Shown: piece after piece, positions 1 through 64,000 of the stretch
Layout of the letters: each line of letters begins with the position of its first letter
How positions within the stretch are numbered: position 1 is the stretch's first letter
NCBI GenBank assembly: GCA_016219925.1
Contig: JACRJU010000010.1
Coordinates: 32,147-96,146, forward strand
Direction: 5' to 3'
Length of the DNA stretch: 64,000 bases
From: Candidatus Uhrbacteria bacterium
GTDB taxonomy: Bacteria; Patescibacteriota; Patescibacteriia; UBA9934; GWF2-40-263
Notes under the pieces: model-generated
The model's database searches: none
Told to the model about the DNA's origin: nothing
The model's input: the letters and a program-made list of their open reading frames with translations, nothing else
Made by a program: the position numbers and the translations under genes

Positions 1-1
1 C

Positions 2-367
2 TACTTCCTCTCCATCTGGCTCTTCGCTTTCCTCGAATTTACCGATTACTATCTCGACACATGGATCGTCACCAATCAACGCATCATCAACATCGAACAA
101 GAAGGGCTCTTTAATCGCATCGCTTCCGAGCTTGATTTGGCGGCTGTACAGGACACGACAGCCGAAATCCGCGGCATTCTTCAGACGATGCTCACCTATG
201 GACAGGTGTACGTGCAAACGGCTGGTGAAAAAGGACGTTTTCATTTTAAAAATATTGATAACCCCGAACAAGTCAAAGAGACGATTGCGCATCTTGTCGA
301 AGAGGACAAACAGCGCATCGCGAGCGGCGGGATCGTTCCGGGACGGGTTAAATCGATTCTCAAATAA
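2..367 (+). CDS. C-terminal part of a membrane protein with a bacterial PH (bPH_2, YdbS/YdbT-like) domain; the 5' end lies outside the window
   Basis: The frame is open from the window edge to TAA at 365-367. The translation (WIVTNQRIINIEQEGLFNRIASELDLAAVQDTTAEIRGILQTMLTYGQVYVQTAGEKGRFHFKNIDNPEQV) matches the YdbT-type PH-domain pattern from memory. Confidence 0.45.
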   Translation, partial: YFLSIWLFAFLEFTDYYLDTWIVTNQRIINIEQEGLFNRIASELDLAAVQDTTAEIRGILQTMLTYGQVYVQTAGEKGRFHFKNIDNPEQVKETIAHLVEEDKQRIASGGIVPGRVKSILK

Positions 368-433
368 CTCCCAAGACCTCTGTCTACAGCCTTCGACAGG
401 CTCAGGCAATAATGAAAAATTCTGCGAAGGCCG

Positions 434-1531
434 CTAGCTTGATTTCTCCCAACGATATACCCCCCAAGCCCAGTCGGCTAGACGCTTGGCATCATCAAAC
501 GATTCCACGCGTGATCGGGCCCCGAACAAAACGATGAGCAATTCCCGCTCGTCGTTTTTGTCTGGCTTGATAGACTCCACCACGTTCCAGCCGGACTCAT
601 CGAGATACCCGGTCTTCCCGCCCGTCACCCACACATCATCATAACGCGGCTTCCAGAGCATCCAGTTTGTGTTGATCATCTTCTTGGAAACGCCGGTGTT
701 CGCAACACGAATGAGACGCGTGGCTGTCGTGGTGACTTGTTGAATAGAGTTGCGCGAAAAAGCATCGGCGGCCAAGCGCGCAAACTCCAAAGGGGTTGAA
801 ACGTTCCCGAGTTCAATACCGGTTGGATCAACAAAATGGGTCTGTGAAAGATTGAGTGCTTGCGCGCGTGCGTTCATCACCGACACAAAATCTTTACGGT
901 TCATGCCCGTTGTGCGCGAAAGCGCATTGGCCGCATTGTTGGCAGAAGCGACCAGCGCGGCATACAACAAATCGTTCACCGTAAACTGATCGCCATTATT
1001 CACGTACAATTTGGCTCCTCCCACATCATCATTGTTTCTCACGTCCGCCATCTGATCGAGACGAATGCCTTGATCCATCACAATCGAAGCGGTGATAAGC
1101 TTCGTCATCGAAGCAATCGGCCACACTAGTCTTTCGCGCTTCACGGTCAGCACCGTACCTGTCGCTCGATCAATAACCGCATAAGCTTGCGACCCGATGA
1201 TTGATTCAACCTCGCGCGAGTTGATACGCCGAGGGATCGCGGTGCCGGGGACAGGTCCAAAAGAACGCAGGGGAGGATATTCTTTCCATCCGTACTGGGC
1301 CGCCCAGTCTTGCAAATCAAGAAGTACCCCCGCGCCCGATCCGGAAATCGCCCGTAGCGTCACGGGATCAAAAACTGTTTGTAAATCCGCGCGGGAATGA
1401 TAAATCGCAAGCAACGCATCCGTCTGCGCGCTCGCCCTCCATGGAACCAACAAAAGACACAACATCACAAAAACTCCCTTCGTCCACCAAAGGGAGTCTT
1501 TTTTTTCAGTTCCATTTCTTTTTAAGATCAA
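434..1531 (-). CDS. Serine-type D-Ala-D-Ala carboxypeptidase (peptidase S11, PBP5-like)
   Basis: 365-aa ORF with an N-terminal signal or anchor. It carries the SxxK (SMTKLITA), SxN (SANN) and KTG (GGKTGY) motifs. Confidence 0.8.
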   Translation of the reverse strand: MILKRNGTEKKDSLWWTKGVFVMLCLLLVPWRASAQTDALLAIYHSRADLQTVFDPVTLRAISGSGAGVLLDLQDWAAQYGWKEYPPLRSFGPVPGTAIPRRINSREVESIIGSQAYAVIDRATGTVLTVKRERLVWPIASMTKLITASIVMDQGIRLDQMADVRNNDDVGGAKLYVNNGDQFTVNDLLYAALVASANNAANALSRTTGMNRKDFVSVMNARAQALNLSQTHFVDPTGIELGNVSTPLEFARLAADAFSRNSIQQVTTTATRLIRVANTGVSKKMINTNWMLWKPRYDDVWVTGGKTGYLDESGWNVVESIKPDKNDERELLIVLFGARSRVESFDDAKRLADWAWGVYRWEKSS

Positions 1532-3377
1532 TGCCTTGATAGAAATATTTTAAAATATCTTGCCACTTCTGCCCGCCCTCGTCAGCCATGCAAAGCGCTT
1601 CGCTCGCGCTCATCCCAACACCATGACCCCAAAGCGTGCGCCCTTTGCGAGCATCGCACGGAGCCGGAACAGACTTCAGCCACGCAACCGATCCACCCCA
1701 CACTTCGCTCCAGTCGCGCGTGCGACCATCCGAGCGTGAAAAATAGGGGGTCAATGCGGTTCGATTATCATAGGTGACGACAACTCCGCGTGTTTGCGTG
1801 GCGGCCCGACCAATAGACGGGTTGCGAATCTCATAGCCGTATCCTTTATACACTTGATCATCGGCTGTCGAATTCATGTGAAAAAATTCACTCGCATGCT
1901 TGGTCGCGCGTTCGTAGTGATAAAGGGCGTATGTGCGCGCAACGGTAATCAGAGCCTTCTTAAATTCCGGATGAGAAATCTCCGAAGTCTCGCCAAGCCC
2001 CGCAAGATACGACTCCGTAGGCAGTTCATTGATGATCCAGGTTCGGTCTTTCGTATTGTTGTAGCGGAGCTCAAGTGTGCCACGGAACTGATTATCCGCG
2101 TATGCGGCATTGCGCGTCTTTCGGCGATCAAAATTTTGAATGATACAGACACCACCCGGATTATTTGGGACAAACCGTAAAAACTGATACGTCTGCTCGA
2201 TCCCTTTGCCCCGATTGAAATAGTACCGCTGATTTTTATAAAACGCGCGCACCATATCACTTGAAGTGAGCTCACCCAACAACCCGCCGGCGCCATCAAT
2301 CAATTTCCAATCCCCATCACAACCGATCTCCACTTGCCAATCCGTTTCATCATCAACGATTAAAACCCCGATACGCATGACCGGCTCATCAATGAGCGTG
2401 CCGGCCTCGATCTGTCCTTCTTCTAAAGTCAACGGACTCTCCAGAGCCTCCTGCGCGCCCGTGGTCACTTCAACCGGAATATCAATTTCAAAATCCGGAA
2501 CGACAGATCCATTCACCGCAAGACGATATGTCACCACATGCTTGCCTTTGGTCGGCGGCGCGGTAAAGCTAAAATCAATTAAATCAAGCGCGCCAGGTTT
2601 GACCTCTCCCGCATCGCTCATAGCCACCTGCGTTGCACTAACCCAAGAGGAATGGTAGGTATTCACCGCGGCGGCCGCAACGTCGTTGGGGCGAATCTCG
2701 CGCGTCTTCCATATGACCGTTCCAGTATTTTTTACCCCGACCCGATAGCGCACCTCTTCTCCTGCTTCGGCGGTGACTTCTTTGGCTGATCGCAACAACA
2801 AAGTCGCGGACAAACCCGCACTGGTTACCGGAGAAGGCGTTCCATCCGTTGTTGTCGGCTTTTGAACAACCGGTGCTGATACTCCTTTTACTTTGATGCT
2901 CAACGTAAACTTCCCTCCGGGAATCCACACGGTATTTTCCGCGGCCAACTGAAACGTCTCTTTATAATCGCCGACACTTTGAGGAGCTTTGAGAGTGAGA
3001 TCAACGTGTCCGACTTTTCCCGGAGCCACGGACGCTTCTTTCAAAACGGCCGCTTGAGTAAAGTCTTTCCAGTTGTCCGCATGAAAATCGCTCACGCGAT
3101 ACTTGGGATCGTAGGTATAGATGGAGACGTAGGCTGAACCCGTGTTCACCCATGTCTTTGTACCCATGTTTTGAACAGTGATTGAAACGGTTTGTGTGGC
3201 ACCGGGAGCCATCTCAAACCCTTGCTTAGGAGCCGACACTTGCAAAGCTTCAAATCCTTTCTTCGAAGCCGCGTGCGCAACAAGCGATCCTGAAAAAAAA
3301 ACAAAAAAAGCCGTTACGACCATCAAAACGGCTCGCGTGAAAACCGTGGAAGTATTCTTCGCGAGATGTGCCCTCAT
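1506..3377 (-). CDS. SpoIID/LytB-domain cell-wall protein with N-terminal Ig-like repeats
   Basis: The C-terminal block (ALITVARTYALYHY...DDQVYKGYGYE...VVVTYDNRTALTPYFSRSDGRTRDWSEVWG) is typical of SpoIID. Start set at ATG 3377 (MRAHLAK plus signal anchor); in-frame starts exist up to 3437. Confidence 0.7.
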   Translation of the reverse strand: MRAHLAKNTSTVFTRAVLMVVTAFFVFFSGSLVAHAASKKGFEALQVSAPKQGFEMAPGATQTVSITVQNMGTKTWVNTGSAYVSIYTYDPKYRVSDFHADNWKDFTQAAVLKEASVAPGKVGHVDLTLKAPQSVGDYKETFQLAAENTVWIPGGKFTLSIKVKGVSAPVVQKPTTTDGTPSPVTSAGLSATLLLRSAKEVTAEAGEEVRYRVGVKNTGTVIWKTREIRPNDVAAAAVNTYHSSWVSATQVAMSDAGEVKPGALDLIDFSFTAPPTKGKHVVTYRLAVNGSVVPDFEIDIPVEVTTGAQEALESPLTLEEGQIEAGTLIDEPVMRIGVLIVDDETDWQVEIGCDGDWKLIDGAGGLLGELTSSDMVRAFYKNQRYYFNRGKGIEQTYQFLRFVPNNPGGVCIIQNFDRRKTRNAAYADNQFRGTLELRYNNTKDRTWIINELPTESYLAGLGETSEISHPEFKKALITVARTYALYHYERATKHASEFFHMNSTADDQVYKGYGYEIRNPSIGRAATQTRGVVVTYDNRTALTPYFSRSDGRTRDWSEVWGGSVAWLKSVPAPCDARKGRTLWGHGVGMSASEALCMADEGGQKWQDILKYFYQGIDLKKKWN

Positions 3378-3415
3378 ATCCATTTCTATCATAACAAAAA
3401 AAGAGGCCTCCGTCA

Positions 3416-4876
3416 ATGCAGGATTTTCGTGATACACTGCCGTTATCTATGCAAAAAGGCATTGTGGCGAGAAATTTCGCCGTGCAAGTATCTGGAAAAC
3501 TTCTCGCTGTTTTGGTTGGACTCATTTCAGTTGGTGTCCTGACACGCCACCTTGGAACAAATGGGTTTGGAGAATACACCACAGCGATCACGTTCCTTCA
3601 ATTGTTCGGGGTCGTGGTTGATTTTGGTCTGACCCTCACCATGGTCGTCATGATTTCAGAAGAGGGAGCGGATAATGAACGGATCATTGGAAACATTTTT
3701 GGTCTGCGCCTCTTGAGCGGGGCGCTGATTTTCAGTTTCGCTCCGCTTGCGGTGCTTTTGCTCCCGTGGTCCGCGCAGGTAAAGGACGCCGTACTGATCG
3801 GAAGCGTCGCGTATGTGCTTATGGGAGGAGCGACTCTGCTCGTCGGAGTCTTCCAGCGCTTTCAAGCGATGTGGCGGTCTGCACTGGCAGAAATGGTTAA
3901 CCGCATCGTACTGGTGATTGCCATCGTGATATTCGCGCAACTCAACTTAGGAGTGGTCTGGATGGTCGGAGCTTCGATGATTGCCAATGCGGTTTGGCTT
4001 TATGCCATGGTTCGACTGGCTCGCCCTTTCGTACGCATCCGTTTTTTGATGGATAGACATCTTTGGCAACAGGTGTGGTCTCGTTCTTGGCCGATTGCGG
4101 TCTCCATTTTTTTTAACCTGCTCTATCTCAAAGGGGACGTCCTCTTCCTTTCTTTGTATCGAAGCCAGACAGAAGTCGGTCTTTACGGAGTCACCTATCG
4201 CATCATCGACATGCTCACCGCCTTGCCGGTGATGTTCATGGGCATCCTTTTGCCTTTGGTTGTGAACACGTGGTCGGCTGGAAATCACGAAGAATTTCGC
4301 ACTCATGTGCGCCGTACATTTGATTTATTTATGATCGCCGCTATTCCGATTGTGATTGGAACACAGGTCGTGGCTGGACGGCTTATGCGACTGATCGCCG
4401 GGCCTGGATATGAAGCTTCTGGTGATATTTTGCGCTTGCTCATCTTCGCGGTCCTGGGTGTTTTTCTCGGCGCGCTATTCGGACATCTTGTGGTCGCCAT
4501 CAACAAACAAAAACCCATGGTGTGGGGATATGTGAGCGTCGCGGTGCTCACCGTAGCCGGCTACTTCCTTTTTATTCCCCCTTATGGCATGTGGGGTGCC
4601 GCTTGGATGACGCTTTTCTCTGAAGGTTTGATCGCAATCATCACGTTTGCGGTGGTCTATCACACGACCTCCGCCGTCCCACACTTGGGCGTGACACTCA
4701 AAGCCATTTTCGCTTCAGCCATCATGTATATCTTCCTGCAATTTCTCCCTACCCCATTTGTGCTTCTTGATCTTGCAGTGGCCGCCGCTCTTTACTTAAT
4801 CGTTATGCTTGTTATCAAAGGAATCAAGCTTGAAGAACTCCTCGCGCTAAGAGAAGCGCGCAATGCGATTGAATGA
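3416..4876 (+). CDS. Polysaccharide/oligosaccharide flippase (MOP/Wzx family)
   Basis: 486-aa polytopic membrane ORF with about 12-14 hydrophobic segments. The N-terminal [17 protein letters not shown] pattern matches this family. Confidence 0.6.
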
Positions 4877-6062
4877 TATGACCGCGATACTCCTTTTGAT
4901 CACCCTCGTCTTTGTCGTTCTGGCTTACAAACGGCTTCCCCTCGCCGTCCTTTTGGTGATAGCCCTTCTGCCGAGCTATCTGCTTCGTCTCACCCTTTTT
5001 GGGATCCCAACAACTTTGCTTGAACTCATGCTCGGCGTTGTTGTTGTGGTTTGGCTCGGACAAAATCGTCATCGGCTGAAAACGATCCTCGCACTTGAAA
5101 GACGTTGGGCGATTGCGATTGCTTTGGTGATTCTAGCGGCGACGGTTGGAGCCGTCGTTGCTCCGGATACCATCGGCGCTCTTGGCGTTTGGAAAGCGTA
5201 CTTCATCGAACCCGTCGCATTGTTTTATGTTCTTGTTGATTTGTGCCGAAAAAAAGAATTAGACAGCAGCCGCATCATCAACGCGCTTTTGCTTGGTGGC
5301 GCGATCATCGCCGCGCTGACCCTCGTGCAGTGGGTGACGAATCTCGGCATTCCGATCCCATGGGATTTCGAACGCCGCGCGACCAGCCTCTTTGATTATC
5401 CCAATGCTGTTGGTTTGTTTTTAGGTCCGATCGCGATCATCACTTTGTACAAAAAATCCACGCGCGCGCTTTTCCTGCTCTTTCTGATTGCCATTGGGCT
5501 TGCACAGTCCGAAGCGGCTCTTGGAGCGATGGCAATCACGCTTGTCGTGATGGGACTTGCCTCTGCCCATATTCGAAAAACAACGCTCGTATTATGTCTC
5601 GTGGTCGCAACTCTCCTTTTGGTTATACCCACCACCCGCACCTATCTGATCACCAAGGTTACTTTGCAAGACCCTTCAGAACAGGTACGCGTCAGTCAAT
5701 GGCAAGAAACAATCGCCTTTCTCAAAGATCACCCGTTTTTTGGAGCAGGCCTCTCGGGATATCCTAAAGCCCTCGTCCCCTATCATACCCACCTTCAGTA
5801 CGAAATTTTTCAGTATCCGCACAATATCTTTTTGAACATCTGGGTAGAACTCGGTCTTTTGGGACTCATCGCTTTTGTTTTTTTAACGGCAACGCTTCTG
5901 CGTTCTCTTCTTTCTTCTTTCTTCTTCCTTCTTCCTTTGCTCGAAATCCTCCTCCATGGCCTCGTTGACGTTCCGTATTTCAAAAATGATTTAGCCGTGC
6001 TCGTGTGGATTCTGATCGCTCTTGTGTATGTCGAATACACCAACGCAAAACACGCCTCATAA
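4863..6062 (+). CDS. O-antigen ligase/polymerase-like (Wzy_C family) membrane protein
   Basis: 399-aa polytopic ORF overlapping the flippase stop. It has a Wzy_C-like loop region ([23 protein letters not shown]). Confidence 0.55.
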
Positions 6063-6657
6063 AAAAACCCTCTCAATCGGCGTCGCCGTCGCCATTGTGG
6101 TTTTGGTATCAGCGGCACTCTTGCGATTGGTTCATATCGTGAAACCGCAAGCGCCTTTGCCCCTGCTCGCAAGCGCTCCGGGACTCATTGAGCTCCATAC
6201 GATTGAGGAGATCACGGCACAGAGCACGACCTCTGTCATTCCGCCAAAACGGACATTTGATGCCGAGCTCGCGACGATCGGCATTTATCCAGATGCCACA
6301 AAAACCATTCCTGCCGGAATGGTCACTCTTGTGTACACGCGAGAGCACAATCGATTTGTTGAAATCGATTACCGCCCTGGGACGAACGCCGAAAAAGAAC
6401 TGACGGCTATTGGAGCACAGCAGAGCGAACAGATTATTCTGATGCCACAAGTGAAAGCGACATTTGTCAGAATGCGAAAATTCGTTGCGTGCAAATCGCC
6501 TGTCGCTGAACAACCCGGGGTCTGTCAATTCACTCGCGCGATCGTTTTTGATCTCCTTACGGAGACGGTCGTTTTATTCGCCGACGGGGAGCACGCAACC
6601 GATGGAGAACTGATCGAAATGGCTCGTTCAATCGTTGACGCAGGGTCTTTTGAGTGA
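6022..6657 (+). CDS. Hypothetical membrane-anchored protein
   Basis: 211-aa ORF with a single N-terminal hydrophobic helix ([18 protein letters not shown]). I recognised no motif. Confidence 0.4.
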
Positions 6658-6674
6658 TACGCTCGTGCCCGCAT

Positions 6675-6763
6675 GGAGAGGTCGCATAGTTGGTCTAGTG
6701 CGCGCGACTCGAAATCGCGTATGCCGCAAGGCATCGAGGGTTCGAATCCCTCCCTCTCCGCCA
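6675..6763 (+). tRNA. tRNA-Ser (anticodon CGA), CCA encoded
   Basis: Hand fold: acceptor GGAGAGG/CCTCTCC, anticodon stem CGCGA/TCGCG with loop CTCGAAA. Long variable arm ATGCC-gcaa-GGCAT, T arm GAGGG-TTCGAAT-CCCTC, discriminator G. Confidence 0.9.
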
Positions 6764-6766
6764 GTT

Positions 6767-7114
6767 ATGAACAAAACACACACTTTGGAACTTTTGCAAA
6801 AAACGTTTTGCCGACTTCAACCATCCTCCATTGAAGGGGTTGGGGTGTTTGCGGTCAAAGAAATCCCCGAAGGGGTCAACCCATTTGAAGGCATGCGTGA
6901 TGATTTTTTCGTCATTGAAAAAAACGGAACGGTTCGCATTCCGCAAAGCGCCCTCAACGGCATGGATATGTCCTTTTATGTTAACAACTCCGACCATCCC
7001 AACCTCACCACAACCGACGGCTTCCTGTTTATCACGAGTCGTCTCATCAAACCTGGAGAGGAATTGACTGTCGCTTACGCAATCTACGACGAAAAGTACG
7101 CCACATCCCTATGA
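6767..7114 (+). CDS. SET-domain protein (putative lysine methyltransferase)
   Basis: ATG 6767 lies 4 nt after the tRNA. Motifs are GVGVFA, NNSDHPN (NHSxxPN-like) and EELTVAY. The listed ORF start 6635 runs through the tRNA and is rejected. Confidence 0.65.
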   Translation: MNKTHTLELLQKTFCRLQPSSIEGVGVFAVKEIPEGVNPFEGMRDDFFVIEKNGTVRIPQSALNGMDMSFYVNNSDHPNLTTTDGFLFITSRLIKPGEELTVAYAIYDEKYATSL

Positions 7115-7188
7115 TCCGATTCTGGATCATCGCCATCATTTTTTGTCTGCTGCTTCTCGTTGTTTTGTACTACGCCTCGAAAGAATAG
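7111..7188 (+). CDS. Possible 25-aa hydrophobic micro-protein coupled to the SET gene
   Basis: ATGA overlap with the SET stop (ATG 7111-7113, TGA 7112-7114). It encodes MIRFWIIAIIFCLLLLVVLYYASKE, a single TM helix. Too short to be in the ORF track. Confidence 0.25.
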   Translation: MIRFWIIAIIFCLLLLVVLYYASKE

Positions 7189-7216
7189 GCGGCTTGTTTT
7201 ATAATAGGAACATCCT

Positions 7217-8089
7217 ATGACGATTCGAAAAGCCATCATCCCTGTTGCTGGCATGGGCACGCGTTTTTTGCCTGCTGCCAAAGCCCAGCCAAAAGAAATG
7301 CTCCCCGTGGTCGATAAACCGATCATCCAGTATATCGTTGAAGAAGCGGTGCAAAGCGGCATCGAAGAAATCATCTTCGTCACCGCCATCGGTAAACATG
7401 CTATTGAAAACCATTTTGATCGAAACTTCGAATTGGAATACCGCCTTGAACAAAAAGGGAAACTCAAGGAACTTAAAGCCATATCGGAGATCGGCAGACT
7501 CGCCAAATTCGCCTTCGTGCGCCAATCCAAACCCCTTGGTGACGGCCATGCCGTATTAAGCGCCCTCCCCTTTCTCGATTTGCACGAACCGGTCGCGGTC
7601 CTTTTTGGCGATGACATTATCGAAGGCAAAACTCCGGCGCTCAAACAATTGATTGATGTCTATAATAAGTACGGAGATTCAGTCCTCGCGTTACAAAAAG
7701 TGCCAAAAAACATGGTGAACCAATTCGGGGTGGTGGATGGGAAAAAATTATCCAAAACAACGTGGGAGATCAGGGGCTTCGTAGAAAAACCCGACATCAA
7801 GGAAGCTCCAAGCGATTTAATCGCAATCGGACGCTATATCCTGACTCCAAACATTTACACGCTTCTGGAAAAACAAAAACCCGGCAAGGATGGTGAAATC
7901 CGTCTGGCTAACGCGTTTGAGACGCTCCTCAAAAATAACGGAGTCTTGTATGGATGCCACTTTGAAGGAACCTGGCATAACTGCGGCGATAAATTCGGAT
8001 TCGTCAAAGCGCAAATTGAACTGGGCCTTAAACATCCCGATGTTGGTCCGGCTCTCAAAAAATATTTCAAAACCATGAAACCCCTATGA
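7217..8089 (+). CDS. galU: UTP--glucose-1-phosphate uridylyltransferase
   Basis: N-terminal signature KAIIPVAGMGTRFLPAAKAQPKEMLPVVDKPIIQY, a VEKP motif, 290 aa. Confidence 0.9.
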   Translation: MTIRKAIIPVAGMGTRFLPAAKAQPKEMLPVVDKPIIQYIVEEAVQSGIEEIIFVTAIGKHAIENHFDRNFELEYRLEQKGKLKELKAISEIGRLAKFAFVRQSKPLGDGHAVLSALPFLDLHEPVAVLFGDDIIEGKTPALKQLIDVYNKYGDSVLALQKVPKNMVNQFGVVDGKKLSKTTWEIRGFVEKPDIKEAPSDLIAIGRYILTPNIYTLLEKQKPGKDGEIRLANAFETLLKNNGVLYGCHFEGTWHNCGDKFGFVKAQIELGLKHPDVGPALKKYFKTMKPL

Positions 8090-9462
8090 GGAGGACCTCT
8101 TTCAAAAAACTTTCCCTGCTGTTCGCTCTCATCCTGCTTGTCGGTGCAGGATGCACAGGCCCATCGGCCGCGGAAATTTCAGCTACCAAACCCGCCACCA
8201 TTTCCATTTGGCAGGTGTTTGACTCGGAAGAATCGCTCTTGCCAATCATGAACGCTTATCGCGCCATCCATCCCAATATTTCCTTTGAATATCGCCAGCT
8301 TCGTTCAGACGAATACAAAAATGAACTCCTGCGCGCATTTGCGGAAGGAAAAGGCCCAGATGTTTTTGCTATTCATAACACCTGGGTGGGCGAATATGAA
8401 AGTTTGATCGCTCCGTTGCCCGCGTCGCTCCAAATCGGCTATTCCGAAACGCGCGGCACCATCAAAAAAGAAACCATCTACACCTTAAAAGAAGAGCCGA
8501 CGATTTCCCTGCGAGCGCTCAAAAATGATTTCGTGGATGTGGTGTCCAAAGATGTGGTGCGTGCCTACCGCGTCAACCAGAATACCGAACCTCAAGATCG
8601 GATCTTCGGCCTTCCCCTTTCCGTTGACACAATGGCTCTTTACTACAATAAGGATCTGCTCAACGCCGCCAATATCCCTGAACCGCCAACCACATGGACG
8701 CAGTTTCAAGAACAGGTTGGCAAACTCACCAAAATTGGCCAAAACGATACGATCTTACAATCCGGCGCGGCCGTGGGCACGGGAAAAAACATCGAGCGCG
8801 CAATAGATATCTTAAATCTTCTCATGCTCCAAAATGGCGTCGAGATGGTTAGCGACCGTGGATCTGCTATCTTTGCCACAGGATCAGACAAAGAAAATCT
8901 AGCTGCAGATGCTGTGCGCTTCTATACTGATTTCGCCAACCCTCTTAAACAGGTGTACACCTGGAACGACTCTCAACCCAATTCATTTGACGCCTTCGTC
9001 AACGGCAAGGCCGCATTCTTTCTTGGCTATGCTTACCACGCGCCTCTGATTGCCGCACGGTCGCCAAAACTCAACTTCGCCATCGCTCCTGTTCCCCAAA
9101 TCGAAGGAGGAAAAACCGTGAACTACGCAAATTACTGGGTGGAAACCGTTTCACGCCAAACGAAAAATCTTGATACCGCTTGGGATTTCGTTGAGTTCGC
9201 CGCCTCAAAAGATCAGGTTACAAAATATCTCGATCTTGCCAAACGGCCGCCTGCTCGGCGAGCGCTTGTGAGTAGCCAACTTGAAGATGAAACCCTCTCG
9301 ATCTTTGCCTCCCAAGTGCTCACCGCGCAAAGCTGGTATCATGGAAGAGACGCGGGGGCTATGGAACAAGCCTTCATTGACCTCATCGGAGCGACCCTTT
9401 CAGGTTCTGATACACAAGAAATTTTGACGATCACTCAAAATAAAGTGAACCAAACGCTTTAA
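8086..9462 (+). CDS. Extracellular solute-binding lipoprotein (ABC family-1 type); no cognate permease or ATPase is adjacent
   Basis: ATGA overlap with the galU stop. Lipobox LLVGAGC. Length and composition fit sugar-type solute-binding proteins. Confidence 0.6.
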   Translation: MRRTSFKKLSLLFALILLVGAGCTGPSAAEISATKPATISIWQVFDSEESLLPIMNAYRAIHPNISFEYRQLRSDEYKNELLRAFAEGKGPDVFAIHNTWVGEYESLIAPLPASLQIGYSETRGTIKKETIYTLKEEPTISLRALKNDFVDVVSKDVVRAYRVNQNTEPQDRIFGLPLSVDTMALYYNKDLLNAANIPEPPTTWTQFQEQVGKLTKIGQNDTILQSGAAVGTGKNIERAIDILNLLMLQNGVEMVSDRGSAIFATGSDKENLAADAVRFYTDFANPLKQVYTWNDSQPNSFDAFVNGKAAFFLGYAYHAPLIAARSPKLNFAIAPVPQIEGGKTVNYANYWVETVSRQTKNLDTAWDFVEFAASKDQVTKYLDLAKRPPARRALVSSQLEDETLSIFASQVLTAQSWYHGRDAGAMEQAFIDLIGATLSGSDTQEILTITQNKVNQTL

Positions 9463-9467
9463 GCTTT

Positions 9468-10094
9468 ATGCGACGAGCTTTTGCCTTTCTGCTCATCACC
9501 CTTTCCGTTGCGGCTTTGCCGTTTGCTGGATTGGCGTACTCGAGCAACATTTGCAAAGGCCCGACCTGTGATGTCTCCGAGGTGGGACGATTTATGGAAG
9601 GGATTACGCGCGAATGTGGAAACCTGGGCAACTGCTCGATCAATGATATTTTGATGGTGTTTGCCAATGCAGGAAACTTCGCCGTCGGCATTGTGGGAGC
9701 GCTTGTGCTTCTCATGTATGTGATCGGGGGAATGTACATGCTTTCTTCAGCAGGATCTTCGGACCGAGTCGCAAAAGGAAAAAAATATCTCACCATCTCA
9801 ACAACGGGGCTCCTCATTGTCGTCTTTGCTTATATTGGCATTAAGACGCTCGAATCGGTTTTGAGAACAGCCGGAGGCGAGGGTGACTTCGTCGAGGCTT
9901 GCACCGAGTCAACGATCGGCCAGCCTTGCGGACCGTCCAAACAATGTTTTCAAGCTGATGGTGCGTCAAGTGTTTCCTGTATCTCAAACTGTGAAGCTTT
10001 TACTCCAGGGGCGAGTTGCAAAAATGCTTCAAATCCTGCATGTATTTCAGGATTATGCCCTGGAGAAGCCGTGTGTTGTCCTCCAACGCCTTAA
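9468..10094 (+). CDS. Pilin-like two-TM protein (TrbC/VirB2 or T4SS-pilin-like) with a Cys-rich C-terminal extension; paralog 1 of 6
   Basis: Signal peptide, then a hairpin core (GIVGALVLLMYVIGGMYMLSSAGSSDRVAKGKKYLTISTTGLLIVVFAYIG). The tail carries more than 10 Cys. Confidence 0.5.
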   Translation: MRRAFAFLLITLSVAALPFAGLAYSSNICKGPTCDVSEVGRFMEGITRECGNLGNCSINDILMVFANAGNFAVGIVGALVLLMYVIGGMYMLSSAGSSDRVAKGKKYLTISTTGLLIVVFAYIGIKTLESVLRTAGGEGDFVEACTESTIGQPCGPSKQCFQADGASSVSCISNCEAFTPGASCKNASNPACISGLCPGEAVCCPPTP

Positions 10095-10104
10095 TCCCAT
10101 TGCT

Positions 10105-10470
10105 ATGAAACTTTTTTTAAAACGATTAACTCTCCTTCTGTGGATTTGGTCCATGCCCCTTATGGCATTCGCCGCCGACCCGGCAGAAAAAAAATTGTTT
10201 AATCCTCTTGGAACTACGAGCATTCAAGCGGTGATCGCCCGGCTCATCAAAGCTTTGCTTGGACTTAGCGGAAGCATCGCCCTTCTGATGTTTGTGTGGG
10301 GAGGATTCTTGTGGCTTAGCTCTCGAGGGGAAACCAAACAAATCGAAAAAGGGAAAGAAACCATCAAATGGGCCACTTTCGGGCTCGTTATTATTTTTAC
10401 TGCCTACATTTTGGTTGGAGCAATCATTGGTGCGCTGATAAAAGGAACAGCTGTAGAGGCCCCAAGCTAG
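10105..10470 (+). CDS. Pilin-like two-TM protein, paralog 2 of 6
   Basis: Start ATG 10105 (MKLFLKRL signal peptide). Core is GSIALLMFVWGGFLWLSSRGETKQIEKGKETIKWATFGLVIIFTAYIL. Confidence 0.5.
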   Translation: MKLFLKRLTLLLWIWSMPLMAFAADPAEKKLFNPLGTTSIQAVIARLIKALLGLSGSIALLMFVWGGFLWLSSRGETKQIEKGKETIKWATFGLVIIFTAYILVGAIIGALIKGTAVEAPS

Positions 10471-10564
10471 CCGTGTGGATAAGCAGAGTTCTTTCTTCCC
10501 AAAAAAACGAGTAAAATACCTATAACCTTTCAATCATTTAACTTTTAAGGAGGCAACAATTTCT

Positions 10565-11023
10565 ATGACCATGGTACAGAAAAAATATCTCGGTTATGCG
10601 CTGGGAGCCGCCGTAGCCCTGCTCATTGCCGCGCCGATCGTGCTGGGAGGCGCACACAACGCTCTCGCTGCCCCCGGGCCACTTACAAAGGATGAGCTTT
10701 TCGGTGGCAAGGGTAAAACAGGCGATACATTTGCGGCAAATGCCGGACTTGGAAATGCGAACCTGATCGATACGATTTCTTCGATCATTCGCGTAGCTCT
10801 TGGTTTCCTCGGTGTGATTGCAGTGGTGATCATCCTGCTTGGTGGATTCAAGTGGATGACCTCGGGCGGAAACGATACCAAAGTTGGTGAGGCTAAAAAG
10901 CTCATCTTCGCAGGCATCATTGGATTGGTGATTGTGTTATCCGCATACGCGATCGCGAATTTCGTTATCGGCCAAATCGCGGGCGTCACCTCTAATCCTG
11001 TCCCTCCTGTCGGTGCTGGCTAA
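10565..11023 (+). CDS. Pilin-like two-TM protein, paralog 3 of 6
   Basis: AAGGAGG Shine-Dalgarno upstream. Core is GVIAVVIILLGGFKWMTSGGNDTKVGEAKKLIFAGIIGLVIVLSAYAI. Confidence 0.5.
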   Translation: MTMVQKKYLGYALGAAVALLIAAPIVLGGAHNALAAPGPLTKDELFGGKGKTGDTFAANAGLGNANLIDTISSIIRVALGFLGVIAVVIILLGGFKWMTSGGNDTKVGEAKKLIFAGIIGLVIVLSAYAIANFVIGQIAGVTSNPVPPVGAG

Positions 11024-11032
11024 TGACTCATG

Positions 11033-11063
11033 CCCCCATCCCCCATCTTTTGGATGGGGGTTT
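11033..11063 (+). terminator. Intrinsic terminator inside the pilin array
   Basis: CCCCCATCC / GGATGGGGG 9-bp stem followed by TTT. A second 10-bp hairpin (TTGCGTAAGC/GCTTACGCAA) lies at 11062-11099. Confidence 0.5.
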
Positions 11064-11105
11064 GCGTAAGCTGATGAGAGGATTCGTCTGCTTACGCAAA
11101 TATTT

Positions 11106-11504
11106 ATGCAACGTTTTTTCTTGCGCATCGGCGCTCCAGCGATCATCTTTCTTTTGAGCGCCCCGTCTGCTTTGGCAGAGTCCGAAGCGGCAAAAGCGCT
11201 AAAGGGCGGACTCACAGATACCGCCAAGTTGGCTGGCTACCAATCAACATCTTTGCCTGTCATCATTGGAAATGTCATCAAGGCTTTGTTGGGTGTGGTC
11301 GGTATTATTTTCCTTTTGATTACCATCTATGCCGGTATTATGTATATGACGGCCGCGGGAGATACCGGAAAAGTCGACAAAGCAAAAAAAATGCTCACGC
11401 AATCGCTTATTGGCCTGGTGATCATCATAGGCGCCTATGCCTTTGCCAATTTCGTTGTGACTCAACTGGCTGTAGCAACAACGGCGGCACCAGTAAAAAA
11501 ATAG
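11106..11504 (+). CDS. Pilin-like two-TM protein, paralog 4 of 6
   Basis: Core is GIIFLLITIYAGIMYMTAAGDTGKVDKAKKMLTQSLIGLVIIIGAYAF. Confidence 0.5.
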   Translation: MQRFFLRIGAPAIIFLLSAPSALAESEAAKALKGGLTDTAKLAGYQSTSLPVIIGNVIKALLGVVGIIFLLITIYAGIMYMTAAGDTGKVDKAKKMLTQSLIGLVIIIGAYAFANFVVTQLAVATTAAPVKK

Positions 11505-11505
11505 T

Positions 11506-11901
11506 ATGAAAACCTTTTCAAGATGGCTGCTCATCGGAATATTTGTCTTGCTTCCAGTTTCTGCCTGGGCCGGCCTTCTTGATTCGCAACTAAGTACCGT
11601 AGGCAGTCAATTAGGAAAAGACGGTGGGGTCCCAACGAGTCTCCCCGTATTTATCGGTGGACTCATTAATGTCGTTTTATCGGTTCTTGGTCTCGTCTTT
11701 CTCGTTCTCATCGTGTATGCTGGATACATGTGGATGACGGCTTCAGGCGATTCAACCAAAGTTGATAAGGCCAAAAAACTTATTGGACAGGCTCTCATCG
11801 GCATGATCATTGTTATCGCTTCCTATGCGATCAGCGCGTTCGTGATCGACCGAATTTCAGGCGCAATTACGGTAGCGCCGGCGGCAGCCCCCACAAAATA
11901 A
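11506..11901 (+). CDS. Pilin-like two-TM protein, paralog 5 of 6
   Basis: Starts 1 nt after the paralog 4 stop. Core is GLVFLVLIVYAGYMWMTASGDSTKVDKAKKLIGQALIGMIIVIASYAI. Confidence 0.5.
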   Translation: MKTFSRWLLIGIFVLLPVSAWAGLLDSQLSTVGSQLGKDGGVPTSLPVFIGGLINVVLSVLGLVFLVLIVYAGYMWMTASGDSTKVDKAKKLIGQALIGMIIVIASYAISAFVIDRISGAITVAPAAAPTK

Positions 11902-11923
11902 CTTTCTTGAATCTTAATTATCT

Positions 11924-12316
11924 ATGAAAAATCTCTACTACACTTTCAGCGCCTGGATTTCCGTCTTGGGCCTGTCGCTTTTGCCGGCAAGCGCCATGGC
12001 TCAACTTAAACCATCAACAGATGCGGCGAGTGATCTTGGTAAGATCGGCAAGAAACTCGGCAACGAGACTCCAAACGATCTTCCAAACCTCATTGGCGGA
12101 CTCATCAACATGTTCCTTTCGATTCTCGGCATCGTCTTTGTGGTGCTGGTGATCTATGCCGGATACCTTTGGATGACGGCATCTGGCGACGCTACTAAAG
12201 TTGATAAAGCCAAAAAACTGCTTGGCCAGGCCATCATTGGAATCATCATTATTGTGGCGGCCTACGCGATCAGCACGTTCGTTATTAATAGGATCGTCGG
12301 AGCGGTTAAACCGTAG
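11924..12316 (+). CDS. Pilin-like two-TM protein, paralog 6 of 6
   Basis: Core is GIVFVVLVIYAGYLWMTASGDATKVDKAKKLLGQAIIGIIIIVAAYAI. Confidence 0.5.
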   Translation: MKNLYYTFSAWISVLGLSLLPASAMAQLKPSTDAASDLGKIGKKLGNETPNDLPNLIGGLINMFLSILGIVFVVLVIYAGYLWMTASGDATKVDKAKKLLGQAIIGIIIIVAAYAISTFVINRIVGAVKP

Positions 12317-12320
12317 ATTT

Positions 12321-12356
12321 AAAAAAGGCAGAGCCGCGAGGCTCTGTTTTTATTTT
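12321..12356 (+). terminator. Intrinsic terminator of the pilin operon
   Basis: CAGAGCC-gcga-GGCTCTG stem followed by TTTTTATTTT, with an A-tract upstream. Confidence 0.7.
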
Positions 12357-12410
12357 GAAAATAAACATCCCCTGACCGACTCCACGTGAGGTGGATATCG
12401 ACCAGGGGAT
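12357..12410 (-). terminator. Terminator-like hairpin closing high-GC cassette A
   Basis: Outer stem ATCCCCTG/CAGGGGAT and inner stem TCCAC/GTGGA (12367-12410). It lies 4 nt after the stop of the 309-aa gene and is followed on the minus strand by a T-rich run. Confidence 0.45.
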
Positions 12411-12414
12411 AGGA

Positions 12415-13344
12415 TCAGCGCTTCCACCCGTTAGTGGCGTGGGTGATGCGCCGATCAAGGCTCTCGACGCGGTCGAGTTCGACCCGGACCGCGTTGCCCC
12501 ACAGAGTCTGGGGCGGCAGGCCGGGGATCTCGACCAGACTGCCGGTCGGAGCCAGGTAGATGATCTCGATGCGGTCGCGTGGGCCGACCGCCGAGATATA
12601 GAGCTCGTCGTAGGCGGCCGGGGCGACCGCGCTGTACGGGGTGCGGTCCGGACGACCGTCCCCATCGAGATCGGCGTAGACCGTCTCGATCGAGCCATCC
12701 GCATTGCCGATCGGGATGGCAACCCCGTTGCGCTTCACGAGAACCCGCGAGAATTGGGGGTTTCGGTGGGTGTGCCAGCTGACCCCACTGGCAAGCCCGA
12801 AGACTTGCAAGTAGGGGCCAACCACCTCGAAGGTCGTGGCGGCGTATGCCCCTGGGGTCGGGATGACCCTGTAGGGCGCGCCACCGACCATCATCGTGGA
12901 CGGTGGTAGGCCTGCGGGCGGACGGTGGTAGGCCTGCGGCTCGGCTGGTTGAGCCTTGCCGTCCTTCGCCTTCCGATCGCGGAGCGTCCGAAGACGCGCC
13001 TTGATCTGCTGCCTGGCTGTGCCAGCGGCAGGCAGCTCCGGCTGCTTGGCGTCCGGCACTGCCTGCTGGGACGCGAGCTTGGCTTTGGTCGCCTCGAGCT
13101 CCTGACGGAGCCGATCGACTTCGGCCTTGAGCCCGCTCTCGCCGGCTTTGAGCCGCGCCTCCAGGATCTTCACGTTCTGATCCTGGATGCACAGCAGTTG
13201 CTTGAGGCGGGCACTCGAGTCGGTTCCGGCGTAGCGGGCCTCGCAGAATGCGACGGCCTGCTTCGCTTCCTTCGACTCTTCAGCGTGCAGGGTGGCGGGG
13301 ACGAACAGGAACAGGGCGGCCGCGATGGCCATTTCGAACTTCAT
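12415..13344 (-). CDS. High-GC cassette A, gene 2: secreted coiled-coil protein with a beta-rich C-terminal domain carrying a DxDxDG loop
   Basis: Signal peptide MKFEMAIAAALFLFVPATLHA-EE. Heptad-like region LEARLKAGESGLKAEVDRLRQELEATKAKL. Contains DLDGDGRPD. AAGGAGA Shine-Dalgarno 5 nt upstream. Codons are almost all G/C-ending. Confidence 0.6.
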   Translation of the reverse strand: MKFEMAIAAALFLFVPATLHAEESKEAKQAVAFCEARYAGTDSSARLKQLLCIQDQNVKILEARLKAGESGLKAEVDRLRQELEATKAKLASQQAVPDAKQPELPAAGTARQQIKARLRTLRDRKAKDGKAQPAEPQAYHRPPAGLPPSTMMVGGAPYRVIPTPGAYAATTFEVVGPYLQVFGLASGVSWHTHRNPQFSRVLVKRNGVAIPIGNADGSIETVYADLDGDGRPDRTPYSAVAPAAYDELYISAVGPRDRIEIIYLAPTGSLVEIPGLPPQTLWGNAVRVELDRVESLDRRITHATNGWKR

Positions 13345-13419
13345 GGATTTCTCCTTGTGGTCGGACGTGCCGACCGTCTTCGTCTTTCGAGACGGCCGGC
13401 ACGGACCACCCGAGCCGAC

Positions 13420-14043
13420 CTACTTGCGGTGAACTCGGAGGAGCTCGTTGAGGTCGCGGCGGTTGCACGCCGCTTCCTCTGCGGGGTTGGCGGGCGGGCG
13501 ACCACCAGGGCACTGGCTCGTGCTCGCGGGCGCGAGCGCTTGCGGAGGTGGCGGGCCGTAGTAACCCGGGGCGACCGCTTCACCGAGCGGCGGGAGGTAG
13601 CCTCTGGCTCCTGCCCGCCATCCAGCCTCGATCATGGTCGTCTCCTGGCTGGCTCCCGGATAGTAGACAGCCTGACCGTACGGCCCGTAGCCGCCGGCGG
13701 CGTAGGGGTAGGCCCCCATGCCGTACGGCCCGTAAGCGCCGTAGTAGCCCGTGTACCCGGAGGTCACCTGACCTCCGCGGGTGCTCACCTGCGTGGGCAC
13801 CCCCTTGTCAACCGACGCGCGGGCCGTTGCGGCCGCGCGCTCGGCCGCATCGCCGTCATGACGCGTACGCTCGAGCTGGTCGGCGGCGGCAAGGAGCGCT
13901 GCCGCTCCCCCGGTGGTGGCCAGATCCTGGTGGACCTGGACCGAACCGATGACCCGACCGCTTGCGTCGGTGAGGTCGCGCTTGAGCGCGACGCTCGCGC
14001 ATCCCGTGAGGGCGGCGAGCACGATGGCGAGGATGGTCTTCAT
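13420..14043 (-). CDS. High-GC cassette A, gene 1: lipoprotein with a Gly/Tyr/Pro-rich low-complexity region
   Basis: MKTILAIVLAALTGC lipobox. GGAG lies 6 nt before ATG 14043 (alternative ATG at 14055). Contains GYTGYYGAYGPYGMGAYPYAAGGYGPYG. Confidence 0.6.
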   Translation of the reverse strand: MKTILAIVLAALTGCASVALKRDLTDASGRVIGSVQVHQDLATTGGAAALLAAADQLERTRHDGDAAERAAATARASVDKGVPTQVSTRGGQVTSGYTGYYGAYGPYGMGAYPYAAGGYGPYGQAVYYPGASQETTMIEAGWRAGARGYLPPLGEAVAPGYYGPPPPQALAPASTSQCPGGRPPANPAEEAACNRRDLNELLRVHRK

Positions 14044-14125
14044 CTGCTTCTCCATGTCGACTCGCCTGCGGCTGCCGACTCAATTGCCCTGAAAAGGACG
14101 GTTTGTCCCAATTTGGGAACGTAGA

Positions 14126-14154
14126 AATATACCATAAAATTGCCTTTTTGTCAA
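14126..14154 (-). promoter_or_regulatory. Sigma70-type promoter for cassette A
   Basis: Minus strand reads TTGACA (14154-14149), N17, TATATT (14131-14126). It sits in low-GC sequence and shares the TTGACAAAA dialect. Confidence 0.5.
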
Positions 14155-14162
14155 TAAATCCA

Positions 14163-14188
14163 ACGAAAAAACGCCCTTTTAGGACGTT
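14163..14188 (-). terminator. Intrinsic terminator of the ATP-grasp gene
   Basis: Minus strand reads AACGTCC-taaaa-GGGCGTT followed by TTTTT. Confidence 0.5.
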
Positions 14189-14210
14189 TCCTCAAACATT
14201 TAAAAACGGG

Positions 14211-15497
14211 CTAACGCAAGTATCCCCAATTATGCAAAAGATCCGAATCTCTCTCCCAACGGTCCCCGATATCCGTGCGGTAATACATATTAGGCACCAT
14301 GACGTTTTGCACACGGTTATACACCTGTTGTTGGGCGGCCTTCATCGTGGCCCCAGTCCCGGCAACCGTCATCACCGCCCCGGCATGCCCAGCCACAACC
14401 CACTGACCGTTTAACACTTTCACCTCCTCAATATGAATCCCATCAAGCGTGTTGCGGCGCAGATAAATCGCGGCATCTTTTGAGTACGTTTCAAATGCTT
14501 TATGGTCATCAAACGGATATGGCGGCGTGCGCAAACGGACTCCGACCTGGAACCCTTTTTTTGTTTTGATCGCAAAGCTCTCACGATTGGCTAGCCGATA
14601 GAGGAGCTCGGACATGGGCATGAGCAGTCCCTCGTGCTGGATCGAAATCGTCGGGTAACCAAAACGGCTTGTGAACTCAAGCGGATAAATGCCGTTCCCG
14701 TTGACGATACAGTTAAGATCGAAGTAGCCAACATATCCCTCGCGCGAAAGCGTCTCTTCCATTTTTAGAAGCGTGGCGTTGAACAATCGGTTGGGCTCGG
14801 ACCAATACATGGACGTTCCCATTTCCCCAGTCGAGATCCCGAGGTTCCCAGGAAATAATTTTTTGTGCTCAAAGTTGATGTTAATCGGGGACAAAAACCG
14901 ACTGCCATTAAAGAACGCTCCAACGGCCACTTCCACACCGGAAACGTGTTTTTGTAGTTGAAACACTTTGATCTTTTTAAGCCACACCCGCTTATACGCC
15001 TCCATAATGCCAATGACATCACTGCCGTCGTCTTCCGTACCGACAAATAGAAGGCGTTTGAGGTTGGCCGCCTCGCCGCTTGGCTTGAACACATAGCGTC
15101 CGGGATGCGCGCGGACATATGCAATGGCCTCATCAAAATCCGCGAAGGTTTGATAAGACAAAATCGGAATGCCATGCTTTTTAAGCTCTTCTTGACCAAA
15201 ACCGCGATCATCTTCGAGCTGGTCGGTGTAAGCCGTCCCTCCGATCACCGCTTTGCCGGTGCGGCGCAGACGATCCGCTTTGGCTCCCAAGCCAAGCACA
15301 TCGTCAAACACAACCACATCTGCCCAATCCACCTCCTTCTTCCAATCCTCTACCTTTTCGATGAGCCCATCGCCGACGTCCTGTGACGCATCAGAGTCAA
15401 CGTACATCTTCACGCGGTGACCCTCACGACTCACCTGCCAGGCTACATCGACACACAAGGCATCGAGTGTGACAAACAAAAAATTTTTCGAGTCCAT
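14211..15497 (-). CDS. ATP-grasp enzyme, PurD (phosphoribosylamine--glycine ligase)-like
   Basis: 428 aa. FEHKKLFPGNLGISTGEMGTSMYW aligns by eye with the PurD region [23 protein letters not shown]. The ATP-grasp block is YVFKPSGEAANLKRLLFV. No other pur genes occur in the window. Confidence 0.5.
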   Translation of the reverse strand: MDSKNFLFVTLDALCVDVAWQVSREGHRVKMYVDSDASQDVGDGLIEKVEDWKKEVDWADVVVFDDVLGLGAKADRLRRTGKAVIGGTAYTDQLEDDRGFGQEELKKHGIPILSYQTFADFDEAIAYVRAHPGRYVFKPSGEAANLKRLLFVGTEDDGSDVIGIMEAYKRVWLKKIKVFQLQKHVSGVEVAVGAFFNGSRFLSPININFEHKKLFPGNLGISTGEMGTSMYWSEPNRLFNATLLKMEETLSREGYVGYFDLNCIVNGNGIYPLEFTSRFGYPTISIQHEGLLMPMSELLYRLANRESFAIKTKKGFQVGVRLRTPPYPFDDHKAFETYSKDAAIYLRRNTLDGIHIEEVKVLNGQWVVAGHAGAVMTVAGTGATMKAAQQQVYNRVQNVMVPNMYYRTDIGDRWERDSDLLHNWGYLR

Positions 15498-15508
15498 ATA
15501 TGTTGGTC

Positions 15509-15536
15509 ATTATAGACGCATGAAAATGGAAGTCAA
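15509..15536 (-). promoter_or_regulatory. Near-consensus promoter of the ATP-grasp gene, effectively leaderless
   Basis: Minus strand reads TTGACT (15536-15531), N16, TATAAT (15514-15509). Only 11 nt separate the -10 from ATG 15497, and there is no Shine-Dalgarno. Confidence 0.55.
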
Positions 15537-15542
15537 AAAATT

Positions 15543-15591
15543 CTGTAAAAGAAAACGACGGCAGCAATCCTTGGGAAGGAAAGCTGCCGTC
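15543..15591 (-). terminator. Intrinsic terminator of high-GC cassette B
   Basis: Perfect 9-bp stem GACGGCAGC/GCTGCCGTC, then GTTTTCTTTT on the minus strand. It begins 8 nt after the stop codon. Confidence 0.7.
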
Positions 15592-15599
15592 AGAAGCGG

Positions 15600-17600
15600 C
15601 TACTTGCAGCCGAAGGCCTGACGACCTTCATAGCTAAGCGCCGCGCAGTCGACTCCGTTGGTGTGCGTGTGCGGCTTGGAAGCCGAACGCGCGCTGGACG
15701 AAGTCGGGGGCGTCGTGGCGAAGGGGTCCATCGTGTGGTGACCCACGAACCACGGAACGCTCACCGCGACCATGAGTGCGCAGAGGAAGACCGCGAGGTG
15801 GCCCACCAGGGGGTTACTCCCTTGAGTCACGTTCAGGATCGATCCTGACTGCACCCGTGTCTGTGCGAGCCGGCGCACGAGCCAGTACCCGGGCAGGTAC
15901 ACGAGCGTGAAGAGGACCGCGCTCGCAACCCACTGATGAGTCCCGAGGAAGCTGAGGCTTGCACCCCAGGCCGCGACAGTCGCGCCCCAGACGGCTTGCG
16001 GCCATCCGTGACGGATCATCCAGTCTGCGGCGATGATCCCGATCGTCACCAGCCACCCGTACTGCGCGCCCCGAAGAGCAAGCAGTTGGGCCTTGGCCGG
16101 CGCGCCCGCGACCTTGAAGCCCATCCCGATGCACACGCCGACGAAGGCGAGGCCCAGGATGACGACGCGTGCGCTGAGCGACACACCGACCTCCGGGATG
16201 AGGCCCAGAGCGATCAGGTACGCCGGCATCAGCATGAAGGTGAACCTCCAGCCGAATTCGGCGAGCCAATCGGCGGGCCACCCGAGCACACTGACAACCA
16301 GGGGGTGGAGCAGACGCTGCCAGATCCGCAGCGTAAAAAACATGATGATCAGCACCGTCGCGCAGATGATCGCGCGCAGGCTGTGGTACATGCTCGGGGC
16401 ACTGAAGAGGCTCGAGAGCATCCACCAGAACGCCGTGAGGAACATCACCACGGTCGCCAGGTTGAACACCACGATCCCGACCGCCGAGCCGTAGAGCAGG
16501 GCTTTGAGGGTCCCGCTCATGGCGCCGCGGTTGTGCCAGGCGCTCGAAGCGCCGCGCAGGGCCTTGTGCCAGAGCGTGAGCTCCGCACCCAAGGCCGTGT
16601 CGAACGCGGCGATGATGTCGTCGAGATCTTCGGGGTTGAACCGGTCCTCGGGGGTCGCACGCGGATTGTAGTACTCCGCGAGCGTCCTGAGAAACGGCAC
16701 GCCCTTCTTGTCGACGACGTCCTTGACGATGTCCTCGCGCAGGGCGTACTGCAGGGCCGTTCCCTGCCGCACGCTGCGGCTGATGAGCAGGAAGAAGCGC
16801 CGAACCTCGGGTCCGACCGCCTCCCACCACTCGGCGGGCTTCCTCAGAAGACCCTCGAGGATCTTGAGCTCTACGGCGCTGACGCGCTGGGTATCCCCCA
16901 TCTGCGCGATCGCTTCCGCGAGCTTCAGGACCTCGTGCGGGAAGGACTCGGCCGGCACACGCTCGGTGCGAGGCTGTTGGCCCTTGCCACCGCCGACCTG
17001 CTTGGTCGTGGCTTTGTGGGTGTCATCCCAGACGCTCTTGTAGAGCGCCCAGGTCGGATCCAGGATGACGGGCACCTGGTCGGCACCCACCCGAATCTTG
17101 CCGTCAGAGTCCCGGGCCGGAACGAAGATCTTACCCGGAACGAGCCGGCTGACAACAACCCAGTCAAGAGTCTGGTTGGCATCAGCGTCTGCGACGCCGG
17201 GGTCGGAGCGGGCCGCGTCGACCTCGCGATCGATCTGGCTCGCGGCATCCGCGTACCCGGTGAACACGCCCAACAGGGCGTGTGGGCCAACCTCCTTGAG
17301 GAGGAGCTTGGCCTCGCGAACGACCGGACGGGTGTCGCCCGGAAGAATCCGCTCGACGAAGTCGCTCTTCTTGAGCAAGGCCGCGACGGCCGAGCCCGCG
17401 AGTGGGAGGGTGAACCCGGGCATGGTGCGCGCCAGGGCCATGACCGGCCCGGCCGCTCCGAAGATGCCCTTGAGCGACCGCTTGGCGATCGCCTTGCCGG
17501 ACTCTCCAGCACCCGCACCCTCGGTGAGCTCGCGCTCGAGGTGCTGGTGCACGGCCTGTTCGGCGGCCTCTTCGGCCATCAATCGAAGAAACTCGTTCAT
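15600..17600 (-). CDS. High-GC cassette B: 666-aa protein with a soluble N-terminal half (about 350 aa) and a polytopic C-terminal half (roughly 8-10 hydrophobic segments); function unknown
   Basis: AGGAG lies 6 nt before ATG 17600. Strong G/C-ending codon bias. Five long shadow ORFs overlap it, as expected from stop-codon depletion. The C-terminal tail has two Cys (VDCAALSYEGRQAFGCK). Confidence 0.6.
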   Translation of the reverse strand: MNEFLRLMAEEAAEQAVHQHLERELTEGAGAGESGKAIAKRSLKGIFGAAGPVMALARTMPGFTLPLAGSAVAALLKKSDFVERILPGDTRPVVREAKLLLKEVGPHALLGVFTGYADAASQIDREVDAARSDPGVADADANQTLDWVVVSRLVPGKIFVPARDSDGKIRVGADQVPVILDPTWALYKSVWDDTHKATTKQVGGGKGQQPRTERVPAESFPHEVLKLAEAIAQMGDTQRVSAVELKILEGLLRKPAEWWEAVGPEVRRFFLLISRSVRQGTALQYALREDIVKDVVDKKGVPFLRTLAEYYNPRATPEDRFNPEDLDDIIAAFDTALGAELTLWHKALRGASSAWHNRGAMSGTLKALLYGSAVGIVVFNLATVVMFLTAFWWMLSSLFSAPSMYHSLRAIICATVLIIMFFTLRIWQRLLHPLVVSVLGWPADWLAEFGWRFTFMLMPAYLIALGLIPEVGVSLSARVVILGLAFVGVCIGMGFKVAGAPAKAQLLALRGAQYGWLVTIGIIAADWMIRHGWPQAVWGATVAAWGASLSFLGTHQWVASAVLFTLVYLPGYWLVRRLAQTRVQSGSILNVTQGSNPLVGHLAVFLCALMVAVSVPWFVGHHTMDPFATTPPTSSSARSASKPHTHTNGVDCAALSYEGRQAFGCK

Positions 17601-17704
17601 CTCTATCTCCTGTGCGGCTCTTGGCCGCGCAATGGGTTTGGAACACGTGAAAAGGGCGAAAAAAACCTTTTCTCCAATGCGCGTTGCCGCACACAGAAGG
17701 GACT

Positions 17705-17733
17705 TTTATATCATATTTCGGCCGTTTTGTCAA
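17705..17733 (-). promoter_or_regulatory. Promoter of cassette B with its -35 box in a hairpin loop
   Basis: Minus strand reads TTGACA (17733-17728), N17, TATAAA (17710-17705). The -35 sits in the hairpin GGCCGTTGACAAAACGGCC (17738-17720). Confidence 0.55.
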
Positions 17734-17787
17734 CGGCCAATGACTCATTTTTCTTAAATTCCTTCATAAGTCACCCAGTGGGTAATA

Positions 17788-17922
17788 AGAGATTTGTGAC
17801 CTTGTCTTCGGGCCGACGGACTCATCGCCGTCGTTCCCTCCGACATGGTCACAAATCTCTTTAGGGCTGTGAAGAATAAACGAGTCACAGCCAGTGGGGA
17901 GGCGGCCATGGGGCCCCCACTG
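17788..17922. other. Three adjacent perfect hairpins; unclassified structured element
   Basis: Stems are AGAGATTTGTGACC/GGTCACAAATCTCT (17788-17801 with 17847-17860, inner CGACGG/CCGTCG), GGCTGTGA/TCACAGCC (17865-17872 with 17885-17892) and CAGTGGGG/CCCCACTG (17892-17899 with 17915-17922). Confidence 0.35.
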
Positions 17923-17979
17923 ACCTTCTCTTTGTGGGCTTCAAGCGAACCCAAGCGGGTGGTCGAAAAGACAAAAGGG

Positions 17980-19152
17980 TTATTTGAATTCAGACGCACG
18001 ACGCTTCTCCTGAATCATTTTGGTTATAATCGGCCGATCGGTGTTGCGCCCGACAAGCACGGCGCCAATAAGCTGGCCTGCCCGAGAAAAAAGTTGTGTG
18101 ATGCCTCCCTGCTCAACCGAACCCACCAACCGAACTTCATCGGCATGCGCGCGCGACACATCACCCACAAAAATAATTTCCAAACCAAGAGCGTTTGTGG
18201 CGTAAGAAGAAACCAAAGAGAACACAGTCTTCTCCCCAGCCATATTCTTTGCCACCACACGTCCCTGCATCTGCGCATTCATCCAGTTACCCACGCGCAC
18301 ATGACGGCCAACATTGATATCGTAAAACTCGGCCACATCGCCAGCCGCAAAAATGTTTGGCTCTGATGTCTGTAAAAATTCATCACACACGATGCCCGCC
18401 TCAACCTTCACTCCTGCTTCGCGCAACCATCCATCATCCGATTCGATCCCAATTCCCACTCCAAGAATGGTGCAAGGATGCTCACCGAGCGAACTGATAA
18501 ATCCGGTGAGTTCGCGCTCCCCCATGGTATCGACAAAAAGTCCGCCCGGATGGAGCTCAACACCCTTCTTGATTAAATGTTGATTGATAAGACGCCCCAC
18601 TTCGGGCTCGAGCCCTTTAGACCAAAAATGGTTTCCTCGAAAAATAACGGTTGTCGGGATCCCAAAATGGGCAAACAAGTTGATGTACTCACAGGCGATA
18701 AACCCACCGCCGTAAACGCCGCCACGGCAAGATGATCCCTGCTCGGCAAGTAGTTGATTCAAATGATCCGCGTCATCAAGCGTACGTAAATAAGAGACAC
18801 CGCGCACATCCAATCCGAGAGTACGCAGTTCGCCTCCGGTTGCGATGAGTAGTTTGTCATAGGGGAGTTCGCGGCCATCTGAGAGTTCGACGAAGGTATT
18901 TTTCGGGTCCAGTTTTACAACCGAAATTCCGCGCACCCACTCAATCTTTTGTTCTTCATACCACGACTCTTTCTTCAAAAAGACCCGCTCGCGCGGAATT
19001 TTCCCTTTCAAATAATGCGGCAACAGCACCCGCGAATAGAGGGCGTGCTGTTCCTCACTCACAAGCGTAATCTCATCGCTGGAATCGAGCTTGCGCAATT
19101 CTTCCACGGCCGTTGTTCCGGCAATGCCTCCGCCGATGATGAGATAGCGCAT
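17980..19152 (-). CDS. FAD-dependent pyridine nucleotide-disulfide oxidoreductase (ferredoxin or rubredoxin reductase-like)
   Basis: Start at ATG 19152 (MRYLIIGGGIAGTTA, GxGxxG). Second Rossmann motif GGGFIACE. Contains AAGD. Sits next to a ferredoxin gene. Confidence 0.7.
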   Translation of the reverse strand: MRYLIIGGGIAGTTAVEELRKLDSSDEITLVSEEQHALYSRVLLPHYLKGKIPRERVFLKKESWYEEQKIEWVRGISVVKLDPKNTFVELSDGRELPYDKLLIATGGELRTLGLDVRGVSYLRTLDDADHLNQLLAEQGSSCRGGVYGGGFIACEYINLFAHFGIPTTVIFRGNHFWSKGLEPEVGRLINQHLIKKGVELHPGGLFVDTMGERELTGFISSLGEHPCTILGVGIGIESDDGWLREAGVKVEAGIVCDEFLQTSEPNIFAAGDVAEFYDINVGRHVRVGNWMNAQMQGRVVAKNMAGEKTVFSLVSSYATNALGLEIIFVGDVSRAHADEVRLVGSVEQGGITQLFSRAGQLIGAVLVGRNTDRPIITKMIQEKRRASEFK

Positions 19153-19177
19153 AGACAAAAAAATCCAAAAAGACCTC

Positions 19178-19447
19178 TTAGAGCTCGGGGAAAAGTTGTT
19201 TCCCGGCTTCATCAAAAATAAAAATTGCGAGTGTCGGGCAAGACTGGGCGGCAAGCAAAATATTCTCCTGTTGCTCTTGGGTTACCTCAAGCCATCGTTC
19301 ATAGGTGGGACCACCTGGCGCTTGCCCATGGTCATACACCTCGGCTTTATTTTCACTGTTGAGTTGAAATGTTTCGGGCGCGATGGTAACGCACGAAGCC
19401 GCCCCGATACACAAGTCCTCATCGACTTTAATTCGAATCTTTGGCAT
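19178..19447 (-). CDS. Small ferredoxin
   Basis: MPKIRIKVDEDLCIGAASCVTIAPETF...AAQSCPTLAI pattern. An alternative start at 19456 overlaps the nifU stop. Confidence 0.7.
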   Translation of the reverse strand: MPKIRIKVDEDLCIGAASCVTIAPETFQLNSENKAEVYDHGQAPGGPTYERWLEVTQEQQENILLAAQSCPTLAIFIFDEAGKQLFPEL

Positions 19448-19455
19448 AGACCTCA

Positions 19456-20103
19456 TCAACCAAAATATTTTTCTTTATAAAAACGAATCAGCTCTTCGAC
19501 GGCCGGCAAACAACTGGGATTGCCAATGCCCACTTTGGTCTTTTGCTGAACGAGCTCAATTGTATGCGCACCATCGAGCACCGCCTCCTCGATATCATGA
19601 TCCGTCACTTTTGAAACCTGATCAATAATCCGAAACGCTTCAACCAATATTTTATCAGTCTGTCCGCTTCTGCGGTAATAGTCATTGATCGCATCGCGAA
19701 GCGCTTTGTCGCACAGCACCGAGCAATGAAACTTTCGCTGTGGGAGACCTCCCAAACGCTCCATAATATCTTGCGGCTTGAGCTGACGTGCTTGCTCAAG
19801 CGTCATTCCACCGTTCTCTGTCACCATGACCGATGCCATCGATGTTGACGCGATCGCGCTTCCGCATCCGAATGTTCGCCAATGGAAATCTGTAATGCGC
19901 TCGGTCGTTGGATCCACCTTCATCCAAACACGCAACTCGTCGCCACAAGCCGGCGATCCGACTTTGCCGATGGCATTGTATTGGGTTTCATCAGCCTGCT
20001 CATGCATGAAATTGCGCGGATGGAAAAAATGATCCTTCACGATATCCGTGTAGAACCACGATTGGGTTTTGTCGCGTGAGGATACATCAGCCATAAACTT
20101 CAT
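19456..20103 (-). CDS. nifU: NifU-like Fe-S scaffold (IscU-type N-domain plus BFD-like [2Fe-2S] domain)
   Basis: Contains GSPACGD, FGCGSAIAS and HCSVL cysteines. The C-terminal ITDHDIEEAV...GNPSCLPAVEELI is BFD-like. Confidence 0.8.
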   Translation of the reverse strand: MKFMADVSSRDKTQSWFYTDIVKDHFFHPRNFMHEQADETQYNAIGKVGSPACGDELRVWMKVDPTTERITDFHWRTFGCGSAIASTSMASVMVTENGGMTLEQARQLKPQDIMERLGGLPQRKFHCSVLCDKALRDAINDYYRRSGQTDKILVEAFRIIDQVSKVTDHDIEEAVLDGAHTIELVQQKTKVGIGNPSCLPAVEELIRFYKEKYFG

Positions 20104-20109
20104 GGGGAT

Positions 20110-20230
20110 CTCTGCAAAACTCGATGAGATTTGCTCAAACGGGCTGTTGATCCCCGCGAACCCTACTGAAACGTAGGGAGAGCAGGGTCAACGGGCGCAC
20201 GTGAGAGCAAAGATCGCGAGTTTTGCAGAG
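20110..20230. repeat. 121-bp multi-tier palindromic element filling the nifS-nifU spacer (structured RNA or MITE-like)
   Basis: Outer 14-bp arms CTCTGCAAAACTCG (20110-20123) and CGAGTTTTGCAGAG (20217-20230). Second tier TTTGCTC/GAGCAAA. Central hairpin CCCTAC/GTAGGG (20161-20178). Confidence 0.5.
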
Positions 20231-20233
20231 GTC

Positions 20234-21433
20234 CTAGCGAAAATATTTTTCATCAACCCTTACTGGGCTTATTGATCGTAATTTGGCAACCAGTGGCGGA
20301 AGAGTTTCAAGCACATAGGCGATATCCTCCTTGGTTGTCGCGTGCCCGAGGGTAAACCGCAATGATCCGTGCGCCACCTCATAAGGCATCCCGAGCGCGA
20401 GAATGACGTGGGACGGATCAAGCGATGCGCTGGTACACGCAGAACCTGTTGAAGAAAAAATACCTGCGGCATCAAGGTACAACAGAAGTGCCTCCCCTTC
20501 AATATCCATGAAAGAAATATTCACATTGTTGGGAAGGCGTTTCGTGCGATGGCCGTTTAGGCGCACTTTCGGAATTGTTTTTATGATCCCTTCGATAAGC
20601 TCATCGCGCAGGGGAATCAGACGCTCTGATTCATGCTGAAGATCGCCCTGAACCAGTTCAAACGCGCGCGCCATGCCAACAATACCAGCCACATGTTCTG
20701 TCCCAGGACGCAAACCGCGCTCTTGAGGTCCGCCAAACAAGAGCGGCTGAAGTTTGATCCCTCGTTTTACATACAAAACCCCCACTCCTTTAGGACCGTA
20801 CATTTTGGAACCGTTGATCGTCAATAAATCAACATGAAGTTTCTCAACATTCAACGGAAAAAACCCGGTAGCTTGGCAGGCATCCGTGTGAAAAACTGGC
20901 CAGGCTCGCCCCTTCTCTTGGCGAAATTTCTGAATCACGTTCCCGATTTCACTGATCGGTTGAATCGTCCCAATCTCATTGTTGGCGGCCATGATCGAAA
21001 CGAGAATTGTATCCTCGCGCAAAGCCCTTGCCACCTGCTCTGGGGTAATCAACCCTTCTTTATCCGGCGAAAGATACGTCACTTGAAAACCTTCTTTCTT
21101 TTCCAAATGCATCACGGCTTCCAAAACCGCATGATGCTCAATCAAAGAGGTGATGAGATGTTTGCCTGTTTTTTGATTGGCTCGTGCATATCCGAGCACG
21201 GCGAGATTATCTGATTCTGTGCCAGAAGATGTAAACAAAAGTTCATCCGGTCGAGCCCCCAAAATTTCCGCGATGGATGAGCGCGCCTCGTCTATAGCAT
21301 CTTTGGCTTGTTTACCCAGTGTATGGAAACTCGATGGGTTGCCAAAACGATCTTTCAAATACGGCAACATGACCTCAAGCACGCGAGGATCAAGGGGAGT
21401 GGTGGCGGCATGATCAAGATAAACGGAGGGCAT
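20234..21433 (-). CDS. nifS: Cysteine desulfurase (NifS/IscS, class V aminotransferase)
   Basis: 399 aa. Contains SGTESDNLA, GSKMYGPKGVGVLY (PLP lysine region) and an SSTGSACTS catalytic Cys loop. Confidence 0.85.
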   Translation of the reverse strand: MPSVYLDHAATTPLDPRVLEVMLPYLKDRFGNPSSFHTLGKQAKDAIDEARSSIAEILGARPDELLFTSSGTESDNLAVLGYARANQKTGKHLITSLIEHHAVLEAVMHLEKKEGFQVTYLSPDKEGLITPEQVARALREDTILVSIMAANNEIGTIQPISEIGNVIQKFRQEKGRAWPVFHTDACQATGFFPLNVEKLHVDLLTINGSKMYGPKGVGVLYVKRGIKLQPLLFGGPQERGLRPGTEHVAGIVGMARAFELVQGDLQHESERLIPLRDELIEGIIKTIPKVRLNGHRTKRLPNNVNISFMDIEGEALLLYLDAAGIFSSTGSACTSASLDPSHVILALGMPYEVAHGSLRFTLGHATTKEDIAYVLETLPPLVAKLRSISPVRVDEKYFR

Positions 21434-21483
21434 AAATCAAAAAGACGGTAACAAAAAATTTCCCTACTTTCAAGAGTGGCCAC

Positions 21484-21681
21484 CTACTCCAACTCCTCAT
21501 CCTCTTCAAAATCCGCAAAAAGCGCAGGGTCTTCCAAATAACGTTTCAGACATTTTTCGCTACAAAATGTCAAAAGCTTGCCAAGATACTCTCTCGTCAC
21601 GGCCTGTGTGAGATCCATTATGGGGATATGGCACACATCGCACTCATTCGTTTGCTCACCTAACGACATTTCGTGGTTCAT
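21484..21681 (-). CDS. YHS/TRASH-type metal-binding small protein
   Basis: CDVCH...FCSEKC cysteine pattern. ATG 21681 overlaps the VIT1 stop in an ATGA coupling. Confidence 0.5.
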   Translation of the reverse strand: MNHEMSLGEQTNECDVCHIPIMDLTQAVTREYLGKLLTFCSEKCLKRYLEDPALFADFEEDEELE

Positions 21682-22226
21682 ACATTTATCCCAAAATACC
21701 AATTCACCGCGCGCGCAATCACATACCCAATAAGCGCGGCGGAAAGCGAGATGATGGCCATTTCGACCCCACTACGAAAAGCCGGGCGTTTGGTAAAATG
21801 CGATGACCAGACCCCGACTAAAAATAACACAACAGCGGTAAGAGGAATCGAGACGATAAGGGCAAAAGAAATGGGGAACAAAAAATACGGCAATAACGGA
21901 ACAACCCCACCAACCAGATAACACAGGCCCATGACCATTGCCGCGCGGACAGGGCTCTCTTGTGTGTGGGGGGAAATTCCATCATGACGATGAATGACCG
22001 CCTCGGTTTCCAAGGCAGATTTTGAGGAAAGATAACTGCCTGCCGCCATCGACGTGCACTCGGCAGCCAAAATAACGAGTCCAGAAAGAATAACGATAAA
22101 GGTGTTGTTTGCACCAATCGCTATTCCTGTCAGGGCTCCGAGCGTCGAGACGAGAGAGTCTTCCAAACCAAATACAATTTCCCGTATCGACTCGGAGATC
22201 CATCGCTCCAAAGAGAGGTTCGACAT
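21678..22226 (-). CDS. VIT1/CCC1-family iron/manganese transporter
   Basis: EIVFGLEDSLVSTLGALTGIA N-terminal signature plus C-terminal TM helices. Confidence 0.7.
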   Translation of the reverse strand: MSNLSLERWISESIREIVFGLEDSLVSTLGALTGIAIGANNTFIVILSGLVILAAECTSMAAGSYLSSKSALETEAVIHRHDGISPHTQESPVRAAMVMGLCYLVGGVVPLLPYFLFPISFALIVSIPLTAVVLFLVGVWSSHFTKRPAFRSGVEMAIISLSAALIGYVIARAVNWYFGINV

Positions 22227-22297
22227 ATACCGTAATTATAATGCCGGGATTGATTTTCGGAAACGTTTTTGATACATTCCCCCCAGTCGATGCTTCT

Positions 22298-22372
22298 GGC
22301 CACGTGGCGAAGTGGTAACGCAGGGGTCTGCAAAACCTCGATGCGCCGGTCCGATTCCGGCCGTGGCCTCCA
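22298..22372 (+). tRNA. tRNA-Cys (anticodon GCA), CCA encoded
   Basis: Hand fold: acceptor GGCCACG/CGTGGCC, anticodon stem GGGGT/ACCTC with loop CTGCAAA, T arm GCCGG-TCCGATT-CCGGC. 75 nt. Confidence 0.85.
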
Positions 22373-22375
22373 ATC

Positions 22376-22404
22376 AAAACACCGAGCGCGTGCTCGGTGT
22401 TTTG
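22376..22404. terminator. Bidirectional intrinsic terminator (tRNA-Cys and the 3D-domain gene)
   Basis: AAAACACCGAGC-gcgt-GCTCGGTGTTTT. Confidence 0.65.
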
Positions 22405-22405
22405 A

Positions 22406-22996
22406 TTAAAAAATTTCAACCGTCACATACTTTAATCCAAACTGTTTGGCCGCATCTTTCTGTTTCATCCAGACGTCCAAGTGGTATCGATAGCGCTGGT
22501 TCATGCGATCCTCCACATAGAAAACACGGTCCCCATACAACTCTGGAATACGTACGCGCGTCCCCATAGGCAAAAAGTTAGCTGCAACGATATTTTCGGT
22601 ATCGCGCTCACAAACATCGAGTCCAGAAGCTGTCACACAAGGAGAATTATCCGTTTGACCAACCTCGGAAGTATAAGCCGTCACTGGAAGACGTATCGTT
22701 CGGCGCGCGCTGGCCTTATCCGATTCAGGTAAGTGGCCGTAAGGACGCGTTTCGTTTTTCATCTGCTCAATAATAAGCGCAACGGTTTGATCATCAAGCG
22801 TAACCTGTTCGCGTTCCATGTCCGCATTCGCAATGGTCGGAAAAAGCACGTAGGTTCCCAACACGGCCACGAGTAAAAGAACGGAAAAATCCAAAGCAAA
22901 GTGTTTTGCTTTACGAACAGGAAAAATAATCGCGTGAGAAACTTCAGAAATCCAAGAGACTCCCGCCTGAATTTTCTTCTTTAGAGCATTCATCAT
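22406..22996 (-). CDS. 3D-domain (MltA/YocH-like) cell-wall protein
   Basis: VTAYTSEVGQTDNSPCVTASG...GTRVRIPELYGDRVFYVEDRMNQRYRYHLDVWM matches the 3D domain. N-terminal TM anchor. The start is uncertain (22996 to 23044). Confidence 0.6.
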   Translation of the reverse strand: MMNALKKKIQAGVSWISEVSHAIIFPVRKAKHFALDFSVLLLVAVLGTYVLFPTIANADMEREQVTLDDQTVALIIEQMKNETRPYGHLPESDKASARRTIRLPVTAYTSEVGQTDNSPCVTASGLDVCERDTENIVAANFLPMGTRVRIPELYGDRVFYVEDRMNQRYRYHLDVWMKQKDAAKQFGLKYVTVEIF

Positions 22997-23179
22997 ACCC
23001 CGTACCATCCTCCTACAGAGGCACGAGACATAAAAAATGCACAATGTTCCACCTAAATAAAAAGCTCCCCTTGTCTCTTGGGAGCTTATTTAGGTTACCA
23101 TAAAAATCGTGTTTTGTCAATCGAAAGTTATCCGCACCTATTCCCTCGCATCATTTTTCCCTATATCCTTATATCAGCT

Positions 23180-26113
23180 ATGTCCCAATATACGTACAGT
23201 TCGCACGGTTGGAAATCTCGTCGCCCTCTGCGCAGTCGCTTGCCAAAAACCGGTCTCATTAAAAATCTCGTCCTGCTCGCCATCGCGCTTGGATTTGCTG
23301 GGTCGCTTGCCCTCCTGGCTCTTTTTGCGGTTGCCAGTCACAACCTCCCCAATCCAAACGCGCTGACGAAACGTTCTATTTCTCAAACCACAAAAATCTA
23401 CGATCGCACAGGCGAGCATGTGCTGTATGAAATTTTCGGTAACGAAAACCGCACGCTGAAAAAAGTCCAAGAAGGCTTTTGCAAAGACGACCTCAAACTG
23501 GAAACAGACCCCAATGGCATCCCCTTGTTTGCTTTGCAAGCGACCATCGCCGCTGAAGATCGCAACTTTTGCAAACATGGCGGATTTGATCTTAAAGGAA
23601 TCGCGCGCGCATTCTTCCAAAACCTCACAGGCAACCGGGTAGGAGGATCAACGCTCACCCAACAGCTCGTCAAAAACGCAATTCTATCGAATGAAAAAAC
23701 GCTCATGCGCAAAGTTAAAGAACTCGTCCTCTCGATTGAACTTGAACGCCGTTATCACAAAGATGAAATCCTCCAGATTTATTTCAATGAGATTCCCTAC
23801 GGCTCGACCTACTACGGCATTGAGGCCGCCGCACAAAATTTTTTTCATACCTCCGCAGATAAACTGACTCTCGCGCAAGCTGCCACCCTCGCCGCTCTCC
23901 CTAAAGCGCCAACGACCTACCTTAATAATCCAGACCGCTTGCTTGCTCGTCGCAACTATGTCCTCGATCAAATGAAAGGGCTTGGATTCATCAGTAAAGA
24001 ACAGGCCGTCGCTGCGGAAAAAGAACAAACCCCTATCGAAACTCGCCTTTCCAATATTGAAGCTCCACATTTTGTTTTATACGTGAAAGAACTTCTTGAA
24101 GAAAAATATGGACAACAGGCCGTCGAAGAAGGAGGCCTCAAGGTGATCACCACTCTAAACTACGACGATCAAAAAATCGCCGAAGAAGAAGTAAAAAAAG
24201 AAGTGGAGGCCCGAGGAAAAGAACGCGGGTTTTCCAATGCGGCCCTTATCGCTCTTGATCCCAAAACTGGTCAGATTTTGAGCATGGTAGGATCAAAAGA
24301 TTATTTCGATGACTCAATTGATGGACAAGTCAACGTCACAACCCGCTTGCGCCAACCCGGATCCAGCTTCAAACCGATCGTTTATGCTAAAGCGTTTGAG
24401 ATGGGATACACCCCCAACACGGTGCTGTGGGATGTCGAAACGACCTTCCCAACTGTAACAGGAGCTTATACCCCTCATAACTACGATCTCCAAGAGCGCG
24501 GACCTGTTCGTCTGCGCGATGCTCTTCAAATGTCGCTTAACATCCCTGCTGTTAAACTGGTTTATCTCGTTGGGGTTGAAAACGCTCTTGATTTTGCCAC
24601 ATCGCTCGGTTACAGCACGTTTGGCGATCATAGCGCTTTTGGTCTTTCAATTGTTTTGGGTGGAGGGGAAGTTAAACTGATCGAGCACACGGCGGCTTAC
24701 GGCGTTTTCGCAAACAACGGCGTAAAGATGGACACGGTTTCTCTTTTGCGTGTGGAAGATAGCGACGGAACGGTGCTCGAGGAATGGAAACCAAACAAAG
24801 GGAAGCGAGTCGTTGACGAAAATGTTACGCGTACCCTGACGCATGTCCTCTCTGACAACAACGCGCGCATTCCGGTCTTTGGGGCCGCGAGTCATCTTCA
24901 ACTTGGCGATCGTCCGGTTGCGGCCAAAACAGGAACCACCAACGACAACAAAGACGCTTGGCTCATTGGCTATACCCCCTCGCTTGTGGTTGGGGTATGG
25001 GGCGGCAACAATAACAACAAACCGATGGTGAAAGGCGCAGGCGGTTCTTCGGTCTCGGCACCGATCTGGAACGGATTCATGCGTCGCGCCCTTGCAAACA
25101 CCCCCATCGAAACCTTCATTCCACCCGTCATCAAACAAACAGGCAAGCCGATCCTCGACGGACAAATCGGATCAACCAAAGCGATCGTTGATAAAACAAC
25201 AGGGAAACTTGCCACACAGTACACGCCAGAATCCCAAAAAGAAGAACGCGTGTTTGCGCAGTATCATTCCATCCTACACGACGTAGATCGAGCCAATCCC
25301 CTTGGAGATCCTCCCAAAGACCCCAACGCCGATCCTTATTATACGTCGTGGGAACAGGGGATTGCTCGTTGGATCAAAAAACAGGAAGAAAAAACCGGAA
25401 AAAAAATCGTGTCGCAAGATCCCCCAACGCAGTTTGACGATGTGCATATTCCGGAAAATTTCCCCACCATCAAGTGGATCAAACCCTCCGATGGTCAATT
25501 TGTCTCACGGAACCTTGAGGCAGAAGCGTTTGCGAGCGCCCCGCGCGGTATTGCTCGCGTCGAATTCTTTGTTGATGGATTTTATCTGGGTTCAGATAAC
25601 ACCCAACCGTTTCAATTTTCTGGAACCCTTCCAAGTTCAATAGACCGAGGTCTGCACACACTCAAAGCGGTCGCCTATGACGATGTAGAAAACTCGGGGT
25701 CCATCACACAAAATATTCAAGTTGCAGAAGAAGCCCCGGAAGAAACCCTCTCTCTTGTTGACCCAAAAAATGGACAGACCATCGAACAAAATGACGAACC
25801 TTATCGAGTCATCTTGTCCCTCAAACATCCCAGTCAGTACAGTTCGGTGCGTCTCTACGCCAACCCCATCGGTCCAGGACCAAGACAACTTATCGGAGAA
25901 CAAAACCATCCTACAAGCGTCTTTCAAACGATCGCATGGAAATTACCTACATCCGGGAATTACGCGTTGTTTGCTGAAGGCACAACGATCACAGGAGCGA
26001 CGGTCAAAACCGCGGGGATCACCGTTTCGGTTGTCCAAAAAACCCCGCAGGGCAACACCTCGGGGACTGGAGGAGAACTCTTTACTCCAACGAATCCGCT
26101 CAACCTTTTTTAA
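23180..26113 (+). CDS. Bifunctional class A penicillin-binding protein (GT51 glycosyltransferase plus transpeptidase) with C-terminal Ig-like domains
   Basis: GT51 motifs EDRNFCKHGGFD, GGSTLTQQLVKN and RKVKE. Transpeptidase motifs SSFK, SLN and KTGTT. Start at ATG 23180 (MSQYTY). Confidence 0.85.
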   Translation: MSQYTYSSHGWKSRRPLRSRLPKTGLIKNLVLLAIALGFAGSLALLALFAVASHNLPNPNALTKRSISQTTKIYDRTGEHVLYEIFGNENRTLKKVQEGFCKDDLKLETDPNGIPLFALQATIAAEDRNFCKHGGFDLKGIARAFFQNLTGNRVGGSTLTQQLVKNAILSNEKTLMRKVKELVLSIELERRYHKDEILQIYFNEIPYGSTYYGIEAAAQNFFHTSADKLTLAQAATLAALPKAPTTYLNNPDRLLARRNYVLDQMKGLGFISKEQAVAAEKEQTPIETRLSNIEAPHFVLYVKELLEEKYGQQAVEEGGLKVITTLNYDDQKIAEEEVKKEVEARGKERGFSNAALIALDPKTGQILSMVGSKDYFDDSIDGQVNVTTRLRQPGSSFKPIVYAKAFEMGYTPNTVLWDVETTFPTVTGAYTPHNYDLQERGPVRLRDALQMSLNIPAVKLVYLVGVENALDFATSLGYSTFGDHSAFGLSIVLGGGEVKLIEHTAAYGVFANNGVKMDTVSLLRVEDSDGTVLEEWKPNKGKRVVDENVTRTLTHVLSDNNARIPVFGAASHLQLGDRPVAAKTGTTNDNKDAWLIGYTPSLVVGVWGGNNNNKPMVKGAGGSSVSAPIWNGFMRRALANTPIETFIPPVIKQTGKPILDGQIGSTKAIVDKTTGKLATQYTPESQKEERVFAQYHSILHDVDRANPLGDPPKDPNADPYYTSWEQGIARWIKKQEEKTGKKIVSQDPPTQFDDVHIPENFPTIKWIKPSDGQFVSRNLEAEAFASAPRGIARVEFFVDGFYLGSDNTQPFQFSGTLPSSIDRGLHTLKAVAYDDVENSGSITQNIQVAEEAPEETLSLVDPKNGQTIEQNDEPYRVILSLKHPSQYSSVRLYANPIGPGPRQLIGEQNHPTSVFQTIAWKLPTSGNYALFAEGTTITGATVKTAGITVSVVQKTPQGNTSGTGGELFTPTNPLNLF

Positions 26114-26814
26114 GAAAGATACGCGCTTTGCATCACACCTTCTTTAGCAAGCTCGGAGGCTGAACCAGAAACTTTGATACGGCCTCCGGCGAGCAAATAC
26201 CCGCGGTCCACATAATGCAGAGCGAACCGAACATTTTGCTCTACGATCAACAGCGCGGTTCCTTCCTGCGCGAGTCGCTTTAACACCTCAAAAACCTCAT
26301 GCATCAGTTTAGGCGAAAGACCAAGCGATGGTTCGTCCAGCATGAGCAGTTTTGGTTGCGTCATGAGGGCCCGGCCGATGGCGAGCTGCTGTTGTTGGCC
26401 TCCTGAAAGATTTCCGGAAAGTTCGCGGCGTTTTTCACACAACACTGGAAACGTCTCATACACATGCTGTAAATTCGCGCGACACGTTTCTTTGTGATCA
26501 AGAAGATAGCCACCTATTTCCAAATTCTCTTCAACGGTTAAGCTCGAAAAAACCTGACGCCCTTGGGGCACATACCCCACCCCCTGCTCGATAAGCCCAT
26601 GGGTCGGCAGATGGGTAATGTCTATTCCATCAAACAAAATACGGCCGGCGGTTTTTGTCGTCATGGCATAAACCGATTTAAGCACAGTGGATTTCCCTGC
26701 CCCGTTTGGACCAATCAGAACCACCATTTCTGAGCTGTCGACCACAAGATTCACGTCTTCAAGGACGTGCAGATCGCCATAGCCGGCCGAGAGATTTTCA
26801 ATATGCATCAACAT
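26110..26814 (-). CDS. livF: Branched-chain amino acid ABC transporter, ATP-binding protein
   Basis: Walker A GPNGAGKST, signature LSGGQQQ, Walker B LLMLDEPS. Confidence 0.8.
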   Translation of the reverse strand: MLMHIENLSAGYGDLHVLEDVNLVVDSSEMVVLIGPNGAGKSTVLKSVYAMTTKTAGRILFDGIDITHLPTHGLIEQGVGYVPQGRQVFSSLTVEENLEIGGYLLDHKETCRANLQHVYETFPVLCEKRRELSGNLSGGQQQQLAIGRALMTQPKLLMLDEPSLGLSPKLMHEVFEVLKRLAQEGTALLIVEQNVRFALHYVDRGYLLAGGRIKVSGSASELAKEGVMQSAYLS

Positions 26815-26815
26815 A

Positions 26816-27367
26816 TTAGGTCAGCGTCGCGGATGGAAATTCATCCGGTTGATGAAAGTCTGGTTTATCGCCTGGCAAAGGGCTTAAAGAAAGAAACTGT
26901 CCGGCCATGTACACGAAAACGTTTAGGGCGCGCACATTTTCCGGAAGCAACCGATTTGGAATGACACATGCACTGATCCATGTTTTATGCGGGGTCTTCG
27001 TATATACGAGTGATGGGGAGAATTGGGAGAAATCATCACGACGGTGTCGGATACGATCGAACGAGAGCGCAAGAAAATGTCCACCCGCTCCTAACTCCAG
27101 TTCGAAATATTGATGCCCCGGACCTACCAAAAAAAGCTCAATGACATCGTCGTTCCAAAGTCCTTCCACTCGCGCGCCAATCGGCGCCTCTTTTGGGACC
27201 CGCATCTCAGGCAAGACTGGTCCTTCTGCTTTAATTTCAAGCCCTTCAGACACGACAGATAATTCCACTTTTCCCCACACGCGTTCATCCGGACAGAGCT
27301 GACCGTTCCACAGCCGATCAACGCGCAAAGCGAGGGTCTCTGGGTGTCTGGGGACGATGAGCATCAT
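26816..27367 (-). CDS. Hypothetical protein, CBM9/DOMON-like pattern, embedded in the liv operon
   Basis: LWNDDVIELFLVGPGHQYFELELGAGG resembles the family-9 carbohydrate-binding fold signature. ATGA overlap with the livG stop, and 1-nt gap to the livF start. Confidence 0.3.
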   Translation of the reverse strand: MMLIVPRHPETLALRVDRLWNGQLCPDERVWGKVELSVVSEGLEIKAEGPVLPEMRVPKEAPIGARVEGLWNDDVIELFLVGPGHQYFELELGAGGHFLALSFDRIRHRRDDFSQFSPSLVYTKTPHKTWISACVIPNRLLPENVRALNVFVYMAGQFLSLSPLPGDKPDFHQPDEFPSATLT

Positions 27368-28107
27368 AGGGCCGGTCCTAAATAGGCTTCCAGGACACGG
27401 GCATCGGACAGGACCTCGTGCGGCAGACCTTGTGTAAGAACGCGACCTTGATTCATCACGATAACCTTATCCGCGACCCGACGCACGAAATCCATGTCAT
27501 GCTCAATAAGCAAAACGGTCTCTCCTTTTTCCCTAAGCGCGCACAACGTTTTCTTAAACTGATCGCGTAGAACCGGATTCACTCCAGCCACCGGCTCATC
27601 AAGCATGAGCAGGTCGTGAGGATTCAAAAGGGCGCGGGCAAGATCAAACAGTTTTTGCTGGCCATAGGACAGATCGGTTACAATGGTGTGTGGATCCTTA
27701 TCCAGTCCGACAAACGTCATCATCTCTTGTATGCGGCTATGTTCTTGAGGGTCGGCTTTGATCGTGCGCAGGAACATTTTTAAAAATTGGTCATCATCTT
27801 CACGCAGAGCAATCAACAGATTGTCCTCAATAGAGAGATTGCGAAAGAGACGTGAAGTTTGGAAGGTGCGCGAGATTCCCGCGCGCGAGCGACGCCAAAT
27901 GTTTTGATGTGTTAGGTTTATATTTTTAAAAAAAATCTCCCCAGAATCAACAGGGAAGAACCCAGAAATCAAATTGAACACTGTAGTCTTACCGGCGCCG
28001 TTTGGCCCGATAAGCGCGGTGATTTTTCCAGAATCAATTTCAAAATGACAACCGTCCACGGCCTGAACCCCTCCGAAATGTTTCGTTAGATTTTTTACAG
28101 AGAGCAT
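27364..28107 (-). CDS. livG: Branched-chain amino acid ABC transporter, ATP-binding protein
   Basis: Start at ATG 28107 (MLSVKNLTKHFGG). Walker A GPNGAGKTT, signature LSYGQQK, Walker B LLMLDEP. Confidence 0.8.
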   Translation of the reverse strand: MLSVKNLTKHFGGVQAVDGCHFEIDSGKITALIGPNGAGKTTVFNLISGFFPVDSGEIFFKNINLTHQNIWRRSRAGISRTFQTSRLFRNLSIEDNLLIALREDDDQFLKMFLRTIKADPQEHSRIQEMMTFVGLDKDPHTIVTDLSYGQQKLFDLARALLNPHDLLMLDEPVAGVNPVLRDQFKKTLCALREKGETVLLIEHDMDFVRRVADKVIVMNQGRVLTQGLPHEVLSDARVLEAYLGPAL

Positions 28108-28111
28108 AGGG

Positions 28112-28972
28112 CTAGTCGAGGTCGGCGCGACCGAGTAAACCTTTTGGTCGCCACAACACAATGATCACAAGGACCGCCATAAATATCATCACCCGCAAAG
28201 GCCCAATGAGTGATGAAGGAATAGCAAAAAATCTAAGAGACTCCGAAATCACAAACACAAGAATCACCCCCACAAGCGATCCGCGCAGGGACGCGAGCCC
28301 GCCGATCACAACAGCCGCGAGCGCAAGCACAAGAGGGTCAAGCCAAAAGGTCCCGGGATTGATGAGCCGCAAAAAATGAGCAAGGAGTGATCCGGAGAGA
28401 CCAACAAAAAACCCAGAAAGAGCCATGGCTGTGATCTTCGCACGCTCCACATTTTTCCCAAGGCTCTCAGCCACTTGTTCATCGTCACGGATAGCTTCAA
28501 GCACACGTCCAAACGGAGATGAAACCGTTTGATTCAAAATGATATAAGCCACCGCAAGCACGAGCAAGACAAGAATGAAAAAGAAAAATGGATCGGTGAA
28601 ACCCTCTGGACGCATGATGCCGCGGACACCAAGCGTCCCGCGCGTAAGACTCGTCCAATTGATAAACACAGCAGAAGTCACGAACATAAAGCCCAAAGTC
28701 AGCAAGGCAAAATAATCGTCCTTGATGCGCCGGCTCGGAAGAGCAAGCAAAGCCCCGAAGACAGCGGCGGAGATTCCCGCAAGCACAAATGCTGGAAAAA
28801 ACGAAAATCCAAACTTCGTTGTTAAAATGGCACTGACATAAGCGCCAATCCCCATCAGTCCAACATGCCCTAAATTCACCAGACCTGTGTAACCCATCGC
28901 GAGATTAAAAGAAATGGCGATCAGGCCATAAATAGCCACGAGGGTAAAGATGTGAATGAGGAAGTTGACCAT
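28112..28972 (-). CDS. livM: Branched-chain amino acid ABC transporter permease
   Basis: 286-aa polytopic ORF in operon position between livH and livG. Confidence 0.7.
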   Translation of the reverse strand: MVNFLIHIFTLVAIYGLIAISFNLAMGYTGLVNLGHVGLMGIGAYVSAILTTKFGFSFFPAFVLAGISAAVFGALLALPSRRIKDDYFALLTLGFMFVTSAVFINWTSLTRGTLGVRGIMRPEGFTDPFFFFILVLLVLAVAYIILNQTVSSPFGRVLEAIRDDEQVAESLGKNVERAKITAMALSGFFVGLSGSLLAHFLRLINPGTFWLDPLVLALAAVVIGGLASLRGSLVGVILVFVISESLRFFAIPSSLIGPLRVMIFMAVLVIIVLWRPKGLLGRADLD

Positions 28973-28976
28973 ACTG

Positions 28977-29846
28977 TTATTTAAACTTTCTCATACCGAA
29001 CAATCCCTGCGGACGAAGAAGGAGGAAAAAGAATAAGAGGACAAACGCCATGGAATTTTTCCATCCAGCGCCGAAGAACCAAACAGCAATCTGTTCGAAT
29101 AGTCCGACGATGAATGCTCCAAAAATCGCGCCCCCGATTGAGCCAACGCCGCCAATAACCATCGCGGTGAAACCTTTAATAGCGAGGTACACCCCCATGT
29201 TGGGATCCAAATTGAACTCCAGACCAATCAAAATGCCAGCGATTGCTCCGAGTAAAGAACCAACCAAAAAAGAGAGTCTTCGAATGTCGCGCGTTTTAAT
29301 CCCCATGACCTCCGCCACTTCTTCGTTATCCGCTGTGGCGCGCATCGCCTTGCCAAATTTCGTTTTCTTGACGATGAAAGAAAGGGTAAGAAGGAGCAGG
29401 GTGGAAACGATGATCAAAATAATCTGCATTAGCGTAATGTTGAGATCAAAAAAACGATACACTTCTGTTTGCACGCTGAACGCTTTGAGGCTCGATCCGA
29501 ACAAAAGAAGAACCAAAGCGTTGCCGATCATCAAAAGAGCAATGGTTGAGATGAGATACGCCATCCGTTTGGCTTTGCGTTTACGCTGGGTCTCATAAAC
29601 AAGTTCGTTCATGATAAGACCTGTAGCCACAGACACAACAATGGCGCACACCGCTGCGAGCGCTGGGCTGAACCCCAGAACCACCCAAACATAATGAAAC
29701 ACATACCCCCCAAGTAAAATCACCACACCATGGGCCAAATGAAAAATCCGGCTTGTCGCGTAGATGAATGTGAGGCCAGAAGCCACCAAGGCATAAACCG
29801 AACCGGCGATAATCGCGTTGATAATCAGCTGAAGAACAATCTGCAT
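28977..29846 (-). CDS. livH: Branched-chain amino acid ABC transporter permease
   Basis: Start at ATG 29846 (MQIVLQLIINAIIAGSVYAL), typical of the LivH N-terminus. Confidence 0.7.
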   Translation of the reverse strand: MQIVLQLIINAIIAGSVYALVASGLTFIYATSRIFHLAHGVVILLGGYVFHYVWVVLGFSPALAAVCAIVVSVATGLIMNELVYETQRKRKAKRMAYLISTIALLMIGNALVLLLFGSSLKAFSVQTEVYRFFDLNITLMQIILIIVSTLLLLTLSFIVKKTKFGKAMRATADNEEVAEVMGIKTRDIRRLSFLVGSLLGAIAGILIGLEFNLDPNMGVYLAIKGFTAMVIGGVGSIGGAIFGAFIVGLFEQIAVWFFGAGWKNSMAFVLLFFFLLLRPQGLFGMRKFK

Positions 29847-29908
29847 ACTTCGCTTATCATAGAGAAAATACAAAAGACCCGCAACAAGCGCGGGTCTTTT
29901 GTTTTGTT

Positions 29909-31105
29909 TTACGGCGTGTAGGCACCCAGATCAATTGTTTCGCCATTAACGAAATGTTTGATGTGGTAGCCGATAATCGGATCACCGTTTTGATCAAATG
30001 AAGTATCTCCGAGAGCTCCCGGCCAATTTTTTACTGCATAGAGCCAATCTCGAACCTTCAAAGGATCCACACCAGAAACAGGGAAGGCGTCCTTCAGCAT
30101 GTAAATCTGGTCATAAGCCGCAGCCATGGACGCTGGATATTCCGGAGCGTGGCCATAGGCGGCCTGAAAATTGTCGAGGAAACGCTTGGTCACTTCACGC
30201 GTAGAATCAAGTTCGGGTGTTGGCGAATAAATGTCTGCGTAGAGAGTTTTGTTTTTAGCAATAGTGTCTGAACCCAACATCACGTCTGAAACAAGAAGTT
30301 GGCCTTTAAATCCATTCTCTTTCAATTGTTTGAGAATCTGAATTCCGGCGGCAGGAGTCTGTGGAACGATATAGAGGACATCTGGAGCGGCTGTTGAAAT
30401 TTTGAGAACCTGCGTTCTAAAATCTGTGTCTCCGGTGTTGAACGTTTCGTCTGCCACCACTTCTGCGCCATATTCTGCAGCCGCGGCCGTAAACGACTTG
30501 CGCAAACCTTGCGCATAATCTGTCTGTTCAGAAATTACGGAGACTTTCTTTGTCCCAAGTTTCTTGATGCTGTACGAGGCGATCACGTCTCCAGCCATGG
30601 CATCAGATGGATAAGAGCGGAAAACGAGGTCTCCAGCCGTTGAAAGATCTGGGCTTGAGGCCGCCGCTGAAAACAACATCACTCCTGCTGGCTCCGTGAG
30701 AGCGGCGGCGGCAAGGGCGGCACCTGAACAGTCTCCACTCACAATGAATTTAATCTTATCAACCTCGATCAGTTTTTGGGCGGCTGATGAGCCGTCTTGT
30801 GGATTGCACTTCGAGTCCTCCCAAACGAGTTGCAATTGGTGACCATCAATTCCTCCAGCCGCGTTAATTTCATTGACGGCAAGCATCGTGGCGTTCTGAA
30901 GCGGAATACCATAAACGGCACCATCTCCAGTAAGAGGATCCATCGCTCCAAGAACGATCGGGCCCTCTGGAATTGTGGCTTGAGCTGTGGGTTGGGCCTG
31001 CTCCTCTGGAGCTTTGGGAGCTGGTTTTGAAAAGTACACGATGCCGAGCACCACGATCACGATCGCGATGACCCAAAGCAGTGCACTGCTGGATTTTCCA
31101 GACAT
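29909..31105 (-). CDS. Type-1 periplasmic amino-acid-binding protein (LivJ/K-like)
   Basis: N-terminal anchor. IVLGAMDPLTGDGAVYG...INAAGGIDGHQL pattern. Confidence 0.7.
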   Translation of the reverse strand: MSGKSSSALLWVIAIVIVVLGIVYFSKPAPKAPEEQAQPTAQATIPEGPIVLGAMDPLTGDGAVYGIPLQNATMLAVNEINAAGGIDGHQLQLVWEDSKCNPQDGSSAAQKLIEVDKIKFIVSGDCSGAALAAAALTEPAGVMLFSAAASSPDLSTAGDLVFRSYPSDAMAGDVIASYSIKKLGTKKVSVISEQTDYAQGLRKSFTAAAAEYGAEVVADETFNTGDTDFRTQVLKISTAAPDVLYIVPQTPAAGIQILKQLKENGFKGQLLVSDVMLGSDTIAKNKTLYADIYSPTPELDSTREVTKRFLDNFQAAYGHAPEYPASMAAAYDQIYMLKDAFPVSGVDPLKVRDWLYAVKNWPGALGDTSFDQNGDPIIGYHIKHFVNGETIDLGAYTP

Positions 31106-31153
31106 AAGTCAAAATGGGTATTTAATCCCGTTTTCGTGGGTGCGATACGGGTT

Positions 31154-32290
31154 TTATGAACGAATAGGCATGAGCACATACCGGTACGCCTGTGTGCTCT
31201 GTGCGGGACTGATAAGACAGGGGTTGGCCCCATCAATCATTTCAAAGACCACCTGATCTGAAACGATCGCTTGCAGGCCATCGAGGAGATAGCGATAATT
31301 TACCGAAACTGTGTTTGGCTGTCCAGAAATTTCTGCGCCGCAAGAGCTGATGTTATCCCCACGGGTTGCGTCTGTCGCCTGAACATGGAGAGCCTCCGCG
31401 GTGGGTTCAAAAGCCAAAGTGACGTCAAATAAGCCATTTTTTGAGAATAAACTAGCGGTTTTTACAGCTTTTATAAAGTCTTCTTTATCCAAAATAGCCC
31501 GTGTTGAAAACTGTTTTGGGATAATCTGCTGGTAATCAGGATAATTTTCATCAATAACCCGTGAAATAAGTTCAACCGGACCAAAAATAAATACCGCCTG
31601 ACTTTGCGAAAGCTGTAAGCTGACAGTTGTTGGTAGTTCAACATCATCTTTGAAAACGGAAAGAACGCGTAGAACCTCCGAAAGCGTCTTGGCTGGGACA
31701 ACGACACTTCTTTCTTGTCCTGGACGATCCAGAAGCGTTATGGTGGCTTCTGAGAGCCTGTAGGAGTCGGTTGCAACCAGCTTCAAACGCCCCTCACTCT
31801 CAAATGAAGAAAAATGCATGAGCACACCCGTGAGTTCTGGACGTGATTCGTTTGTTGCTACCGCAAAGAGGACTTGAGATAAGGCGGCTTTTAAATCACC
31901 AACAGGAATCCGATAGATCTCCTCCCCATTCACTTTTGGCACAAGAGGGAATTCAGAAGCAGAAAGTCCGTTGATTTTTGTTTTGTGGTTTCCGCACTGC
32001 AAACGAATATTATCATCATCCGTATCAAGACGAATTGTTTCGCTTGGAAGGAGCGAAACGTAATCATAAAATAGTTTTGATGGGACGGTGTGCTCCCCCG
32101 GTTCATCAACTTTGCCTCTCACAACACAATTCACTGCAATTTCTAAATTTGTCGACGTAAATTTTATTGTTCCCCCCTCCGCTTTAACAAGAACATTTTG
32201 TAAAATCGGTAAATTAACGTTCTTCGTCATGAGATGGCTTGTGATGCTCAACCCTTGATGGAGATTCTCTTTCGTACAAGACAGTTTCAT
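31154..32290 (-). CDS. dnaN: DNA polymerase III beta sliding clamp
   Basis: MKLSCTKENLHQGLSITSHL...NLPILQNVLVKAEGGTIKFTSTNLE. 378 aa, directly downstream of dnaA. Confidence 0.9.
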   Translation of the reverse strand: MKLSCTKENLHQGLSITSHLMTKNVNLPILQNVLVKAEGGTIKFTSTNLEIAVNCVVRGKVDEPGEHTVPSKLFYDYVSLLPSETIRLDTDDDNIRLQCGNHKTKINGLSASEFPLVPKVNGEEIYRIPVGDLKAALSQVLFAVATNESRPELTGVLMHFSSFESEGRLKLVATDSYRLSEATITLLDRPGQERSVVVPAKTLSEVLRVLSVFKDDVELPTTVSLQLSQSQAVFIFGPVELISRVIDENYPDYQQIIPKQFSTRAILDKEDFIKAVKTASLFSKNGLFDVTLAFEPTAEALHVQATDATRGDNISSCGAEISGQPNTVSVNYRYLLDGLQAIVSDQVVFEMIDGANPCLISPAQSTQAYRYVLMPIRS

Positions 32291-32535
32291 ATTTTTGTTC
32301 TGTATTATTGTTTTTACAAAAGAGATTAATAAATAAAGTAATAGTAGTAAGGGGTGTGGATGAAGTGGAAAACAGAAATTTTTAGCTTAATTGAGTGATG
32401 TTTTAGCTTATGGATTTGTGGATGAACTTAGGTGTTTGGTTGTGGAGTCTTGGTGAATATTTTTGAACACTTTATTTATTCACTCTTTCCCCCACCTCTT
32501 TCACAGAGGGTTACCCACGAGAAGTGCACTGTATA
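32291..32535. promoter_or_regulatory. Candidate oriC (dnaA-dnaN spacer)
   Basis: About 60 nt of AT-rich tract at 32291-32350. DnaA-box variants TGTGGATGA (32355-32363 and 32417-32425), TGTGGAGTC (32441-32449) and TTACCCACG (32511-32519). Further 8/9 boxes lie upstream of dnaA at 33949-33957 and 34000-34008. Confidence 0.45.
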
Positions 32536-33927
32536 TTAATAGGTGTAGAGTTTTTGTTTGATCAGTTCAAGATCGTGTTGAAGTTTTTCATCCGCCACAA
32601 GACAATTACAGATTTTTTCATAGGCGTGCATAGCTGTTGTGTGGTCTCGTCCTCCAAGTTCTGTTCCAATAGATGGATAACTCGCTTTCATTTCCTCACG
32701 CATGAGATACATGATAATTTGTCTTGGAAACGCCAGCCGTTTTTGGCGGCTCGCTCCAAGCAGGTCAACGATTTGGACATCGAAATATCCAGCGACTGTC
32801 TGAATAAGCTGTTTGGGGGTAACGGTTTTTCTTGTGTTTGAAGGAGTGAAGCTTGAGAGGATTGGTTTTACAGAATCAAGAGTTGCGCGGGTGTTTTTGA
32901 ATTGATGAAACGCGATAATTTTGTTAAGGGCTCCTTCAAGTTCTCGAACGTTCGTTTGGACAACACTTGCGATGTGATGAACGATGTCGTGTTCGAGTGC
33001 GTAAGTTTTTTCTCGGCACTTGGTTTCTAAAATTGCTACACGTGTTTCAAAATCTGGAGAGCCCACGTCGGCCATCATTCCCTGCTCAAATCTTGAGATA
33101 AGCCGGCTTTCAAGTTGGGGGATGGCTTTTGGTGGACGATCTGAAGAGATCACGATCTGCTTGTTATTTTGGTAGAGCTGGTTGAATGTGTGAAAAAACT
33201 CTTCCTGCGTTCCCTCTTTTCCAGTCATAAACTGGATGTCGTCAACCAATAGAACATCAACCGTTCGGTAACGATTTTTAAACTCAACCATCCGCCCCCC
33301 CTTAAGCGCCCCAATGAAATCATTGGTAAAACGCTCGCTTGTGACATATAAAATGCGCGTTTGTGGGCTTTTTCGTATAAGTTCGTTGCCAACCGCTTGT
33401 AAAAGGTGGGTTTTTCCAAGGCCGACACCACCATAGATAAACAAGGGGTTGTAGACGCCTCCTGGCTGTGCACACACAGCTTGAGCGGCGGCGTGGGCCA
33501 GCTCATTTTGTTTGCCAACAATGAACGTTCCAAAACAGTACTTTCCATTAAGAGAAAATTCCCCTGTGCGAATTTCTTGAGGTTCGTGACTGGTTCTGGG
33601 TTGGTACCCGTCTGATGTTGGTGGTTCGTTCTGCGAAGACCCATCGAACAGCGGAATAATTTGTTGAGGAGCTTGTTGGCGCGCTTCCACGCGGTACGTC
33701 AACTGTTTGATTGTTCCGTTCGTGAGATCCTGCAAAGACTGCATGATTTCTTTTGAATACTTCTTTTCTAGCCAGGCTTTTGTAAAAAGATTCGGAACTC
33801 CAACGATAATGGCATGATCACGCACTTCTGAAATAAAAGTTTGTTTAAACCAGGTGGTGAAATTTGCTTTACTCAATGACAATTCGAGTTCGCCAAGAAC
33901 CGCTTGCCAGAGTTCGTTGGTGTTCAT
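32536..33927 (-). CDS. dnaA: Chromosomal replication initiator DnaA
   Basis: Start at ATG 33927 (MNTNELWQAVLGELE). Walker A GGVGLGKTHLL. C-terminal HTH IGTELGGRDHTTAMHAYEKI. Confidence 0.95.
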   Translation of the reverse strand: MNTNELWQAVLGELELSLSKANFTTWFKQTFISEVRDHAIIVGVPNLFTKAWLEKKYSKEIMQSLQDLTNGTIKQLTYRVEARQQAPQQIIPLFDGSSQNEPPTSDGYQPRTSHEPQEIRTGEFSLNGKYCFGTFIVGKQNELAHAAAQAVCAQPGGVYNPLFIYGGVGLGKTHLLQAVGNELIRKSPQTRILYVTSERFTNDFIGALKGGRMVEFKNRYRTVDVLLVDDIQFMTGKEGTQEEFFHTFNQLYQNNKQIVISSDRPPKAIPQLESRLISRFEQGMMADVGSPDFETRVAILETKCREKTYALEHDIVHHIASVVQTNVRELEGALNKIIAFHQFKNTRATLDSVKPILSSFTPSNTRKTVTPKQLIQTVAGYFDVQIVDLLGASRQKRLAFPRQIIMYLMREEMKASYPSIGTELGGRDHTTAMHAYEKICNCLVADEKLQHDLELIKQKLYTY

Positions 33928-34043
33928 ACGGGGCGTAGTGTAGACTACTTGTCCACATGTGAGCAAGTGCGTGTTTCGTGTACAAAGGGGTTGATGTTTT
34001 GTGGGTAACTTGTTAATATCTTTGTGCCTAATGTTTTACCCCT

Positions 34044-34190
34044 ATGCCAAAGCGCACACATCAACCAAAGACGCGTCAGCGCGCCAAAGTTCACGGATTT
34101 CGCCAGCGCATGACGACATCAACTGGAAAGAAAGTGCTCAGCCGTCGCCGCGCAAGCGGGCGCAAGCGTTTGAGCGTGAGCGACAAGTAA
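34044..34190 (+). CDS. rpmH: 50S ribosomal protein L34
   Basis: Hand translation gives [48 protein letters not shown]. Below the ORF-track length cut-off. Confidence 0.9.
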
Positions 34191-34191
34191 C

Positions 34192-34536
34192 ATGCTTCCC
34201 GCGGCCCATCGGCTTCGTCATGAAAAAGACATCAAAACGCTCCTGGCCAAAGGCAGGAGCGTGTTTGGTCTGTTCATGGGTTTCCGCATTCGTAAAAATA
34301 CTCTTGATGTTTCTCGGTTCGCGGTCGCTGTGGGGACCAAAGTGTCAAAAAAAGCCGTTGTGCGGAATCGTCTACGCCGACAGATTCGCGCGATTTTGTT
34401 TAAACATCTTTCTGCCATTACCCCAGGCTATGATTTTTTGGTTATGGTAAAAAAAGAATCCATTGGAAAAACATCAAAGGAACTCGAAACGGATTTGGTA
34501 AAAACTTTGCGAGGACGAGCTCGCCTATTGCGATGA
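34192..34536 (+). CDS. rnpA: RNase P protein component
   Basis: [18 protein letters not shown]... Basic 114-aa protein directly after rpmH. Confidence 0.85.
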
Positions 34537-34790
34537 TTTGGCAATTTTTTCCAAAATACATTGCCCTAAGAACAATTCGTCTGTATCAAAAGACTCTTTC
34601 TTTTGATCATGGAATATTTAAACGGCTTTACCCAAGCGGATTTTGCCGATTTCATCCAACATGTTCTGAATACGGCTATCAAGCCGTTGAACGATTCGGG
34701 GTTTTGCATGGTGGGTGGCTGGCCATTGGCCGCATCATTCGATGCAATCCCTTTTCAAAAGGCGGGATAGACGAAGTCCCAAAACAATAG
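34533..34790 (+). CDS. yidD: Membrane protein insertion efficiency factor YidD
   Basis: YQKTLSF...[19 protein letters not shown] signature. Confidence 0.85.
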
Positions 34791-34803
34791 ACGGGCTATC
34801 CGT

Positions 34804-35022
34804 CTATTCTATTTCTATTTGTTTGATTTTTGCGGTTGCTCCTCGCACAAGTGTCAGACGAGACGGAGCGATTTTCAATTCCTGAGCTAACACCTTAATG
34901 ACAGCGGTATTGGCTTTTCCCTTTTCTGCCACAGCGCACACAGAAATTTTGAGAGTATCCTCATCTAACCATTCTAGCGATTCTTTTTTCGCCCGAGGTT
35001 TCACATGAACGGTTAGCAACAT
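34804..35022 (-). CDS. DUF167 (YggU-like) protein
   Basis: LTVHVKPRAKKESLEW...KGKANTAVIKVLAQELKIAPSRLTLVRGATAKIK. Confidence 0.7.
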   Translation of the reverse strand: MLLTVHVKPRAKKESLEWLDEDTLKISVCAVAEKGKANTAVIKVLAQELKIAPSRLTLVRGATAKIKQIEIE

Positions 35023-35816
35023 AGTCCGGGCCCCCCTTCAAGGGAGTTGGTGATGCCAATCAATTTTTGGTGTATGAGCCCATTGGTTGCGACCAGATCA
35101 CGACTCTGATGGCTCCAAAGGTTTCCACAATAGTCTGATATTTTTCCTCCAGCTTCGCAGACCAACAGAGATCCCACCACCGTGTCCCATGGATTATTAC
35201 CAGTAAGGATCACCGCATCGGCTCGTCCACTTGCCACATATGCGAGCATAATTGTCGCTGAACCTAAGCGACGGAAATAGGTTGTTTGTCTTTCAAGAGC
35301 GGAAATAATTTGAGCATGGCGCTGTTGGTCTTTTTCTTTATATCCTCTTCCCGCAAAAAGCATCGAGCCGCGCGCGGCGTCTTTGGTTGAGACATGAATA
35401 GACGTTCCATTGAGGGTTGCTCCTTGCCCTTTCGCGCAAACGAACATTTCATCATGGAGGGGATCATAAATAACCCCAAGGAGTGTTTCATTATTCTCAA
35501 CAAGCGCAATGGCCACAGCAAAAATCGGAATATGAGCGAGAAAATTTGAGGTTCCATCTAATGGATCGATGACCCACGTACGTGAATTGGTGATCTGTTT
35601 GTGAAGGGCGTCGGGCGATTCTTCACTCAGTTGGAGGTCATTTGGAAAAATACGCGCAAGCGATTGTGCGATGTACTCGTGGGAAATCAGATCCGCCTCT
35701 GATACGAGAGTCTGGTCTTCTTTTGTCTGAACGTGGTTTGAATTTCCGAAGCGATTTTTGACAAGAGCGCCTGCGGCTCGGGCAATATCCACAACCACAT
35801 CACATTCACGAAACAT
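35013..35816 (-). CDS. Inositol monophosphatase family protein (SuhB-like)
   Basis: WVIDPLDGTSNF motif; 267 aa. Confidence 0.75.
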   Translation of the reverse strand: MFRECDVVVDIARAAGALVKNRFGNSNHVQTKEDQTLVSEADLISHEYIAQSLARIFPNDLQLSEESPDALHKQITNSRTWVIDPLDGTSNFLAHIPIFAVAIALVENNETLLGVIYDPLHDEMFVCAKGQGATLNGTSIHVSTKDAARGSMLFAGRGYKEKDQQRHAQIISALERQTTYFRRLGSATIMLAYVASGRADAVILTGNNPWDTVVGSLLVCEAGGKISDYCGNLWSHQSRDLVATNGLIHQKLIGITNSLEGGPGLCC

Positions 35817-35875
35817 AGATGGGGGCTCCCCCTTTTTTATCTAACGGCGTTTTTGTGATGTGGTCAAGACGCGAC

Positions 35876-37165
35876 TTATTTCACCATCACTGATTTCAAA
35901 AATTCGATGACTTTCCGATTTCTTAGAATTTGTTGGACATACTCACGATATTCCGGGGCGTAGATTTGTTCTTTAGCTTCTTTATCTTGATAATGTTCTG
36001 CAACACGATCCAACTCCGTATCGATTTCTTTTTCCTCCACAGTTGTGTGCTCTTGATCGGCGATCGCCCGCAGGACCAAAGCCACTTTGATGCGCGTCAG
36101 AGCTTGAGGGGTGAAGTCCATTTTCAGTTGTGCGAGCGTGCGTTTGAGATTAGCTATGTAGGTTTCAAATTCAAGCCCCTGGGACTCGACCCCACGCTTG
36201 AGTTCCTCGATCATTTTATTGATCTCCTCGTTAAGCAAGAGATCCGGAATTTCCTCAAAACGAGATTTTTTTGCGATGAGTTCCAACACCTCGCGCTCTT
36301 GTCGCTTAGCCTCCTCTTGTTGTTTTTCTTCGAGGAGGTTCTTGTTAATGATGGCTTTTAAGGCTTGCAAATCCTTGAGACCGTGGGTCACAGCAAACGC
36401 GTCATCGAGTTCTGGAGGTTGCAAGTGATAGACTTCTTTGATAGTGATTTCAAATTCCGCTTGCGATCCAGCAAGCATTTTTTGGACATGATCTTTTGGG
36501 AATGAAAGAGAGAACGCTTTTTGTTCGTCCTCTTTAAGTCCTATCAGTCGCTCCTTAAGGCCTGGGATGTAGTAGTCTTCGTTGAGGTAGATCATGTGGT
36601 TTGGGGAAGAACCTCCTTCGATCGCCACCCCATTTTTTTTTATGATCATGGAGACGACGACCTTATCCGTTGCGCCGATCGGCGTTTCTTTTGGCGCACG
36701 AACTTCTTTTGTTTGCATGCGCTGGAGATCGCGCAGGGCCAGGTCGATCTCTTTATCTTCAACGACAATAGTTTTTGGCTCAACACGCAAATCTTTGTAC
36801 ATAGCAAGTTCGGACGCTTTTGGCATGCGTGTCACTTCGGCTGTGAAAACGAGGTCATTGTCGGGCGCCAATTTGGAAACATCAATTTTCGGTGATCCAA
36901 CCGTTTCGATGTCGTGGGCTAACAGAGCTTGAACATAAGAGGAACGAACAATAGACTCGAGAGCTTCCTCGAGGATTTTCATTTCACCAAATCGTTGTTT
37001 GACTATGTCGTAGTTTGCTTTCCCCGGACGAAAACCAGGAATTTCGGAATGCTCGGACAAGTGCGTCGCCGCATCGGTCAAGTATGGAAGCAACTCTTGC
37101 GAAGTGAGTGTGAACGTCAGTTTTACGAGATTCTTTTCGAGATTTTCGATTTTGACATCAGGCAT
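35876..37165 (-). CDS. tig: Trigger factor
   Basis: 429 aa. The N-terminus has the IPGFRPGKANYDIVKQRFG signature. Confidence 0.85.
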   Translation of the reverse strand: MPDVKIENLEKNLVKLTFTLTSQELLPYLTDAATHLSEHSEIPGFRPGKANYDIVKQRFGEMKILEEALESIVRSSYVQALLAHDIETVGSPKIDVSKLAPDNDLVFTAEVTRMPKASELAMYKDLRVEPKTIVVEDKEIDLALRDLQRMQTKEVRAPKETPIGATDKVVVSMIIKKNGVAIEGGSSPNHMIYLNEDYYIPGLKERLIGLKEDEQKAFSLSFPKDHVQKMLAGSQAEFEITIKEVYHLQPPELDDAFAVTHGLKDLQALKAIINKNLLEEKQQEEAKRQEREVLELIAKKSRFEEIPDLLLNEEINKMIEELKRGVESQGLEFETYIANLKRTLAQLKMDFTPQALTRIKVALVLRAIADQEHTTVEEKEIDTELDRVAEHYQDKEAKEQIYAPEYREYVQQILRNRKVIEFLKSVMVK

Positions 37166-37179
37166 AGTGGGCTGCTTTC

Positions 37180-39171
37180 TTAGACGATGAGCGCCACGAT
37201 AAGAAGCGCAACGATATTCAAGATTTTGATCATGGGGTTGATGGCCGGACCCGCAGTATCTTTGTAAGGGTCTCCGACGGTATCACCAGTGACAGCGGCT
37301 TTGTGAGCATCCGATCCTTTGCCACCATAGTTTCCAGCTTCAATAAATTTTTTGGCGTTGTCCCATGCTCCACCGCCAGTTGTCATCGAGATTGCCACGA
37401 ACAGTCCAGTGATAATCGAACCAATAAGGAGCCCTCCCAAAGCCTCTGCTCCCAAAGCAAACCCAACGACCACTGGAGCAAGCACGGCGAGCAAAGAGGG
37501 AACGAGCATCCGACGTAGAGCGGCTTGCGTCACAATATCAACCGCCTTGCCATACTCCGGTTTTGCCGAGCCATCCATAATGCCTCGGATTTCGCGAAAC
37601 TGGCGGCGCACTTCTTCAACCACCGCACCAGCGGCTTGCCCAACAGCTTGCATGGCCATCGCTCCAAACAAATACGTCACGAGTCCGCCCAAGAAGAGTC
37701 CGGCAATGACGCGCGGATCAACGAGGCTAAAGGAGACATGGACACCCCGTGCTTCGATGGCATGAACATAGTCTCCAAACAATACGAGTGTTGCCAAACC
37801 AGCTGAACCAATAGCATACGCTTTGGTGACGGCTTTTGTCGTGTTGCCAACAGCATCGAGTGGATCAGTGACATCGCGCACTTCAGAAGAGAGTTCGGCC
37901 ATTTCGGCGATTCCGCCGGCGTTATCCGTGATGGGGCCAAAAGCATCGATTGCAACGATAATACCAGTGAGTGATAGCATGGCCATGGCGGCGATGGCGA
38001 TGCCGAACAAACCAGAGAGCTGATACGAAACGAGAATACCAAGGACGATCGTCAACACAGGGAGGGCGGTTGATTTCATCGACAAAGCGATTCCGGCAAT
38101 GATATTCGTGCCATGTCCGGACTGGGAAGCGCTGGCCAAATTTTGTACCGGCGCATATTGAGTGCCAGTATAGTATTCCGTAATCATGATCATGAGCGCT
38201 GTTACGAGAAGTCCAACCAGAGCGCTGAGATAAATGTTGGTGATGGAGAGTCCGACGATTCCCGCAAGGACCACTTTTGTGACGGGATAAAACCCAATCG
38301 CACTCAAGACTCCTGCGACGAGGAGTCCTTTGTAGAGGGCTTTCATGATTTTTTTGTCCGAGCCGATCTTGATGAAGAAACTTCCAATGATCGAGGCGAC
38401 GATCGCAACAGCCCCAAGAGCGAGGGGATACAAGATCAAAGCTTCCTTTCCTGGGAACAATAAAGATCCGAGAAGGATGGTCGCCACGCAAGTGACCGCG
38501 TAGGTTTCAAACAAGTCTGCCGCCATCCCAGCGCAATCACCGACGTTATCACCGACGTTATCTGCAATTACCGCGGGATTGCGAGGATCATCTTCTGGGA
38601 TTCCAGCTTCTGTTTTTCCAACAAGGTCAGCTCCGACATCAGCGGCTTTTGTGAAAATTCCACCACCCAAACGTGCGAATACACTGATAAGAGATCCTCC
38701 GAATCCAAGCCCGACTAACGCCTGAACATCATGGGTGAGCGCATAAAAAACCGTGACTCCAATCAAAGCGAGACCGACAACAAACAGACCAGTGACCGAT
38801 CCGCCGCGCGTGGCCATGTCCATCGCTTCTGAAAGACCCGTCTTAGCGGCTTCGGTGGTGCGAACGTTGGCACGGACAGACACCGCCATGCCGATCACCC
38901 CAGCAAGTCCTGAGAGCACAGCGCCTACAAGGAAGCCAAGAGCGAGTTTCCAAGACAAGATAAACCCAAGTAGGAGGAAAACAATGATACCGATACCGGC
39001 AATCATTTTGTATTGACGAGCCATATAAGCATTCGCCCCTTCTTGGATCGCAAGAGCGATGCCTTTCATTTTTCCTTCACCTGCTGGTTGTTTAAGGATC
39101 CATTGAATAAGAATGCTTCCATAAAGAAGTGCGAGCACGCCCGCGACGATCGCTAGAACGATAATAGACAT
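37180..39171 (-). CDS. hppA: Membrane-bound pyrophosphate-energised ion pump
   Basis: Start at ATG 39171 (MSIIVLAIV). Contains [18 protein letters not shown] and [21 protein letters not shown] motifs. Confidence 0.9.
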
Positions 39172-39249
39172 AACATCACAAATGAAATTACAGATTATCA
39201 AAAAGACGATGATATACTAGAAAAAAAGACGGGTTGTGTCAACGCTAAC

Positions 39250-39852
39250 ATGTCAAAAATGCCCACATTTGCATATGAACGGCGGCTAATCACTCAAGGT
39301 TTTAAGGTGATTGTTGGGGTTGATGAGGTGGGGTGTGGGGCGCTAGCTGGACCGGTATGTGCCGGGGCCGTTGTGCTTCCTCTTGATTCGCGTTTGGGAG
39401 CCATTCGCGATAGCAAACTTGTTGGGCCCCAAGAGCGTGAGCGTCTTTATGCGCGTATTGTAGAACGGGCAGATGCATGGTCTGTTGGCTATGCGGATGT
39501 TCAAGAGATTGCCACACTCAACATCCGTGGCGCGACCTTTTTGGCGATGCGTCGCGCGGTTGAACAGATTCCACAAGCCCAAGTGCTTTTGATTGATGCT
39601 TGGCGAATTCCAGGAGTTGATCTTCCTCAACAAGCCATCATTCACGGAGATCTCTTGGTGAAATCTATTGCGGCCGCTTCGCTCATTGCCAAAGTGTCTC
39701 GCGACCGAGTCATGCAGTCGTACCACGAGCAATACCCGCAGTACGGGTTTCCTATTCATAAAGGATACGCAACAGCGTTGCACAAAAAAGCGATCGCGAT
39801 TCATGGCCCCTGTCTTATTCATCGCCTCGGTTTCCGAACATTTTCTTCATAG
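39250..39852 (+). CDS. rnhB: Ribonuclease HII
   Basis: VGVDEVGCGALAGPVCAGAV catalytic motif; 200 aa. Confidence 0.85.
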   Translation: MSKMPTFAYERRLITQGFKVIVGVDEVGCGALAGPVCAGAVVLPLDSRLGAIRDSKLVGPQERERLYARIVERADAWSVGYADVQEIATLNIRGATFLAMRRAVEQIPQAQVLLIDAWRIPGVDLPQQAIIHGDLLVKSIAAASLIAKVSRDRVMQSYHEQYPQYGFPIHKGYATALHKKAIAIHGPCLIHRLGFRTFSS

Positions 39853-39898
39853 GCGGATTGACGAGAGGCTCGAATTTTGGTAGTCTGAGGGACGTTAA

Positions 39899-41209
39899 TT
39901 GTTGTTTTCTATACCTCTTAAATTCAAACAACTTCTTGTCCGTGTCCTGCTTTCGTCCCTGCGAGGTCTGTTGGCTTTCAAGCGACACGGAGGAGGATGG
40001 CTTCGATGGTTTTCGAAGCCTTTTTCGTTTGTCGGGGTCTGGCTCGTTCGTCTTGTAGGCATCCCTGTTTACCGTGTCTTCTTTTTTATCAAGCGGCAGA
40101 TTGCCAACATTGTTCGTCCTACGAAGCACGGTTTATTACACATCATTACCAATCGATATACCGTGCATGTGGTTATGATTATTTTGGTGGCCTGTGTGAT
40201 TGGACTAAACATCAAAACCCGTGCCGTGCGTGCGGAAACATTTGGACAGAAGAGTTTGTTGTATGCGCTTGTATCGGTTGATGATTCTCAAACCATTGAG
40301 ATCGTTCAAGCGGACCAGAGCATTCTTCCAACAGGAGTCATCTCACGGTATGAATCGGATACGGTTTTAGACAATCAAGCTGATGTTGATTTATCTGATT
40401 TGCAGTCGCCTTATACCACCCCAACAACCGGAGGGACACCGCAGACGCCACCAAGCGTTCCCGCGCGCAGTGCGGTTGAAACGTATGTGGTTCAGGAAGG
40501 TGATACGCTTGGGAATATTGCGGATCATTATGGGTTAAATTTGAGCACGATTCTTTGGGCGAACCAACTTACTTTGCGAAGCACCATTCGTCCGGGCCAA
40601 GAGCTCTCCATCCTTCCAACGGACGGAGTGCTTTATAAGGTAACCTCTGGGGATACTCTTTCGCGCATTGCTCGACGCTTTAATGTTGATGCGGACAAAA
40701 TTTTGTCACAGAACCAATTAGCCAGCGCTGATCGGTTACATATCGGTGATCGACTCCTCATTCCAGGCGCAGAACCCTATCAAGCCGCTCCACGCATCAC
40801 CGCACCGGTATCGAATTTGTTTGCTCCATCTACAAAAACTCCTCCTGCGACAGGTGGTTGGATATGGCCGACCGATTGGCATGTCATCACCCAGTATTTT
40901 GGATGGAAACATACCGGTGTTGATATTGATGGGGATTACACCACCAACAACTATGCTGCGCGCGATGGGGTGGTTATTTATAGCGGATGGCGCGGAGGGT
41001 ACGGGTTGACGGTTGAAATTGATCATGGGGATGGATATGTCACACGGTATGGTCACCATTCGAAGATTTATGTGAAAGTTGGAGATTATGTAACCGCAGG
41101 ACAAGCCGTTGGCCGCACTGGCACGACCGGACGTTCGACAGGAACTCACCTCCATTTTGAGGTGATTAAGAATGGACGTTTTCAGAATCCGCTGGATTAC
41201 GTAAGATAA
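39899..41209 (+). CDS. LysM-domain M23 peptidase (murein DD-endopeptidase-like)
   Basis: Two LysM repeats (YVVQEGDTLGNIADHYG and YKVTSGDTLSRIARRFN). M23 motifs HTGVDI and GTHLHFEV. TTG start, so the 5' end is uncertain. Confidence 0.75.
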   Translation: MLFSIPLKFKQLLVRVLLSSLRGLLAFKRHGGGWLRWFSKPFSFVGVWLVRLVGIPVYRVFFFIKRQIANIVRPTKHGLLHIITNRYTVHVVMIILVACVIGLNIKTRAVRAETFGQKSLLYALVSVDDSQTIEIVQADQSILPTGVISRYESDTVLDNQADVDLSDLQSPYTTPTTGGTPQTPPSVPARSAVETYVVQEGDTLGNIADHYGLNLSTILWANQLTLRSTIRPGQELSILPTDGVLYKVTSGDTLSRIARRFNVDADKILSQNQLASADRLHIGDRLLIPGAEPYQAAPRITAPVSNLFAPSTKTPPATGGWIWPTDWHVITQYFGWKHTGVDIDGDYTTNNYAARDGVVIYSGWRGGYGLTVEIDHGDGYVTRYGHHSKIYVKVGDYVTAGQAVGRTGTTGRSTGTHLHFEVIKNGRFQNPLDYVR

Positions 41210-41213
41210 CAGC

Positions 41214-41594
41214 ATGAATACTTGTACCAACTGTAAACATCTTGTTGAAGAATGGAACCGAATTTGCAGACAGTGTGGGTATCATTTGGTTTTGGAACCT
41301 GAGGCTGATGTCCGCGCGCGGTATTTGCGCGGGCCATCACTAGGGGCTCTTTTGTTTACGCAGGTTTGGTCAGCGGGTGCGCGGCTGTATGTATGGTTTC
41401 TGATCTCGCTCGTTCCCGGAGTCGGTTTAGTTGCTCTGTTTGCTTGTCTGTTTTGGGGTCGGCGATGGTCATGGAAGTCCGGTGGCTGGCAAAGTTGGGA
41501 AGCTTTTACAAAACGCATGCGTCTGCTCGATCTCCTTGGGCTGTGTTGGGTTTTGATATTGGTCGGGTTCTATCTATTTAGACGATTCGCTTAG
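41214..41594 (+). CDS. Zinc-ribbon membrane protein, function unknown
   Basis: CTNCKHLV...CRQCGY ribbon followed by hydrophobic segments. Confidence 0.4.
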   Translation: MNTCTNCKHLVEEWNRICRQCGYHLVLEPEADVRARYLRGPSLGALLFTQVWSAGARLYVWFLISLVPGVGLVALFACLFWGRRWSWKSGGWQSWEAFTKRMRLLDLLGLCWVLILVGFYLFRRFA

Positions 41595-43090
41595 AGGCGT
41601 TCTTTGTACTGAAGGGCTTCAATGAGATGGGCTTTTTCAATCTGTTCCGCTCCGGCCAAGTCTGCGATCGTGCGGGCGATTTTTTTTATGCGCGTGTAGC
41701 CACGCATGCTGAGCATCCCTCTTGCGAAGCACGCATGCAAAAGTTGGGTAAGTTGTTTGTTGAGCGAGCAGTAAGCATCCAGATTTTTTTGCGAAAGTTG
41801 TGCGTTCGTCTTGATGCCGATGATTTTGTAACGATCTTGCTGTCTTTCGCGCGCTGTTTGGACGCGTCTTTGCACACACGCAGAAGTCTCGGATACAGAG
41901 GTTTCCAAATCTGAGACTTGGAGGTTTGGGACAGAGGCGAAGAGATCGATGCGATCAAGAAGCGGACCAGAGATTTTTTTTCGATACCGATCGACTTCTC
42001 CAAACGCACACGTGCATGCGCGTTTGGGGTCATTGAAATATCCACACGGACAAGGATTCATCGTTGCGATGAGTTGAAACTGTGCAGGGAATCTCACAGT
42101 TTCGTGTGCACGCGCAATAACAACCTCCCCTTCCTCCAGAGGTTGGCGCAGATGTTCAAGCACGCGTGAAGAAAATTCAGGAAGTTCGTCTAGAAATAAA
42201 ACCCCGCGGTGGGAGAGGGTAATTTCTCCCGGTCTAGGGAGAGATCCTCCACCAACAAGAGCCGCCGCTGAGGCGCTATGGTGGGGAGATCGCAGTGGAC
42301 GTTGTAAAAGTACACCAGGATTTAGACCGATTCCCGCTATGGATGCGATGCTCGTCACCTCGAGCATCTCTTCGCGCGTAAGGGTCGGCAGGATACCAGC
42401 GATCGAACGTGCCAAAAGCGTTTTTCCTGTTCCTGGGGGTCCGCTTAGTAAAAGATGATGCCCGCCACTTGCTGCAATTTCGAGCGCGCGTTTTGCGGAT
42501 TCTTGTCCGCGAATCATCGCAAAGTCCACACGATCTTCTTGGCTCGTATTTGGTTGAGTTGGGGGTTGTTGGATTATCGGCTGGTCCCCTCGCATATGCG
42601 CGACCAACTCTTGTATCGTCTCAATACCAAATATTCCAATACCTTCAACTAATGCCGCCTCCGCGGCATTGTTTTTTGGCACAAAAATACGCAGATGACC
42701 ATTTTGTTTTGCCATCAGAGTCGTAGCGAGAACGCCGCGCTGTGTTCGGATTTCCCCGTGAAGCCCCAATTCTCCTAACAAAACTGAACTCACTAAAGCA
42801 TTTTCGTCGAGCTGGCCGCTTCGGCACAGGATGGCCATAGCGATAGGGAGGTCATAACAGGCTCCTTGCTTGCGAAGGTGGGCAGGAGCGAGGTTGACGG
42901 TCACATGACCACGGGGAAATTGGAAGCCACTGTTTTTAATCGCCGCCTTGATCCGATCACGCGATTCTCTGACCGAGGCGTCCGGAAGGCCAACAATGGT
43001 AAATTGCGGAAGTCCCGAGGCAATGTCTACTTCGACAGAAACCGGTATGGCTGTGGTGCCGAAAATTGCCGATGAGGTAATCGAAAACAT
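41591..43090 (-). CDS. comM: YifB/ComM Mg-chelatase-like AAA ATPase
   Basis: GGGAGG Shine-Dalgarno before ATG 43090. PQFTIVGLPD. Walker A SGPPGTGKT. ChlI-like core. Confidence 0.8.
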   Translation of the reverse strand: MFSITSSAIFGTTAIPVSVEVDIASGLPQFTIVGLPDASVRESRDRIKAAIKNSGFQFPRGHVTVNLAPAHLRKQGACYDLPIAMAILCRSGQLDENALVSSVLLGELGLHGEIRTQRGVLATTLMAKQNGHLRIFVPKNNAAEAALVEGIGIFGIETIQELVAHMRGDQPIIQQPPTQPNTSQEDRVDFAMIRGQESAKRALEIAASGGHHLLLSGPPGTGKTLLARSIAGILPTLTREEMLEVTSIASIAGIGLNPGVLLQRPLRSPHHSASAAALVGGGSLPRPGEITLSHRGVLFLDELPEFSSRVLEHLRQPLEEGEVVIARAHETVRFPAQFQLIATMNPCPCGYFNDPKRACTCAFGEVDRYRKKISGPLLDRIDLFASVPNLQVSDLETSVSETSACVQRRVQTARERQQDRYKIIGIKTNAQLSQKNLDAYCSLNKQLTQLLHACFARGMLSMRGYTRIKKIARTIADLAGAEQIEKAHLIEALQYKERL

Positions 43091-43138
43091 AAAACCTCCC
43101 AATAAAGGGAGGTCTTATCTAGCACTCGTGCTATTACC

Positions 43139-43651
43139 TTACACGATAGGAACGGTTTTGTCAATATTTTTTTTGCGTGAAGTCAAAAGCAGAAGGGCGA
43201 TAACTCCCAGGACAATCACCAAATCAGAGAAGTTGATGGCACTGCGGCCAAAGAAAATAAGATAATCAACTGTGAAGCCGTAAATAAGGCGATCAAAAAG
43301 GTTTCCCGCCGCTCCGATAAGGATCATGAGACAAGCAAAAGCTACATGAGGCTTTGTGAGAATCGTTTTGCTCACGACGCGAATCAACACAAGACCGATA
43401 ACAATGCTGACGAGCACCACAAGTTCATGACGAAACGGGAGATCGAAGGCGAGTCCGAAGTTTTTATGAACCGCAAAATCAATCAGATGAGGTGAGGTCA
43501 AAAAAGTCTCTTCTGGAAAATATAAGAGTGCCTTTGCTTTGAGCCACTCATCAAGAATGACTGTCAGGGCGATCGGAAAGAGCAAAAAATAAATGTCGAA
43601 TTTTGAACGTTTCACACCTCTTGTGTCAGGGTTTTCTTGCATTGGATGCAA
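43139..43651 (-). CDS. lspA: Lipoprotein signal peptidase II
   Basis: NFGLAF, GAAGNLFDR and VDY motifs, with four hydrophobic segments. Confidence 0.75.
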   Translation of the reverse strand: MHPMQENPDTRGVKRSKFDIYFLLFPIALTVILDEWLKAKALLYFPEETFLTSPHLIDFAVHKNFGLAFDLPFRHELVVLVSIVIGLVLIRVVSKTILTKPHVAFACLMILIGAAGNLFDRLIYGFTVDYLIFFGRSAINFSDLVIVLGVIALLLLTSRKKNIDKTVPIV

Positions 43652-43995
43652 GATGTGGAAGTTGGTCGGGCCTCCAAACGACGTTCGTCAATTTCTTGTC
43701 CGCAGTATTTACAAGTGCCGTAGGTTCCGCCATCGAACATTTTAAGAGCACTCTCGACATCACGAAGAGCCTTTTCGAGTTCTTCTTCCAAGGAAAGATT
43801 GTCGGAGAAGCTCGCGACTTCGGAGGCGTTTTCATCTTCTTTGTCGCCGATATTCTGAAAATCCGTTTCAAATTCGGTTTCTTTTGCTTTTGGATTGCGA
43901 TGGGCAAACTTAGACAACTCCGTCGTCAATCGGTTTTTCTCCTCTTCGAGCGTCGTCTTCATTTTTTCAAGAAACTGCTGGTTCATATCAGTCAA
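43612..43995 (-). CDS. DksA/TraR-family C4 zinc-finger protein
   Basis: Coiled-coil N-terminus plus CKYCGQEI...CIQCK. Confidence 0.7.
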   Translation of the reverse strand: MTDMNQQFLEKMKTTLEEEKNRLTTELSKFAHRNPKAKETEFETDFQNIGDKEDENASEVASFSDNLSLEEELEKALRDVESALKMFDGGTYGTCKYCGQEIDERRLEARPTSTSCIQCKKTLTQEV

Positions 43996-44039
43996 AAATG
44001 GCTTAGTTTGGATACCTTATCAGCTTTTGGATAAAAAAA

Positions 44040-44400
44040 GAAGAGGGCAGTGAGCCCATGACAAGTGTTGTTTAAGGCTATGCCCCCAAGGCAGGATTGA
44101 TGGTGGCTTTGGAGGCGTCGGGTTATGGGTTCCATGCTTGAAGCCCATGACTCGACGCCCTTAGAACACAACCGACTCAATCCTAAGGTTCCTACACCAC
44201 CTCTCTACCATTTCATGGTTTTACCTGCGGATGAATCCTGACGGATTCACATCATTGCAGGCGAACCTAGATGTTTCGTTTTTGTTTTTGTTTGGAGGAT
44301 ATCGAAACAGTAGAGCGGCGAGACGTTTTCCGAATAACGCGCGAGCGTGGGGTGCTCACTCACCATTGAAGGCAAGCGTCTTCGGAAAACCTCCCAAGAG
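44040..44400. ncRNA. Unclassified structured RNA candidate in a 600-bp ORF-free spacer; strand and class undetermined
   Basis: Helices found by hand: GGCGTCG/CGACGCC (44114-44120 with 44153-44159, inner ATGGG/CCCAT). AGGATTGA/TCAATCCT (44093-44100 with 44177-44184). CCTGC/GCAGG enclosing GAATCC/GGATTC (44224-44261). GTTTTCCGAA/TTCGGAAAAC (44325-44334 with 44381-44390). Long-range AGTGAGC/GCTCACT (44049-44055 with 44354-44360). Confidence 0.3.
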
Positions 44401-44554
44401 TGTGTAGAAAGAACGAACGATCAGTGGTTGATCGTATTTACATAGTAACAAAAAAATGACGTTTGGTCAATTGTCATTTTTTGCCTGTGATTAGCTTAGA
44501 AGCAGACGTCTTGAAAACAGGATGTGTTCATTATGTATTACTGTAATTGCAAAG

Positions 44555-44594
44555 TTATCCACAGAATCTGTTATTTACCCATAACTTATCCACA
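44555..44594 (+). promoter_or_regulatory. Two perfect consensus DnaA boxes in direct orientation
   Basis: TTATCCACA at 44555-44563 and 44586-44594, with AT-rich sequence immediately upstream. Confidence 0.6.
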
Positions 44595-44595
44595 A

Positions 44596-45891
44596 TTAAA
44601 AACACAGATGAAATTCCTCTTGTTTTCCAGATGTTTTGACACCAATAGCTGAAAGGTTGTTGCCCAAAAGTCTAAAGACATCACTGCTATAAGCATTTGT
44701 TGGATAGGATTTTGATTCGGCGAGACTTTTCATTGAAAGATAAGCGGTATTTACATCACAGGGAACAGCTTTTTTATGCTCTTTTTGTGGTTCTTGTAAC
44801 CATTCCTTCAGAGTTTCTTCATCGTTTGTGAAAATAAATGGGTCATTCTTGCTCACAAAAAGGCCATCATTTCCGTTTGAAGCATGAAAAAATTCAGTAC
44901 CGCCTACAGTGATTTCTTCAACCGGGATGAGGCTTGGGTCAGCAATGATTTCTTGTATTGTTGTGGAATCCGGCAGAGATCGCGATGTCATTGTTGGTTT
45001 TGAGACTGACAAGATTGTTTGAATCAACTTGGATCGATCAGCTTGAGCATCTGTATGGATCATTGAGACAAGGAAAACAGGATTTTGTGGGTTTTTTAAA
45101 ATGATATCCCCGGTCATTGATGAAAAATTGCTAAAGAGCGAAATAGAAGATTCGGAGAGAAGTGGTCCTGCAATAGGCGTGAATATACTCAGAAAGCCAT
45201 TGGCAACTTTTTGATTTGTTGACACTGGCGTATGCAAATAGAGATATAAACTAGTGAAGTCTAGATTACGATATCCTATGTTGTTTGCGTTTTTTTCTTG
45301 CAGAGGAATAATAAGACCATTCTTATCTTGGAAAATTGCAGAAAGTTTTTGGTGATCCTTTTCGTAAAGATTCCCAATGGGAGCGTTGAAGATCGACGAG
45401 AATGAAAAGCGTGGGTGTTTCACCTTTAGCCCGCTGATAGCTTGAAGTTTGTCAGAAAGGAGCAACATATTATTACCGATGGGTTGGACGATAATATGGT
45501 TAGCATCGAATAGGGGAGTTTTAAGATCACTTTTTTGCGAGCGGATGGCCACAACTCTTGATCCATCATCCAAAAAGAACCAAATGAGTTCTCCATGCGT
45601 AATAGGTTCAAGATCCTCCAGAGTGAAGTTTCGGTTTGAAATCAACGGAACGTTTCTTAGAACGCGTTCAAGAACAGGTTTTGTTTTTGGGTTGATAAAT
45701 AGTTGGGCAGCTCCGATGGTTCCTTCTGGAGCCGCGATGAAAAGTCGCGTCGAACTTAGGAAAAAAAGTCGTGTCCAAGAAAAGACAATAAAACCAAACC
45801 CCAAAAGAACCACCAAAAGCCAAACAACCCACCAAGATCGGCGGGTTGTTTTATGACTGCGGGAAAGAGGGATATGAAGTCTTTCTCCCAT
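44596..45891 (-). CDS. Hypothetical membrane-anchored protein (AT-richer than its neighbours)
   Basis: 431-aa ORF with an N-terminal TM (WWVVWLLVVLLGFGFIVF). I recognised no motif. Confidence 0.45.
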   Translation of the reverse strand: MGERLHIPLSRSHKTTRRSWWVVWLLVVLLGFGFIVFSWTRLFFLSSTRLFIAAPEGTIGAAQLFINPKTKPVLERVLRNVPLISNRNFTLEDLEPITHGELIWFFLDDGSRVVAIRSQKSDLKTPLFDANHIIVQPIGNNMLLLSDKLQAISGLKVKHPRFSFSSIFNAPIGNLYEKDHQKLSAIFQDKNGLIIPLQEKNANNIGYRNLDFTSLYLYLHTPVSTNQKVANGFLSIFTPIAGPLLSESSISLFSNFSSMTGDIILKNPQNPVFLVSMIHTDAQADRSKLIQTILSVSKPTMTSRSLPDSTTIQEIIADPSLIPVEEITVGGTEFFHASNGNDGLFVSKNDPFIFTNDEETLKEWLQEPQKEHKKAVPCDVNTAYLSMKSLAESKSYPTNAYSSDVFRLLGNNLSAIGVKTSGKQEEFHLCF

Positions 45892-45905
45892 GGGTTTAGA
45901 GACCT

Positions 45906-48113
45906 TTAGGGTTTTGCTGGTGGGCGCGGTCTAAACGGTTTTCGGCCCATTGGTCGCTGGCCGCCAGAGTCCGGAGCCCCTGCTGGACGTTCGGGATAGG
46001 TGTTGCCCGGAGCATCTTTCATGGAAAGACTGATTTTTCCGTCTGGTGAGAGGTCCATGACCTTCACCATAACTTCATCGCCTAACTTTACGATATCAGA
46101 GACTTTCTCAACGCGCCATGGAGCCATCATACTCACATGCACCATGCCGTCCTTTTTGGGAAGAAATTCGACAATCGCCCCGAAGTCCATCACACGCACC
46201 ACTTTTCCTTTAAAAATCTCCCCCACTTTCGCCTCTCGGGTCAACGCTTCAATCATGCTTTGGGCCTTGGCGGCACCATCGGCATTTGTCGAAGTGATCA
46301 TCACAAGCCCGTCATCTTCGATATCAATCGCTTGAACCCCAGTGGTGGCAATAATTTCGTTGATGGTTTTTCCAGACGGTCCAATGACGCTCCCGATAAG
46401 CTCTGGATTAATGTGAAGGGTAATAATGCGAGGCGCATAAGGAGAGAGATCTGGACGTGGAGCCGCGATCACATCTGTCATCGCTTTCAAAACTTCCAAT
46501 CGCGCTTCTCGCGCTTGCTTGATCGTCTGCTCAACAATATCGCTGGTCAGGCCGTCGGTTTTGGTGTCCATCTGAATGGCGGTGATGCCTTCTTGGGTTC
46601 CGGCGATTTTGAAATCCATTCCCCCTTTACCATCTTCCAAGTCTTGGAGGTCTGTGATGACTTTCCACACCCCCTTTCCATCCGTGGCGAGTCCCATCGC
46701 AATACCTGCGACCGGCGCTTTGATCGGAACTCCCGCATCCATAAGTGCGAGCGTGGAACCACACGTTGAACCCATTGAGCTTGACCCATTGGATCCCAAA
46801 ACTTCCGAGACCGCCCTGATAGTGTACGGAAAAGCTTCTTTGTCCGGCATCATGGGCATCAAAGCTTTTTCCGCCAGTCCACCGTGACCAATATCGCGTC
46901 GTGATGGGCCGCGCAGAGGTTTTACCTCGCCGACAGAAAATGGAGGGAAGTTGTAGTGATGGAAATAGCGCTTGGTGCCAACCAGTTCCATACCATCGAG
47001 TGTCTGGGCATCGCCGGGCGCGCCCAGAGTGACCACAGTAAGCACTTGGGTCTCCCCACGCATGAAGTGTCCGCTTCCATGTACGCGTGGAAGCACGGCT
47101 ACCTGCGAAAGCAACTCACGAATCTGGGTGATCGCCCGTCCGTCCACACGTCGTTCCTCCTGAAGGATCGCGCGAGAGACTTCTTTTTCCAAAATTTCCA
47201 AAACGATATCCGTTCCAAAGTGGAGCTCCTCTTCCACCACCCCTTGCTCGACCAAAAATGTTTTGGTGTTTTTTTTGAGCTGTTCTTTTTGTGTTGCCCG
47301 TTCTGTTTTGGTGGCTTTTGGTGATCCAAAAAAGAGCTCTTTGACTTGTTGGGTGATGAATGGCGCGGCGATATTTTCTACGCGTTCTTGTTGAACGGTC
47401 TTTTCTGGGATGACCTCGCGCTTTTGTTTTCCAACAGCCGCACGCACTTCCTCAATGAGTTTTACCGGAACATCAATATGCTTGAGACCAAAAGCGAATC
47501 CCCCAATCACCGTCTCTTCTGGCGCTTCGTTGGCTCCAGCTTCAATCATGATCACTTTATTTTTGGTTCCAGCAAAGGAGAGGTCGAGGATAGACTTATC
47601 TCGCGCCTCGTAGCTCGGGTTCATGACCCACTCTCCGCCAATGGATCCCACGCGGATACAGCCGATTGGACCAGCCCAAGGAATATCGCTGATGTGCAGG
47701 GCGCAGGAAGCTCCGATGAGGCCGAGCACATCCGGATCATTCTCGCCGTCAAAAGACAGTGTCGTCACAATGACCTGTACATCATTGCGCATGCGGTCAT
47801 CAAAGAGCGGACGAATGGCGCGGTCGATGAAGCGTGCTGTCAGAATCGCTTCATCGGTTGGGCGACCTTCTTTTTTAATGAATCGACTTCCTTTAATGCG
47901 TCCGGCGGCATAGAGTTTTTCTTCAAAATCCACCATAAGCGGAAAAAATCCCATGTTTTCGCGCAACTCTGAACTCATGGTTGCGGTTGCAAGCACGATG
48001 GTGTCGCCATATTGAACCGTGCAGGATCCCCCTGTTTGGTTTGCATATTTGCCCACTTCAATCGTGAGCGTTTTTCCGCCCCACGGGGCGGAAAAGGATT
48101 TGGGTTGGATCAT
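45906..48113 (-). CDS. pnp: Polyribonucleotide nucleotidyltransferase (PNPase)
   Basis: 735 aa with two RNase PH domains, KH and S1 ([15 protein letters not shown]). An imperfect long leader hairpin lies in 48114-48203. Confidence 0.95.
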
Positions 48114-48203
48114 AGAGTATGGTGATCCTACAGAGGCAGAAGATGTCGAGGCAACCTCGAAATCTCAACGTCTCCGCAGGAATCAAAAATAAGAATCAGT
48201 AAA

Positions 48204-48842
48204 TTAAAACTCAAGCCGACGGGTTCTGGATTCATCCTGATTATCATCCGAGGCTTCCATCACAAAACTCAAATCGTCACTTCCCCCTTCTTCATCAACC
48301 GAGTCTCCCGCGGTCTCACCTCCCGTCTGTGGAGCTTTGCCAACCGGACCGATGAGATACCGGCGTTTGTTTTTTGAGAGATCCGTATAGTCATCAACAA
48401 AATTTGTCAGACTCGTCGAAGTCGTTTCTCCAAAAGCCATTACTTCGGCAATGCGCCCACGACTTTGGATATGTTCGACCAGAGGAATGAAGTCCCCATC
48501 GCCAGAGACGATAACCACAACATCAAGAACATCAAGCATGCGAACCACATCAATCGCAAGACCGACGTCCCAGTCGGCTTTTTTGTGGCCCGAGGCATAT
48601 TCCATGAGCTCTTTTTCTCGCGTTTCAATGCCGGATTTTTGCAGGGCTTCGAAGAACGGCTGTTCTTCGGCGGTTTTTGTGCTCACGACATACGCTAGTG
48701 CACGAATGAGTCGTCGGCCGGCCACAGCGTCCTCAACGATATTTTTGAAATGGACTTTGCGCTGAAAAAGAGAGCGGGCGCTGTAGTACATGTTTTGCGT
48801 GTCGATAAAAACACCAACGCGCTGATCTTTGTGTTTAAACAT
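48204..48842 (-). CDS. NYN/LabA-like (DUF88) putative RNase-domain protein
   Basis: VGVFIDTQNMYY...VVIVSGDGDFIPLV pattern of NYN/LabA domains, with an acidic C-terminal tail. Confidence 0.65.
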   Translation of the reverse strand: MFKHKDQRVGVFIDTQNMYYSARSLFQRKVHFKNIVEDAVAGRRLIRALAYVVSTKTAEEQPFFEALQKSGIETREKELMEYASGHKKADWDVGLAIDVVRMLDVLDVVVIVSGDGDFIPLVEHIQSRGRIAEVMAFGETTSTSLTNFVDDYTDLSKNKRRYLIGPVGKAPQTGGETAGDSVDEEGGSDDLSFVMEASDDNQDESRTRRLEF

Positions 48843-48864
48843 AGGGGAAGAAAAAAGAGTTGAA

Positions 48865-49128
48865 TTACTTCAACTCTAACTCTTTTTTGATTTTCAAAAA
48901 GGCCTTTTCGTCTTCGCGTTCGAGATATTTGAGCAGACGGCGGCGTTCGTTCACTTTTTTGATGAGCCCACGACGAGAGGAAAAATCTTTTTTGTGGGTA
49001 CGCATGTGCTTGGTCAGCTCGTCGATTTCTGTCGTGAGAATCGCGATCTGAACTTGTGGCGACCCGGTATCTGAATCGTGGGTACGGAATTTTTCAATGA
49101 CTTTCTGCTTCTTTTTGATGTTGAGCAT
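48865..49128 (-). CDS. rpsO: 30S ribosomal protein S15
   Basis: [39 protein letters not shown]. Confidence 0.95.
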
Positions 49129-49293
49129 AGATAAGGAGAGTTCACGCGCGGGGCCGAGTGAGGGGGCTCAATCCCTAGCCAAGCCAGCGCCAGAGTGATT
49201 TATGGCAAAAGCATAGCAAAAAGCCCACTTGGCGTCAATTATTCTGTCGGAGGTCATCCTACTCGAGCCGGTTGCTGTTATACTATAGACCAT

Positions 49294-50508
49294 ATGTCTG
49301 AACCCCTAGCCTCTTCTTTTCCGGCAACGCATCGCCGCTCGATCGCCCATCTTGGTGCATTCCCCACCCTTGCCTCAAATCGGCTTATCGGATTTATCGG
49401 GTCGAGTATGCTTGGGGTTTTTCTGCCGATTTTTTTATATGAGTTTTTTGATGCCTCCCTTTCGTTCGTCCTGTTGTGGTTTGCGATTGATTTTTTAATT
49501 AAACTTCCGTTTTATGTTCCGGCCGCACGCGCGTTCTCTCGCATCGGGTTGGTTCGTTCCATGATGATTGGGACTCTTGGAATGGTTCTTTTTTACGGAG
49601 TATTTTTCTTGCTTGATAAAAACATCTCTTTTCACCCATTTGTTCTGATGGCCATTGGAATGTTCGGGCTCTCGCTTGATAGCACGTTTTATTGGTCACC
49701 GTTCCACATCGACATGGCGAAGTTTATGGATGCTAAGCGACGCGGGATTCAGTTGGGAGCCTACTATAGTCTTCAGCAAATCATGTCCGTGGTCACTCCT
49801 CTTGCGGCGGCGTTTCTCATTGCACATTTTGGCTATCGTGCCAATTTTTTTGCTGGGCTCATAATCTCATTTCTCTCGATCATTCCGCTTTTTTTTGTTC
49901 CCGAGCGTCGCGTGCGGTATGAATTTGGCTATCTGGAAAGTTTACGCAAACTTTTTTCAAAAAAATTTCGCGCAATGTCTTTTTCAATGATGGCGCTTGG
50001 GGCGGAAAACATTGTGGCATCAGTTGTGTGGCCCATCTTTTTGTTTTCCCTTTTTCGTGGGAGTTATCTTGAAGTCGGCGGCGTGACCGCCGCGATTATC
50101 GTTATCTCACTTGTGTTAGAGATGGTGGTCGGAAAAGAAACGGATCGAATGCGCGCGGGCTTCATGATCAAATGGGGAACGTGGATTTATGCTTTGGGTT
50201 GGGTGGCTAAAGGGATTGTAAGCACGCTTACCGGGGTCTTTGCAGCCTCGACATTTCATAGCTTTAGCTCGATTGTGGTGCACACGCCTCTTGATGCCCT
50301 CACGTATCAGCAAGCCGCGGATTCTGGACACTACATTGATGAGTATACGGTTTTGCGTGAGATGTCGCTTGGCATCGGGCGCGTCGTCATGTTGCTTCTT
50401 TTGATTCCTCTGACGACTTCCTTTTCGATCGGCTATGCTTTTTTTGCGGCCGCGGTTGTCTCGCTTGGGATGAACTGGCTTGTGCAGTATCACGCGCAAG
50501 AATCATAA
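49294..50508 (+). CDS. MFS-type transporter
   Basis: About 12 hydrophobic segments. Start at ATG 49294 (MSEPLASSF); the upstream extension to 49195 is unconvincing. Confidence 0.55.
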   Translation: MSEPLASSFPATHRRSIAHLGAFPTLASNRLIGFIGSSMLGVFLPIFLYEFFDASLSFVLLWFAIDFLIKLPFYVPAARAFSRIGLVRSMMIGTLGMVLFYGVFFLLDKNISFHPFVLMAIGMFGLSLDSTFYWSPFHIDMAKFMDAKRRGIQLGAYYSLQQIMSVVTPLAAAFLIAHFGYRANFFAGLIISFLSIIPLFFVPERRVRYEFGYLESLRKLFSKKFRAMSFSMMALGAENIVASVVWPIFLFSLFRGSYLEVGGVTAAIIVISLVLEMVVGKETDRMRAGFMIKWGTWIYALGWVAKGIVSTLTGVFAASTFHSFSSIVVHTPLDALTYQQAADSGHYIDEYTVLREMSLGIGRVVMLLLLIPLTTSFSIGYAFFAAAVVSLGMNWLVQYHAQES

Positions 50509-50539
50509 AACTCCCGAGAGCTTCGGGAGTTTTATGATT

Positions 50540-51313
50540 CTACGTTTTGAGAAGTTGATCAATAGCCGCTGATACAGAGCTGTATGGGAGAGCTCCTTTG
50601 ATCGGGATCGCGTTGCCATCTTTGTCGATGATGAAAGACCCGGGGGTTCCGTTCACTCCTGCGTTTGCGCCATCTTGGGACTGTTGTTGGATCTTTCCGT
50701 CATACTTGCTTTTGCGGTAGCAGTCTTCCCATTGGTTGACGTTCAGACCAAGCTTGCCGGCAAGCTGTTTGTAGTACGCATCGGATTCAGAATCTTGATT
50801 CGCGAAAAGATCATCTGCAAATTCCCAGAATTTCCCCTGCTCGGATGCACACTCCGCGGCGTTGGCGGCTGGAAGAGCGTTGGGATGAAATGACAATGGG
50901 AAATGTCGGTAGATCCAGCGCACTTTTCCATCGTAATTTTTCATGACTTGTTGCATGGTGGGATGAAAATTTTGACAGAACGGACACTGGAAATCGGAGT
51001 ATTCAATAACGGTGATCGCGGCATCTTTTGCCCCGCGGATATGATCCGCATCTGTGACAACTGGGACGGCTGTGGGCTCGGGAGTTGGGATAGTTGTTGG
51101 ATCCGTGACTCCAGCGTCAGCCACGGCTCCCGCGGCGGATGGGGCTTTCAAACCGAGATTGATTGTCCCCCCTTTGAGTATTTGGGTGCCGAGAATGATG
51201 AATCCAACCGTGCACAGGACAAGAATGGCGGTCACGAAACCAAGCCAGAATGCACTTTTGGCATTCAAGACATCAAAAAGAGATGAGGGTTTGTTGGGTG
51301 AGAGTTGATCCAT
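50540..51313 (-). CDS. DsbA-family thiol:disulfide oxidoreductase, membrane anchored
   Basis: N-terminal TM. CPFC active site in YSDFQCPFCQNFHP. C-terminal GTPGSFI. Confidence 0.75.
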   Translation of the reverse strand: MDQLSPNKPSSLFDVLNAKSAFWLGFVTAILVLCTVGFIILGTQILKGGTINLGLKAPSAAGAVADAGVTDPTTIPTPEPTAVPVVTDADHIRGAKDAAITVIEYSDFQCPFCQNFHPTMQQVMKNYDGKVRWIYRHFPLSFHPNALPAANAAECASEQGKFWEFADDLFANQDSESDAYYKQLAGKLGLNVNQWEDCYRKSKYDGKIQQQSQDGANAGVNGTPGSFIIDKDGNAIPIKGALPYSSVSAAIDQLLKT

Positions 51314-51361
51314 AGAGTAGAGGTTAAAAATACCAAAAAAGAAGCGGGTCGACCTCGGGTC

Positions 51362-51739
51362 TTAAAATCCGTGTGTGGCAAAAAGATAAGGGAGAAATTG
51401 GTCACCTAGAGGCCCACCTCTGCGACGGAGCCGCCATTGTTTGATCAAAAAACTTACGGACGGACGGAGAATATTAACCAGAGGCAAGAGCACGACAACG
51501 AGAGTCATCACAATCAGACTGATGTTCATCTGAACACTCGTCACCATGCCAAGTTGGTTGCTTGAAAGAGGAAGTGGGGCGCTGATATGTTCAACCGGGC
51601 AAAATGATCCGTGTTCATGTTGCGTTTCAAATAAGCCGCAGTGCGCGCCAGCGAGAAGAAGAAAACTGGAGAAGGCCAACAGGATCACCAGAGTCCATGA
51701 TTGATTTTTGAGGGCGTGCACAGTCATAACAGGCGTCAT
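51362..51739 (-). CDS. Small His/Cys-rich membrane protein, function unknown
   Basis: Start at ATG 51739 (MTPVMTV). Contains HCGLFETQHEHGSFCPVEH between two hydrophobic helices. The longer listed ORF would overlap the xer promoter region. Confidence 0.35.
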   Translation of the reverse strand: MTPVMTVHALKNQSWTLVILLAFSSFLLLAGAHCGLFETQHEHGSFCPVEHISAPLPLSSNQLGMVTSVQMNISLIVMTLVVVLLPLVNILRPSVSFLIKQWRLRRRGGPLGDQFLPYLFATHGF

Positions 51740-51796
51740 TGTAGCACGGGGCTCTCTTGGGTGAAAAGTACAAGCGTCGTATAATACAGAGGTCTT

Positions 51797-52720
51797 ATGA
51801 AATCTCTTCAAGCCTTTATCACGGATTTTTTGGAATATCTGGAAGTCGAGCGTGGTCGCAGTGCGCGGACGATTCGCAACTACGATTTTTATTTGCGCCG
51901 GTTTGCGCAGTTTGCTGGAAATATCCTTCCACCAAAGATTACGCGTGAAACCGTTCATCGCTATCGGTTATTTTTGAATCGTCTGGAACAAGGCCGTCAA
52001 GAAGTGACGCTCAAAAAAAGTACGCAGAATTATCATCTCATTGCCTTGCGCTCATTTTTGAAATATCTTTCGCGTCATGATGTTGCGAGCCTGCCCGCTG
52101 AACAGATCGAACTTGCCAAGCAGTCTAAGCGCACCGTGGATTTTCTCGAAGCTGATGAACTTGCCCGACTGTTGGCGATGCCGCAGAAAATCCATTCCGG
52201 TTTGATCGCCCTGCGTGACAAAGCGATTTTGGAGTTGTTGTTTTCCGCAGGTTTGCGCGTGAGCGAACTCACCGGACTCAAGATCGAGCAGATCAATCTC
52301 AAACGTGATGAGTTTACCGTGCGCGGCAAAGGCGACAAGCCGCGGCTGTGCTTTTTGTCTGATTCGGCAAAAGAAGCCATCAGAGGCTATCTTGAGAGAC
52401 GCCGCGATCCTTCACCGTTTTTGTTTGTTTCTCATGATCGGGCCAAAAGTGGTCGTAAAGACGGCGGACCACTCACCCCTCGCTCAGTTGAACGCTCGGT
52501 TGAACACTATGCGGTGAGCGCTGGCATCACAAAAAAAATTACTCCTCATACGCTTCGTCATACTTTCGCTACGGATTTACTCATGAGCGGCGCGGATATT
52601 CGTTCGGTGCAGTCGATGCTCGGGCATGAATCCATTACGACAACTCAGGTTTACACCCACATCACGAACAGCCAGATGAAGGAAGTTCACAAACGGTTTC
52701 ATGGGAAACAAAAGAGTTAG
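51797..52720 (+). CDS. Tyrosine recombinase, XerC/XerD family
   Basis: N-terminal SAM-like FLEYLEVERGRSARTIRNY. Catalytic HTLRHTFAT and GHESITTTQVYTH. Confidence 0.8.
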   Translation: MKSLQAFITDFLEYLEVERGRSARTIRNYDFYLRRFAQFAGNILPPKITRETVHRYRLFLNRLEQGRQEVTLKKSTQNYHLIALRSFLKYLSRHDVASLPAEQIELAKQSKRTVDFLEADELARLLAMPQKIHSGLIALRDKAILELLFSAGLRVSELTGLKIEQINLKRDEFTVRGKGDKPRLCFLSDSAKEAIRGYLERRRDPSPFLFVSHDRAKSGRKDGGPLTPRSVERSVEHYAVSAGITKKITPHTLRHTFATDLLMSGADIRSVQSMLGHESITTTQVYTHITNSQMKEVHKRFHGKQKS

Positions 52721-52748
52721 CGGTAGAGTTTTTTTAGGAGTTTTTTGG

Positions 52749-52784
52749 TCGGCCATTGACAAAATGGCCGATTTTTGATAAATT
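52749..52784 (+). promoter_or_regulatory. Composite xer terminator hairpin and promoter of high-GC cassette C
   Basis: TCGGCCAT-tgacaaa-ATGGCCGA plus TTTTT. The same sequence supplies TTGACA (52756-52761), N17, TAAATT (52779-52784). Confidence 0.5.
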
Positions 52785-52858
52785 GAGCTCTTCATTCCTG
52801 CTGGAAGCGGTTGCTTTCAGAGCGCGGGGGTGGGGTAACAACTTACCGGAGGAGAGGC

Positions 52859-53194
52859 ATGATCGACCTGACAGCCGCTACCTTCGACGGGGTCGTCAAG
52901 AAACACCCCGTCATTCTCGTCGACTTCTGGGCGGCTTGGTGTGCACCTTGCCGCGCCATGATGCCGGTCATCAGTGGGCTCGCGGAGGCCATGCCCGATC
53001 TGGTGATCGGCAAGGTCGACATCGACCCCGAGCTCGAGTTGGCGACGCGCTTTAGGATCAGCGCGATCCCCACGCTCATGTTCATCGTCGAGGGACACGA
53101 GGTTGCGCGCCTCACTGGGGCCACGTCGTTGCCCAAGCTCATCGCTTGGGTGCGCGAGCACCAGGGCGCCGTGGAGACGAACCCGAACACGTAG
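52859..53194 (+). CDS. High-GC cassette C: thioredoxin-family protein with a WCAPC active site
   Basis: GGAGGAGAGG Shine-Dalgarno before ATG 52859. Contains VDFWAAWCAPCRAM and ISAIPTLM. G/C-ending codons, with overlapping shadow ORFs. Confidence 0.75.
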   Translation: MIDLTAATFDGVVKKHPVILVDFWAAWCAPCRAMMPVISGLAEAMPDLVIGKVDIDPELELATRFRISAIPTLMFIVEGHEVARLTGATSLPKLIAWVREHQGAVETNPNT

Positions 53195-53271
53195 CCGGAG
53201 CGACAGAGAGTCCCCCGGTCTTTTTATTTGTCTTGACGCTATGGTACGCTTTGCCTATCTTCATAACCTGT

Positions 53272-54129
53272 ATGCCACGCGAACAAAAATTGTATTTGGT
53301 CGAGAACGAGTCAGTTTCAGAGGAACGACACGAACCTCCAGAGATGGAAACGCCAAAAGAGATTCTTGAAGCGGGCGCAGTGAGCAACACCGCGATTGTC
53401 GAAGAATTGGAGCAACACGATTTTAAGTTTGATGGCGCGCGCGAGCGGTTAAGCAGTGGTGTTTTTGGTCCGCTCTATCGCGTGGAAGCAAAAACAAAAG
53501 AAGGCGAGTCCGTAATCATGGTGGAAAAGGTTTTTGCTCCTGGTGATAAAACCAAAACCAAGCGATTTTCTATTTATGAGTCCGATGCCGCTTCGATGGA
53601 ACAAGCCAGCGTTAAACAGCGCGCGCGTCTTGGACTCGTGGATTCTTCCTCTCAAGAGAGGAAGCTTAAAAAAGTGATTATTGATTGGCTTTACAATGAA
53701 GAGCGCGCGCTGAGCGAGCTTTCCGATATCCCCGGCATCCCAAAATCATACGGGGCTGTCTATGAGGGATCTCGTGGTTCTCTGCTTGAACAATATATCG
53801 AAGGGTTTGATTTGTTCGACCTTGCTCAACAAGCACAGTCTGTTGAGCAGATCAACGACATCTTTGATCGGTATCGAGACACCTACACACAAGCAGCTGA
53901 GCGCGGGTACATCTATAACGATCCTTATGGGTCAACGGTCATGGTTGATCAACAGACTTTTCAACCCTACCTGATCGATTGGTATAAACACGCCGCCGGT
54001 TCGATCCAATCGGACGGTCCGGCCAAGGAAAAATTTGAACAAGGCTTGAAAGATTTGGAACAATTCCGAAAAGACACTATCAGTCAGTTTGAGGAAAAAC
54101 ATCTCGCAGAAGTGCGGGCGGCTTTGTGA
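53272..54129 (+). CDS. Protein-kinase-like fold protein (atypical; putative)
   Basis: Start at ATG 53272, 10 nt after a TTGACG-N17-TATCTT promoter (53233-53261). Gly-loop-like SSGVFGPLYRV, VIMVEK, LLEQYIEGFDL, YIYNDPYGSTVMVD and YLIDW. Confidence 0.35.
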   Translation: MPREQKLYLVENESVSEERHEPPEMETPKEILEAGAVSNTAIVEELEQHDFKFDGARERLSSGVFGPLYRVEAKTKEGESVIMVEKVFAPGDKTKTKRFSIYESDAASMEQASVKQRARLGLVDSSSQERKLKKVIIDWLYNEERALSELSDIPGIPKSYGAVYEGSRGSLLEQYIEGFDLFDLAQQAQSVEQINDIFDRYRDTYTQAAERGYIYNDPYGSTVMVDQQTFQPYLIDWYKHAAGSIQSDGPAKEKFEQGLKDLEQFRKDTISQFEEKHLAEVRAAL

Positions 54130-54166
54130 TTTTTTAAGATTTAAAGGTGTTGTCTGTTTATTCGAC

Positions 54167-54187
54167 AGAGGCCATTGGCCTCTTTTT
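54167..54187 (+). terminator. Intrinsic terminator of the kinase-like gene
   Basis: AGAGGCC-att-GGCCTCT followed by TTTT. Confidence 0.55.
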
Positions 54188-54245
54188 GGTCTCTTGGTAG
54201 GGTACAGATACGACCTGGCATAAGGCTCGGTCAAGGGAGGCCATC

Positions 54246-55226
54246 ATGGCACACGTGACCCATCGCGATCTGCTCTTTCCCATCGTCGTGAAGTTCTGGG
54301 GGGTCCGCGGATCCTTCCCGACCAGCGACGTCCGGATCGGCGGGCACACGACATGCCTGACGCTCCAGTTCCCCGACCAACTCATCATCTTCGACACGGG
54401 TTCGGGGATGATCGACCTTGGCAACCATCTGCTCGAGCCGGCGCTCGTGCCTGGAACGACCCTCAAAGACATCGAGGTGTTCACCAAGGTCTGGCTCGGC
54501 CAGACTGGCAACAAGCCCGAGGATCTCGGGCGCGCTCTGCAGGAGCGGTTCCAGGGCAAGAACGGCGGGGTCAACGCGACCGTGATCCACAGCCACGTCC
54601 ACAAGGATCACCTCGACGGGCTCACGGCGTTCAAGCCCGTGTTCCGTCCGGACACGGAGCTCACCTTCATCGGCTCGCGCCACAATGATCTGACGATCGA
54701 GCAGGTCATGGAGCGCTTCGTGTTCACCCCGCCGGTGTTTCCGGTGCCCTGGAAGGTCCTGGGGTCGAGGCGCACCATGCGCGAGATCGCTCCGTCGGGC
54801 GACACCTTCACGATCCCCTGCGCGGTCGGCGACGACATCCGTGTGCGGATGCTGCCGATGAACCACCCCAACCAAGCCTACGGGTACCGGTTCGAGTGGG
54901 GCGGTCGTGTGATCGCGGTCACGCTCGACCACGAGCACGGTCACGACTTCGACCGCAACGTCGTCGAGCTCGCGGACAACGCCGACCTGTGGATCACCGA
55001 GGCGCAGTACACCGATGCGCAGTACGCGCGGTGCAAGGGCTTCGGCCACATCAGCGAGACCGCGGCCGCCGCGCACGCCAAGGCGGCCAAGCCCCGGCTC
55101 GTCTACACGACCCACCACGATCCGGACGCCGGCTTCGACGATGTCCAGCAGATCGCGCGCACCATCCAGGAGTTCTCGGGCGTCGAAGCTCGGTACGCCT
55201 GGCAGGGTAGCGAGGTCCACGTCTGA
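54246..55226 (+). CDS. High-GC cassette D: MBL-fold metallo-hydrolase (Lactamase_B_2-like)
   Basis: GGAGG lies 5 nt before the ATG. HSHVHKDHLDG (HxHxDH), a downstream NHP, and TTHHDP. The antisense 329-aa ORF is repetitive low-complexity. Confidence 0.75.
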   Translation: MAHVTHRDLLFPIVVKFWGVRGSFPTSDVRIGGHTTCLTLQFPDQLIIFDTGSGMIDLGNHLLEPALVPGTTLKDIEVFTKVWLGQTGNKPEDLGRALQERFQGKNGGVNATVIHSHVHKDHLDGLTAFKPVFRPDTELTFIGSRHNDLTIEQVMERFVFTPPVFPVPWKVLGSRRTMREIAPSGDTFTIPCAVGDDIRVRMLPMNHPNQAYGYRFEWGGRVIAVTLDHEHGHDFDRNVVELADNADLWITEAQYTDAQYARCKGFGHISETAAAAHAKAAKPRLVYTTHHDPDAGFDDVQQIARTIQEFSGVEARYAWQGSEVHV

Positions 55227-55234
55227 CCCTTCTT

Positions 55235-55259
55235 CACCAGCTTCTGCTGGTGCTTTTTT
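55235..55259. terminator. Intrinsic terminator shared by convergent genes (MBL hydrolase and CaCA antiporter)
   Basis: CACCAGC-ttct-GCTGGTG followed by CTTTTTT. It overlaps the CaCA stop codon. Confidence 0.65.
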
Positions 55260-56262
55260 ATAGGGCGTTTTTTAATCGTGATATCTGTCCGATCAACAGA
55301 GTGTTTGCTGTCAGGATAATTAAAAAGATGAGGATCAGGGAATTACCACCAAGAAAGATGCCGCCCATCATGGCGACGACGGATGCCCCAAGGGTCGTGA
55401 CGATGTTGTCCATTGCAACTCCGACGATCGCATCACCAATGCGGCCTTTGGGATGAATGGAAAAGCGATGCACAACGATCATCTCCCCAAAACAGCCGAT
55501 GAGCCCGGCCAAAATTCCGGTAATGACAAAAGGGATATGAGTCAGGTGGGAAAAGACCTCCAGAGTTTTGACCATGCTTTCTGCGGCAAGTAAAATCGCG
55601 ATTCCAGATAAGATGAGATCGAACCAAATGCGCCATGATCCGTGACGGTCGTAATAGCGTTCGCCCTGCGCGATTTTTTCGACGGGTGAATCCGGCCGAT
55701 CATTTTTGCGGAAGAGATAAAGTACGGCGATGCACACGATAAATAAAATGATCCCGACAGGAGGAATCAGTTGATACAGATCGCCAACCATTAATGTTTC
55801 AGTTTGCTGAATCTGTCCGAAGAGCACCATGCTGACGGCCACGAAAGCTGTCAGAAGCGTAAGTGTTGTTAAGATGTTGATGGCGCCGTCCATTTCTTGG
55901 CGAGAGGGTTTGACGGCGTGCTGTTTGATGGGTTTGAGCGTTCCGCCGGACGTAAACGGAGGAAACATGAGAACGATTTTGTTTTTTCGGTCTGCGATAT
56001 TTTGACGAAACAGACACCAAACCGCATGAACAATGTTGTAAATGTTTGAACCGAACGTGGTTGATGCCGCGATGATGGCGAGTTGGATCGCACGGACTGG
56101 GTCGGTGTCTTTGACTTGAAGAGAGATAAAGGCCGCGACGATACCGATCACCATGTCGGGGAATGCGGTCCCGAATGCTTGGAGGAATCCGCCAGCCAAT
56201 TTGGTGCGGTCTTTGAGAACATCAGTTGTTTCTTCAATCACTTGGGCCGTGCCGCGAAACAC
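55258..56262 (-). CDS. Ca2+/cation antiporter (CaCA, YrbG-like). The listed ORF lacks TM1, which lies upstream behind an in-frame TGA
   Basis: Alpha-repeat-like LQAFGTAFPDMVIGIVAA and LIGCFGEMIVV. The frame continues upstream to ATG 56406 except for TGA at 56314-56316. Confidence 0.6.
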   Translation of the reverse strand: MFRGTAQVIEETTDVLKDRTKLAGGFLQAFGTAFPDMVIGIVAAFISLQVKDTDPVRAIQLAIIAASTTFGSNIYNIVHAVWCLFRQNIADRKNKIVLMFPPFTSGGTLKPIKQHAVKPSRQEMDGAINILTTLTLLTAFVAVSMVLFGQIQQTETLMVGDLYQLIPPVGIILFIVCIAVLYLFRKNDRPDSPVEKIAQGERYYDRHGSWRIWFDLILSGIAILLAAESMVKTLEVFSHLTHIPFVITGILAGLIGCFGEMIVVHRFSIHPKGRIGDAIVGVAMDNIVTTLGASVVAMMGGIFLGGNSLILIFLIILTANTLLIGQISRLKNAL

Positions 56263-56411
56263 GACGCCGACACCGATACTAAAGACCGCGACGATGACAA
56301 GCGTCTGGAGCCATCATGAATCTGAAATGGGCAAAATCTGATCAATGATAAAAAACCTAAGCCCGAGCGCAAGAGCGAGGTACAGAAGGATTCTTAAAAA
56401 GATCATAGATG

Positions 56412-56488
56412 TGGTGGCCCGGGAGGGACTTGAACCCCCAACCCTGTGCTTAGAACGCACCTGCTCTATCCAGTTGAGCTACCGGGCC
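56412..56488 (-). tRNA. tRNA-Arg (anticodon TCT), CCA encoded
   Basis: Hand fold of the reverse complement: acceptor GGCCCGG/CCGGGCC, D arm GCTC/GAGC, anticodon loop GTTCTAA, T arm GGGGG-TTCAAGT-CCCTC. 77 nt. Confidence 0.8.
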
Positions 56489-56544
56489 AAATTCAGTAAA
56501 CTGAATCGGAAGCGTAGATAAATTTTATCACAAAGTCAACCCAT

Positions 56545-57132
56545 ATGCGTACGCGCGTGATTATTGTTCATGGGTGGGGAGGTTTTCCAGAGGAAGGCTG
56601 GTTCCCTTGGCTGAAACAAACATTGGAACAGAAAGGATATACGGTTGAAGTTCCTCACATGCCTCATCCCGATTCTCCGGAAATTTTCCCGTGGGTTTCA
56701 ACACTCGCTCAAGTGGTTGGAGATATTGATGAGCACACGTTTTTTGTTGGGCATAGTATCGGCTGTCAGACGATTTTGCGTTTTTTGGAATCTCTGCCAG
56801 CGGGTCAGACGGCCGCAGGGGCAGTCTTTGTGGCGCCATGGCTTGCTCTTCAGCATTTAGGTGAAGAAGAAATGGAAATTGCCAAGCCATGGTTGCAGAC
56901 GCAGATTGATCTTGTGAAGGTCTTAGAGCATCTTCCAAAGAGCGCGGCGATTTTTTCTGACAATGATCCGTTTGTTTCTATTGAACAGCAGGATATTTTT
57001 CGTGATGAGCTTCATTCGGAAATTGTAATCGAACACAGGCTTGGACACATGAGCGGAGAGGATGGAGTGTCAGAGCTTCCTTCAGTTTTGGTTCATCTTA
57101 TTTCGTTATTTCCGTTGGAGTCGTCGTCTTGA
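56545..57132 (+). CDS. Alpha/beta hydrolase, YdeN/RBBP9-like serine hydrolase
   Basis: IIVHGWGG and the nucleophile elbow GHSIGC; 195 aa. Confidence 0.65.
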   Translation: MRTRVIIVHGWGGFPEEGWFPWLKQTLEQKGYTVEVPHMPHPDSPEIFPWVSTLAQVVGDIDEHTFFVGHSIGCQTILRFLESLPAGQTAAGAVFVAPWLALQHLGEEEMEIAKPWLQTQIDLVKVLEHLPKSAAIFSDNDPFVSIEQQDIFRDELHSEIVIEHRLGHMSGEDGVSELPSVLVHLISLFPLESSS

Positions 57133-57173
57133 TTTTTTTTTCTTTCGTTGCTATTCTCTTCGCGTTCGCGCAT

Positions 57174-57249
57174 GGCGGCCATGGTGAAACGGTTATCACA
57201 GCAGGTTGTGGTCCTGTCGTTACGGGTTCGATTCCCGTTGGCCGCCCCA
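57174..57249 (+). tRNA. tRNA-His (anticodon GTG) with encoded G-1 and CCA
   Basis: Hand fold: G-1, acceptor GCGGCCA/TGGCCGC, anticodon stem GCAGG/CCTGT with loop TTGTGGT, T arm ACGGG-TTCGATT-CCCGT, discriminator C. Confidence 0.85.
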
Positions 57250-57282
57250 CACAAAACCCCCGGCTTTTGCCTGGGGTTTTGT
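57249..57282 (+). terminator. Terminator hairpin after tRNA-His
   Basis: ACAAAACCCC / GGGGTTTTGT 10-bp stem. Confidence 0.55.
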
Positions 57283-57413
57283 GTGAGAGATAAGAATCGA
57301 ACCCGTAACGACGATCAACAACACGGGTACGATGCTTGAAGTGAGCGAGCGGAGAGGCCGAGCGGAGCTCGGACTATCCCGAGCGAGCGAGAGCAATATG
57401 GGCGCCAGCCCAT

Positions 57414-57434
57414 ATTCCCGTTGGCCGCCCCACA
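57414..57434 (+). repeat. Exact 21-nt direct repeat of the tRNA-His 3' end (T-loop to CCA plus 2 nt)
   Basis: ATTCCCGTTGGCCGCCCCACA occurs at 57231-57251 inside the tRNA and again at 57414-57434. The second copy is embedded in a 63-nt near-perfect palindrome at 57417-57479. Confidence 0.85.
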
Positions 57435-57522
57435 AAATAGACCCCAGCATGCTGGGGTCTATTTTGTTTGGCCAACGGGAGGTGAAGGGGGCATGTCTCT
57501 TTTCTCTTCATTCTATCCACAC

Positions 57523-57551
57523 TTGACACCATTTTTTCCTTCAGGCATACT
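57523..57551 (+). promoter_or_regulatory. Promoter of high-GC cassette E
   Basis: TTGACA (57523-57528), N17, CATACT (57546-57551). Confidence 0.5.
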
Positions 57552-57694
57552 TCTGCGGGTCTGCTTGTGAGGTGGCTATTTCAGCCAAAATTGCAGGCAT
57601 CCCGGCTGGCCGGATAGCCAGAGCCAGGCCAAACCGGATCGGTTTCCGGAAAGGCCAAACACCAGAAGCCCCAATGGGGCAACAGAGGCTACAG

Positions 57695-58732
57695 ATGAGG
57701 AACCTGTTTCAGATCGCGGTGGAGAATCTCGGCATCGAGAAGCGTCGCGTCGACATCAACGGCGTCACCGTCACGGCCATCAAGGGCTCGCCCGACAACA
57801 TCGCGCGGGTCATCGGCACCGCCCTGCGCGAGGAGCAGTACGACCTCAGCAACCTGATCGGCATGGGCATCTCCCGCGACGGGCAGATCCACCTGATCGG
57901 CTTCGACCCGGACAACGGCGGCAAGATCTCCAAGGCCGAGCTGCCCGAGAACGAGCTCGGGGGGCTCTACCTCGACGGCTTCGACTATGCGCACTTCGTC
58001 GGCTCGATGAAGGACGGCATCGTCGTCAGCGCGTTCGCCAAGGGCGTCCAGGCGACCCCGCAGAAGGGCCAGGCGCTGGACACCTTCGTCAAGGCCGTCT
58101 TCGCGGACGGCAACGTCATCGGCGCCGAGGACACCACCAACACGGTGCTGCTCATCGGCCGCAAGGGCGACCGCGTGCTGTTCGCGCTCGACACCGAGAA
58201 GCCGGACCTGTTCATGCAGGTGACGACGCCGCAGATGATCGGCGAGCCGCGCTACGCGCTGGTCGACCAGCAGACGCTGCTCATCGCCGAGGCCGGGACC
58301 GACCAGGTCTACGCCACCACCGCGCAGGAGCTCAAGACGCTCTTCGAGACCGGCGTGGAGCCGACCTGGCAGATGGCCGCGCTCAAGGGCCTCAGGATCG
58401 AGGACATCTCGCTCGGCATCGGCGACACCAACACCGTGATCGTCACCGCCATCCAGGGCCGCCAGCGCAAGCTGATCCCGACCTGGGCCGGCTGGAAGCC
58501 GACCAATGAGGGCGAGCAGAAGTTCCTCATGAACCCCAGCTACGCCGACGGCGTCGAGTCCGGCACGACCGCCCCGATCGTCCGCACCACGAGCAGCACC
58601 TACGTCGCGGTCGACGGCAACGGCGGCACCTTCCCGCGCCTCACCATCGGGACGCCCGAGGACATCAACCACCGCCTCGCGGTCATGGTCAAGAAGGCCG
58701 AGACCGGCGGCTACGCCAACCTGGCCCTGTAG
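57695..58732 (+). CDS. High-GC cassette E: 345-aa soluble protein with repeated beta-strand-like segments; function unknown
   Basis: AGAGG lies 6 nt before ATG 57695 (the listed ORF starts at GTG 57572, and ATG 57674 is also in frame). Codons are almost exclusively ATC, AAG, AAC, TTC, GAC and GAG. A long antisense shadow ORF is present. Confidence 0.55.
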   Translation: MRNLFQIAVENLGIEKRRVDINGVTVTAIKGSPDNIARVIGTALREEQYDLSNLIGMGISRDGQIHLIGFDPDNGGKISKAELPENELGGLYLDGFDYAHFVGSMKDGIVVSAFAKGVQATPQKGQALDTFVKAVFADGNVIGAEDTTNTVLLIGRKGDRVLFALDTEKPDLFMQVTTPQMIGEPRYALVDQQTLLIAEAGTDQVYATTAQELKTLFETGVEPTWQMAALKGLRIEDISLGIGDTNTVIVTAIQGRQRKLIPTWAGWKPTNEGEQKFLMNPSYADGVESGTTAPIVRTTSSTYVAVDGNGGTFPRLTIGTPEDINHRLAVMVKKAETGGYANLAL

Positions 58733-58776
58733 GCCGCCCCCCCACAACGTCAGCGCACACTCGCGCTGACACGCTC

Positions 58777-58822
58777 GCACCGCTTCTCGGAGCTCCTCCT
58801 CCAAGCGGTGCGTTTTTATTTT
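58777..58822 (+). terminator. Intrinsic terminator of cassette E
   Basis: GCACCGCTT / AAGCGGTGC stem followed by GTTTTTATTTT. Preceded by a second hairpin, GTCAGCGC/GCGCTGAC, at 58749-58770. Confidence 0.7.
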
Positions 58823-58881
58823 CTGTCTAGATTTTCGACAACACTTCCCCTTTTTGCATCTGCACGCTAATGTGACACTAT

Positions 58882-59652
58882 ATGCGTATGCATTATTCGC
58901 CCGATGTCATGGCCGGACTTAGGGCTTTCGGACTTGACGAGAAAGATGTCAAAGTCTATTTGGCAGGCCTTGAGCTTGGACCATCGAGTGTGCTTGAACT
59001 TTCGCGCAGAACACAACTCGCTCGCACAACGCTCTATCCGATTCTGGAGCGTCTCGAACGACAAGGGGTCTTTCGTGTTGGGCTTGAGAAAAAAACAACC
59101 CTCTACATCGCCGAGCCCCCAGCGGTACTCCAGCGCCTGTTGGATGAGCGCGAGGGGGCCTTTGCCAAGGCGTTTCCTCTTTTGGAAGGACTGCGAGCTA
59201 CAGCGGACGATGCGCCCGGGGTGACGATCTACGAGGGATCGGATGGATTCAAGCGACTTTGGAAACAACTCCTGCGTAGTGGAGTTAAGGAATATCGATT
59301 GATCACCACCGGCGTTGGGCTCCTTGATTATGTGAAGGAACCGTATCTCATCAAACAAGTGATTGCGGAACGGCTTGAGCGCGGCATCAAAAGCAAGCAA
59401 CTCATCCCCATGAGCCGTGACGCTAAAAAAATTGTCGAAAAAGATCCCTCTGAACTTCGAGAATCTCGATTTTTGCCCGCGGGCACAACCCTCCCAGCAA
59501 CCGTGATCATTTTTGCCGGCAACATCGCCTTTATTACAACCCGAAAAGAAAACACGATGATCGTTCTGACCTCCGGCGATATTGCTCTGACTTACGCAAC
59601 GCTATTTGATTTGATTTGGGATAAGGCCAATCAAAACCATATCGAGTTTTAA
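58882..59652 (+). CDS. TrmB-family transcriptional regulator
   Basis: N-terminal wHTH GLDEKDVKVYLAGLELGPSSVLELSRRTQLARTTLYPILERLERQGV. Confidence 0.7.
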   Translation: MRMHYSPDVMAGLRAFGLDEKDVKVYLAGLELGPSSVLELSRRTQLARTTLYPILERLERQGVFRVGLEKKTTLYIAEPPAVLQRLLDEREGAFAKAFPLLEGLRATADDAPGVTIYEGSDGFKRLWKQLLRSGVKEYRLITTGVGLLDYVKEPYLIKQVIAERLERGIKSKQLIPMSRDAKKIVEKDPSELRESRFLPAGTTLPATVIIFAGNIAFITTRKENTMIVLTSGDIALTYATLFDLIWDKANQNHIEF

Positions 59653-59676
59653 GACGTTTTTTGATACACTCTGGGC

Positions 59677-62325
59677 ATGTCTGAATCGACTCCCCTTTTT
59701 TTGATTCTCGACGGCAATGCGCTTTTGCACCGCGCCTGGCACGCCATCCCCCCTCTGACGACAAAAGACGGGCTGGTTGTGAATGCGGCGTATGGATTTA
59801 CGATGGTGATCGAGAAAATGCGCGAGCAGTTTAAGCCGGATTACATGGCGGTTGCCTGGGATTTGCCAGGCAAGACGTTTCGGCATGAAAAGTTTGAAGC
59901 TTACAAAGCCACGCGCCAGAAAAAAGAACAAGAACTTTATGACCAAATTCCGATCATTCAGAAGATCCTTAAAGCGTTTTACATTCCTTCTTTTGAAGCG
60001 CCGGGGTTTGAGGCGGATGATTTGATCGGGACGCTCTGTGCGAAGGCTGAAAAAAAAGGCTATCGAACTCTTATTGTGACAGGTGATCTGGATGCGCTCC
60101 AGCTGGTTTCAAAAAAAACACAGGTTGTCTTTTTTCAAAAAGGCATTTCCGAAACGAAAACGTATGATGAGCCGGCTGTGCGTGAACGCTATGGCCTGAC
60201 TCCAACTGAACTCATAGATTACAAGGCATTGCGTGGGGATGTCTCGGACAATATTCCGGGCGTTTCTGGCATTGGAGAAAAAACAGCTGGTGCACTTGTT
60301 CAGACCTATGGTTCGCTCAAGGGGATTTTTACGGCGCTAAAAAAAGGAGAGATTGAAGAGAAAGTGGCAAAGAAACTGCGCGGACAGGAAAAGAACGCCG
60401 AGGATTCTCTCGAACTTGTGACGATTGTACGCGATGTTGATGTGCCGTTTCATTTTGATGCGGCCAAGACGCGCCAGCCGGATTGGGAGGCTCTTTTAGA
60501 TCAGTACCGCCAACTGGAATTTCGCACACTTCTTCGCAAGCATACGCAAGATCTTCTCGCGCCACCTCTAAAGACGTCTGGACGGACGACACCACAGGAA
60601 GTTCATATCGTGCGTGAACTTGATGATCTTAAAAACAGTCTTGCTCGAGTTACAACCCCTTGCGGTCTTCTGCTCGCAACACAACAACCAGATCTTTTTG
60701 GAGCGACGCTGGCCGCCTTGGCGTTGAGCGATGGAAAGCAAACCGTTGTTGTTACAAATCCTGCGGACAAACAAATGAAACTCATTGAGGCAAAACTTAA
60801 ATCGTCCAAACTTATCATCACACATGATCTAAAAACCACGTTGCATCAGTGCTCCCTCTTCTCCCCCTTCTTCCCCTTCCCTTCTTCTTTGTTCTTCGAC
60901 ATCATGCTCGCTTCCTATCTTCTCCATTCCGGTTCGCGCGCGCATGATCTTCCGACGATTATTTCTGACCAGCTGAACATCAAATTTCCAGAATTGCCGA
61001 TGGCGTATGCTTCGCAAAAAGATTATGAACGATTAGGTGCAGCTTCTGCCTTATTGCCCAAACTGGCCACAAAACTTCGGGAGGCTCTTCAAGCTTCTCA
61101 CATGGAGACGATTTTTGATGAGATTGAGATGCCGCTTATTCCCGTGCTCTATCGAATGGAACGTCGGGGCATCGAACTTGATACGGATGCACTCGGTCAT
61201 TTTTCCAAGCAATTGAAACAGCGCATTGAAGATTTGGAAAAACAGATCCACACGGCGGCAGGTGAAGATATCAACGTCAACTCCCCACTTCAGCTTGCAC
61301 AGGTTTTGTTTGAGACTCTCAAACTGCCGACCAAAGGAATCAAAAAAACCAAAGCGGGTTTTTCAACGGCGGCTTCCGAGCTGGAGAAACTGTGGGACGC
61401 GCATCCCATCATCCCGCTTATTTCCGAACATCGTGAATTAGCTAAACTTCAGTCGACGTATGTGGAGGCTTTGCCTAAACTGGTAGACCGCGAGGGCCGA
61501 GTGCACACGACGTATCATCAAACCGTGGCCGCCACAGGCCGACTGTCTTCTTCCGATCCCAATTTGCAAAACATTCCGATCAAGACGGAATTGGGGCGCG
61601 AGATTCGAAAAGCGTTTGTGGCGCCTCGGGGCAAACGGCTTTTGAGCGCGGATTATTCACAGATCGAGTTGCGTCTTGCCGCGGTGATTGCCAAGGATCG
61701 TCCGTTCATTGATGCGTTTCGCGATGGAGCGGATATCCATACGCGTACGGCCGCGGAAGTTTTTGAGATTACAGAGGAAGCTGTGACTAAAGAACAGCGT
61801 CGCGCGGCCAAGGCGATCAATTTTGGGATTCTCTATGGGATGGGACCACGTTCCCTTTCACGTTCGACTAACCTGTCTCTTTCACAAGCCAAGGAGTTCA
61901 TTGAACGCTATTTTGAAATTCATTTTGCGATCAAAAATTATTTGGACGAGACCAAAACAAAGGCGCATGTAGATGGATATGTGGAAACGCTTTTCGGACG
62001 GCGCCGCTCGTTTCCAGAGATTCAGTCGGGCGTGCCGATGCTCGTAGCGCAGGCCGAACGCATGGCCATCAATATGCCGATTCAGGGAACGGCTGCGGAC
62101 ATTATGAAAAAAGCGATGCTTTCCGTTGATGGGTGGCTTTCACAAAGCGGCTTGCCCGCGGCGATTCTTCTTCAAGTGCATGATGAGCTTGTCTTGGAGG
62201 TGGAAAAAGAAGCGGTTGAGGCGGTGGGACATGGAGTAAAGGAAATGATGGAAGGTGTGGCCAGTTTTGAGGTGCCGCTTATTGTGGATGTGGAAGTGGG
62301 GACGAATTGGGGAGAGATGAAATAA
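59677..62325 (+). CDS. polA: DNA polymerase I
   Basis: 5'-nuclease domain at the N-terminus. Pol motifs DYSQIELR (A), RRAAKAINFGILYG (B) and QVHDE (C). 882 aa. Confidence 0.95.
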   Translation: MSESTPLFLILDGNALLHRAWHAIPPLTTKDGLVVNAAYGFTMVIEKMREQFKPDYMAVAWDLPGKTFRHEKFEAYKATRQKKEQELYDQIPIIQKILKAFYIPSFEAPGFEADDLIGTLCAKAEKKGYRTLIVTGDLDALQLVSKKTQVVFFQKGISETKTYDEPAVRERYGLTPTELIDYKALRGDVSDNIPGVSGIGEKTAGALVQTYGSLKGIFTALKKGEIEEKVAKKLRGQEKNAEDSLELVTIVRDVDVPFHFDAAKTRQPDWEALLDQYRQLEFRTLLRKHTQDLLAPPLKTSGRTTPQEVHIVRELDDLKNSLARVTTPCGLLLATQQPDLFGATLAALALSDGKQTVVVTNPADKQMKLIEAKLKSSKLIITHDLKTTLHQCSLFSPFFPFPSSLFFDIMLASYLLHSGSRAHDLPTIISDQLNIKFPELPMAYASQKDYERLGAASALLPKLATKLREALQASHMETIFDEIEMPLIPVLYRMERRGIELDTDALGHFSKQLKQRIEDLEKQIHTAAGEDINVNSPLQLAQVLFETLKLPTKGIKKTKAGFSTAASELEKLWDAHPIIPLISEHRELAKLQSTYVEALPKLVDREGRVHTTYHQTVAATGRLSSSDPNLQNIPIKTELGREIRKAFVAPRGKRLLSADYSQIELRLAAVIAKDRPFIDAFRDGADIHTRTAAEVFEITEEAVTKEQRRAAKAINFGILYGMGPRSLSRSTNLSLSQAKEFIERYFEIHFAIKNYLDETKTKAHVDGYVETLFGRRRSFPEIQSGVPMLVAQAERMAINMPIQGTAADIMKKAMLSVDGWLSQSGLPAAILLQVHDELVLEVEKEAVEAVGHGVKEMMEGVASFEVPLIVDVEVGTNWGEMK

Positions 62326-62329
62326 GGGT

Positions 62330-63307
62330 ATGTTGATTTTGATTTATGGCGACGATACCTTTCGAGTGCAAGAAAAAGTGCGCCACATGCGGCAGGCGTT
62401 TTTGGATAAGTTTGATAAGTCCGGGATGAATCTTGCCGAGTTTCCCGTGAAAGGCTCGAGTGCGATTGTGGCGTCAGAGGTTTTGCAAGCCGCTTGTTCC
62501 TATCCTTTTTTATCACCCAAACGCATGGTGATTGTTGAGGGGCTCATCAGCGCAACAAAAAAGGATGAACAATCGGTGTGGGTTCAGGGCTTAGCGCGCA
62601 TTCCGCAGTCAACGATCGTGGTGCTTTGGGAATCTATCGAACCGGCCGCACTGGAGAAGAAACCATTTTTTAAAGAACTTTTGAAAATGGCCGAAGTGCA
62701 CACCTACCCTTTTGTGAACCTTCAAGGTCCAGCTCTTTCAAAATGGGCGAGCGACCGTGTGGGGGCAAGAGGCGCTCGAATGAGTCGAACCGCTTTGCAG
62801 GAGTTGGTGACGCGCGTCGGAGGTGACCTTTGGCGTTTGTCGCAAGAAATTGAAAAGCTCATTGCGTATGCAAGCGGTCAGGAGGTGACCAAAGAAATGG
62901 TTGAGGCACTCGTCGAGGCTTCTTTTGAAGGAAAAATTTTTGAGTTGATGGACGCCATTTCTAAAAGACAACCCGCTCGTGCTTTACAGTTGCTAAAGCA
63001 GGAGCGACTTTCTGGAAATGATGATCACTATGTGCTGACTATGCTCGGACGGCAGGTGCGCATTTTGCTGAGCACCCGCTGTTTCCTGGATGAACATCCG
63101 GGAGCGAATAAAAATCAAGTTGCCGAAGCGATCGGTGTTCATCCTTTTGTGGCGAGCAAAGCCGTTGAACAAGCGCGCTTGTTTTCTTTTGATCATTTAA
63201 GCAAAGCACACGATCTCTTATTCTCGTTTGATCAAAAACTAAAGACCGGTCGCATCAGCGCCGGTCTTGCGGTTGATTTGATCGTCGATCACTTTACGCA
63301 TTCTTGA
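62330..63307 (+). CDS. holA: DNA polymerase III delta subunit
   Basis: 325 aa. MLILIYGDDTF N-terminus and a delta-type helical C-domain. Directly after polA. Confidence 0.7.
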   Translation: MLILIYGDDTFRVQEKVRHMRQAFLDKFDKSGMNLAEFPVKGSSAIVASEVLQAACSYPFLSPKRMVIVEGLISATKKDEQSVWVQGLARIPQSTIVVLWESIEPAALEKKPFFKELLKMAEVHTYPFVNLQGPALSKWASDRVGARGARMSRTALQELVTRVGGDLWRLSQEIEKLIAYASGQEVTKEMVEALVEASFEGKIFELMDAISKRQPARALQLLKQERLSGNDDHYVLTMLGRQVRILLSTRCFLDEHPGANKNQVAEAIGVHPFVASKAVEQARLFSFDHLSKAHDLLFSFDQKLKTGRISAGLAVDLIVDHFTHS

Positions 63308-63563
63308 TTGCGTTGATCTTCTGCATCATGCGCGATTTAAATCGCGCGACAGTATTTTTCTTAAGGACTTTCTTGGCCAGCGCTTTGTCCAGCTTTTTGC
63401 CGACGATGTGGTAAAGCTCGAGAGCTTCTTTTGCCTGCTTCGCGGTGAGCGCTTTGCGCAACTTCACACGCAAGGAGTGGATTTCAGCCTGAACCAATTT
63501 ATTTCGTGTGGCTCGCTGAACACTCTGGCGCAGGGCTTTTTTTGCATTTTGGAGATTTGGCAT
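63294..63563 (-). CDS. rpsT: 30S ribosomal protein S20
   Basis: MPNLQNAKKALRQSVQRATRNKL... Confidence 0.9.
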   Translation of the reverse strand: MPNLQNAKKALRQSVQRATRNKLVQAEIHSLRVKLRKALTAKQAKEALELYHIVGKKLDKALAKKVLKKNTVARFKSRMMQKINAIKNA

Positions 63564-63620
63564 AGAAGTAGATGAACGCGGCTAGTATAAATGAACCAGA
63601 CAAGCTGTCAACCCTTAGGC

Positions 63621-64000
63621 TTATTCTTCAGCGACAACAACCATATCGATTTCGACAGGGTCGAGCTGTTTACCTGATGAACCGTCTGTGATTTTATAGA
63701 TATCCTTATCGATTTTTTTGAGTTCGCTGGATGAGGCCGAGTAGGCCTTTACGGTTGTCTCAAGATGTTTGCCCAAGCGATTATGATGATCTTCGTAGGC
63801 CTTCATATGGCGCATCAGTAATTCGGTGTGTTTTTGAATGTCCTTTACAGATTCCTCAATTTGCAAAGCCTTGAGTCCCAAGATAACAGTTTGAAGATAG
63901 GCAAAAAATGACGTTGGCGAAACTATCATGACATTTTTTTCAAAAGCGTACTCGATCAGATTTCTTGTGTTGACTTTCACCGCGCCGACATCTGCAGAAA
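63621..64000 (-). CDS. rmuC: DNA recombination protein RmuC, C-terminal part (the 5' end lies outside the window)
   Basis: MIVSPTSFFAYLQTVILGLKALQIEE is a typical RmuC core. The frame is open to the window edge. Confidence 0.7.
   Translation of the reverse strand, partial: SADVGAVKVNTRNLIEYAFEKNVMIVSPTSFFAYLQTVILGLKALQIEESVKDIQKHTELLMRHMKAYEDHHNRLGKHLETTVKAYSASSSELKKIDKDIYKITDGSSGKQLDPVEIDMVVVAEE

Follow-up and report, generated by a model that had tools for sequence, protein, structure and literature searches.

The Pilin-like Gene Array

The window analyzed here, a 64,000-nucleotide stretch of DNA from Candidatus Uhrbacteria bacterium (Patescibacteria, GTDB class ABY1), harbors six co-oriented pilin-like genes, P1–P6, on the + strand of the chromosome at 9468–12316, approximately 20 kb from dnaA. 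P1 (9468–10094, +, 208 aa) combines a two-transmembrane (TM) pilin-like hairpin with a C-terminal extracytoplasmic 10-Cys domain, as assigned from PF18895 and hydropathy. P2 (10105–10470, +, 121 aa) is a TrbC/VirB2-like pilin paralog, for which the start codon was set at an ATG inside a longer GTG-initiated ORF, chosen because it yields a proper signal peptide. P3 (10565–11023, +, 152 aa) is a pilin paralog and the candidate abundant (major) subunit. P4 (11106–11504, +, 132 aa) belongs to the younger P4–P6 subgroup and is separated by a single nucleotide from P5 (11506–11901, +, 131 aa), which is 60% identical to the last paralog, P6 (11924–12316, +, 130 aa). P6 is identical to the NCBI protein HZA85_01650 (Candidatus Uhrbacteria bacterium).

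In each of the six proteins, the signal peptide is followed by an exposed segment of variable sequence and then by a hairpin of two helices joined by a basic loop. This is the architecture proposed in the initial annotation, and the ORF coordinates, the hydropathy profiles, and an AlphaFold2 model of P6 agree with it. Hydropathy places an N-terminal signal-like segment and two TM segments in P1–P6, with a net basic loop between the TM segments, and AxA-type cleavage sites can be recognized in the protein sequences. In the model of P6, the hairpin comprises residues 52–85 and 90–128 with pLDDT >90. Fold searches with the hairpin returned only generic helical hairpins, among which the method cannot discriminate. 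From sequence and modeling, each subunit is predicted to insert as a two-helix hairpin, such that the basic loop is cytoplasmic and both ends are outside.

The loop motif (T/S)(A/S)xG(D/N)xxKVxKAKK, originally ascribed to all six proteins, is found in its strict form only in P4–P6 (in P4, TAAGDTGKVDKAKK), while P1–P3 carry a relaxed form. The Cys-rich domain at the C-terminus of P1 is present as described, but it contains exactly 10 Cys rather than “more than 10”; four additional Cys in the N-terminal exposed segment bring the total for the protein to 14.

The initial assignment of the array to the TrbC/VirB2 or T4SS-pilin family proved right in Pfam HMM searches. PF18895 (T4SS_pilin; cut-off, 26.6 bits) matches all six proteins, with P2, P4, P6, and P3 scoring above the cut-off (50.9, 38.5, 35.7, and 34.5 bits, respectively) and P1 and P5 just below it (25.4 and 24.4 bits). 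P2 also exceeds the 27.9-bit cut-off of PF04956 (TrbC) with 30.5 bits. P4 and P6 (41.9 and 42.1 bits) pass the cut-off of 40 bits for the NCBIfam model NF045849, “pilin-like conjugal transfer protein”, for which P5 scores 34 bits. A search with P6 retrieved 87 database homologues, nearly all of which harbor PF18895. The Pfam E-values of the individual array proteins range from 3e-5 to 1.6e-13; on the basis of these values and of the same gene order in dozens of genomes, the pattern is, as judged by sequence comparison, far beyond chance.

Paralog Types and Order

The position of a gene in the array predicts its paralog type, with agreement for positions 1–4 in 49, 62, 53, and 39 of 63 loci, respectively. 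A 10-Cys C-terminal tail recurs on the first array gene in approximately 30 loci. P3 represents the most conserved type across orthologs (68% for TM1 and 62% for the loop). Among the orthologs of the position-3 gene and of the last gene, conservation is 54–68% in the hairpin versus 25–43% in the exposed segments; the hairpin is also the more conserved part in the position-2 group, with a weaker difference. Sequence comparison and modeling indicate that the six pilins are ancient types in a fixed order and not interchangeable copies, P2 being the most TrbC-like, P3 the most conserved, and P4–P6 a younger and more variable subgroup. Such ordered ancient paralog types appear to be undescribed.

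A strong Shine–Dalgarno sequence, AAGGAGG (10548–10554), precedes P3 alone among the array genes in the window, and a strong Shine–Dalgarno before gene 3 is found in just 21% of loci. Natural fusions also occur, in which a single polypeptide contains 2–17 hairpin units; one example, P0217, has eight units and no internal signal peptides. Covalent multi-hairpin fusions of this type are hard to square with the exit of subunits from the membrane one by one.

The galU–Lipoprotein–Array Unit

The first gene of the conserved unit is galU (7217–8089, +), which encodes a UTP–glucose-1-phosphate uridylyltransferase (TIGR01099, 333.7 bits vs. a cut-off of 326.8). It is followed by the gene for an orphan sugar-type solute-binding lipoprotein of the SBP_bac_1/SBP_bac_8 type (SBP; 8086–9462, +), the signal peptide of which ends in ...VGAGC. 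The SBP matches PF01547 (3e-33) and PF13416 (5e-26), and its nearest solved relatives in the PDB are sugar/oligosaccharide SBPs (4qrz, 1.3e-18; 1eu8, 6e-15). No cognate ABC genes adjoin the SBP in the window, and ABC ATPase-like ORFs are absent within 10 kb of it in 76 of 80 related loci, although a partner may be encoded elsewhere in the genome. The galU stop and the SBP start overlap by 4 nt (8086–8089), and a gap of 5 nt (9463–9467) separates the SBP from P1; both spacings had been noted initially and match the ORF coordinates.

The suggested coupling of the array to galU and the orphan SBP was borne out by its conservation across approximately 60 species-level genomes. In 57 of 60 species-level loci, at least four pilin-like genes (4–9) directly follow the SBP. 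The gap between the SBP and the first pilin gene has a median of −4 nt, a stop/start overlap being the usual arrangement. In 68 of 73 related loci, the SBP is immediately preceded by a galU-like ORF, and the complete galU–SBP–array order is seen in five Pfam-annotated loci. The three components appear to constitute a near-universal unit that has not been described before.

RNA Structures in the Array

An RNA double hairpin (11032–11099, +) occupies the region between P3 and P4. It is composed of hairpin 1 (11032–11061) and hairpin 2 (11062–11099), ends 6 nt upstream of the P4 start codon, and has a minimum free energy (MFE) of −40.4 kcal/mol (z = −6.3). Across 62 loci, the 70 nt located 3′ of gene 3 have a median MFE of −28.3, compared with approximately −8 after genes 1, 2, 4, and 5. 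Compensatory changes are found at 16 of the 19 pairs, and 89.4% of the cells in the alignment are paired versus 72.5% after shuffling, with 0 of 500 shuffles as high. With a covariance model, a single copy is detected in the window, and held-out copies are recovered 3′ of gene 3 in four other loci. No Rfam family matches the double hairpin, the best local E-values being 2–8 and far under the cut-offs; the only Rfam gathering-score matches in the window are tRNAs. A covarying double hairpin after gene 3, present in approximately 60 loci, appears to be a previously undescribed element.

This region had originally been annotated as an internal terminator that may grade expression along the array. 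The presence of a structured, covarying, and gene-3-specific element (62 loci) lends support to such grading. However, hairpin 1, although strong, has a tail of just three U residues that take part in the pairing of hairpin 2, and the consensus terminator scan made no call. Lacking a proper U-tract, hairpin 1 may not terminate transcription.

The operon is closed by an intrinsic-terminator-like hairpin (12318–12359) identified in the terminator scan downstream of P6. With an MFE of −19 kcal/mol (z = −5.1), it fits the definition of an intrinsic terminator, namely, a G+C-rich hairpin followed by a U-tract of at least five residues. The median MFE on the 3′ side of the last array gene is −21.4 (62 loci). 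The hairpin could also serve the convergent gene, as an A-run and a U-run flank it on either side.

In fimbrial operons (e.g., papA), the major-subunit gene is followed by a stem-loop. The Uhrbacteria operon is similar to papA-type operons in that a strong RNA hairpin is located directly after one subunit gene and ahead of more subunits. In contrast, the protein family and the assembly pathway are unrelated.

Relation to Known VirB2 Arrays and Pilins

Tandem arrays of this type are themselves a known kind, described in 2023 and 2025. In Patescibacteria, 441 VirB2 arrays of 2–11 genes each have been reported, an array being defined as at least two PF04956/PF18895 genes that are in tandem or one gene apart and encode divergent paralogs (Quinonero-Coronel et al. 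2025, PMC12102498). The six Uhrbacteria pilins fit this definition, as they are tandem, 18–60% identical to each other, and from a Patescibacteria host; their mean pairwise identity is 31% versus the 25% reported for Patescibacteria arrays (PMC12102498). Similarities to the published arrays (PMC12102498, PMC10633639) include the tandem PF18895/PF04956 genes, the Sec signal peptides, and a chromosomal location fairly close to dnaA. The array of Southlakia epibionticum, which is essential, also has six members, but it lies inside a T4SS cluster (Wang et al. 2023, PMC10633639), while the Uhrbacteria array is outside any such cluster. Further differences from the published arrays are the fixed paralog order, the conserved double hairpin after gene 3, and the operon with galU and the SBP lipoprotein, which is absent from both accounts (PMC12102498, PMC10633639). 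Uhrbacteria, which belong to class ABY1 (PMC12102498, table), are not highlighted as array-rich in the published work on Patescibacteria arrays.

The VirB2/TrbC/TraA pilins of diderm bacteria (PF04956) share with the Uhrbacteria proteins a signal peptide, two hydrophobic helices, a short basic loop, and a small size, and P2 passes the TrbC gathering score. In contrast to these systems, the Uhrbacteria host is monoderm and encodes several specialized paralogs, one of which is Cys-rich, with no linked VirB3–B11. Cyclization or a lipid-containing pilus, as in VirB2/TrbC/TraA, is not indicated by the Uhrbacteria genes. The Mycoplasma ICE family Mbov_0395/MMCAP2_0565 (NF045849) has the same hairpin core, and P4 and P6 pass its cut-off; however, the Mycoplasma proteins are encoded by single genes in mobile conjugative elements, whereas the Uhrbacteria genes form a six-gene array in a conserved housekeeping region of the chromosome with no ICE genes. 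Tandem, diverged VirB2 copies are also found in Bartonella and Anaplasma. The hosts of those arrays are diderm pathogens, in which the copies are part of virB operons and have a presumed role in variation, whereas in Uhrbacteria both the order and the types are conserved across species.

Proposed Function and Alternatives

GalU, the sugar-type lipoprotein, and the six Sec-exported pilin-like subunits are probably encoded in one operon, the product of which is probably a heteromeric pilin-like surface assembly. The six subunits would assemble into one heteromeric surface structure, either a filament or a membrane-anchored fiber, with “filament” being an extrapolation from distant VirB2 homology. 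P3 would be the abundant core subunit. The double hairpin would lower the expression of P4–P6 by attenuating transcription, by occluding the ribosome-binding region of P4, or both. The co-translated lipoprotein may act at or beside the pilin structure, where it would plausibly be a partner that binds glycans when the cell contacts a host or substrate. Physical association of the subunits is supported by the natural multi-hairpin fusions, while their specialization is supported by the correspondence between position and type and by the recurring Cys domain of gene 1. Graded expression is supported by the gene-3-specific covarying RNA and by the Shine–Dalgarno of P3 in the window.

Alternatively, the six proteins could be the pilins of a T4SS encoded elsewhere, in which VirB4 extracts them and polymerizes them into a conjugative-type pilus, as proposed for Saccharibacteria. 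This is a substantial possibility, but a less than even one. It would account for the VirB2/TrbC homology, and VirB2-like genes occur near virB4 in 1135 of 1948 Patescibacteria assemblies (PMC12102498), with the Southlakia array located in an essential T4SS cluster (PMC10633639). However, Pfam scans of 48 ORFs detected no VirB4, VirB6, or VirD4 in the 64-kb window, as the initial annotation had stated, and none of the unscanned ORFs in the window is of VirB4 length. T4SS genes are likewise absent within 10 kb of the array in approximately 80 related loci. Such a separation of the array from T4SS and ABC genes appears to be undescribed. In a VirB4-positive Uhrbacteria genome, a long distance also separates the VirB2 match from virB4; remoteness by itself is therefore compatible with dependence on a T4SS. 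Among seven genomes with the same locus, the published survey table scores VirB4 as absent in five and present in two (PMC12102498); the latter favor the T4SS pilus, and the former argue against it, since the five assemblies (0.93–1.12 Mb each) are close to full size on the basis of a complete relative of 1.00 Mb. Also against it, GCA_000993535.1 (1.16 Mb) has adjacent VirB2 matches listed and no VirB4, TrsD, VirB3, or VirB6 listed, and the near-universal presence of the array beside the SBP contrasts with the lack of VirB4 in half of the 36 Uhrbacteria genomes. The VirB4/VirB6 machine appears to be missing in many relatives.

A T4SS-independent membrane hetero-oligomer (pore or platform), to which the SBP docks to form a new type of device that takes up or senses glycans from the host, is unlikely. 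VirB2-family transporters are without precedent, no energy-coupling component has been identified, a hairpin placed after one strongly favored subunit is a pattern seen more typically in filament operons, and the Cys-rich head of P1 suggests an exposed, adhesin-like part. Nevertheless, such a complex would agree with the tight coupling of the SBP and the first pilin gene as a near-universal pair, the relation of this orphan SBP with no ABC partner nearby to oligosaccharide binders, the many VirB4-negative genomes, and the fusions of 8–17 hairpins, which amount to proteins of 16–34 TM segments. The broader proposal that the galU–lipoprotein–array operon is a self-contained, T4SS-free envelope device (fiber or pore), in which Sec-inserted VirB2-family hairpins assemble unaided with the lipoprotein to capture or import host glycans at subunit ratios set by the previously undescribed RNA element, is tentative and carries a modest chance of being correct. 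The neighborhood could also be coincidental, galU and the SBP being ordinary metabolic and transport genes that adjoin the array by inherited order without a shared function. All loci are from one lineage, and in several genomes the wider region is syntenic, with SpoIID, Wzx, and Wzy_C upstream and NifS/NifU downstream; the linkage of the SBP and galU could in part be inherited gene order. As a full explanation, coincidence is quite improbable, as the core is retained in 57 of 60 and 68 of 73 loci whereas the flanking genes are retained far less frequently (approximately half of the loci for Wzx and Wzy_C, one locus for the GARS gene), the stop/start overlap of the SBP and pilin 1 is the rule, and the SBP has no transporter partner nearby. 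Finally, the paralogs might be alternative, largely redundant pilin versions in a cassette that generates antigenic or host-range variation, an idea put forward for Bartonella/Anaplasma virB2 and suggested for Patescibacteria arrays (PMC12102498). The more variable exposed segments and the younger, copy-number-variable P4–P6 in arrays of 4–9 genes fit this proposal, yet it is very improbable: positions 1–3 hold distinct ancient types with an order kept across approximately 60 species, P1 has a unique domain, and an RNA element tied to one array position suggests fixed subunit ratios and not switching.

Implications

Much of bacterial diversity falls within the Patescibacteria, which live on other cells and whose attachment to and feeding on hosts are poorly understood. 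A lineage with an array detached from a secretion machine provides a concrete handle on these processes. It is unusual for such an array to share a widely conserved operon with galU, and thus with UDP-glucose synthesis, and with the gene of a sugar-binding lipoprotein, and to have no secretion-machine genes nearby. In the sole species tested, a VirB2-like array is essential (PMC10633639), and its role was described as completely unknown. If the pilin-like proteins work without a T4SS in this lineage, the common assumption that “VirB2-like” means a T4SS pilus in Patescibacteria would need revising, and if the T4SS-free device exists, the VirB2 fold would serve a second role in ultra-small bacteria that is independent of any T4SS. 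The fixed subunit order and the position-specific RNA structure predict a defined stoichiometry.

Flanking Genes

Possible accessory genes are located upstream of galU at 3416–6062 (+), where Pfam identifies a Wzx-like flippase (3416–4876; Polysacc_synt, 2.4e-25) and a Wzy_C-family protein (4863–6062; Wzy_C, 2e-21). Of the 47 loci with more than 5 kb of upstream sequence, 25–27 contain homologues of the two genes there, which are thus only weakly associated with the array. Glycosylation of the pilins, including a role for the Wzx-like and Wzy_C genes, is conjectural. The same window also encodes LspA and a DsbA-like oxidoreductase, which would represent supporting capacity for the heteromeric surface assembly.

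Six VirB2-family paralogs

The array comprises six co-oriented pilin-like genes on the + strand between 9468 and 12316, as first annotated: P1 (9468–10094, 208 aa), P2 (10105–10470, 121 aa), P3 (10565–11023, 152 aa), P4 (11106–11504, 132 aa), P5 (11506–11901, 131 aa), and P6 (11924–12316, 130 aa). The start of P2 is taken as the ATG at 10105, nested in a longer GTG ORF, because it affords a normal signal peptide (MKLFLKRLTLLLWIWSMPLMAFA/ADP) and fits the 110–117-aa orthologs. Aligned over their common core, the six proteins share 18–60% pairwise identity (mean, 31%). According to hydropathy, each harbors a signal-like segment at the N terminus followed by two long hydrophobic stretches, which are joined by a net basic loop in all six. 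In the AlphaFold2 model of P6 (built with 68 sequences; P6 is identical in sequence to HZA85_01650), residues 52–85 and 90–128 form a hairpin with pLDDT above 90, and the signal peptide and exposed segment are modeled with lower confidence. Hydropathy and model thus back the proposed two-TM hairpin topology. The strict loop motif that had been ascribed to all six proteins is found in P4–P6, whereas P1–P3 carry only a relaxed version of it. The C-terminal tails of the six proteins are rich in Ala, Pro, and Thr.

The Cys-rich C-terminal domain described for P1 is present, with exactly 10 Cys in the tail rather than more than 10; four others are located in the N-terminal exposed segment. Given a cytoplasmic loop, an extracellular location is predicted for all 14. 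The domain has no match among PDB sequences. The window also encodes LspA (signal peptidase II; 43139–43651, −) and a DsbA-like thioredoxin-fold protein (50540–51313, −), activities required for maturation of the solute-binding lipoprotein encoded just before P1 and for oxidation of the 14 predicted extracytoplasmic Cys of P1, respectively. A 198-aa ORF adjoining the DsbA-like gene has no family match.

The initial annotation was right in calling the family TrbC/VirB2 or T4SS pilin. PF18895 (T4SS_pilin) matches P1–P6, with P2, P4, P6, and P3 above the Pfam gathering score and P1 and P5 at most 2 bits under it, and P2 additionally exceeds the threshold of PF04956 (TrbC/VirB2). The NCBIfam model NF045849 (“Mbov_0395 family pilin-like conjugal transfer protein”) matches P2–P6, and its cut-off is reached by P4 and P6. 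The family is very large, as a search of 1.84 billion representative proteins with its profile retrieves 81,140 clusters (50% identity, E ≤ 1e-3). Searches by fold and against PDB sequences are uninformative because a helical hairpin resembles many unrelated structures. The only PDB profile match from the pilin alignment, to designed “Pizza” repeat proteins, was dismissed as an artefact of many sub-threshold repeats.

Many family members are natural fusions of 2–17 tandem hairpin units in one polypeptide. Among those found outside the window are P0217 (820 aa, eight hairpin units without internal signal peptides), P0221, and P0237 (1775 aa, 17 matched stretches). By Rosetta-stone logic, such fusions argue that the units of the array are physically adjacent.

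An operon with galU and a solute-binding lipoprotein

The product of the upstream galU (7217–8089, +) is a true GalU, scoring above the cut-off of TIGR01099. The gene between galU and the array (8086–9462, +) encodes a family-1 solute-binding lipoprotein (SBP), which among solved structures is most closely related to sugar- and oligosaccharide-binding proteins. galU and the SBP gene overlap at their stop and start codons, and 5 nt separate the SBP stop from the P1 start. A sigma-70-like promoter 5′ of galU (7177–7205) was set aside as a mere consensus match, since the scan returned fewer sites than expected by chance. The gene order is identical in an independent Logan assembly and recurs in five loci with precomputed Pfam annotation.

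To extend the comparison, the SBP was used as a probe against one genome per species, and from the more than 579 relatives returned, the 80 best loci (47–70% identity) were kept; pilin-like ORFs were called with an HMM from the pilin alignment. Coupling of the array to galU and the SBP is borne out by these loci. Directly 3′ of the SBP, four to nine pilin-like ORFs, mostly five or six, occur in 57 of the 60 loci that have at least 3 kb after the SBP among the best 80 of the more than 579 relatives. The SBP stop and the first pilin start are separated by a median of −4 nt, and a galU-like ORF adjoins the SBP in 68 of 73 loci. An ABC ATPase-like ORF lies within 10 kb in only 4 of 80 loci, two of them without a full array; therefore, the SBP is an orphan with respect to nearby transporters and is instead constantly paired with the array. 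The literature searched does not mention this link. The matches listed in the SBP homologue search are all at least 59% identical, so that this search speaks to array linkage among close relatives.

Flanking genes are conserved far less often than the galU–SBP–array core. Homologues of Wzx and Wzy_C are found at about half of the loci and a GARS-like gene at one.

Three loci depart from the arrangement. L070 has a six-gene array inverted and approximately 4 kb downstream of the SBP. L080 and L084 have a single pilin-like gene after the SBP, with an ABC ATPase-like ORF and a 505–531-aa Walker-A ORF just upstream; their SBPs may be paralogous and serve a transporter. In addition, a JGI metagenome contig from a distant member of the Patescibacteria (L008, 2894–10465) harbors a seven-gene pilin-like array with no SBP. 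It is preceded by a family-2 glycosyltransferase gene and a gene for a 519-aa protein without family match, with a phosphoglucomutase gene and an eighth pilin-like gene just upstream, and is thus a further array beside sugar-nucleotide and glycan genes, not T4SS genes.

The window itself is ordinary chromosome (dnaA, dnaN, PBP1, PNPase, PolA, H+-PPase, NifS/NifU, and four tRNAs), and the operon carriers include a complete 1.00-Mb chromosome (OZ246408.1, L073). Many operon-bearing records (L010, L011, L015, L023, L027, L073, and others) are titled “uncultured Gammaproteobacteria bacterium”. These titles look like mislabels, as gene content and an SBP identity of 50–70% point to Uhrbacteria.

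Ordered subunit types

In BLAST comparisons with four relatives, P1, P2, and P3 each have their best match in the gene that occupies the corresponding position. Across 63 loci, the best window type is P1 at position 1 (49 loci), P2 at position 2 (62), P3 at position 3 (53), and P4 at position 4 (39), and later positions fall in the P4–P6 subgroup in most loci. In about 30 loci, the C-terminal domain of gene 1 has exactly 10 Cys and a common C...CPGG..CC ending; elsewhere, the Cys-rich part is N-terminal or absent. Comparison among orthologs shows stronger conservation of the hairpin than of the exposed segment, with P3-type genes ranking highest. Although the tandem paralogs could be read as interchangeable, the fixed types, the gene-1 Cys domain, and the hairpin conservation argue against this reading. 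Position-specific types and hairpin conservation instead favor a heteromeric assembly with specialized members.

A structured RNA after the third gene

Two abutting hairpins lie between P3 and P4 on the + strand, hairpin 1 at 11032–11061 and hairpin 2 at 11062–11099, the latter ending 6 nt 5′ of the P4 start codon. Together they fold with −40.4 kcal/mol (z = −6.3). The region had been annotated as an internal terminator. The hairpin is real, as the first of the two; however, its tail consists only of UUU, itself base-paired in hairpin 2, so that hairpin 1 does not qualify as a textbook terminator. The end of hairpin 2 coincides with the expected site of the P4 ribosome-binding site, and in several loci this hairpin contains the gene-4 ATG in its 3′ arm.

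The element is position-specific. In 62 loci, the 70 nt after the gene-3 stop have a median fold energy of −28.3 kcal/mol. Downstream of the other genes, the medians are about −8 (genes 1, 2, 4, and 5) and −21.4 (last gene). Between loci, the hairpin sequence varies and the pairing is kept. In 31 aligned sequences, 16 of 19 pairs show compensatory changes, and 89.4% of cells are paired, compared to 72.5% in shuffles (0 of 500 reach 89.4%) and 35–58% in slid registers. A covariance model has a single hit in the 64-kb window. In four loci outside its training set, it recovers held-out copies immediately 3′ of gene 3. No Rfam family matches the double hairpin.

In the more distant L048, L058, L062, L069, L071, L072, L076, L081, and L089, a nested fold replaces the double hairpin, in which an outer helix (GUUUUCUC.../...GCGAAAAC) surrounds a G+C-rich inner hairpin and contains the gene-4 AUG. 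This class is not detected by the covariance model. Despite the different architecture, the start codon appears to be hidden likewise.

P3 alone among the array genes of the window has a strong Shine–Dalgarno sequence. As a general rule this fails, being found before gene 3 in only 13 of 63 loci (21%), and it is valid for the window only. A proper terminator closes the operon at 12318–12359. We infer that gene 3 encodes the abundant subunit and that the RNA element reduces expression of the genes that follow.

Relation to type IV secretion

Tandem VirB2-like arrays have been published, and therefore the array as such is of a known kind. In 2025, a survey that applied the same two Pfam models to 3,035 Patescibacteria genomes found 441 arrays of 2–11 genes, with an average paralog identity of 25% (PMC12102498). 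Southlakia epibionticum has an essential six-pilin array (PMC10633639), within a T4SS whose function is described as “completely unknown”. Both arrays have six pilins; in contrast to that of the window, the Southlakia array sits in a T4SS cluster. The present array is a further case of the published class, in a variant form for which no description was found in the literature searched: apart from T4SS genes, tied to galU and an orphan sugar-binding lipoprotein, with ordered subunit types and a covarying RNA.

As stated in the initial annotation, VirB4, VirB6, and VirD4 are missing from the window; Pfam scans of 48 ORFs detect none of these, nor VirB8 or TrsD, and no unscanned window ORF is long enough for VirB4. 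No T4SS genes occur within 10 kb in five annotated related loci, and a motif screen of approximately 80 loci shows no VirB4-like large Walker-A ORF by the array. The large membrane protein at 15600–17600 (−) was considered as an overlooked VirB6 candidate. Pfam gives no match for it even at E = 1, its AlphaFold2 model is poor (pLDDT 63, pTM 0.29), and Foldseek returns nothing; the protein is not counted as evidence for VirB6.

The homology to VirB2 is solid at the sequence level, and a T4SS encoded elsewhere in the genome may tentatively be considered as the driving machine. Two of seven operon-bearing genomes are VirB4-positive (PMC12102498, Table S1), and one VirB4-positive Uhrbacteria genome has its VirB2 hit far from virB4 (PMC12102498, Table S3). 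However, the other five operon-bearing genomes are VirB4-negative and, at 0.93–1.12 Mb, near the full size of the complete 1.00-Mb relative, so incompleteness is unlikely as the sole cause. Half of the Rifle-aquifer (RIF-named) Uhrbacteria genomes are likewise negative (18 of 36; PMC12102498, Table S1), and a 1.16-Mb Uhrbacteria genome has two adjacent VirB2 hits without VirB4, TrsD, VirB3, or VirB6 (PMC12102498, Table S3). “Polypilin” fusions are also hard to reconcile with the exit of individual subunits from the membrane. That the array works as part of a T4SS is thus not established for the Uhrbacteria lineage, with some of the evidence pointing the other way. Assembly independent of a T4SS is a similarly tentative reading, and slightly less likely than a T4SS encoded elsewhere.

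T4SS genes are often near dnaA in other Patescibacteria classes (PMC12102498). Here, dnaN and dnaA are located at 31154–33966 (−), approximately 20 kb from the array, and the origin-proximal region holds the array without a T4SS gene.

Proposed working model

With their Sec-type signal peptides, basic-loop hairpins, and VirB2-family homology, the subunits would insert with both ends outside. Encoded in a conserved operon with fixed subunit types and a position-specific structured RNA, they may build one heteromeric pilin-like surface structure, in which P3 would be the bulk subunit and P1 a disulfide-rich head or adaptor. The sugar-type lipoprotein may work at this structure, plausibly as a glycan binder, and GalU would provide UDP-glucose for a linked glycan. 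The upstream Wzx-like and Wzy_C-family genes, kept in only about half of the loci, would fit protein or surface glycosylation.

GC-rich genes after the array

Three genes convergent with the array lie directly after it (12415–13344, 13420–14055, and 15600–17600, all −), with a GC content of 0.66–0.71 and GC3 of 0.82–0.85. Their neighbors, including a GARS-like gene between them, have GC near 0.49 and GC3 near 0.5. None of the three matches a known family, and they evolve fast; the 666-aa membrane protein has only nine homologues found, the best being 45% identical. An assembly chimera or one-off transfer was rejected, as the same junction is present in the independent assembly and the same pattern in relatives. 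Across 44 related species, GC content exceeds that of the operon by 0.05–0.15 over the 4 kb that follow the array and then returns to baseline. One idea is that this pattern reflects a recombination hot spot with GC-biased gene conversion.

Follow-up and report, generated by a model that had tools for sequence, protein, structure and literature searches.

Two minus-strand genes of a Candidatus Uhrbacteria contig, here named B and C, form a bicistronic operon that is resident in this genome. Their high G+C content was not imported and is a gene-specific bias towards G and C, which is kept in place at about one logit unit of GC3 above the background. In comparisons of gene order B and C appear, together with a membrane protein gene (A), as a three-gene module that is specific to Uhrbacteria-type genomes and is inherited vertically at one chromosomal site. 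Our preferred reading, to which we assign a probability of about 0.6, is a resident, vertically inherited module in which selection on mRNA structure keeps the bias and whose products work as a surface complex with the neighbouring pilins.

The analysed stretch of DNA (the window) is 64 kb long and comes from a Candidatus Uhrbacteria contig, which belongs to the candidate phyla radiation (CPR). The exact proteins are already annotated as Candidatus Uhrbacteria hypothetical proteins. A preliminary description of the sequence had presented B and C as a self-contained cassette of foreign composition. The sequence features named there are all present on re-reading the window and the operon for a lipoprotein and a secreted protein is real, whereas it is neither foreign nor self-contained.

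The B-C operon and its RNA structures

The operon has a predicted near-consensus, sigma-70-type promoter, TTGACA-N17-(TG)G-TATATT (14126 to 14154, minus strand), which agrees with the consensus at 11 of 12 positions, with a TG before the -10 element. It is the sole full -35 plus extended -10 consensus match within the 64 kb. Upstream of gene B a match at 10-11 of 12 consensus positions was found in all checked loci but two, namely L013, with none in the 86-nt stretch examined, and L022, where none was recognised. The 5' leader of the transcript, as read from the sequence (14044 to 14125, minus strand), measures about 64 nt if the start is the ATG at 14055 and about 76 nt if it is the one at 14043; in the orthologs the leader ranges from about 75 to 200 nt. 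By eye, a further hairpin that resembles a terminator can be seen in many of the ortholog leaders, with a U-rich motif of the CUUUUCUGUACCUUUCAA type after it.

Adjoining the Shine-Dalgarno sequence, the leader contains a conserved stem-loop, GAGTCGGCAGCC-N-GGCGAGTCGAC (14056 to 14081, minus strand), in which 98% of aligned cells are paired, compensatory changes occur in five of the nine pairs and none of 500 shuffles was as good. With a covariance model, 12 loci each gave a single significant copy, in every case just 5' of gene B, among them L011, which was absent from the model-building set; the model found no leader stem-loop in L008 or L012-L015. The window holds a single copy. Searches of the leader and spacer structures against Rfam 15 gave no match at gathering thresholds over the whole window and none at E up to 1 over positions 12300-14250.

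Between the two genes lies a GC-rich hairpin (13345 to 13419, minus strand) with a predicted fold of -42 kcal/mol (z -5.1, 0 of 200 shuffles equally stable), followed by the AAGGAGA Shine-Dalgarno sequence and the ATG of gene C at 13344. The spacer hairpin was present in all 10 loci tested, with energies from -13.6 (31-nt spacer of L007) to -75 kcal/mol. Its CGGCC base is conserved with covariation, and it is not followed by a U-tract. In L012 and L013, B and C abut with no hairpin between them. Intercistronic hairpins such as the REP elements in malEFG and the hairpins of the puf operon set the protein ratio within an operon. The B-C hairpin resembles these in being a strong stem-loop without a U-tract between two genes, and differs from them in its family-specific sequence.

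Downstream of gene C, both the terminator hairpin of the operon (12367 to 12410, minus strand), which is followed by GUUUAUUUU, and a second site at 12329 to 12346 consist of a GC-rich stem-loop with a U-tract, as expected of intrinsic terminators. The fold of 12320-12414 reaches -41.7 kcal/mol (z -7.3). The second site, a GC stem of 7 bp with a run of T on each strand, is a bidirectional terminator common to the B-C operon and the convergent pilin operon, whose last gene ends at 12316. The transcript would run from the structured leader through gene B, the long hairpin without U-tract and gene C to the two terminators. That the pair is one co-transcribed unit, as had been proposed, is borne out by the promoter, leader and terminators of its own in the sequence.

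The products of genes B and C

The product of the gene B open reading frame (13420 to 14055, minus strand) contains MKTILAIVLAALTGC and then a Gly/Tyr/Pro-rich stretch. Of the two candidate starts, the ATG at 14043, giving a protein of 207 aa, is likelier than the ATG at 14055, because it has a GGAG 8 nt upstream and a protein of just this length (P0006) was called in an independent assembly. Signal peptides of both products were judged by eye and from hydropathy. The N-terminus of B, MKTILAIVLAALTG-C, has one hydrophobic segment, at residues 2-20, and ends in the lipobox LTGC, whose Cys is invariant in an alignment of 12 homologs; positions -1 to -3 fit the lipobox [LVI][ASTVI][GAS]C in 10 of the 12. 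The processing enzyme, signal peptidase II (Peptidase_A8), is encoded in the window at 43139-43651, and a DsbA-like oxidoreductase is encoded there too. With lipobox and enzyme both present, gene B is predicted to encode a bacterial lipoprotein of the Lgt/LspA pathway. The centre of the protein is rich in Gly and Tyr, and the Cys pair near its C-terminus, C182/C197, is conserved in the 12 homologs. Searches of Pfam, NCBIfam and the PDB returned no relative of gene B.

Gene C (12415 to 13344, minus strand) is predicted to encode a secreted protein of the Sec type. A Cys pair lies in its N-terminal part and a beta domain with a DxDxDG loop at its C-terminal end; the protein also has predicted long helices and a Pro-rich linker. 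Residues 1-19 form a hydrophobic segment in its N-terminus, MKFEMAIAAALFLFVPATLHA-EES, and by inspection the homologs have ASA-Q or AYA-Q at the same place. An alignment of eight homologs shows C34, C52, D225, G230 and P232 to be invariant. The loop D-L-D-G-D-G-R-P-D, within YADLDGDGRPD, follows the pattern D-x-[DN]-x-[DN]-G with a later acidic residue and is a putative calcium-binding loop; at positions 227 and 229 the eight homologs have D or N, the one exception being P0002, with R at 227. In the AlphaFold2 model long helices are followed by the C-terminal beta-rich domain, with a pLDDT of 74-89. The modelled helices agree with the heptad region named in the preliminary description. Membership in FG-GAP_3 / VCBS repeats (Pfam: PF13517) was considered and rejected, with a score of 15.9 bits against a cut-off of 26.9 and a match to residues 209-233 only. 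The export signals predicted for both proteins are conserved, as an invariant lipobox Cys in the 12 homologs of B and a signal-peptide-like N-terminus in the eight of C, in agreement with the extracytoplasmic location first proposed for them.

An exhaustive HMMER search of 1.84 billion representative proteins found 69 relatives of gene C. Nearly all agree in length and in the place of the domain; the few exceptions, long repeat proteins, have weak matches over several stretches, some of them over the Ca-loop motif. Three distant matches for which the DNA was fetched are again B-C pairs.

A three-gene module at a conserved site

Gene A (15600 to 17600, minus strand) encodes a polytopic membrane protein of 666 aa, in which a soluble N-terminal domain of 372 aa is followed by 6-7 transmembrane helices and, C-terminally, by the Cys pair DCxxLS...GC(P/K). 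It is promoted separately from the B-C operon. Its promoter, read from the sequence as TTGACA-N17-TATAAA (17705 to 17733, minus strand), resembles that of gene B, a leader hairpin at 17612-17630 stands just before GGAGA-ATG, and an intrinsic terminator, also read from the sequence, lies at 15547 to 15591 (minus strand; GACGGCAGC...GCUGCCGUC then GUUUUCUUUU).

The conserved gene order is NifS, NifU, Pyr_redox, A, (purD-like), B, C, convergent pilin array, SBP and NTP_transferase, and was found in about 17 Uhrbacteria-type loci. A directly precedes B in L007, L008, L009, L016, L018 and L023; in the lineage of the window a purD-like gene of normal composition splits A from B-C. B and C are always adjacent in these loci, and even in very distant pairs B still stands beside C. 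The idea that homologs might never be adjacent elsewhere thus fails, as B and C are neighbours in every locus examined. The pair is two-thirds of a module rather than a self-contained unit.

Word-based searches gave only 5, 11 and 9 homologs, and comparisons with Pfam, NCBIfam and PDB sequences and structures revealed no sequence or fold relatives of A, B or C. The three proteins evolve 3-5 times faster than the housekeeping flanks. The dN/dS is 0.12-0.22 for B and C and 0.09 for A, compared with 0.03-0.08 in the housekeeping flanks and 0.07-0.21 in the pilins, and dS is 0.94-0.96 in B and C versus 0.59-0.86 in the flanks. These values mark the three as genuine genes under constraint.

Base composition and its origin

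The B-C operon has a GC content of 0.67-0.71 and a GC3 of 0.82, versus a GC3 of about 0.5 in the flanking genes. Over the whole module GC3 is 0.82-0.85 (0.85 in gene A), versus about 0.5 in the window. The composition changes in one 100-nt step at about 12400 and again at about 14090. The GC-rich stretch reaches from the leader stem-loop through the B-C spacer to the terminator; promoters and the A-B spacer are rich in AT. Codons are shifted uniformly towards G/C endings, including AAG, GAG and CAG. Codon usage of highly expressed genes was rejected as its cause: such genes do not show this bias, with a GC3 of 0.59 in rpsT, 0.49 in trigger factor and 0.51 in the H+-pyrophosphatase.

A sharp composition change of this kind could come from a high-GC fragment misjoined into a CPR contig. 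Such a chimera is next to impossible here, as the same arrangement occurs in independent NCBI, ENA, JGI and Logan assemblies from many samples and species, and the GC steps fall where transcription units with promoters and terminators of host type begin and end. The junctions at 12.36 kb and 14.1 kb, which the preliminary description had singled out, are backed by these independent assemblies and by synteny across species.

That description had read the composition as foreign, and the sharp climb to 0.67-0.71 in a genome of about 0.49 and a codon usage like that of high-GC bacteria would fit a recent import of DNA that has not yet adjusted to the genome and whose source has a high GC content (Actinomycetota or Myxococcota, for instance). 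The relatives render a recent import highly improbable. The same genes are found at the same site in the roughly 17 loci and are GC3-elevated in every relative. Their GC3 exceeds that of the flanks by 0.14-0.33 in 15 loci with backgrounds of 0.25-0.60 (logit offset 0.64-1.5); the island GC follows each background and not one donor value. Synonymous divergence between L003 and L007 is like that of the flanks, promoter and leader are conserved together with the genes, and no mobility genes, tRNA or direct repeats were found at the borders. The HMMER search, which returned only the 69 proteins, contained no homologs of the donor type.

Horizontally acquired islands and their amelioration were described by Lawrence and Ochman 1997, as cited in PMC12455944. 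Like such islands, the module combines atypical composition and codon usage over a few kilobases with sharp edges. Unlike them, it occupies the same site in all relatives, with a constant offset over the host background, saturated synonymous sites, no mobility genes and no donor. Its distribution is not patchy: among related loci, all those with sufficient flanking sequence have the module at this site. Mobility signatures are missing among the window genes, the nearest tRNAs are at 6.7 kb and 22.3 kb and no paralogous copies were found in the window.

Two further genes of the window belong to the same compositional class. A gene for an MBL-fold hydrolase (54246 to 55226, plus strand) has a GC3 of 0.90 and an mRNA structure z of -2.4, and its orthologs keep the excess (0.84-0.90 vs about 0.68 in L020; 0.68 vs about 0.40 in L021). 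A gene for a hypothetical cytoplasmic protein of 353 aa (57671 to 58732, plus strand) has a GC3 of 0.94, a four-fold-site GC of 0.98 and a z of -2.8; the protein of its L020 ortholog is only 24% identical and the gene also has a GC3 of 0.94.

Acquisition by an ancestor of the Uhrbacteria, with slow passive amelioration, would turn the GC excess into a decaying relic. Such an origin would agree with the limitation of all three families to the lineage, with no relatives elsewhere, and with an amino-acid composition that, like that of high-GC organisms, leans towards Ala, Gly, Pro and Arg. We nevertheless hold it to be very unlikely. Four-fold sites of the window and of its nearest relatives have diverged to, or nearly to, the level of random pairing in island and flanks alike (p4 0.57-0.66 vs 0.62-0.67 for random pairing), and such saturation, along with dS like that of the flanks, argues that the bias is maintained in place and is not a relic. 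In the same interval four-fold GC of the flanks has moved by about 0.3 between lineages and the offset persists in all of them, the MBL-fold and 353-aa genes at other sites have kept the same excess down to 24% protein identity, and a relic would leave the excess mRNA folding unexplained.

A maintained bias could also stem from GC-biased gene conversion at a recombination hot spot of fast-evolving surface genes, where allele exchange would often occur and lift GC in every codon position, with the folding as a by-product. Within the clade of L003, L007, L016 and L018 the trees of genes A, B and C conflict, which points to recombination and leaves this mechanism open. It would also be in line with the rates of the three proteins, with the raised GC1 and GC2 of A, B and C, and with the constant logit offset of about 1, which fits any weak fixation bias. 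However, the edges of the bias match the transcript and the 170-400-nt A-B spacer stays AT-rich (0.41-0.43). The adjoining pilin genes are equally fast and their GC3 is normal (0.48-0.60). Moreover, the cytoplasmic MBL-fold and 353-aa genes are biased as well, the latter without a rise in GC1 and GC2, and a folding excess that depends on the arrangement and favours the sense strand is not predicted by conversion. We therefore regard gene conversion as unlikely. No single cause neatly covers the GC1/GC2 pattern.

mRNA folding

Native A and C mRNAs are 9-13% more stable than synonymous shuffles (z -5 to -7), and the excess is weaker in gene B (z -2.4 to -3.8). For each gene 12-25 shuffles were made, in which protein, codon usage and dinucleotides are all preserved. 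The z values are -7.05 for A, -3.8 for B and -5.6 for C versus +1.7 to -0.5 for control genes, with outliers of -2.7 in one control gene and -3.6 in one phage gene. The excess was repeated in the orthologs L001_A, L023_A, L003_B and L023_B, and some orthologs were weak or nil (L003_C -0.1, L001_C -2.0). It is larger on the sense than on the antisense strand, persists under local-block shuffling and exceeds that of high-GC control genes of phage phiC31.

Because the native synonymous arrangement folds 9-13% better than the shuffles, we infer that the likeliest cause of the bias is selection for GC-rich, heavily base-paired mRNAs that are long-lived or slowly scanned. Katz and Burge in 2003 reportedly found local secondary structure of mRNAs to be under selection in the coding regions of bacteria, and Mauger et al. 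in 2019 are said to have found a structure-dependent functional half-life of mRNAs. The present genes are like those cases in that native coding sequences fold better than protein- and dinucleotide-preserving shuffles. They differ in the size of the effect (9-13%, z to -7), in its limitation to a small conserved subset of genes and in its coupling to a GC3 excess of 30 points in a genome that is otherwise of medium GC.

A bolder extension, which we consider doubtful, is that five of the about 55 window genes (A, B, C, MBL-fold and 353-aa), with a GC3 25-45 points above the genome and hyper-structured mRNAs, form a "second dialect" held by selection across order-level divergence and in genomes of widely differing G+C. 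They might then be an RNA-level regulon of long-lived or slowly translated transcripts, with the stem-loop of the B-C leader as a control element. Such transcripts might, for example, be stockpiled for host contact in slow-growing episymbionts.

Relation to the pilin array

Next to the operon six VirB2/TrbC-like pilin paralogs (9468 to 12316, plus strand) are found, counted as paralogs by position. Two of them were tested against Pfam T4SS_pilin, with scores of 35.7 bits and 25.4 bits against a cut-off of 26.6, and the syntenic arrays of L003, L007 and L023 have precomputed T4SS_pilin matches. Array and module lie about 20 kb from dnaA. The placement beside the array, pointed out in the preliminary description, recurs wherever enough flank is present, and may suggest a role in surface or host contact.

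A, B and C probably form a surface complex that acts with the pilin array in host or surface contact. In such a complex A would be the membrane platform, B a lipid-anchored Gly/Tyr-rich tether and C a calcium-binding distal domain on a stalk. The proposal is built from the predicted localisation of the proteins, their domain features and the gene neighbourhood. A serious possibility, though we put it below even odds, is that the module is unrelated to the pilins and has another envelope function (wall or membrane maintenance, transport). The whole neighbourhood from NifS to NTP_transferase is syntenic in one lineage, so the pilin adjacency may be frozen gene order and not a functional link. 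The operons are convergent and not co-transcribed, and no VirB4 (T4SS ATPase) or VirB6 gene was found among the neighbouring genes scanned in the window. Weak evidence against a module unrelated to the pilins is that the adjacency is kept in L023, the most distant locus with usable flanks, and that the rates of B and C are like those of the pilins.

According to PMC12102498, Patescibacteria have 441 VirB2-like pilin arrays of 2-11 genes, and such an array is essential in Ca. Southlakia epibionticum. The present array resembles those described there, with six divergent T4SS_pilin/TrbC-like paralogs in tandem near dnaA. It differs in its neighbours: A, B and C match no Pfam T4SS family and are not mentioned in the part of that survey consulted here, and no virB4 is nearby in the window.

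By analogy alone, the module is also like virB operons, in that genes for a polytopic membrane protein, for a lipoprotein and for a helical secreted protein lie beside those of VirB2-type pilins. The counterparts would be VirB6 (polytopic), VirB7 (a small, fast-evolving lipoprotein) and VirB5 (a secreted minor pilin or adhesin). However, these show no sequence or fold similarity to the module proteins in Pfam, NCBIfam and the PDB; gene B is four times longer than VirB7, and gene C has a beta domain with a putative calcium loop. A CPR host is expected to be monoderm, where VirB7 has no outer-membrane role. VirB7 evolves too fast for an HMM profile, according to PMC12102498.

Implications

Two new conserved RNA structures were brought to light, in the leader and in the spacer of the B-C operon. 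Detection of horizontal transfer by composition would flag the module as foreign, although it is inherited and maintained, which calls for caution in CPR surveys. The module also offers a gene set that can be compared across dozens of genomes of varied background, to ask what maintains GC heterogeneity, mRNA selection or biased conversion. Furthermore, the positions of their genes link three rapidly evolving envelope proteins to VirB2-like pilin arrays and make them new candidates for the study of epibiont biology; one such array is reported in PMC12102498 to be essential in another CPR lineage.

The B-C operon

Gene B (13420-14055, minus strand) encodes a lipoprotein and gene C (12415-13344, minus strand) a secreted protein, and every feature that the preliminary description had read from the sequence of this pair was found: promoter, leader, lipoprotein, spacer hairpin, Shine-Dalgarno sequence, C and terminator. 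The promoter, TTGACA-N17-TATATT with an upstream TG (14154-14126, minus strand), is the sole full -35 plus extended -10 consensus in 64 kb and is followed by a leader of 64-76 nt. The second ATG of B, at 14043, is likelier to be the start than the first, since it has a GGAG 8 nt upstream and the 207-aa product is called in an independent assembly; the N-terminus after this ATG is MKTILAIVLAALTGC. The spacer between B and C comprises 75 nt with a folding energy of -42 kcal/mol (z -5.1), and ends with AAGGAGA before the ATG of C. The N-terminus of C is hydrophobic; long helices are predicted, there is a linker rich in Pro, and the beta-rich domain at the C-terminus contains YADLDGDGRPD. The unit is closed by a terminator hairpin at 12367-12410, and a second, bidirectional terminator (12329-12346) is common to B-C and the convergent last gene of the pilin array, six VirB2-like T4SS_pilin genes at 9468-12316 on the plus strand. 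With its own promoter, leader and terminators located in the sequence, the operon structure of the pair stands.

The GC content of B-C is 0.67-0.71 and its third-codon-position GC (GC3) is 0.82, whereas neighbouring genes have a GC3 of about 0.5, and the composition steps at ~12400 and ~14090 are sharp.

Conserved gene order

We compared about 17 loci with homologs, taken from assemblies of many samples in NCBI, ENA, JGI and Logan. Where the flank suffices, the order is NifS, NifU, ferredoxin, Pyr_redox_2, A, B and C, where A is the gene of a 666-aa membrane protein (15600-17600, minus strand, in the window). Next, on the opposite strand, follow five to eight T4SS_pilin genes, an SBP_bac_1 protein and an NTP_transferase, and the described pilin adjacency holds in every locus with enough flank. 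A is found immediately before B in six loci. A purD-like gene is positioned between them only in the window and in the loci L001, L010 and L011; the other loci have A beside B. This ATP-grasp gene (14211-15497, minus strand), with GARS_A and GARS_C domains, has a normal composition, its own promoter TTGACT-N16-TATAAT (15509-15536, minus strand) and its own terminator. The promoter of A (17733-17705, minus strand) resembles that of B in sequence, and A likewise has a hairpin directly before the ribosome-binding site as well as its own terminator. B and C also remain neighbours in the very distant pairs, which come from short contigs. The conserved order across loci thus indicates that the pair is real and conserved but forms two-thirds of a three-gene module with A, and is not the self-contained cassette or import it had been taken for.

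Two of the loci, L011 (CAYMBX010000022.1) and L015 (CAYHRJ010000050.1), come from MAGs titled 'uncultured Gammaproteobacteria bacterium'. Both show the Uhrbacteria gene order, with flank proteins 64-90% identical to those of the window, and the bin or label of these MAGs is probably wrong.

RNA elements of the operon

Most of the loci checked, very distant ones among them, have a promoter upstream of B that matches 10-11 of the 12 consensus positions. A 26-nt leader stem-loop (14056-14081) immediately precedes the ribosome-binding site of B; 98% of its cells are paired, five of nine pairs have compensatory changes, and none of 500 shuffles equalled it. Its covariance model detects a single significant copy per locus in 12 loci, always before B, and one of these loci was left out of model building; no copy was detected in L008 or L012-L015, and Rfam contains nothing comparable. 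Furthermore, a strong B-C spacer hairpin lacking a U-tract is present in 10 of 10 loci tested, and its base is conserved and covarying. Judged from sequence, these RNA elements point to control after transcription start and would perhaps set the B:C ratio.

The B-C hairpin of several loci has an additional palindrome inserted inside it, with CCTTCGACAGGCTCAGG or a related sequence (spacers L003 1437-1592, L016 3671-3820, L009 3213-3317 and L018 3138-3267), which may be a small repeated palindromic element in the hairpin loop. Moreover, many orthologous leaders (L003, L007, L010, L011, L022, L023 and L025) show by eye a terminator-like hairpin and then a conserved U-rich motif (~CUUUUCUGUACCUUUCAA) upstream of the conserved stem-loop, reduced in the window (14084-14125). 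This arrangement could be a transcription attenuator.

Proteins A, B and C

The window proteins are exact matches to annotated hypothetical proteins of Candidatus Uhrbacteria bacterium, which belongs to the candidate phyla radiation (CPR). A word-based search of 5.8 billion proteins found five homologs of C, 11 of B and nine of A. With the domain at the C-terminus of C as query, an exhaustive HMMER search over 1.84 billion representatives matched 69 proteins, nearly all of which have 270-350 amino acids with the domain at the C-terminus. None of the three proteins had a hit above threshold in Pfam, NCBIfam, PHROGs or PADLOC, the sole near-match being a sub-threshold FG-GAP over the DxDxDG loop, and profile searches against PDB sequences gave chance-level matches only. 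The AlphaFold2 model of C has a mean pLDDT of 64, with confidence limited to the C-terminal domain, and that of A has a pLDDT of 63 and a pTM of 0.29. Foldseek hits in the PDB were noise, with best E-values of 0.02 or worse for C and 0.68 or worse for A.

In B the lipobox Cys is invariant, the N-terminal region and a C-terminal Cys pair are conserved, and the centre is of low complexity and rich in Gly and Tyr. In C, an N-terminal Cys pair is conserved, and D225, G230 and P232 of the calcium-type loop are invariant. The lipobox Cys and the hydrophobic N-terminus of C are consistent with the earlier prediction that both products are extracytoplasmic, which is retained. A begins with a soluble N-terminal domain of 372 aa that lacks a signal peptide; hydropathy then shows six peaks, where the model has seven helices, and the tail carries a conserved pair of Cys residues. 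The window encodes both a DsbA-like oxidoreductase and signal peptidase II, which fits lipoprotein processing and extracytoplasmic disulfides. The dN/dS values of B and C are 0.12-0.22 and that of A is 0.09; housekeeping flanks have 0.03-0.08 and the pilins 0.07-0.21, indicating that B and C are functional yet fast-evolving, in a pilin-like manner.

The GC bias is maintained in place

The GC3 of the three-gene island exceeds that of its flanks by 0.14-0.33 in 15 of 15 loci with usable flanks, at background GC3 values of 0.25-0.60; expressed as logits, the offsets run from 0.64 to 1.5 (median about 1.1). When the window is compared with its closest relatives, the island differs at 0.57-0.66 of four-fold sites, where random pairing of the same compositions gives 0.62-0.67, and the flanks are likewise near saturation. 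In the closest pair, L003 and L007, dS is 0.94-0.96 for B and C, close to the 0.59-0.86 of the flanks. The synonymous sites have therefore turned over along with the flanks, and the GC3 excess persists through that turnover, in step with the drift of each genome. Recent import of the island and assembly error are both excluded by this, and the composition cannot be called foreign, as it had been, when the excess is kept in all 15 loci and tracks the background. A passively decaying relic of an ancient composition is strongly argued against by the same observation: the sites turned over, yet the excess did not fade.

High-expression codon usage was also rejected as a cause. The codon shift is uniform toward G/C endings, AAG, GAG and CAG among them, and rpsT (GC3 0.59), trigger factor (0.49) and H+-pyrophosphatase (0.51) have ordinary values, so that a ribosomal protein gene and trigger factor lie at background.

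The antisense frames of the high-GC3 genes are open too, with long shadow ORFs over B, C and A (e.g. 12925-14124 and 15936-17864).

Excess mRNA folding and the cause of the bias

We permuted the third-codon positions such that the protein, its codon usage and the dinucleotides were all preserved, and summed the minimum free energy over 150-nt windows. The native sequences of A, B and C are 11-13% more stable than their shuffles (z -7.05, -3.8 and -5.6, respectively). Four control genes in the window gave z-scores of +1.7 to -0.5, and nine high-GC genes of phage phiC31 gave +2.1 to -3.6, with at most 5.5%. With shuffles limited to 50-codon blocks, z was -6.1 for A and -5.25 for C. A shuffle artefact is ruled out, since the excess survives dinucleotide-preserving and local-block shuffles and is absent in mid-GC and high-GC controls. 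The excess is seen again in A and B orthologs of three divergent lineages, and the sense strand shows more of it than the antisense strand. The GC-rich stretch starts at the leader stem-loop, takes in the B-C spacer and ends at the terminator, while promoters and the A-B spacer are AT-rich. Because of the folding excess, the sense-strand preference and the match of the GC stretch to the transcript limits, we favour selection on the transcript as the cause: selection for GC-rich, heavily paired mRNA would produce the GC bias of A, B and C.

GC-biased gene conversion is a live rival, since GC1 and GC2 are raised as well in all three genes and their gene trees conflict within the clade of L003, L007, L016 and L018. 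Silent donor cassettes for such conversion are ruled out in the window, where no paralogous copies are found. Within this clade, four-fold sites differ by 40-64%, and this together with the conflicting trees makes parsimony polarisation of substitutions unusable. The ranking of the lineages by protein identity differs from gene to gene (A, L007/L016 89%; B, L003/L016 81%; C, L003/L007 80% but L003/L016 64%), which suggests allele recombination inside the island.

Besides the island, two further window genes have a high GC3, an MBL-fold hydrolase (54246-55226, plus strand; 0.90) and a 353-aa hypothetical protein (57671-58732, plus strand; 0.94), neither with an export signal. Their folding excess gave z-scores of -2.4 and -2.8. 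Their orthologs (L020 5809-6972 and 7746-8921, L021 5926-6948) keep the GC3 excess on syntenic contigs with backgrounds of ~0.68 and ~0.40, in the 353-aa family at a protein identity of only 24%; scanning a metagenome collection with the latter protein gave no match. These genes and their orthologs indicate that gene-specific GC bias is a wider property of these genomes.

At the 353-aa locus, a public gene call for this organism is a minus-strand ORF of 363 aa. The ORFs concerned are 57689-58804 (minus) and 57572-58732 (plus) in the window and 252-1343 (minus) in L026, and a GC3 of 0.94 on the plus strand versus a GC1 of 0.97 on the minus strand favours the plus strand as coding. The tRNA-His gene is separated from the promoter region of the 353-aa gene by a GC-rich non-coding stretch directly after it (57250-57480, plus strand), with several hairpins and short GAGCGAGCG-type repeats.

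Possible function of the module

The module, conserved and confined to a single lineage, encodes one membrane, one lipid-anchored and one secreted protein. It has strong promoters and adjoins a VirB2-like pilin array, ~20 kb from dnaA. The window contains dnaN and dnaA (31154-33966, minus strand) and a low-GC stretch at ~32-35 kb; from the two genes, a replication origin near 34-35 kb is probable. According to PMC12102498, VirB2-like pilin arrays are known in Patescibacteria, one being essential in another lineage, and T4SS-related genes are placed close to the origin; the ~20 kb between the probable origin and the pilin array with its module is in line with this placement.

We infer that A, B and C may form a surface complex that acts together with the pilins when a host or a surface is contacted. 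The comparison of A, B and C with VirB6, VirB7 and VirB5 of the T4SS is by analogy only, as all similarity tests failed. The link to the pilins could also be frozen gene order, given that the whole neighbourhood is syntenic. The literature searched contained no account of the module, nor any of GC-rich genes being conserved among CPR genomes. Taken alone, the cassette is a typical lineage-specific set of unknowns; its interest is raised by the conserved, gene-specific bias in GC3 and mRNA structure, together with the new leader element.

Follow-up and report, generated by a model that had tools for sequence, protein, structure and literature searches.

Behind the tRNA-His gene of the Candidatus Uhrbacteria DNA analysed here (a stretch of 64,000 nucleotides, hereafter the window), a segment of ∼150 nt (57286-57434) is, in our best reading of the sequence, one member of a family of non-coding modules that lie directly behind Patescibacteria tRNA genes. 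The repeated tRNA-His tail at the end of this segment closes a maintained, probably RNA-level element and not the decaying scar of a lost mobile island. More specifically, and with a confidence that falls slightly short of even, we propose that the segment is a T-loop-targeted insertion module that may now be a conserved, + strand structured RNA, co-transcribed with tRNA-His and carrying a tRNA-like 3' tail. With somewhat greater reserve, we suggest that such modules could form an undescribed class of small non-coding elements at Patescibacteria tRNA 3' ends, in which inverted and direct copies of the module's own tRNA surround a structured core, and which would represent either a new tRNA-templated mobile element or a tRNA-tailed RNA family. 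Full-text literature searches returned no description of tRNA-linked modules of this kind; the closest paper deals with group I introns located in the anticodon loops of Patescibacteria tRNAs (PMC13011429).

The window, whose DNA is also present in the Logan assembly SRR12113407, carries, in order, a Xer-like recombinase gene (51797-52720), several further genes, a tRNA-Arg gene on the - strand, a serine hydrolase gene (56545-57132), the tRNA-His gene, the module, a 345-aa high-GC ORF (57695-58732), and the genes for a TrmB-like regulator and PolA. As claimed in the initial annotation, which was made from the sequence alone, the 3' end of tRNA-His is present as two exact copies of the 21-mer ATTCCCGTTGGCCGCCCCACA (Table 1), where 100 shuffles gave an expected count of 0.00; no third copy was found in the 64 kb with up to three mismatches allowed. 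With mismatches, the direct repeat extends to 31 nt at 87% identity, and the interval between the two copies is 162 nt. Also confirmed were a hairpin after each copy, a 63-nt near-perfect palindrome at the second copy, with its arms CCCGTTGGCC/GGCCAACGGG, and, between the copies, a 9-bp hairpin (57395-57416) and a GC-rich repeat segment (57343-57351/57381-57389). An inverted piece of the T-arm exists as well, but its true site is 57294-57312 and not 57304-57320, a displacement of ∼10 nt.

Table 1. Features at the 3' side of tRNA-His in the window
Feature	Position	Strand	Basis
tRNA-His (GTG), G-1 at 57174 and encoded CCA	57174-57249 (gene 57175-57249)	+	ARAGORN; Rfam tRNA model, 61.3 bits
Direct repeat copy 1 (within the tRNA gene), from T-loop A58 to 2 nt past CCA	57231-57251	+	Repeat search, shuffles
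Hairpin/terminator 1, 17-nt arms, 94% complementary	57248-57285	+	Repeat and terminator analysis, comparison with L007
IR-L, inverted copy of tRNA 57216-57234, 19 nt, 100% complementary	57294-57312	+	Inverted-repeat search
Hairpin A, ATCGAACCCGT pairs with ACGGGTACGAT	57296-57333	+	MFE fold; alignments
Helix B, two GAGCGAGCG repeats antiparallel, closing a variable covarying hairpin	57341-57390	+	RNAalifold; covariation test
Hairpin C, AATATGGGC GCCA GCCCATATT, abuts the second copy	57395-57416	+	RNAalifold; covariation test
Direct repeat copy 2, tRNA-His 3' end, A58 to CCA plus 2 nt	57414-57434	+	Repeat search, shuffles
63-nt near-palindrome, terminator 2 (57427-57472) plus CCCGTTGGCC/GGCCAACGGG	57417-57479	.	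Inverted-repeat search; read from sequence

The region from 57174 to 57500 folds at -174.7 kcal/mol, far stabler than its shuffles (z = -11.9). Because its loop GGCTTTTGCC is common to the window and contig L007, terminator 1 travels with the module. Terminator 2 has 23-nt arms (91% complementary) extended by CCCGTTGGCC at 57417-57426 and GGCCAACGGG at 57470-57479, the right arm of the 63-nt palindrome being a second inverted partial copy of the tRNA 3' end; judged from the comparisons of L017 with L054 and of L048 with L042 described below, it is probably the native tRNA-His terminator. IR-L corresponds to the variable loop, the T-stem 5' strand and the T-loop of the tRNA, and its core, GAACCCGTA, is found in every family member. 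The 3' strand of hairpin A resembles the T-stem 5' strand plus the T-loop, and in helix B the GAGCGAGCG repeats (57343-57351 and 57381-57389) are joined by G-C pairs with GA/GA internal loops between them. No promoter-like site was found between terminator 1 and the module, and there is no conserved ORF between the direct repeats, where the + frame stops after 14 codons in L007. In the Logan assembly of the same sample, one contig ends and the next begins inside a perfect 36-nt palindrome (57438-57461); a contig break at a palindrome is probably a de Bruijn graph artefact and not evidence of a junction. An assembly chimera was rejected, as the Logan contigs abut only at this palindrome and the high-GC ORF is contiguous with TrmB/PolA.

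The module recurs behind tRNA-His in six other Patescibacteria contigs (L007, L017, L027, L031, L053, and L044), which, with L031 and L053 being the same sequence, gives six distinct family-1 sequences when the window is included. A scan of 185,579 species-representative genomes with the 3' 34 nt of the tRNA returned one locus, L007, and a metagenome scan with the 19-mer returned 50 loci, with full copies in L017, L027, L031/L053, and L044; looser variants of the module are present in L013, L020, L030/L048, and L061. A covariance model built from the six sequences detected only these copies in 402 kb, one per locus and one in the window. In each member, the tRNA is followed by a hairpin/terminator, a partly degenerate copy of the tRNA 3' half in inverted orientation, GGGTTCGAT, helix B, hairpin C, and a direct copy running from nt 57/58 to CCA. 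GGGTTCGAT is itself a direct copy of the T-stem 5' strand and the start of the T-loop, and it pairs with the inverted piece to give hairpin A. The inverted piece of L044 spans tRNA positions 49-76, including the complement of CCA, and in L031 and L061 the whole terminator falls within the repeat.

Contig L007 (CAYMBX010000047.1) has CPR-like genes and the same tRNA-Arg/hydrolase/tRNA-His neighbourhood as the window. It is labelled 'uncultured Gammaproteobacteria', yet the neighbourhood is of Uhrbacteria type, and it is probably mis-binned. Its layout consists of tRNA-His, a hairpin, an inverted T-arm piece, GAAGTGAGCGAGCGGA, a variable hairpin and GACTATCCCGAGCGA, followed by a hairpin whose arms differ but remain complementary, and then by the 19-mer and a second hairpin. 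The blocks GAAGTGAGCGAGCGGA and GACTATCCCGAGCGA are identical in the window and L007, whereas no alignment is possible for the tRNA promoter region or for either terminator stem, and the hydrolase is 59% identical. A neutral remnant would be unconstrained and would change at the rate of the surrounding intergenic DNA; here, the blocks are conserved and the flanks are not alignable. The initial annotation had taken the locus to fit decayed tandem insertions, a view that it regarded as incompatible with the same duplicated structure being present in related genomes without a downstream foreign gene. The duplicated structure is present in L007, L017, L027, L031, and L044, and conserved blocks and covarying helices across genomes whose hydrolase is only 59% identical contradict decay.

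RNAalifold predicted the long helix B and hairpin C from the six sequences. In a covariation test of a trimmed 24-pair structure, which was taken from the same alignment of six distinct family-1 sequences, 88.7% of cells were paired and 15 of the 24 pairs had changed on both sides; none of 500 shuffles reached the observed values, and the covariation score was 0.52 compared with 0.13 or less when the partners were slid. Of the 17 pairs in helix B, 11 had changed on both sides, with 90% of cells paired; of the 7 pairs in hairpin C, 4 had done so. Covariation-backed helices, the generic mark of a structured RNA, are thus found both in family 1 (15 of 24 pairs, six sequences) and in the second core family described below (4 pairs). 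The + strand is favoured because the GA/GA loops, read on the other strand, would turn into mismatches between pyrimidines; G-U pairs outnumber A-C pairs by 8 to 2 in the family-1 helices. The closing helix formed by the inverted piece and the 3' copy has no strand preference, and its stability ranges from -33.1 kcal/mol in L044 and -20.8 kcal/mol in L017 to -6.4 kcal/mol in the window. In L044, the inverted piece provides G-1, the acceptor 5' strand and the T-stem 5' strand and, together with the 3' copy, forms a 17-bp minihelix; because the acceptor 5' partner is missing in the window, no minihelix, and hence no tRNA-like domain, forms there. In a search of Rfam 15, only tRNA models matched, the remainder being chance matches to terminator hairpins far below threshold, and tmRNA, YrlA, and Intron_gpI had no match in the module.

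Comparison of filled and empty loci identifies the inserted part. Everything between the repeats of L017 is absent in the related contig L054, whose post-tRNA flank matches the L017 flank after the second copy (38/43 identity) and matches terminator 1 poorly; L042 and L048 stand in the same empty/filled relation (41/42). These pairs identify the module together with terminator 1 as the insert, and the second copy and the terminator behind it as the native end. L034, which is related to L027, retains terminator 1 along with the inverted piece but lacks the rest; its boundaries differ from those of the other pairs, a state that indicates a later deletion. Module-free tRNA-His genes identical to the tRNA-His of L031/L044 occur in L021, L026, L039, and L041. 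The closest syntenic relatives by TrmB identity, L059 (79%) and L063, are without the module, which is thus dispensable and patchy; an empty site matching the window's own flank was not found among the relatives. Overall, the geometry and the two precise empty loci, L054 and L042, point to an origin of the module by insertion or duplication at the T-loop. Of the proposal made in the initial annotation, the att-like geometry of a tRNA-gene insertion is supported, as are empty loci in these two pairs; its decay and the tandem insertion of the downstream high-GC cassette (cassette E) are not supported.

At least three core families were found, behind tRNA-His, -Arg, -Lys, -Pro, and -Gly. The family-2 core (GGGAAGGGGTCGGGAAACGG...) lies behind tRNA-Lys (L011), tRNA-Pro (L022 and L028), tRNA-Arg (L055 and L019), and tRNA-His (L020), and each of these modules starts with a degenerate inverted copy, and ends with the last 18-22 nt, of its own tRNA. 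Both family-2 hairpins covary, with four supported pairs. Family-2 modules are internal to tRNA operons and have no terminator ahead of them, and so must be co-transcribed. The third type, composed of two hairpins and AT-rich loops, is found behind tRNA-Gly in L012/L038 and also in L057; after tRNA-Gly it terminates in the 3' end of its own tRNA. Similarly, the tRNA-His of L061 has a different 3' end (CCCGGTGGTCGCCCCA), with which the copy and the inverted T-loop piece agree, ATTCCCGGTGGTCGCCCCA being alike in tRNA and copy. The inverted piece of the modules also fits the lineage-specific variable loop. Since the copies match their own tRNA across lineages, the repeats are always derived from, or kept identical to, the local tRNA. 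The left boundary of the direct copy varies from nt 57 to nt 60, and in L022 homology runs on through the T-loop.

The initial annotation regarded cassette E as a tandem insertion. Only two relatives of its 345-aa ORF (HZA85_01900) were detected: P0122 in L058, with 43% identity and another gene context, and a homologue at 3192-4244 of L061, with 28% identity (E 2e-31). The order in L061, an Uhrbacteria contig, is tRNA-His, module, ORF, DUF3307, TrmB, PolA, so that the ORF occupies the same place as in the window. A promoter (TTGACA, 17 nt, CATACT) and a 5' UTR hairpin motif, GCCAAACCGNANNGGTTTYCGG, are conserved in all three genomes (window 57510-57700, L061 3060-3200, L058 2080-2235), in each of which the gene is GC-rich. 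Given its own promoter and its syntenic position in L061, the ORF is a GC-rich, fast-evolving gene and not a second insertion at an att site. A candidate third att copy ending cassette E (58725-58748) was rejected, because its three edits are at chance level (0-3 such matches per shuffled window) and it is internal to the cassette and common to L058. The nearest tyrosine recombinase is the Xer-like gene, 4.5 kb upstream and outside the repeats. Its protein scores best against XerC, XerD, and XerA models and is 68% identical to the product of the gene directly upstream of tRNA-Arg/tRNA-His in L054, and the gene is syntenic in L059 and L061. On the question of phage or XerC/D type raised in the initial annotation, the protein thus scores as XerC/XerD/XerA type, and its gene is a syntenic orthologue.

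The explanation offered by the initial annotation, in which a tyrosine-integrase island or prophage in tRNA-His was deleted to a neutral scar of ∼160 bp and cassette E was a second tandem insertion, now appears very improbable. An intact tRNA gene with a displaced 3' fragment, identity starting in the T-loop, does agree with the definition of an island used by Islander (PMC4383910), and orphan 19-mers and split tRNA genes are found in L016, L037, L057, and L048. However, the repeats enclose neither integrase nor cargo, the remnant shows conservation and covariation across genera that a neutral scar would not show, the copy follows the changes of the tRNA in other lineages, and cassette E is syntenic in L061 with its own promoter, the third copy being at chance level. 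Conservation, covariation and tracking of the local tRNA exclude a neutral decaying att scar, and we consider the classical island-scar model to be largely refuted by the conservation data. Somewhat less improbable, though still doubtful, is a cis-acting device of tRNA-His, that is, an extended terminator or 3'-processing structure produced by template-switch (quasi-palindrome) duplications, with neither an independent RNA nor mobility. It would account for the inverted tRNA 3' copy kept right after the terminator in L030/L048 (TGGGGCGGCCAA), L034, and L021, which are without the full module, for the bidirectional-looking terminators behind both repeats of the window and for the inclusion of the whole terminator in the repeats of L031 and L061, but it leaves unexplained the conserved non-palindromic core blocks, the GA-loop helix, the homologous cores behind different tRNAs and the precise filled/empty pairs.

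A more serious contender, which we nevertheless hold to be unlikely, is a non-autonomous mobile DNA module, active or recently so, with a folded single-stranded att site through which a host tyrosine recombinase, possibly the Xer-like protein, would target the tRNA T-loop. The att hairpin would comprise the tRNA 3' part (X), terminator 1 and the inverted copy, and insertion would leave X, hairpin, inverted X, core, X. The observed topology (direct copy, hairpin, inverted copy, core, direct copy) fits, the orientation of the site alternates four times in the window (57231, 57294, 57414, and 57470) and the empty sites are precise at the repeats. Mobility would also be consistent with one core family in different tRNA genes of otherwise similar clusters (His in L020, Lys in L011, Arg in L055, Pro in L022/L028), with different core families at the same tRNA-His site in syntenic genomes (window and L061) and with the Xer-type gene adjoining tRNA-Arg/tRNA-His in L027, L054, and L059. 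Against this, the module is present once in the window and once per locus in the 402 kb searched, the divergence of the cores is graded according to host and tRNA type and near-identical copies are not seen, motif scans of 2.9 million viral contigs gave no match, and the Xer gene is a conserved syntenic orthologue of housekeeping type. Moreover, if the module moved to another tRNA species, the outcome would be a hybrid tRNA without function, unless both repeats were made anew from the target, and we know of no recombinase that does so.

We return to the reading of an inserted module maintained as a structured RNA, which is not free of difficulties of its own. Terminator 1 resembles an efficient intrinsic terminator, so that read-through may be low; in L054, the 5' half of the core occurs with no copy of the tRNA; a recombination site of folded single-stranded DNA would give covarying hairpins just as well; the closing helix is weak in the window (-6.4 kcal/mol) and without strand preference; and the module is dispensable, being absent in L059 and L063. 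Under this reading, the module would have entered by recombination or duplication within the T-loop, the tRNA 3' end being duplicated on entry such that the tRNA-His gene stayed intact. Terminator 1 would have been brought by the module, and the native 3' end and native terminator would have been displaced downstream. At present, as conservation and covariation suggest, the module would yield a structured + strand RNA by read-through from the tRNA-His promoter, and the tRNA-His-like 3' tail could allow this RNA to be trimmed and stabilised like a tRNA.

Several other candidates were tried and rejected. A single fragment split by inversion (inversion of 57294-57417 would rebuild a 36-nt tRNA 3' half) fails because the inverted piece in L044 and L017 (positions 49-76) overlaps the direct copy, and the two are therefore not halves of one fragment. 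A reverse-transcription stop at m1A58 (an 18-nt rule) is incompatible with a left boundary that varies between nt 57 and 60 and with the homology through the T-loop in L022. A TnpB/Cas12-type guide RNA has no adjacent nuclease gene, the start of the guide would be base-paired and the filled locus would target itself. A T-box or leader of the downstream gene is countered by downstream genes that differ between loci, by a tRNA end that is sense and not antisense, and by terminator 2 and a separate promoter in between. The ORFs at 57332-57526 (+) and 57220-57450 (-) are not conserved, with indels and a stop in L007, which argues against a small protein. A dif site was dismissed, as the hairpin arms covary and are not conserved and the GC-skew turn is near 29-30 kb, and so was a phage or viral origin, the motif scans of viral contigs being empty.

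Repeats of tRNA 3' fragments are routinely taken as island boundaries. Like islands and prophages that target tRNA genes, the loci described here have an intact tRNA gene and a displaced direct 3' fragment running from the T-loop to or past CCA and, in the pairs L017/L054 and L048/L042, native flank beyond the fragment and a precise empty site. Unlike them, the module has only ∼160 nt between its repeats, without integrase or cargo, its interior is conserved and structured with an extra inverted tRNA piece, and the same core family is found behind different tRNA species with repeats matching each. Because such repeats here mark a conserved, structured 150-nt module, automated island callers would mislabel it.

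The attC sites of integrons and the attP sites of CTX-phage and IMEX are folded single-stranded recombination sites, attP being used by Xer recombinases. The module may be compared with them in that it is a non-coding, imperfect long hairpin of 60-140 nt with inverted arms and a variable covarying centre, in that its integrated topology is X, loop, inverted X, element, X, and in that the only nearby recombinase is of Xer/integron type. It differs in having a tRNA gene and not dif or attI as its target and in lacking a cassette array; no GTTRRRY/RYYYAAC core conserved across tRNA species was found, and the nearby Xer-like protein, unlike that of integrons, scores best as XerC/XerD and is without the integron integrase signature. 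MITE- and REPIN-type miniature elements are small and non-coding, and MITEs have element-specific terminal inverted repeats, multiple dispersed copies and a target duplication of fixed length. The module is likewise small, non-coding, bounded by inverted repeats and a direct duplication, and polymorphic for presence and absence. In contrast to MITEs, its inverted repeats are local tRNA copies, it is present as a single copy in 64 kb and its duplication varies from 18 to 53 nt; the dispersed copies, element-specific ends and fixed duplication of a MITE are thus not seen.

Known tRNA-linked RNAs include the tRNA-like domain of tmRNA, RNAs from tRNA 3' external transcribed spacers and tRNA-scaffolded RNAs. 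The predicted module RNA would resemble them in being co-transcribed with a tRNA or in ending in the acceptor 3' strand plus CCA; unlike tRNA-like RNAs, the window has no acceptor 5' partner and no minihelix (-6.4 kcal/mol), whereas L044 forms one. The group I introns of Patescibacteria tRNA genes are ribozymes, and they interrupt the gene within the anticodon loop, at position 35/36 (PMC13011429). They share with the module the phylum and the character of structured, non-coding insertions at tRNA genes without a homing endonuclease (PMC13011429). The module, however, lies behind an intact gene, is far smaller and has no Intron_gpI match. If the modules are RNAs, they would constitute a new class of tRNA-linked non-coding RNA in minimal genomes, where retained non-coding DNA is notable; if they are mobile, they would offer a route into essential single-copy tRNA genes without an element-encoded integrase.

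Further observations were made at related tRNA loci. In L054 (780-880), the 5' half of a family-1 core (ACGGGATGAGAACCCGT...GGTTCGATG...AAGTGAGCGAGAG) lies ∼135 nt after tRNA-His, behind a long hairpin, and ends in a hairpin and T-run without a tRNA 3' copy. The L059 locus has been rearranged: its tRNA-His (4896-4970), which has no module, is encoded on the strand opposite to that of Xer and TrmB. On the reverse strand of L031, a long tandem array of CGGGATGACAGTGTGGTGATGACCCTGC-like units, ∼370-860 nt beyond tRNA-His, lies between the module and the homologue of TrmB. At 8063-8305 of L020, a complete but different tRNA-Lys gene, flanked by the inverted repeats CCCTGCACCAGC / GCTTGGTGCAGGG, is inserted in the D-arm of a tRNA-Lys pseudogene; a second insertion lies near the anticodon stem, and fragments of tRNA-Arg genes are found nearby (7740-7990). 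The native tRNA-His of L057 is split (4460-4670): its first ∼14 nt (GGCGGCCATAGTGT) are directly followed by a complete tRNA-His of foreign type and a two-hairpin module, then by the native 3' 19 nt and a flank homologous to the post-tRNA-His flank of L012. In L048 (4724-4878) and also L030, tRNA-Arg(TCT) is followed 25 nt on by a partial tandem copy of ∼55 nt, from the anticodon arm to CCA, which sits immediately 5' of tRNA-His.

In the window itself, the cumulative GC skew has its minimum at ∼29000-30000 and rises thereafter, a turn that may correspond to an origin or terminus of replication. The window also contains five islands (12401-14100, 15601-17700, 52801-53200, 54201-55200, and 57601-58800) of 64-68% GC, compared with ∼49% GC for the genome. 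Most of them contain a single gene or a pair, and they include ORFs of secreted or lipoprotein-like type, a gene for a 666-aa membrane protein, one for a Lactamase_B_2 protein and the 345-aa ORFan; terminators bound the islands, and no flanking repeat common to them was seen.
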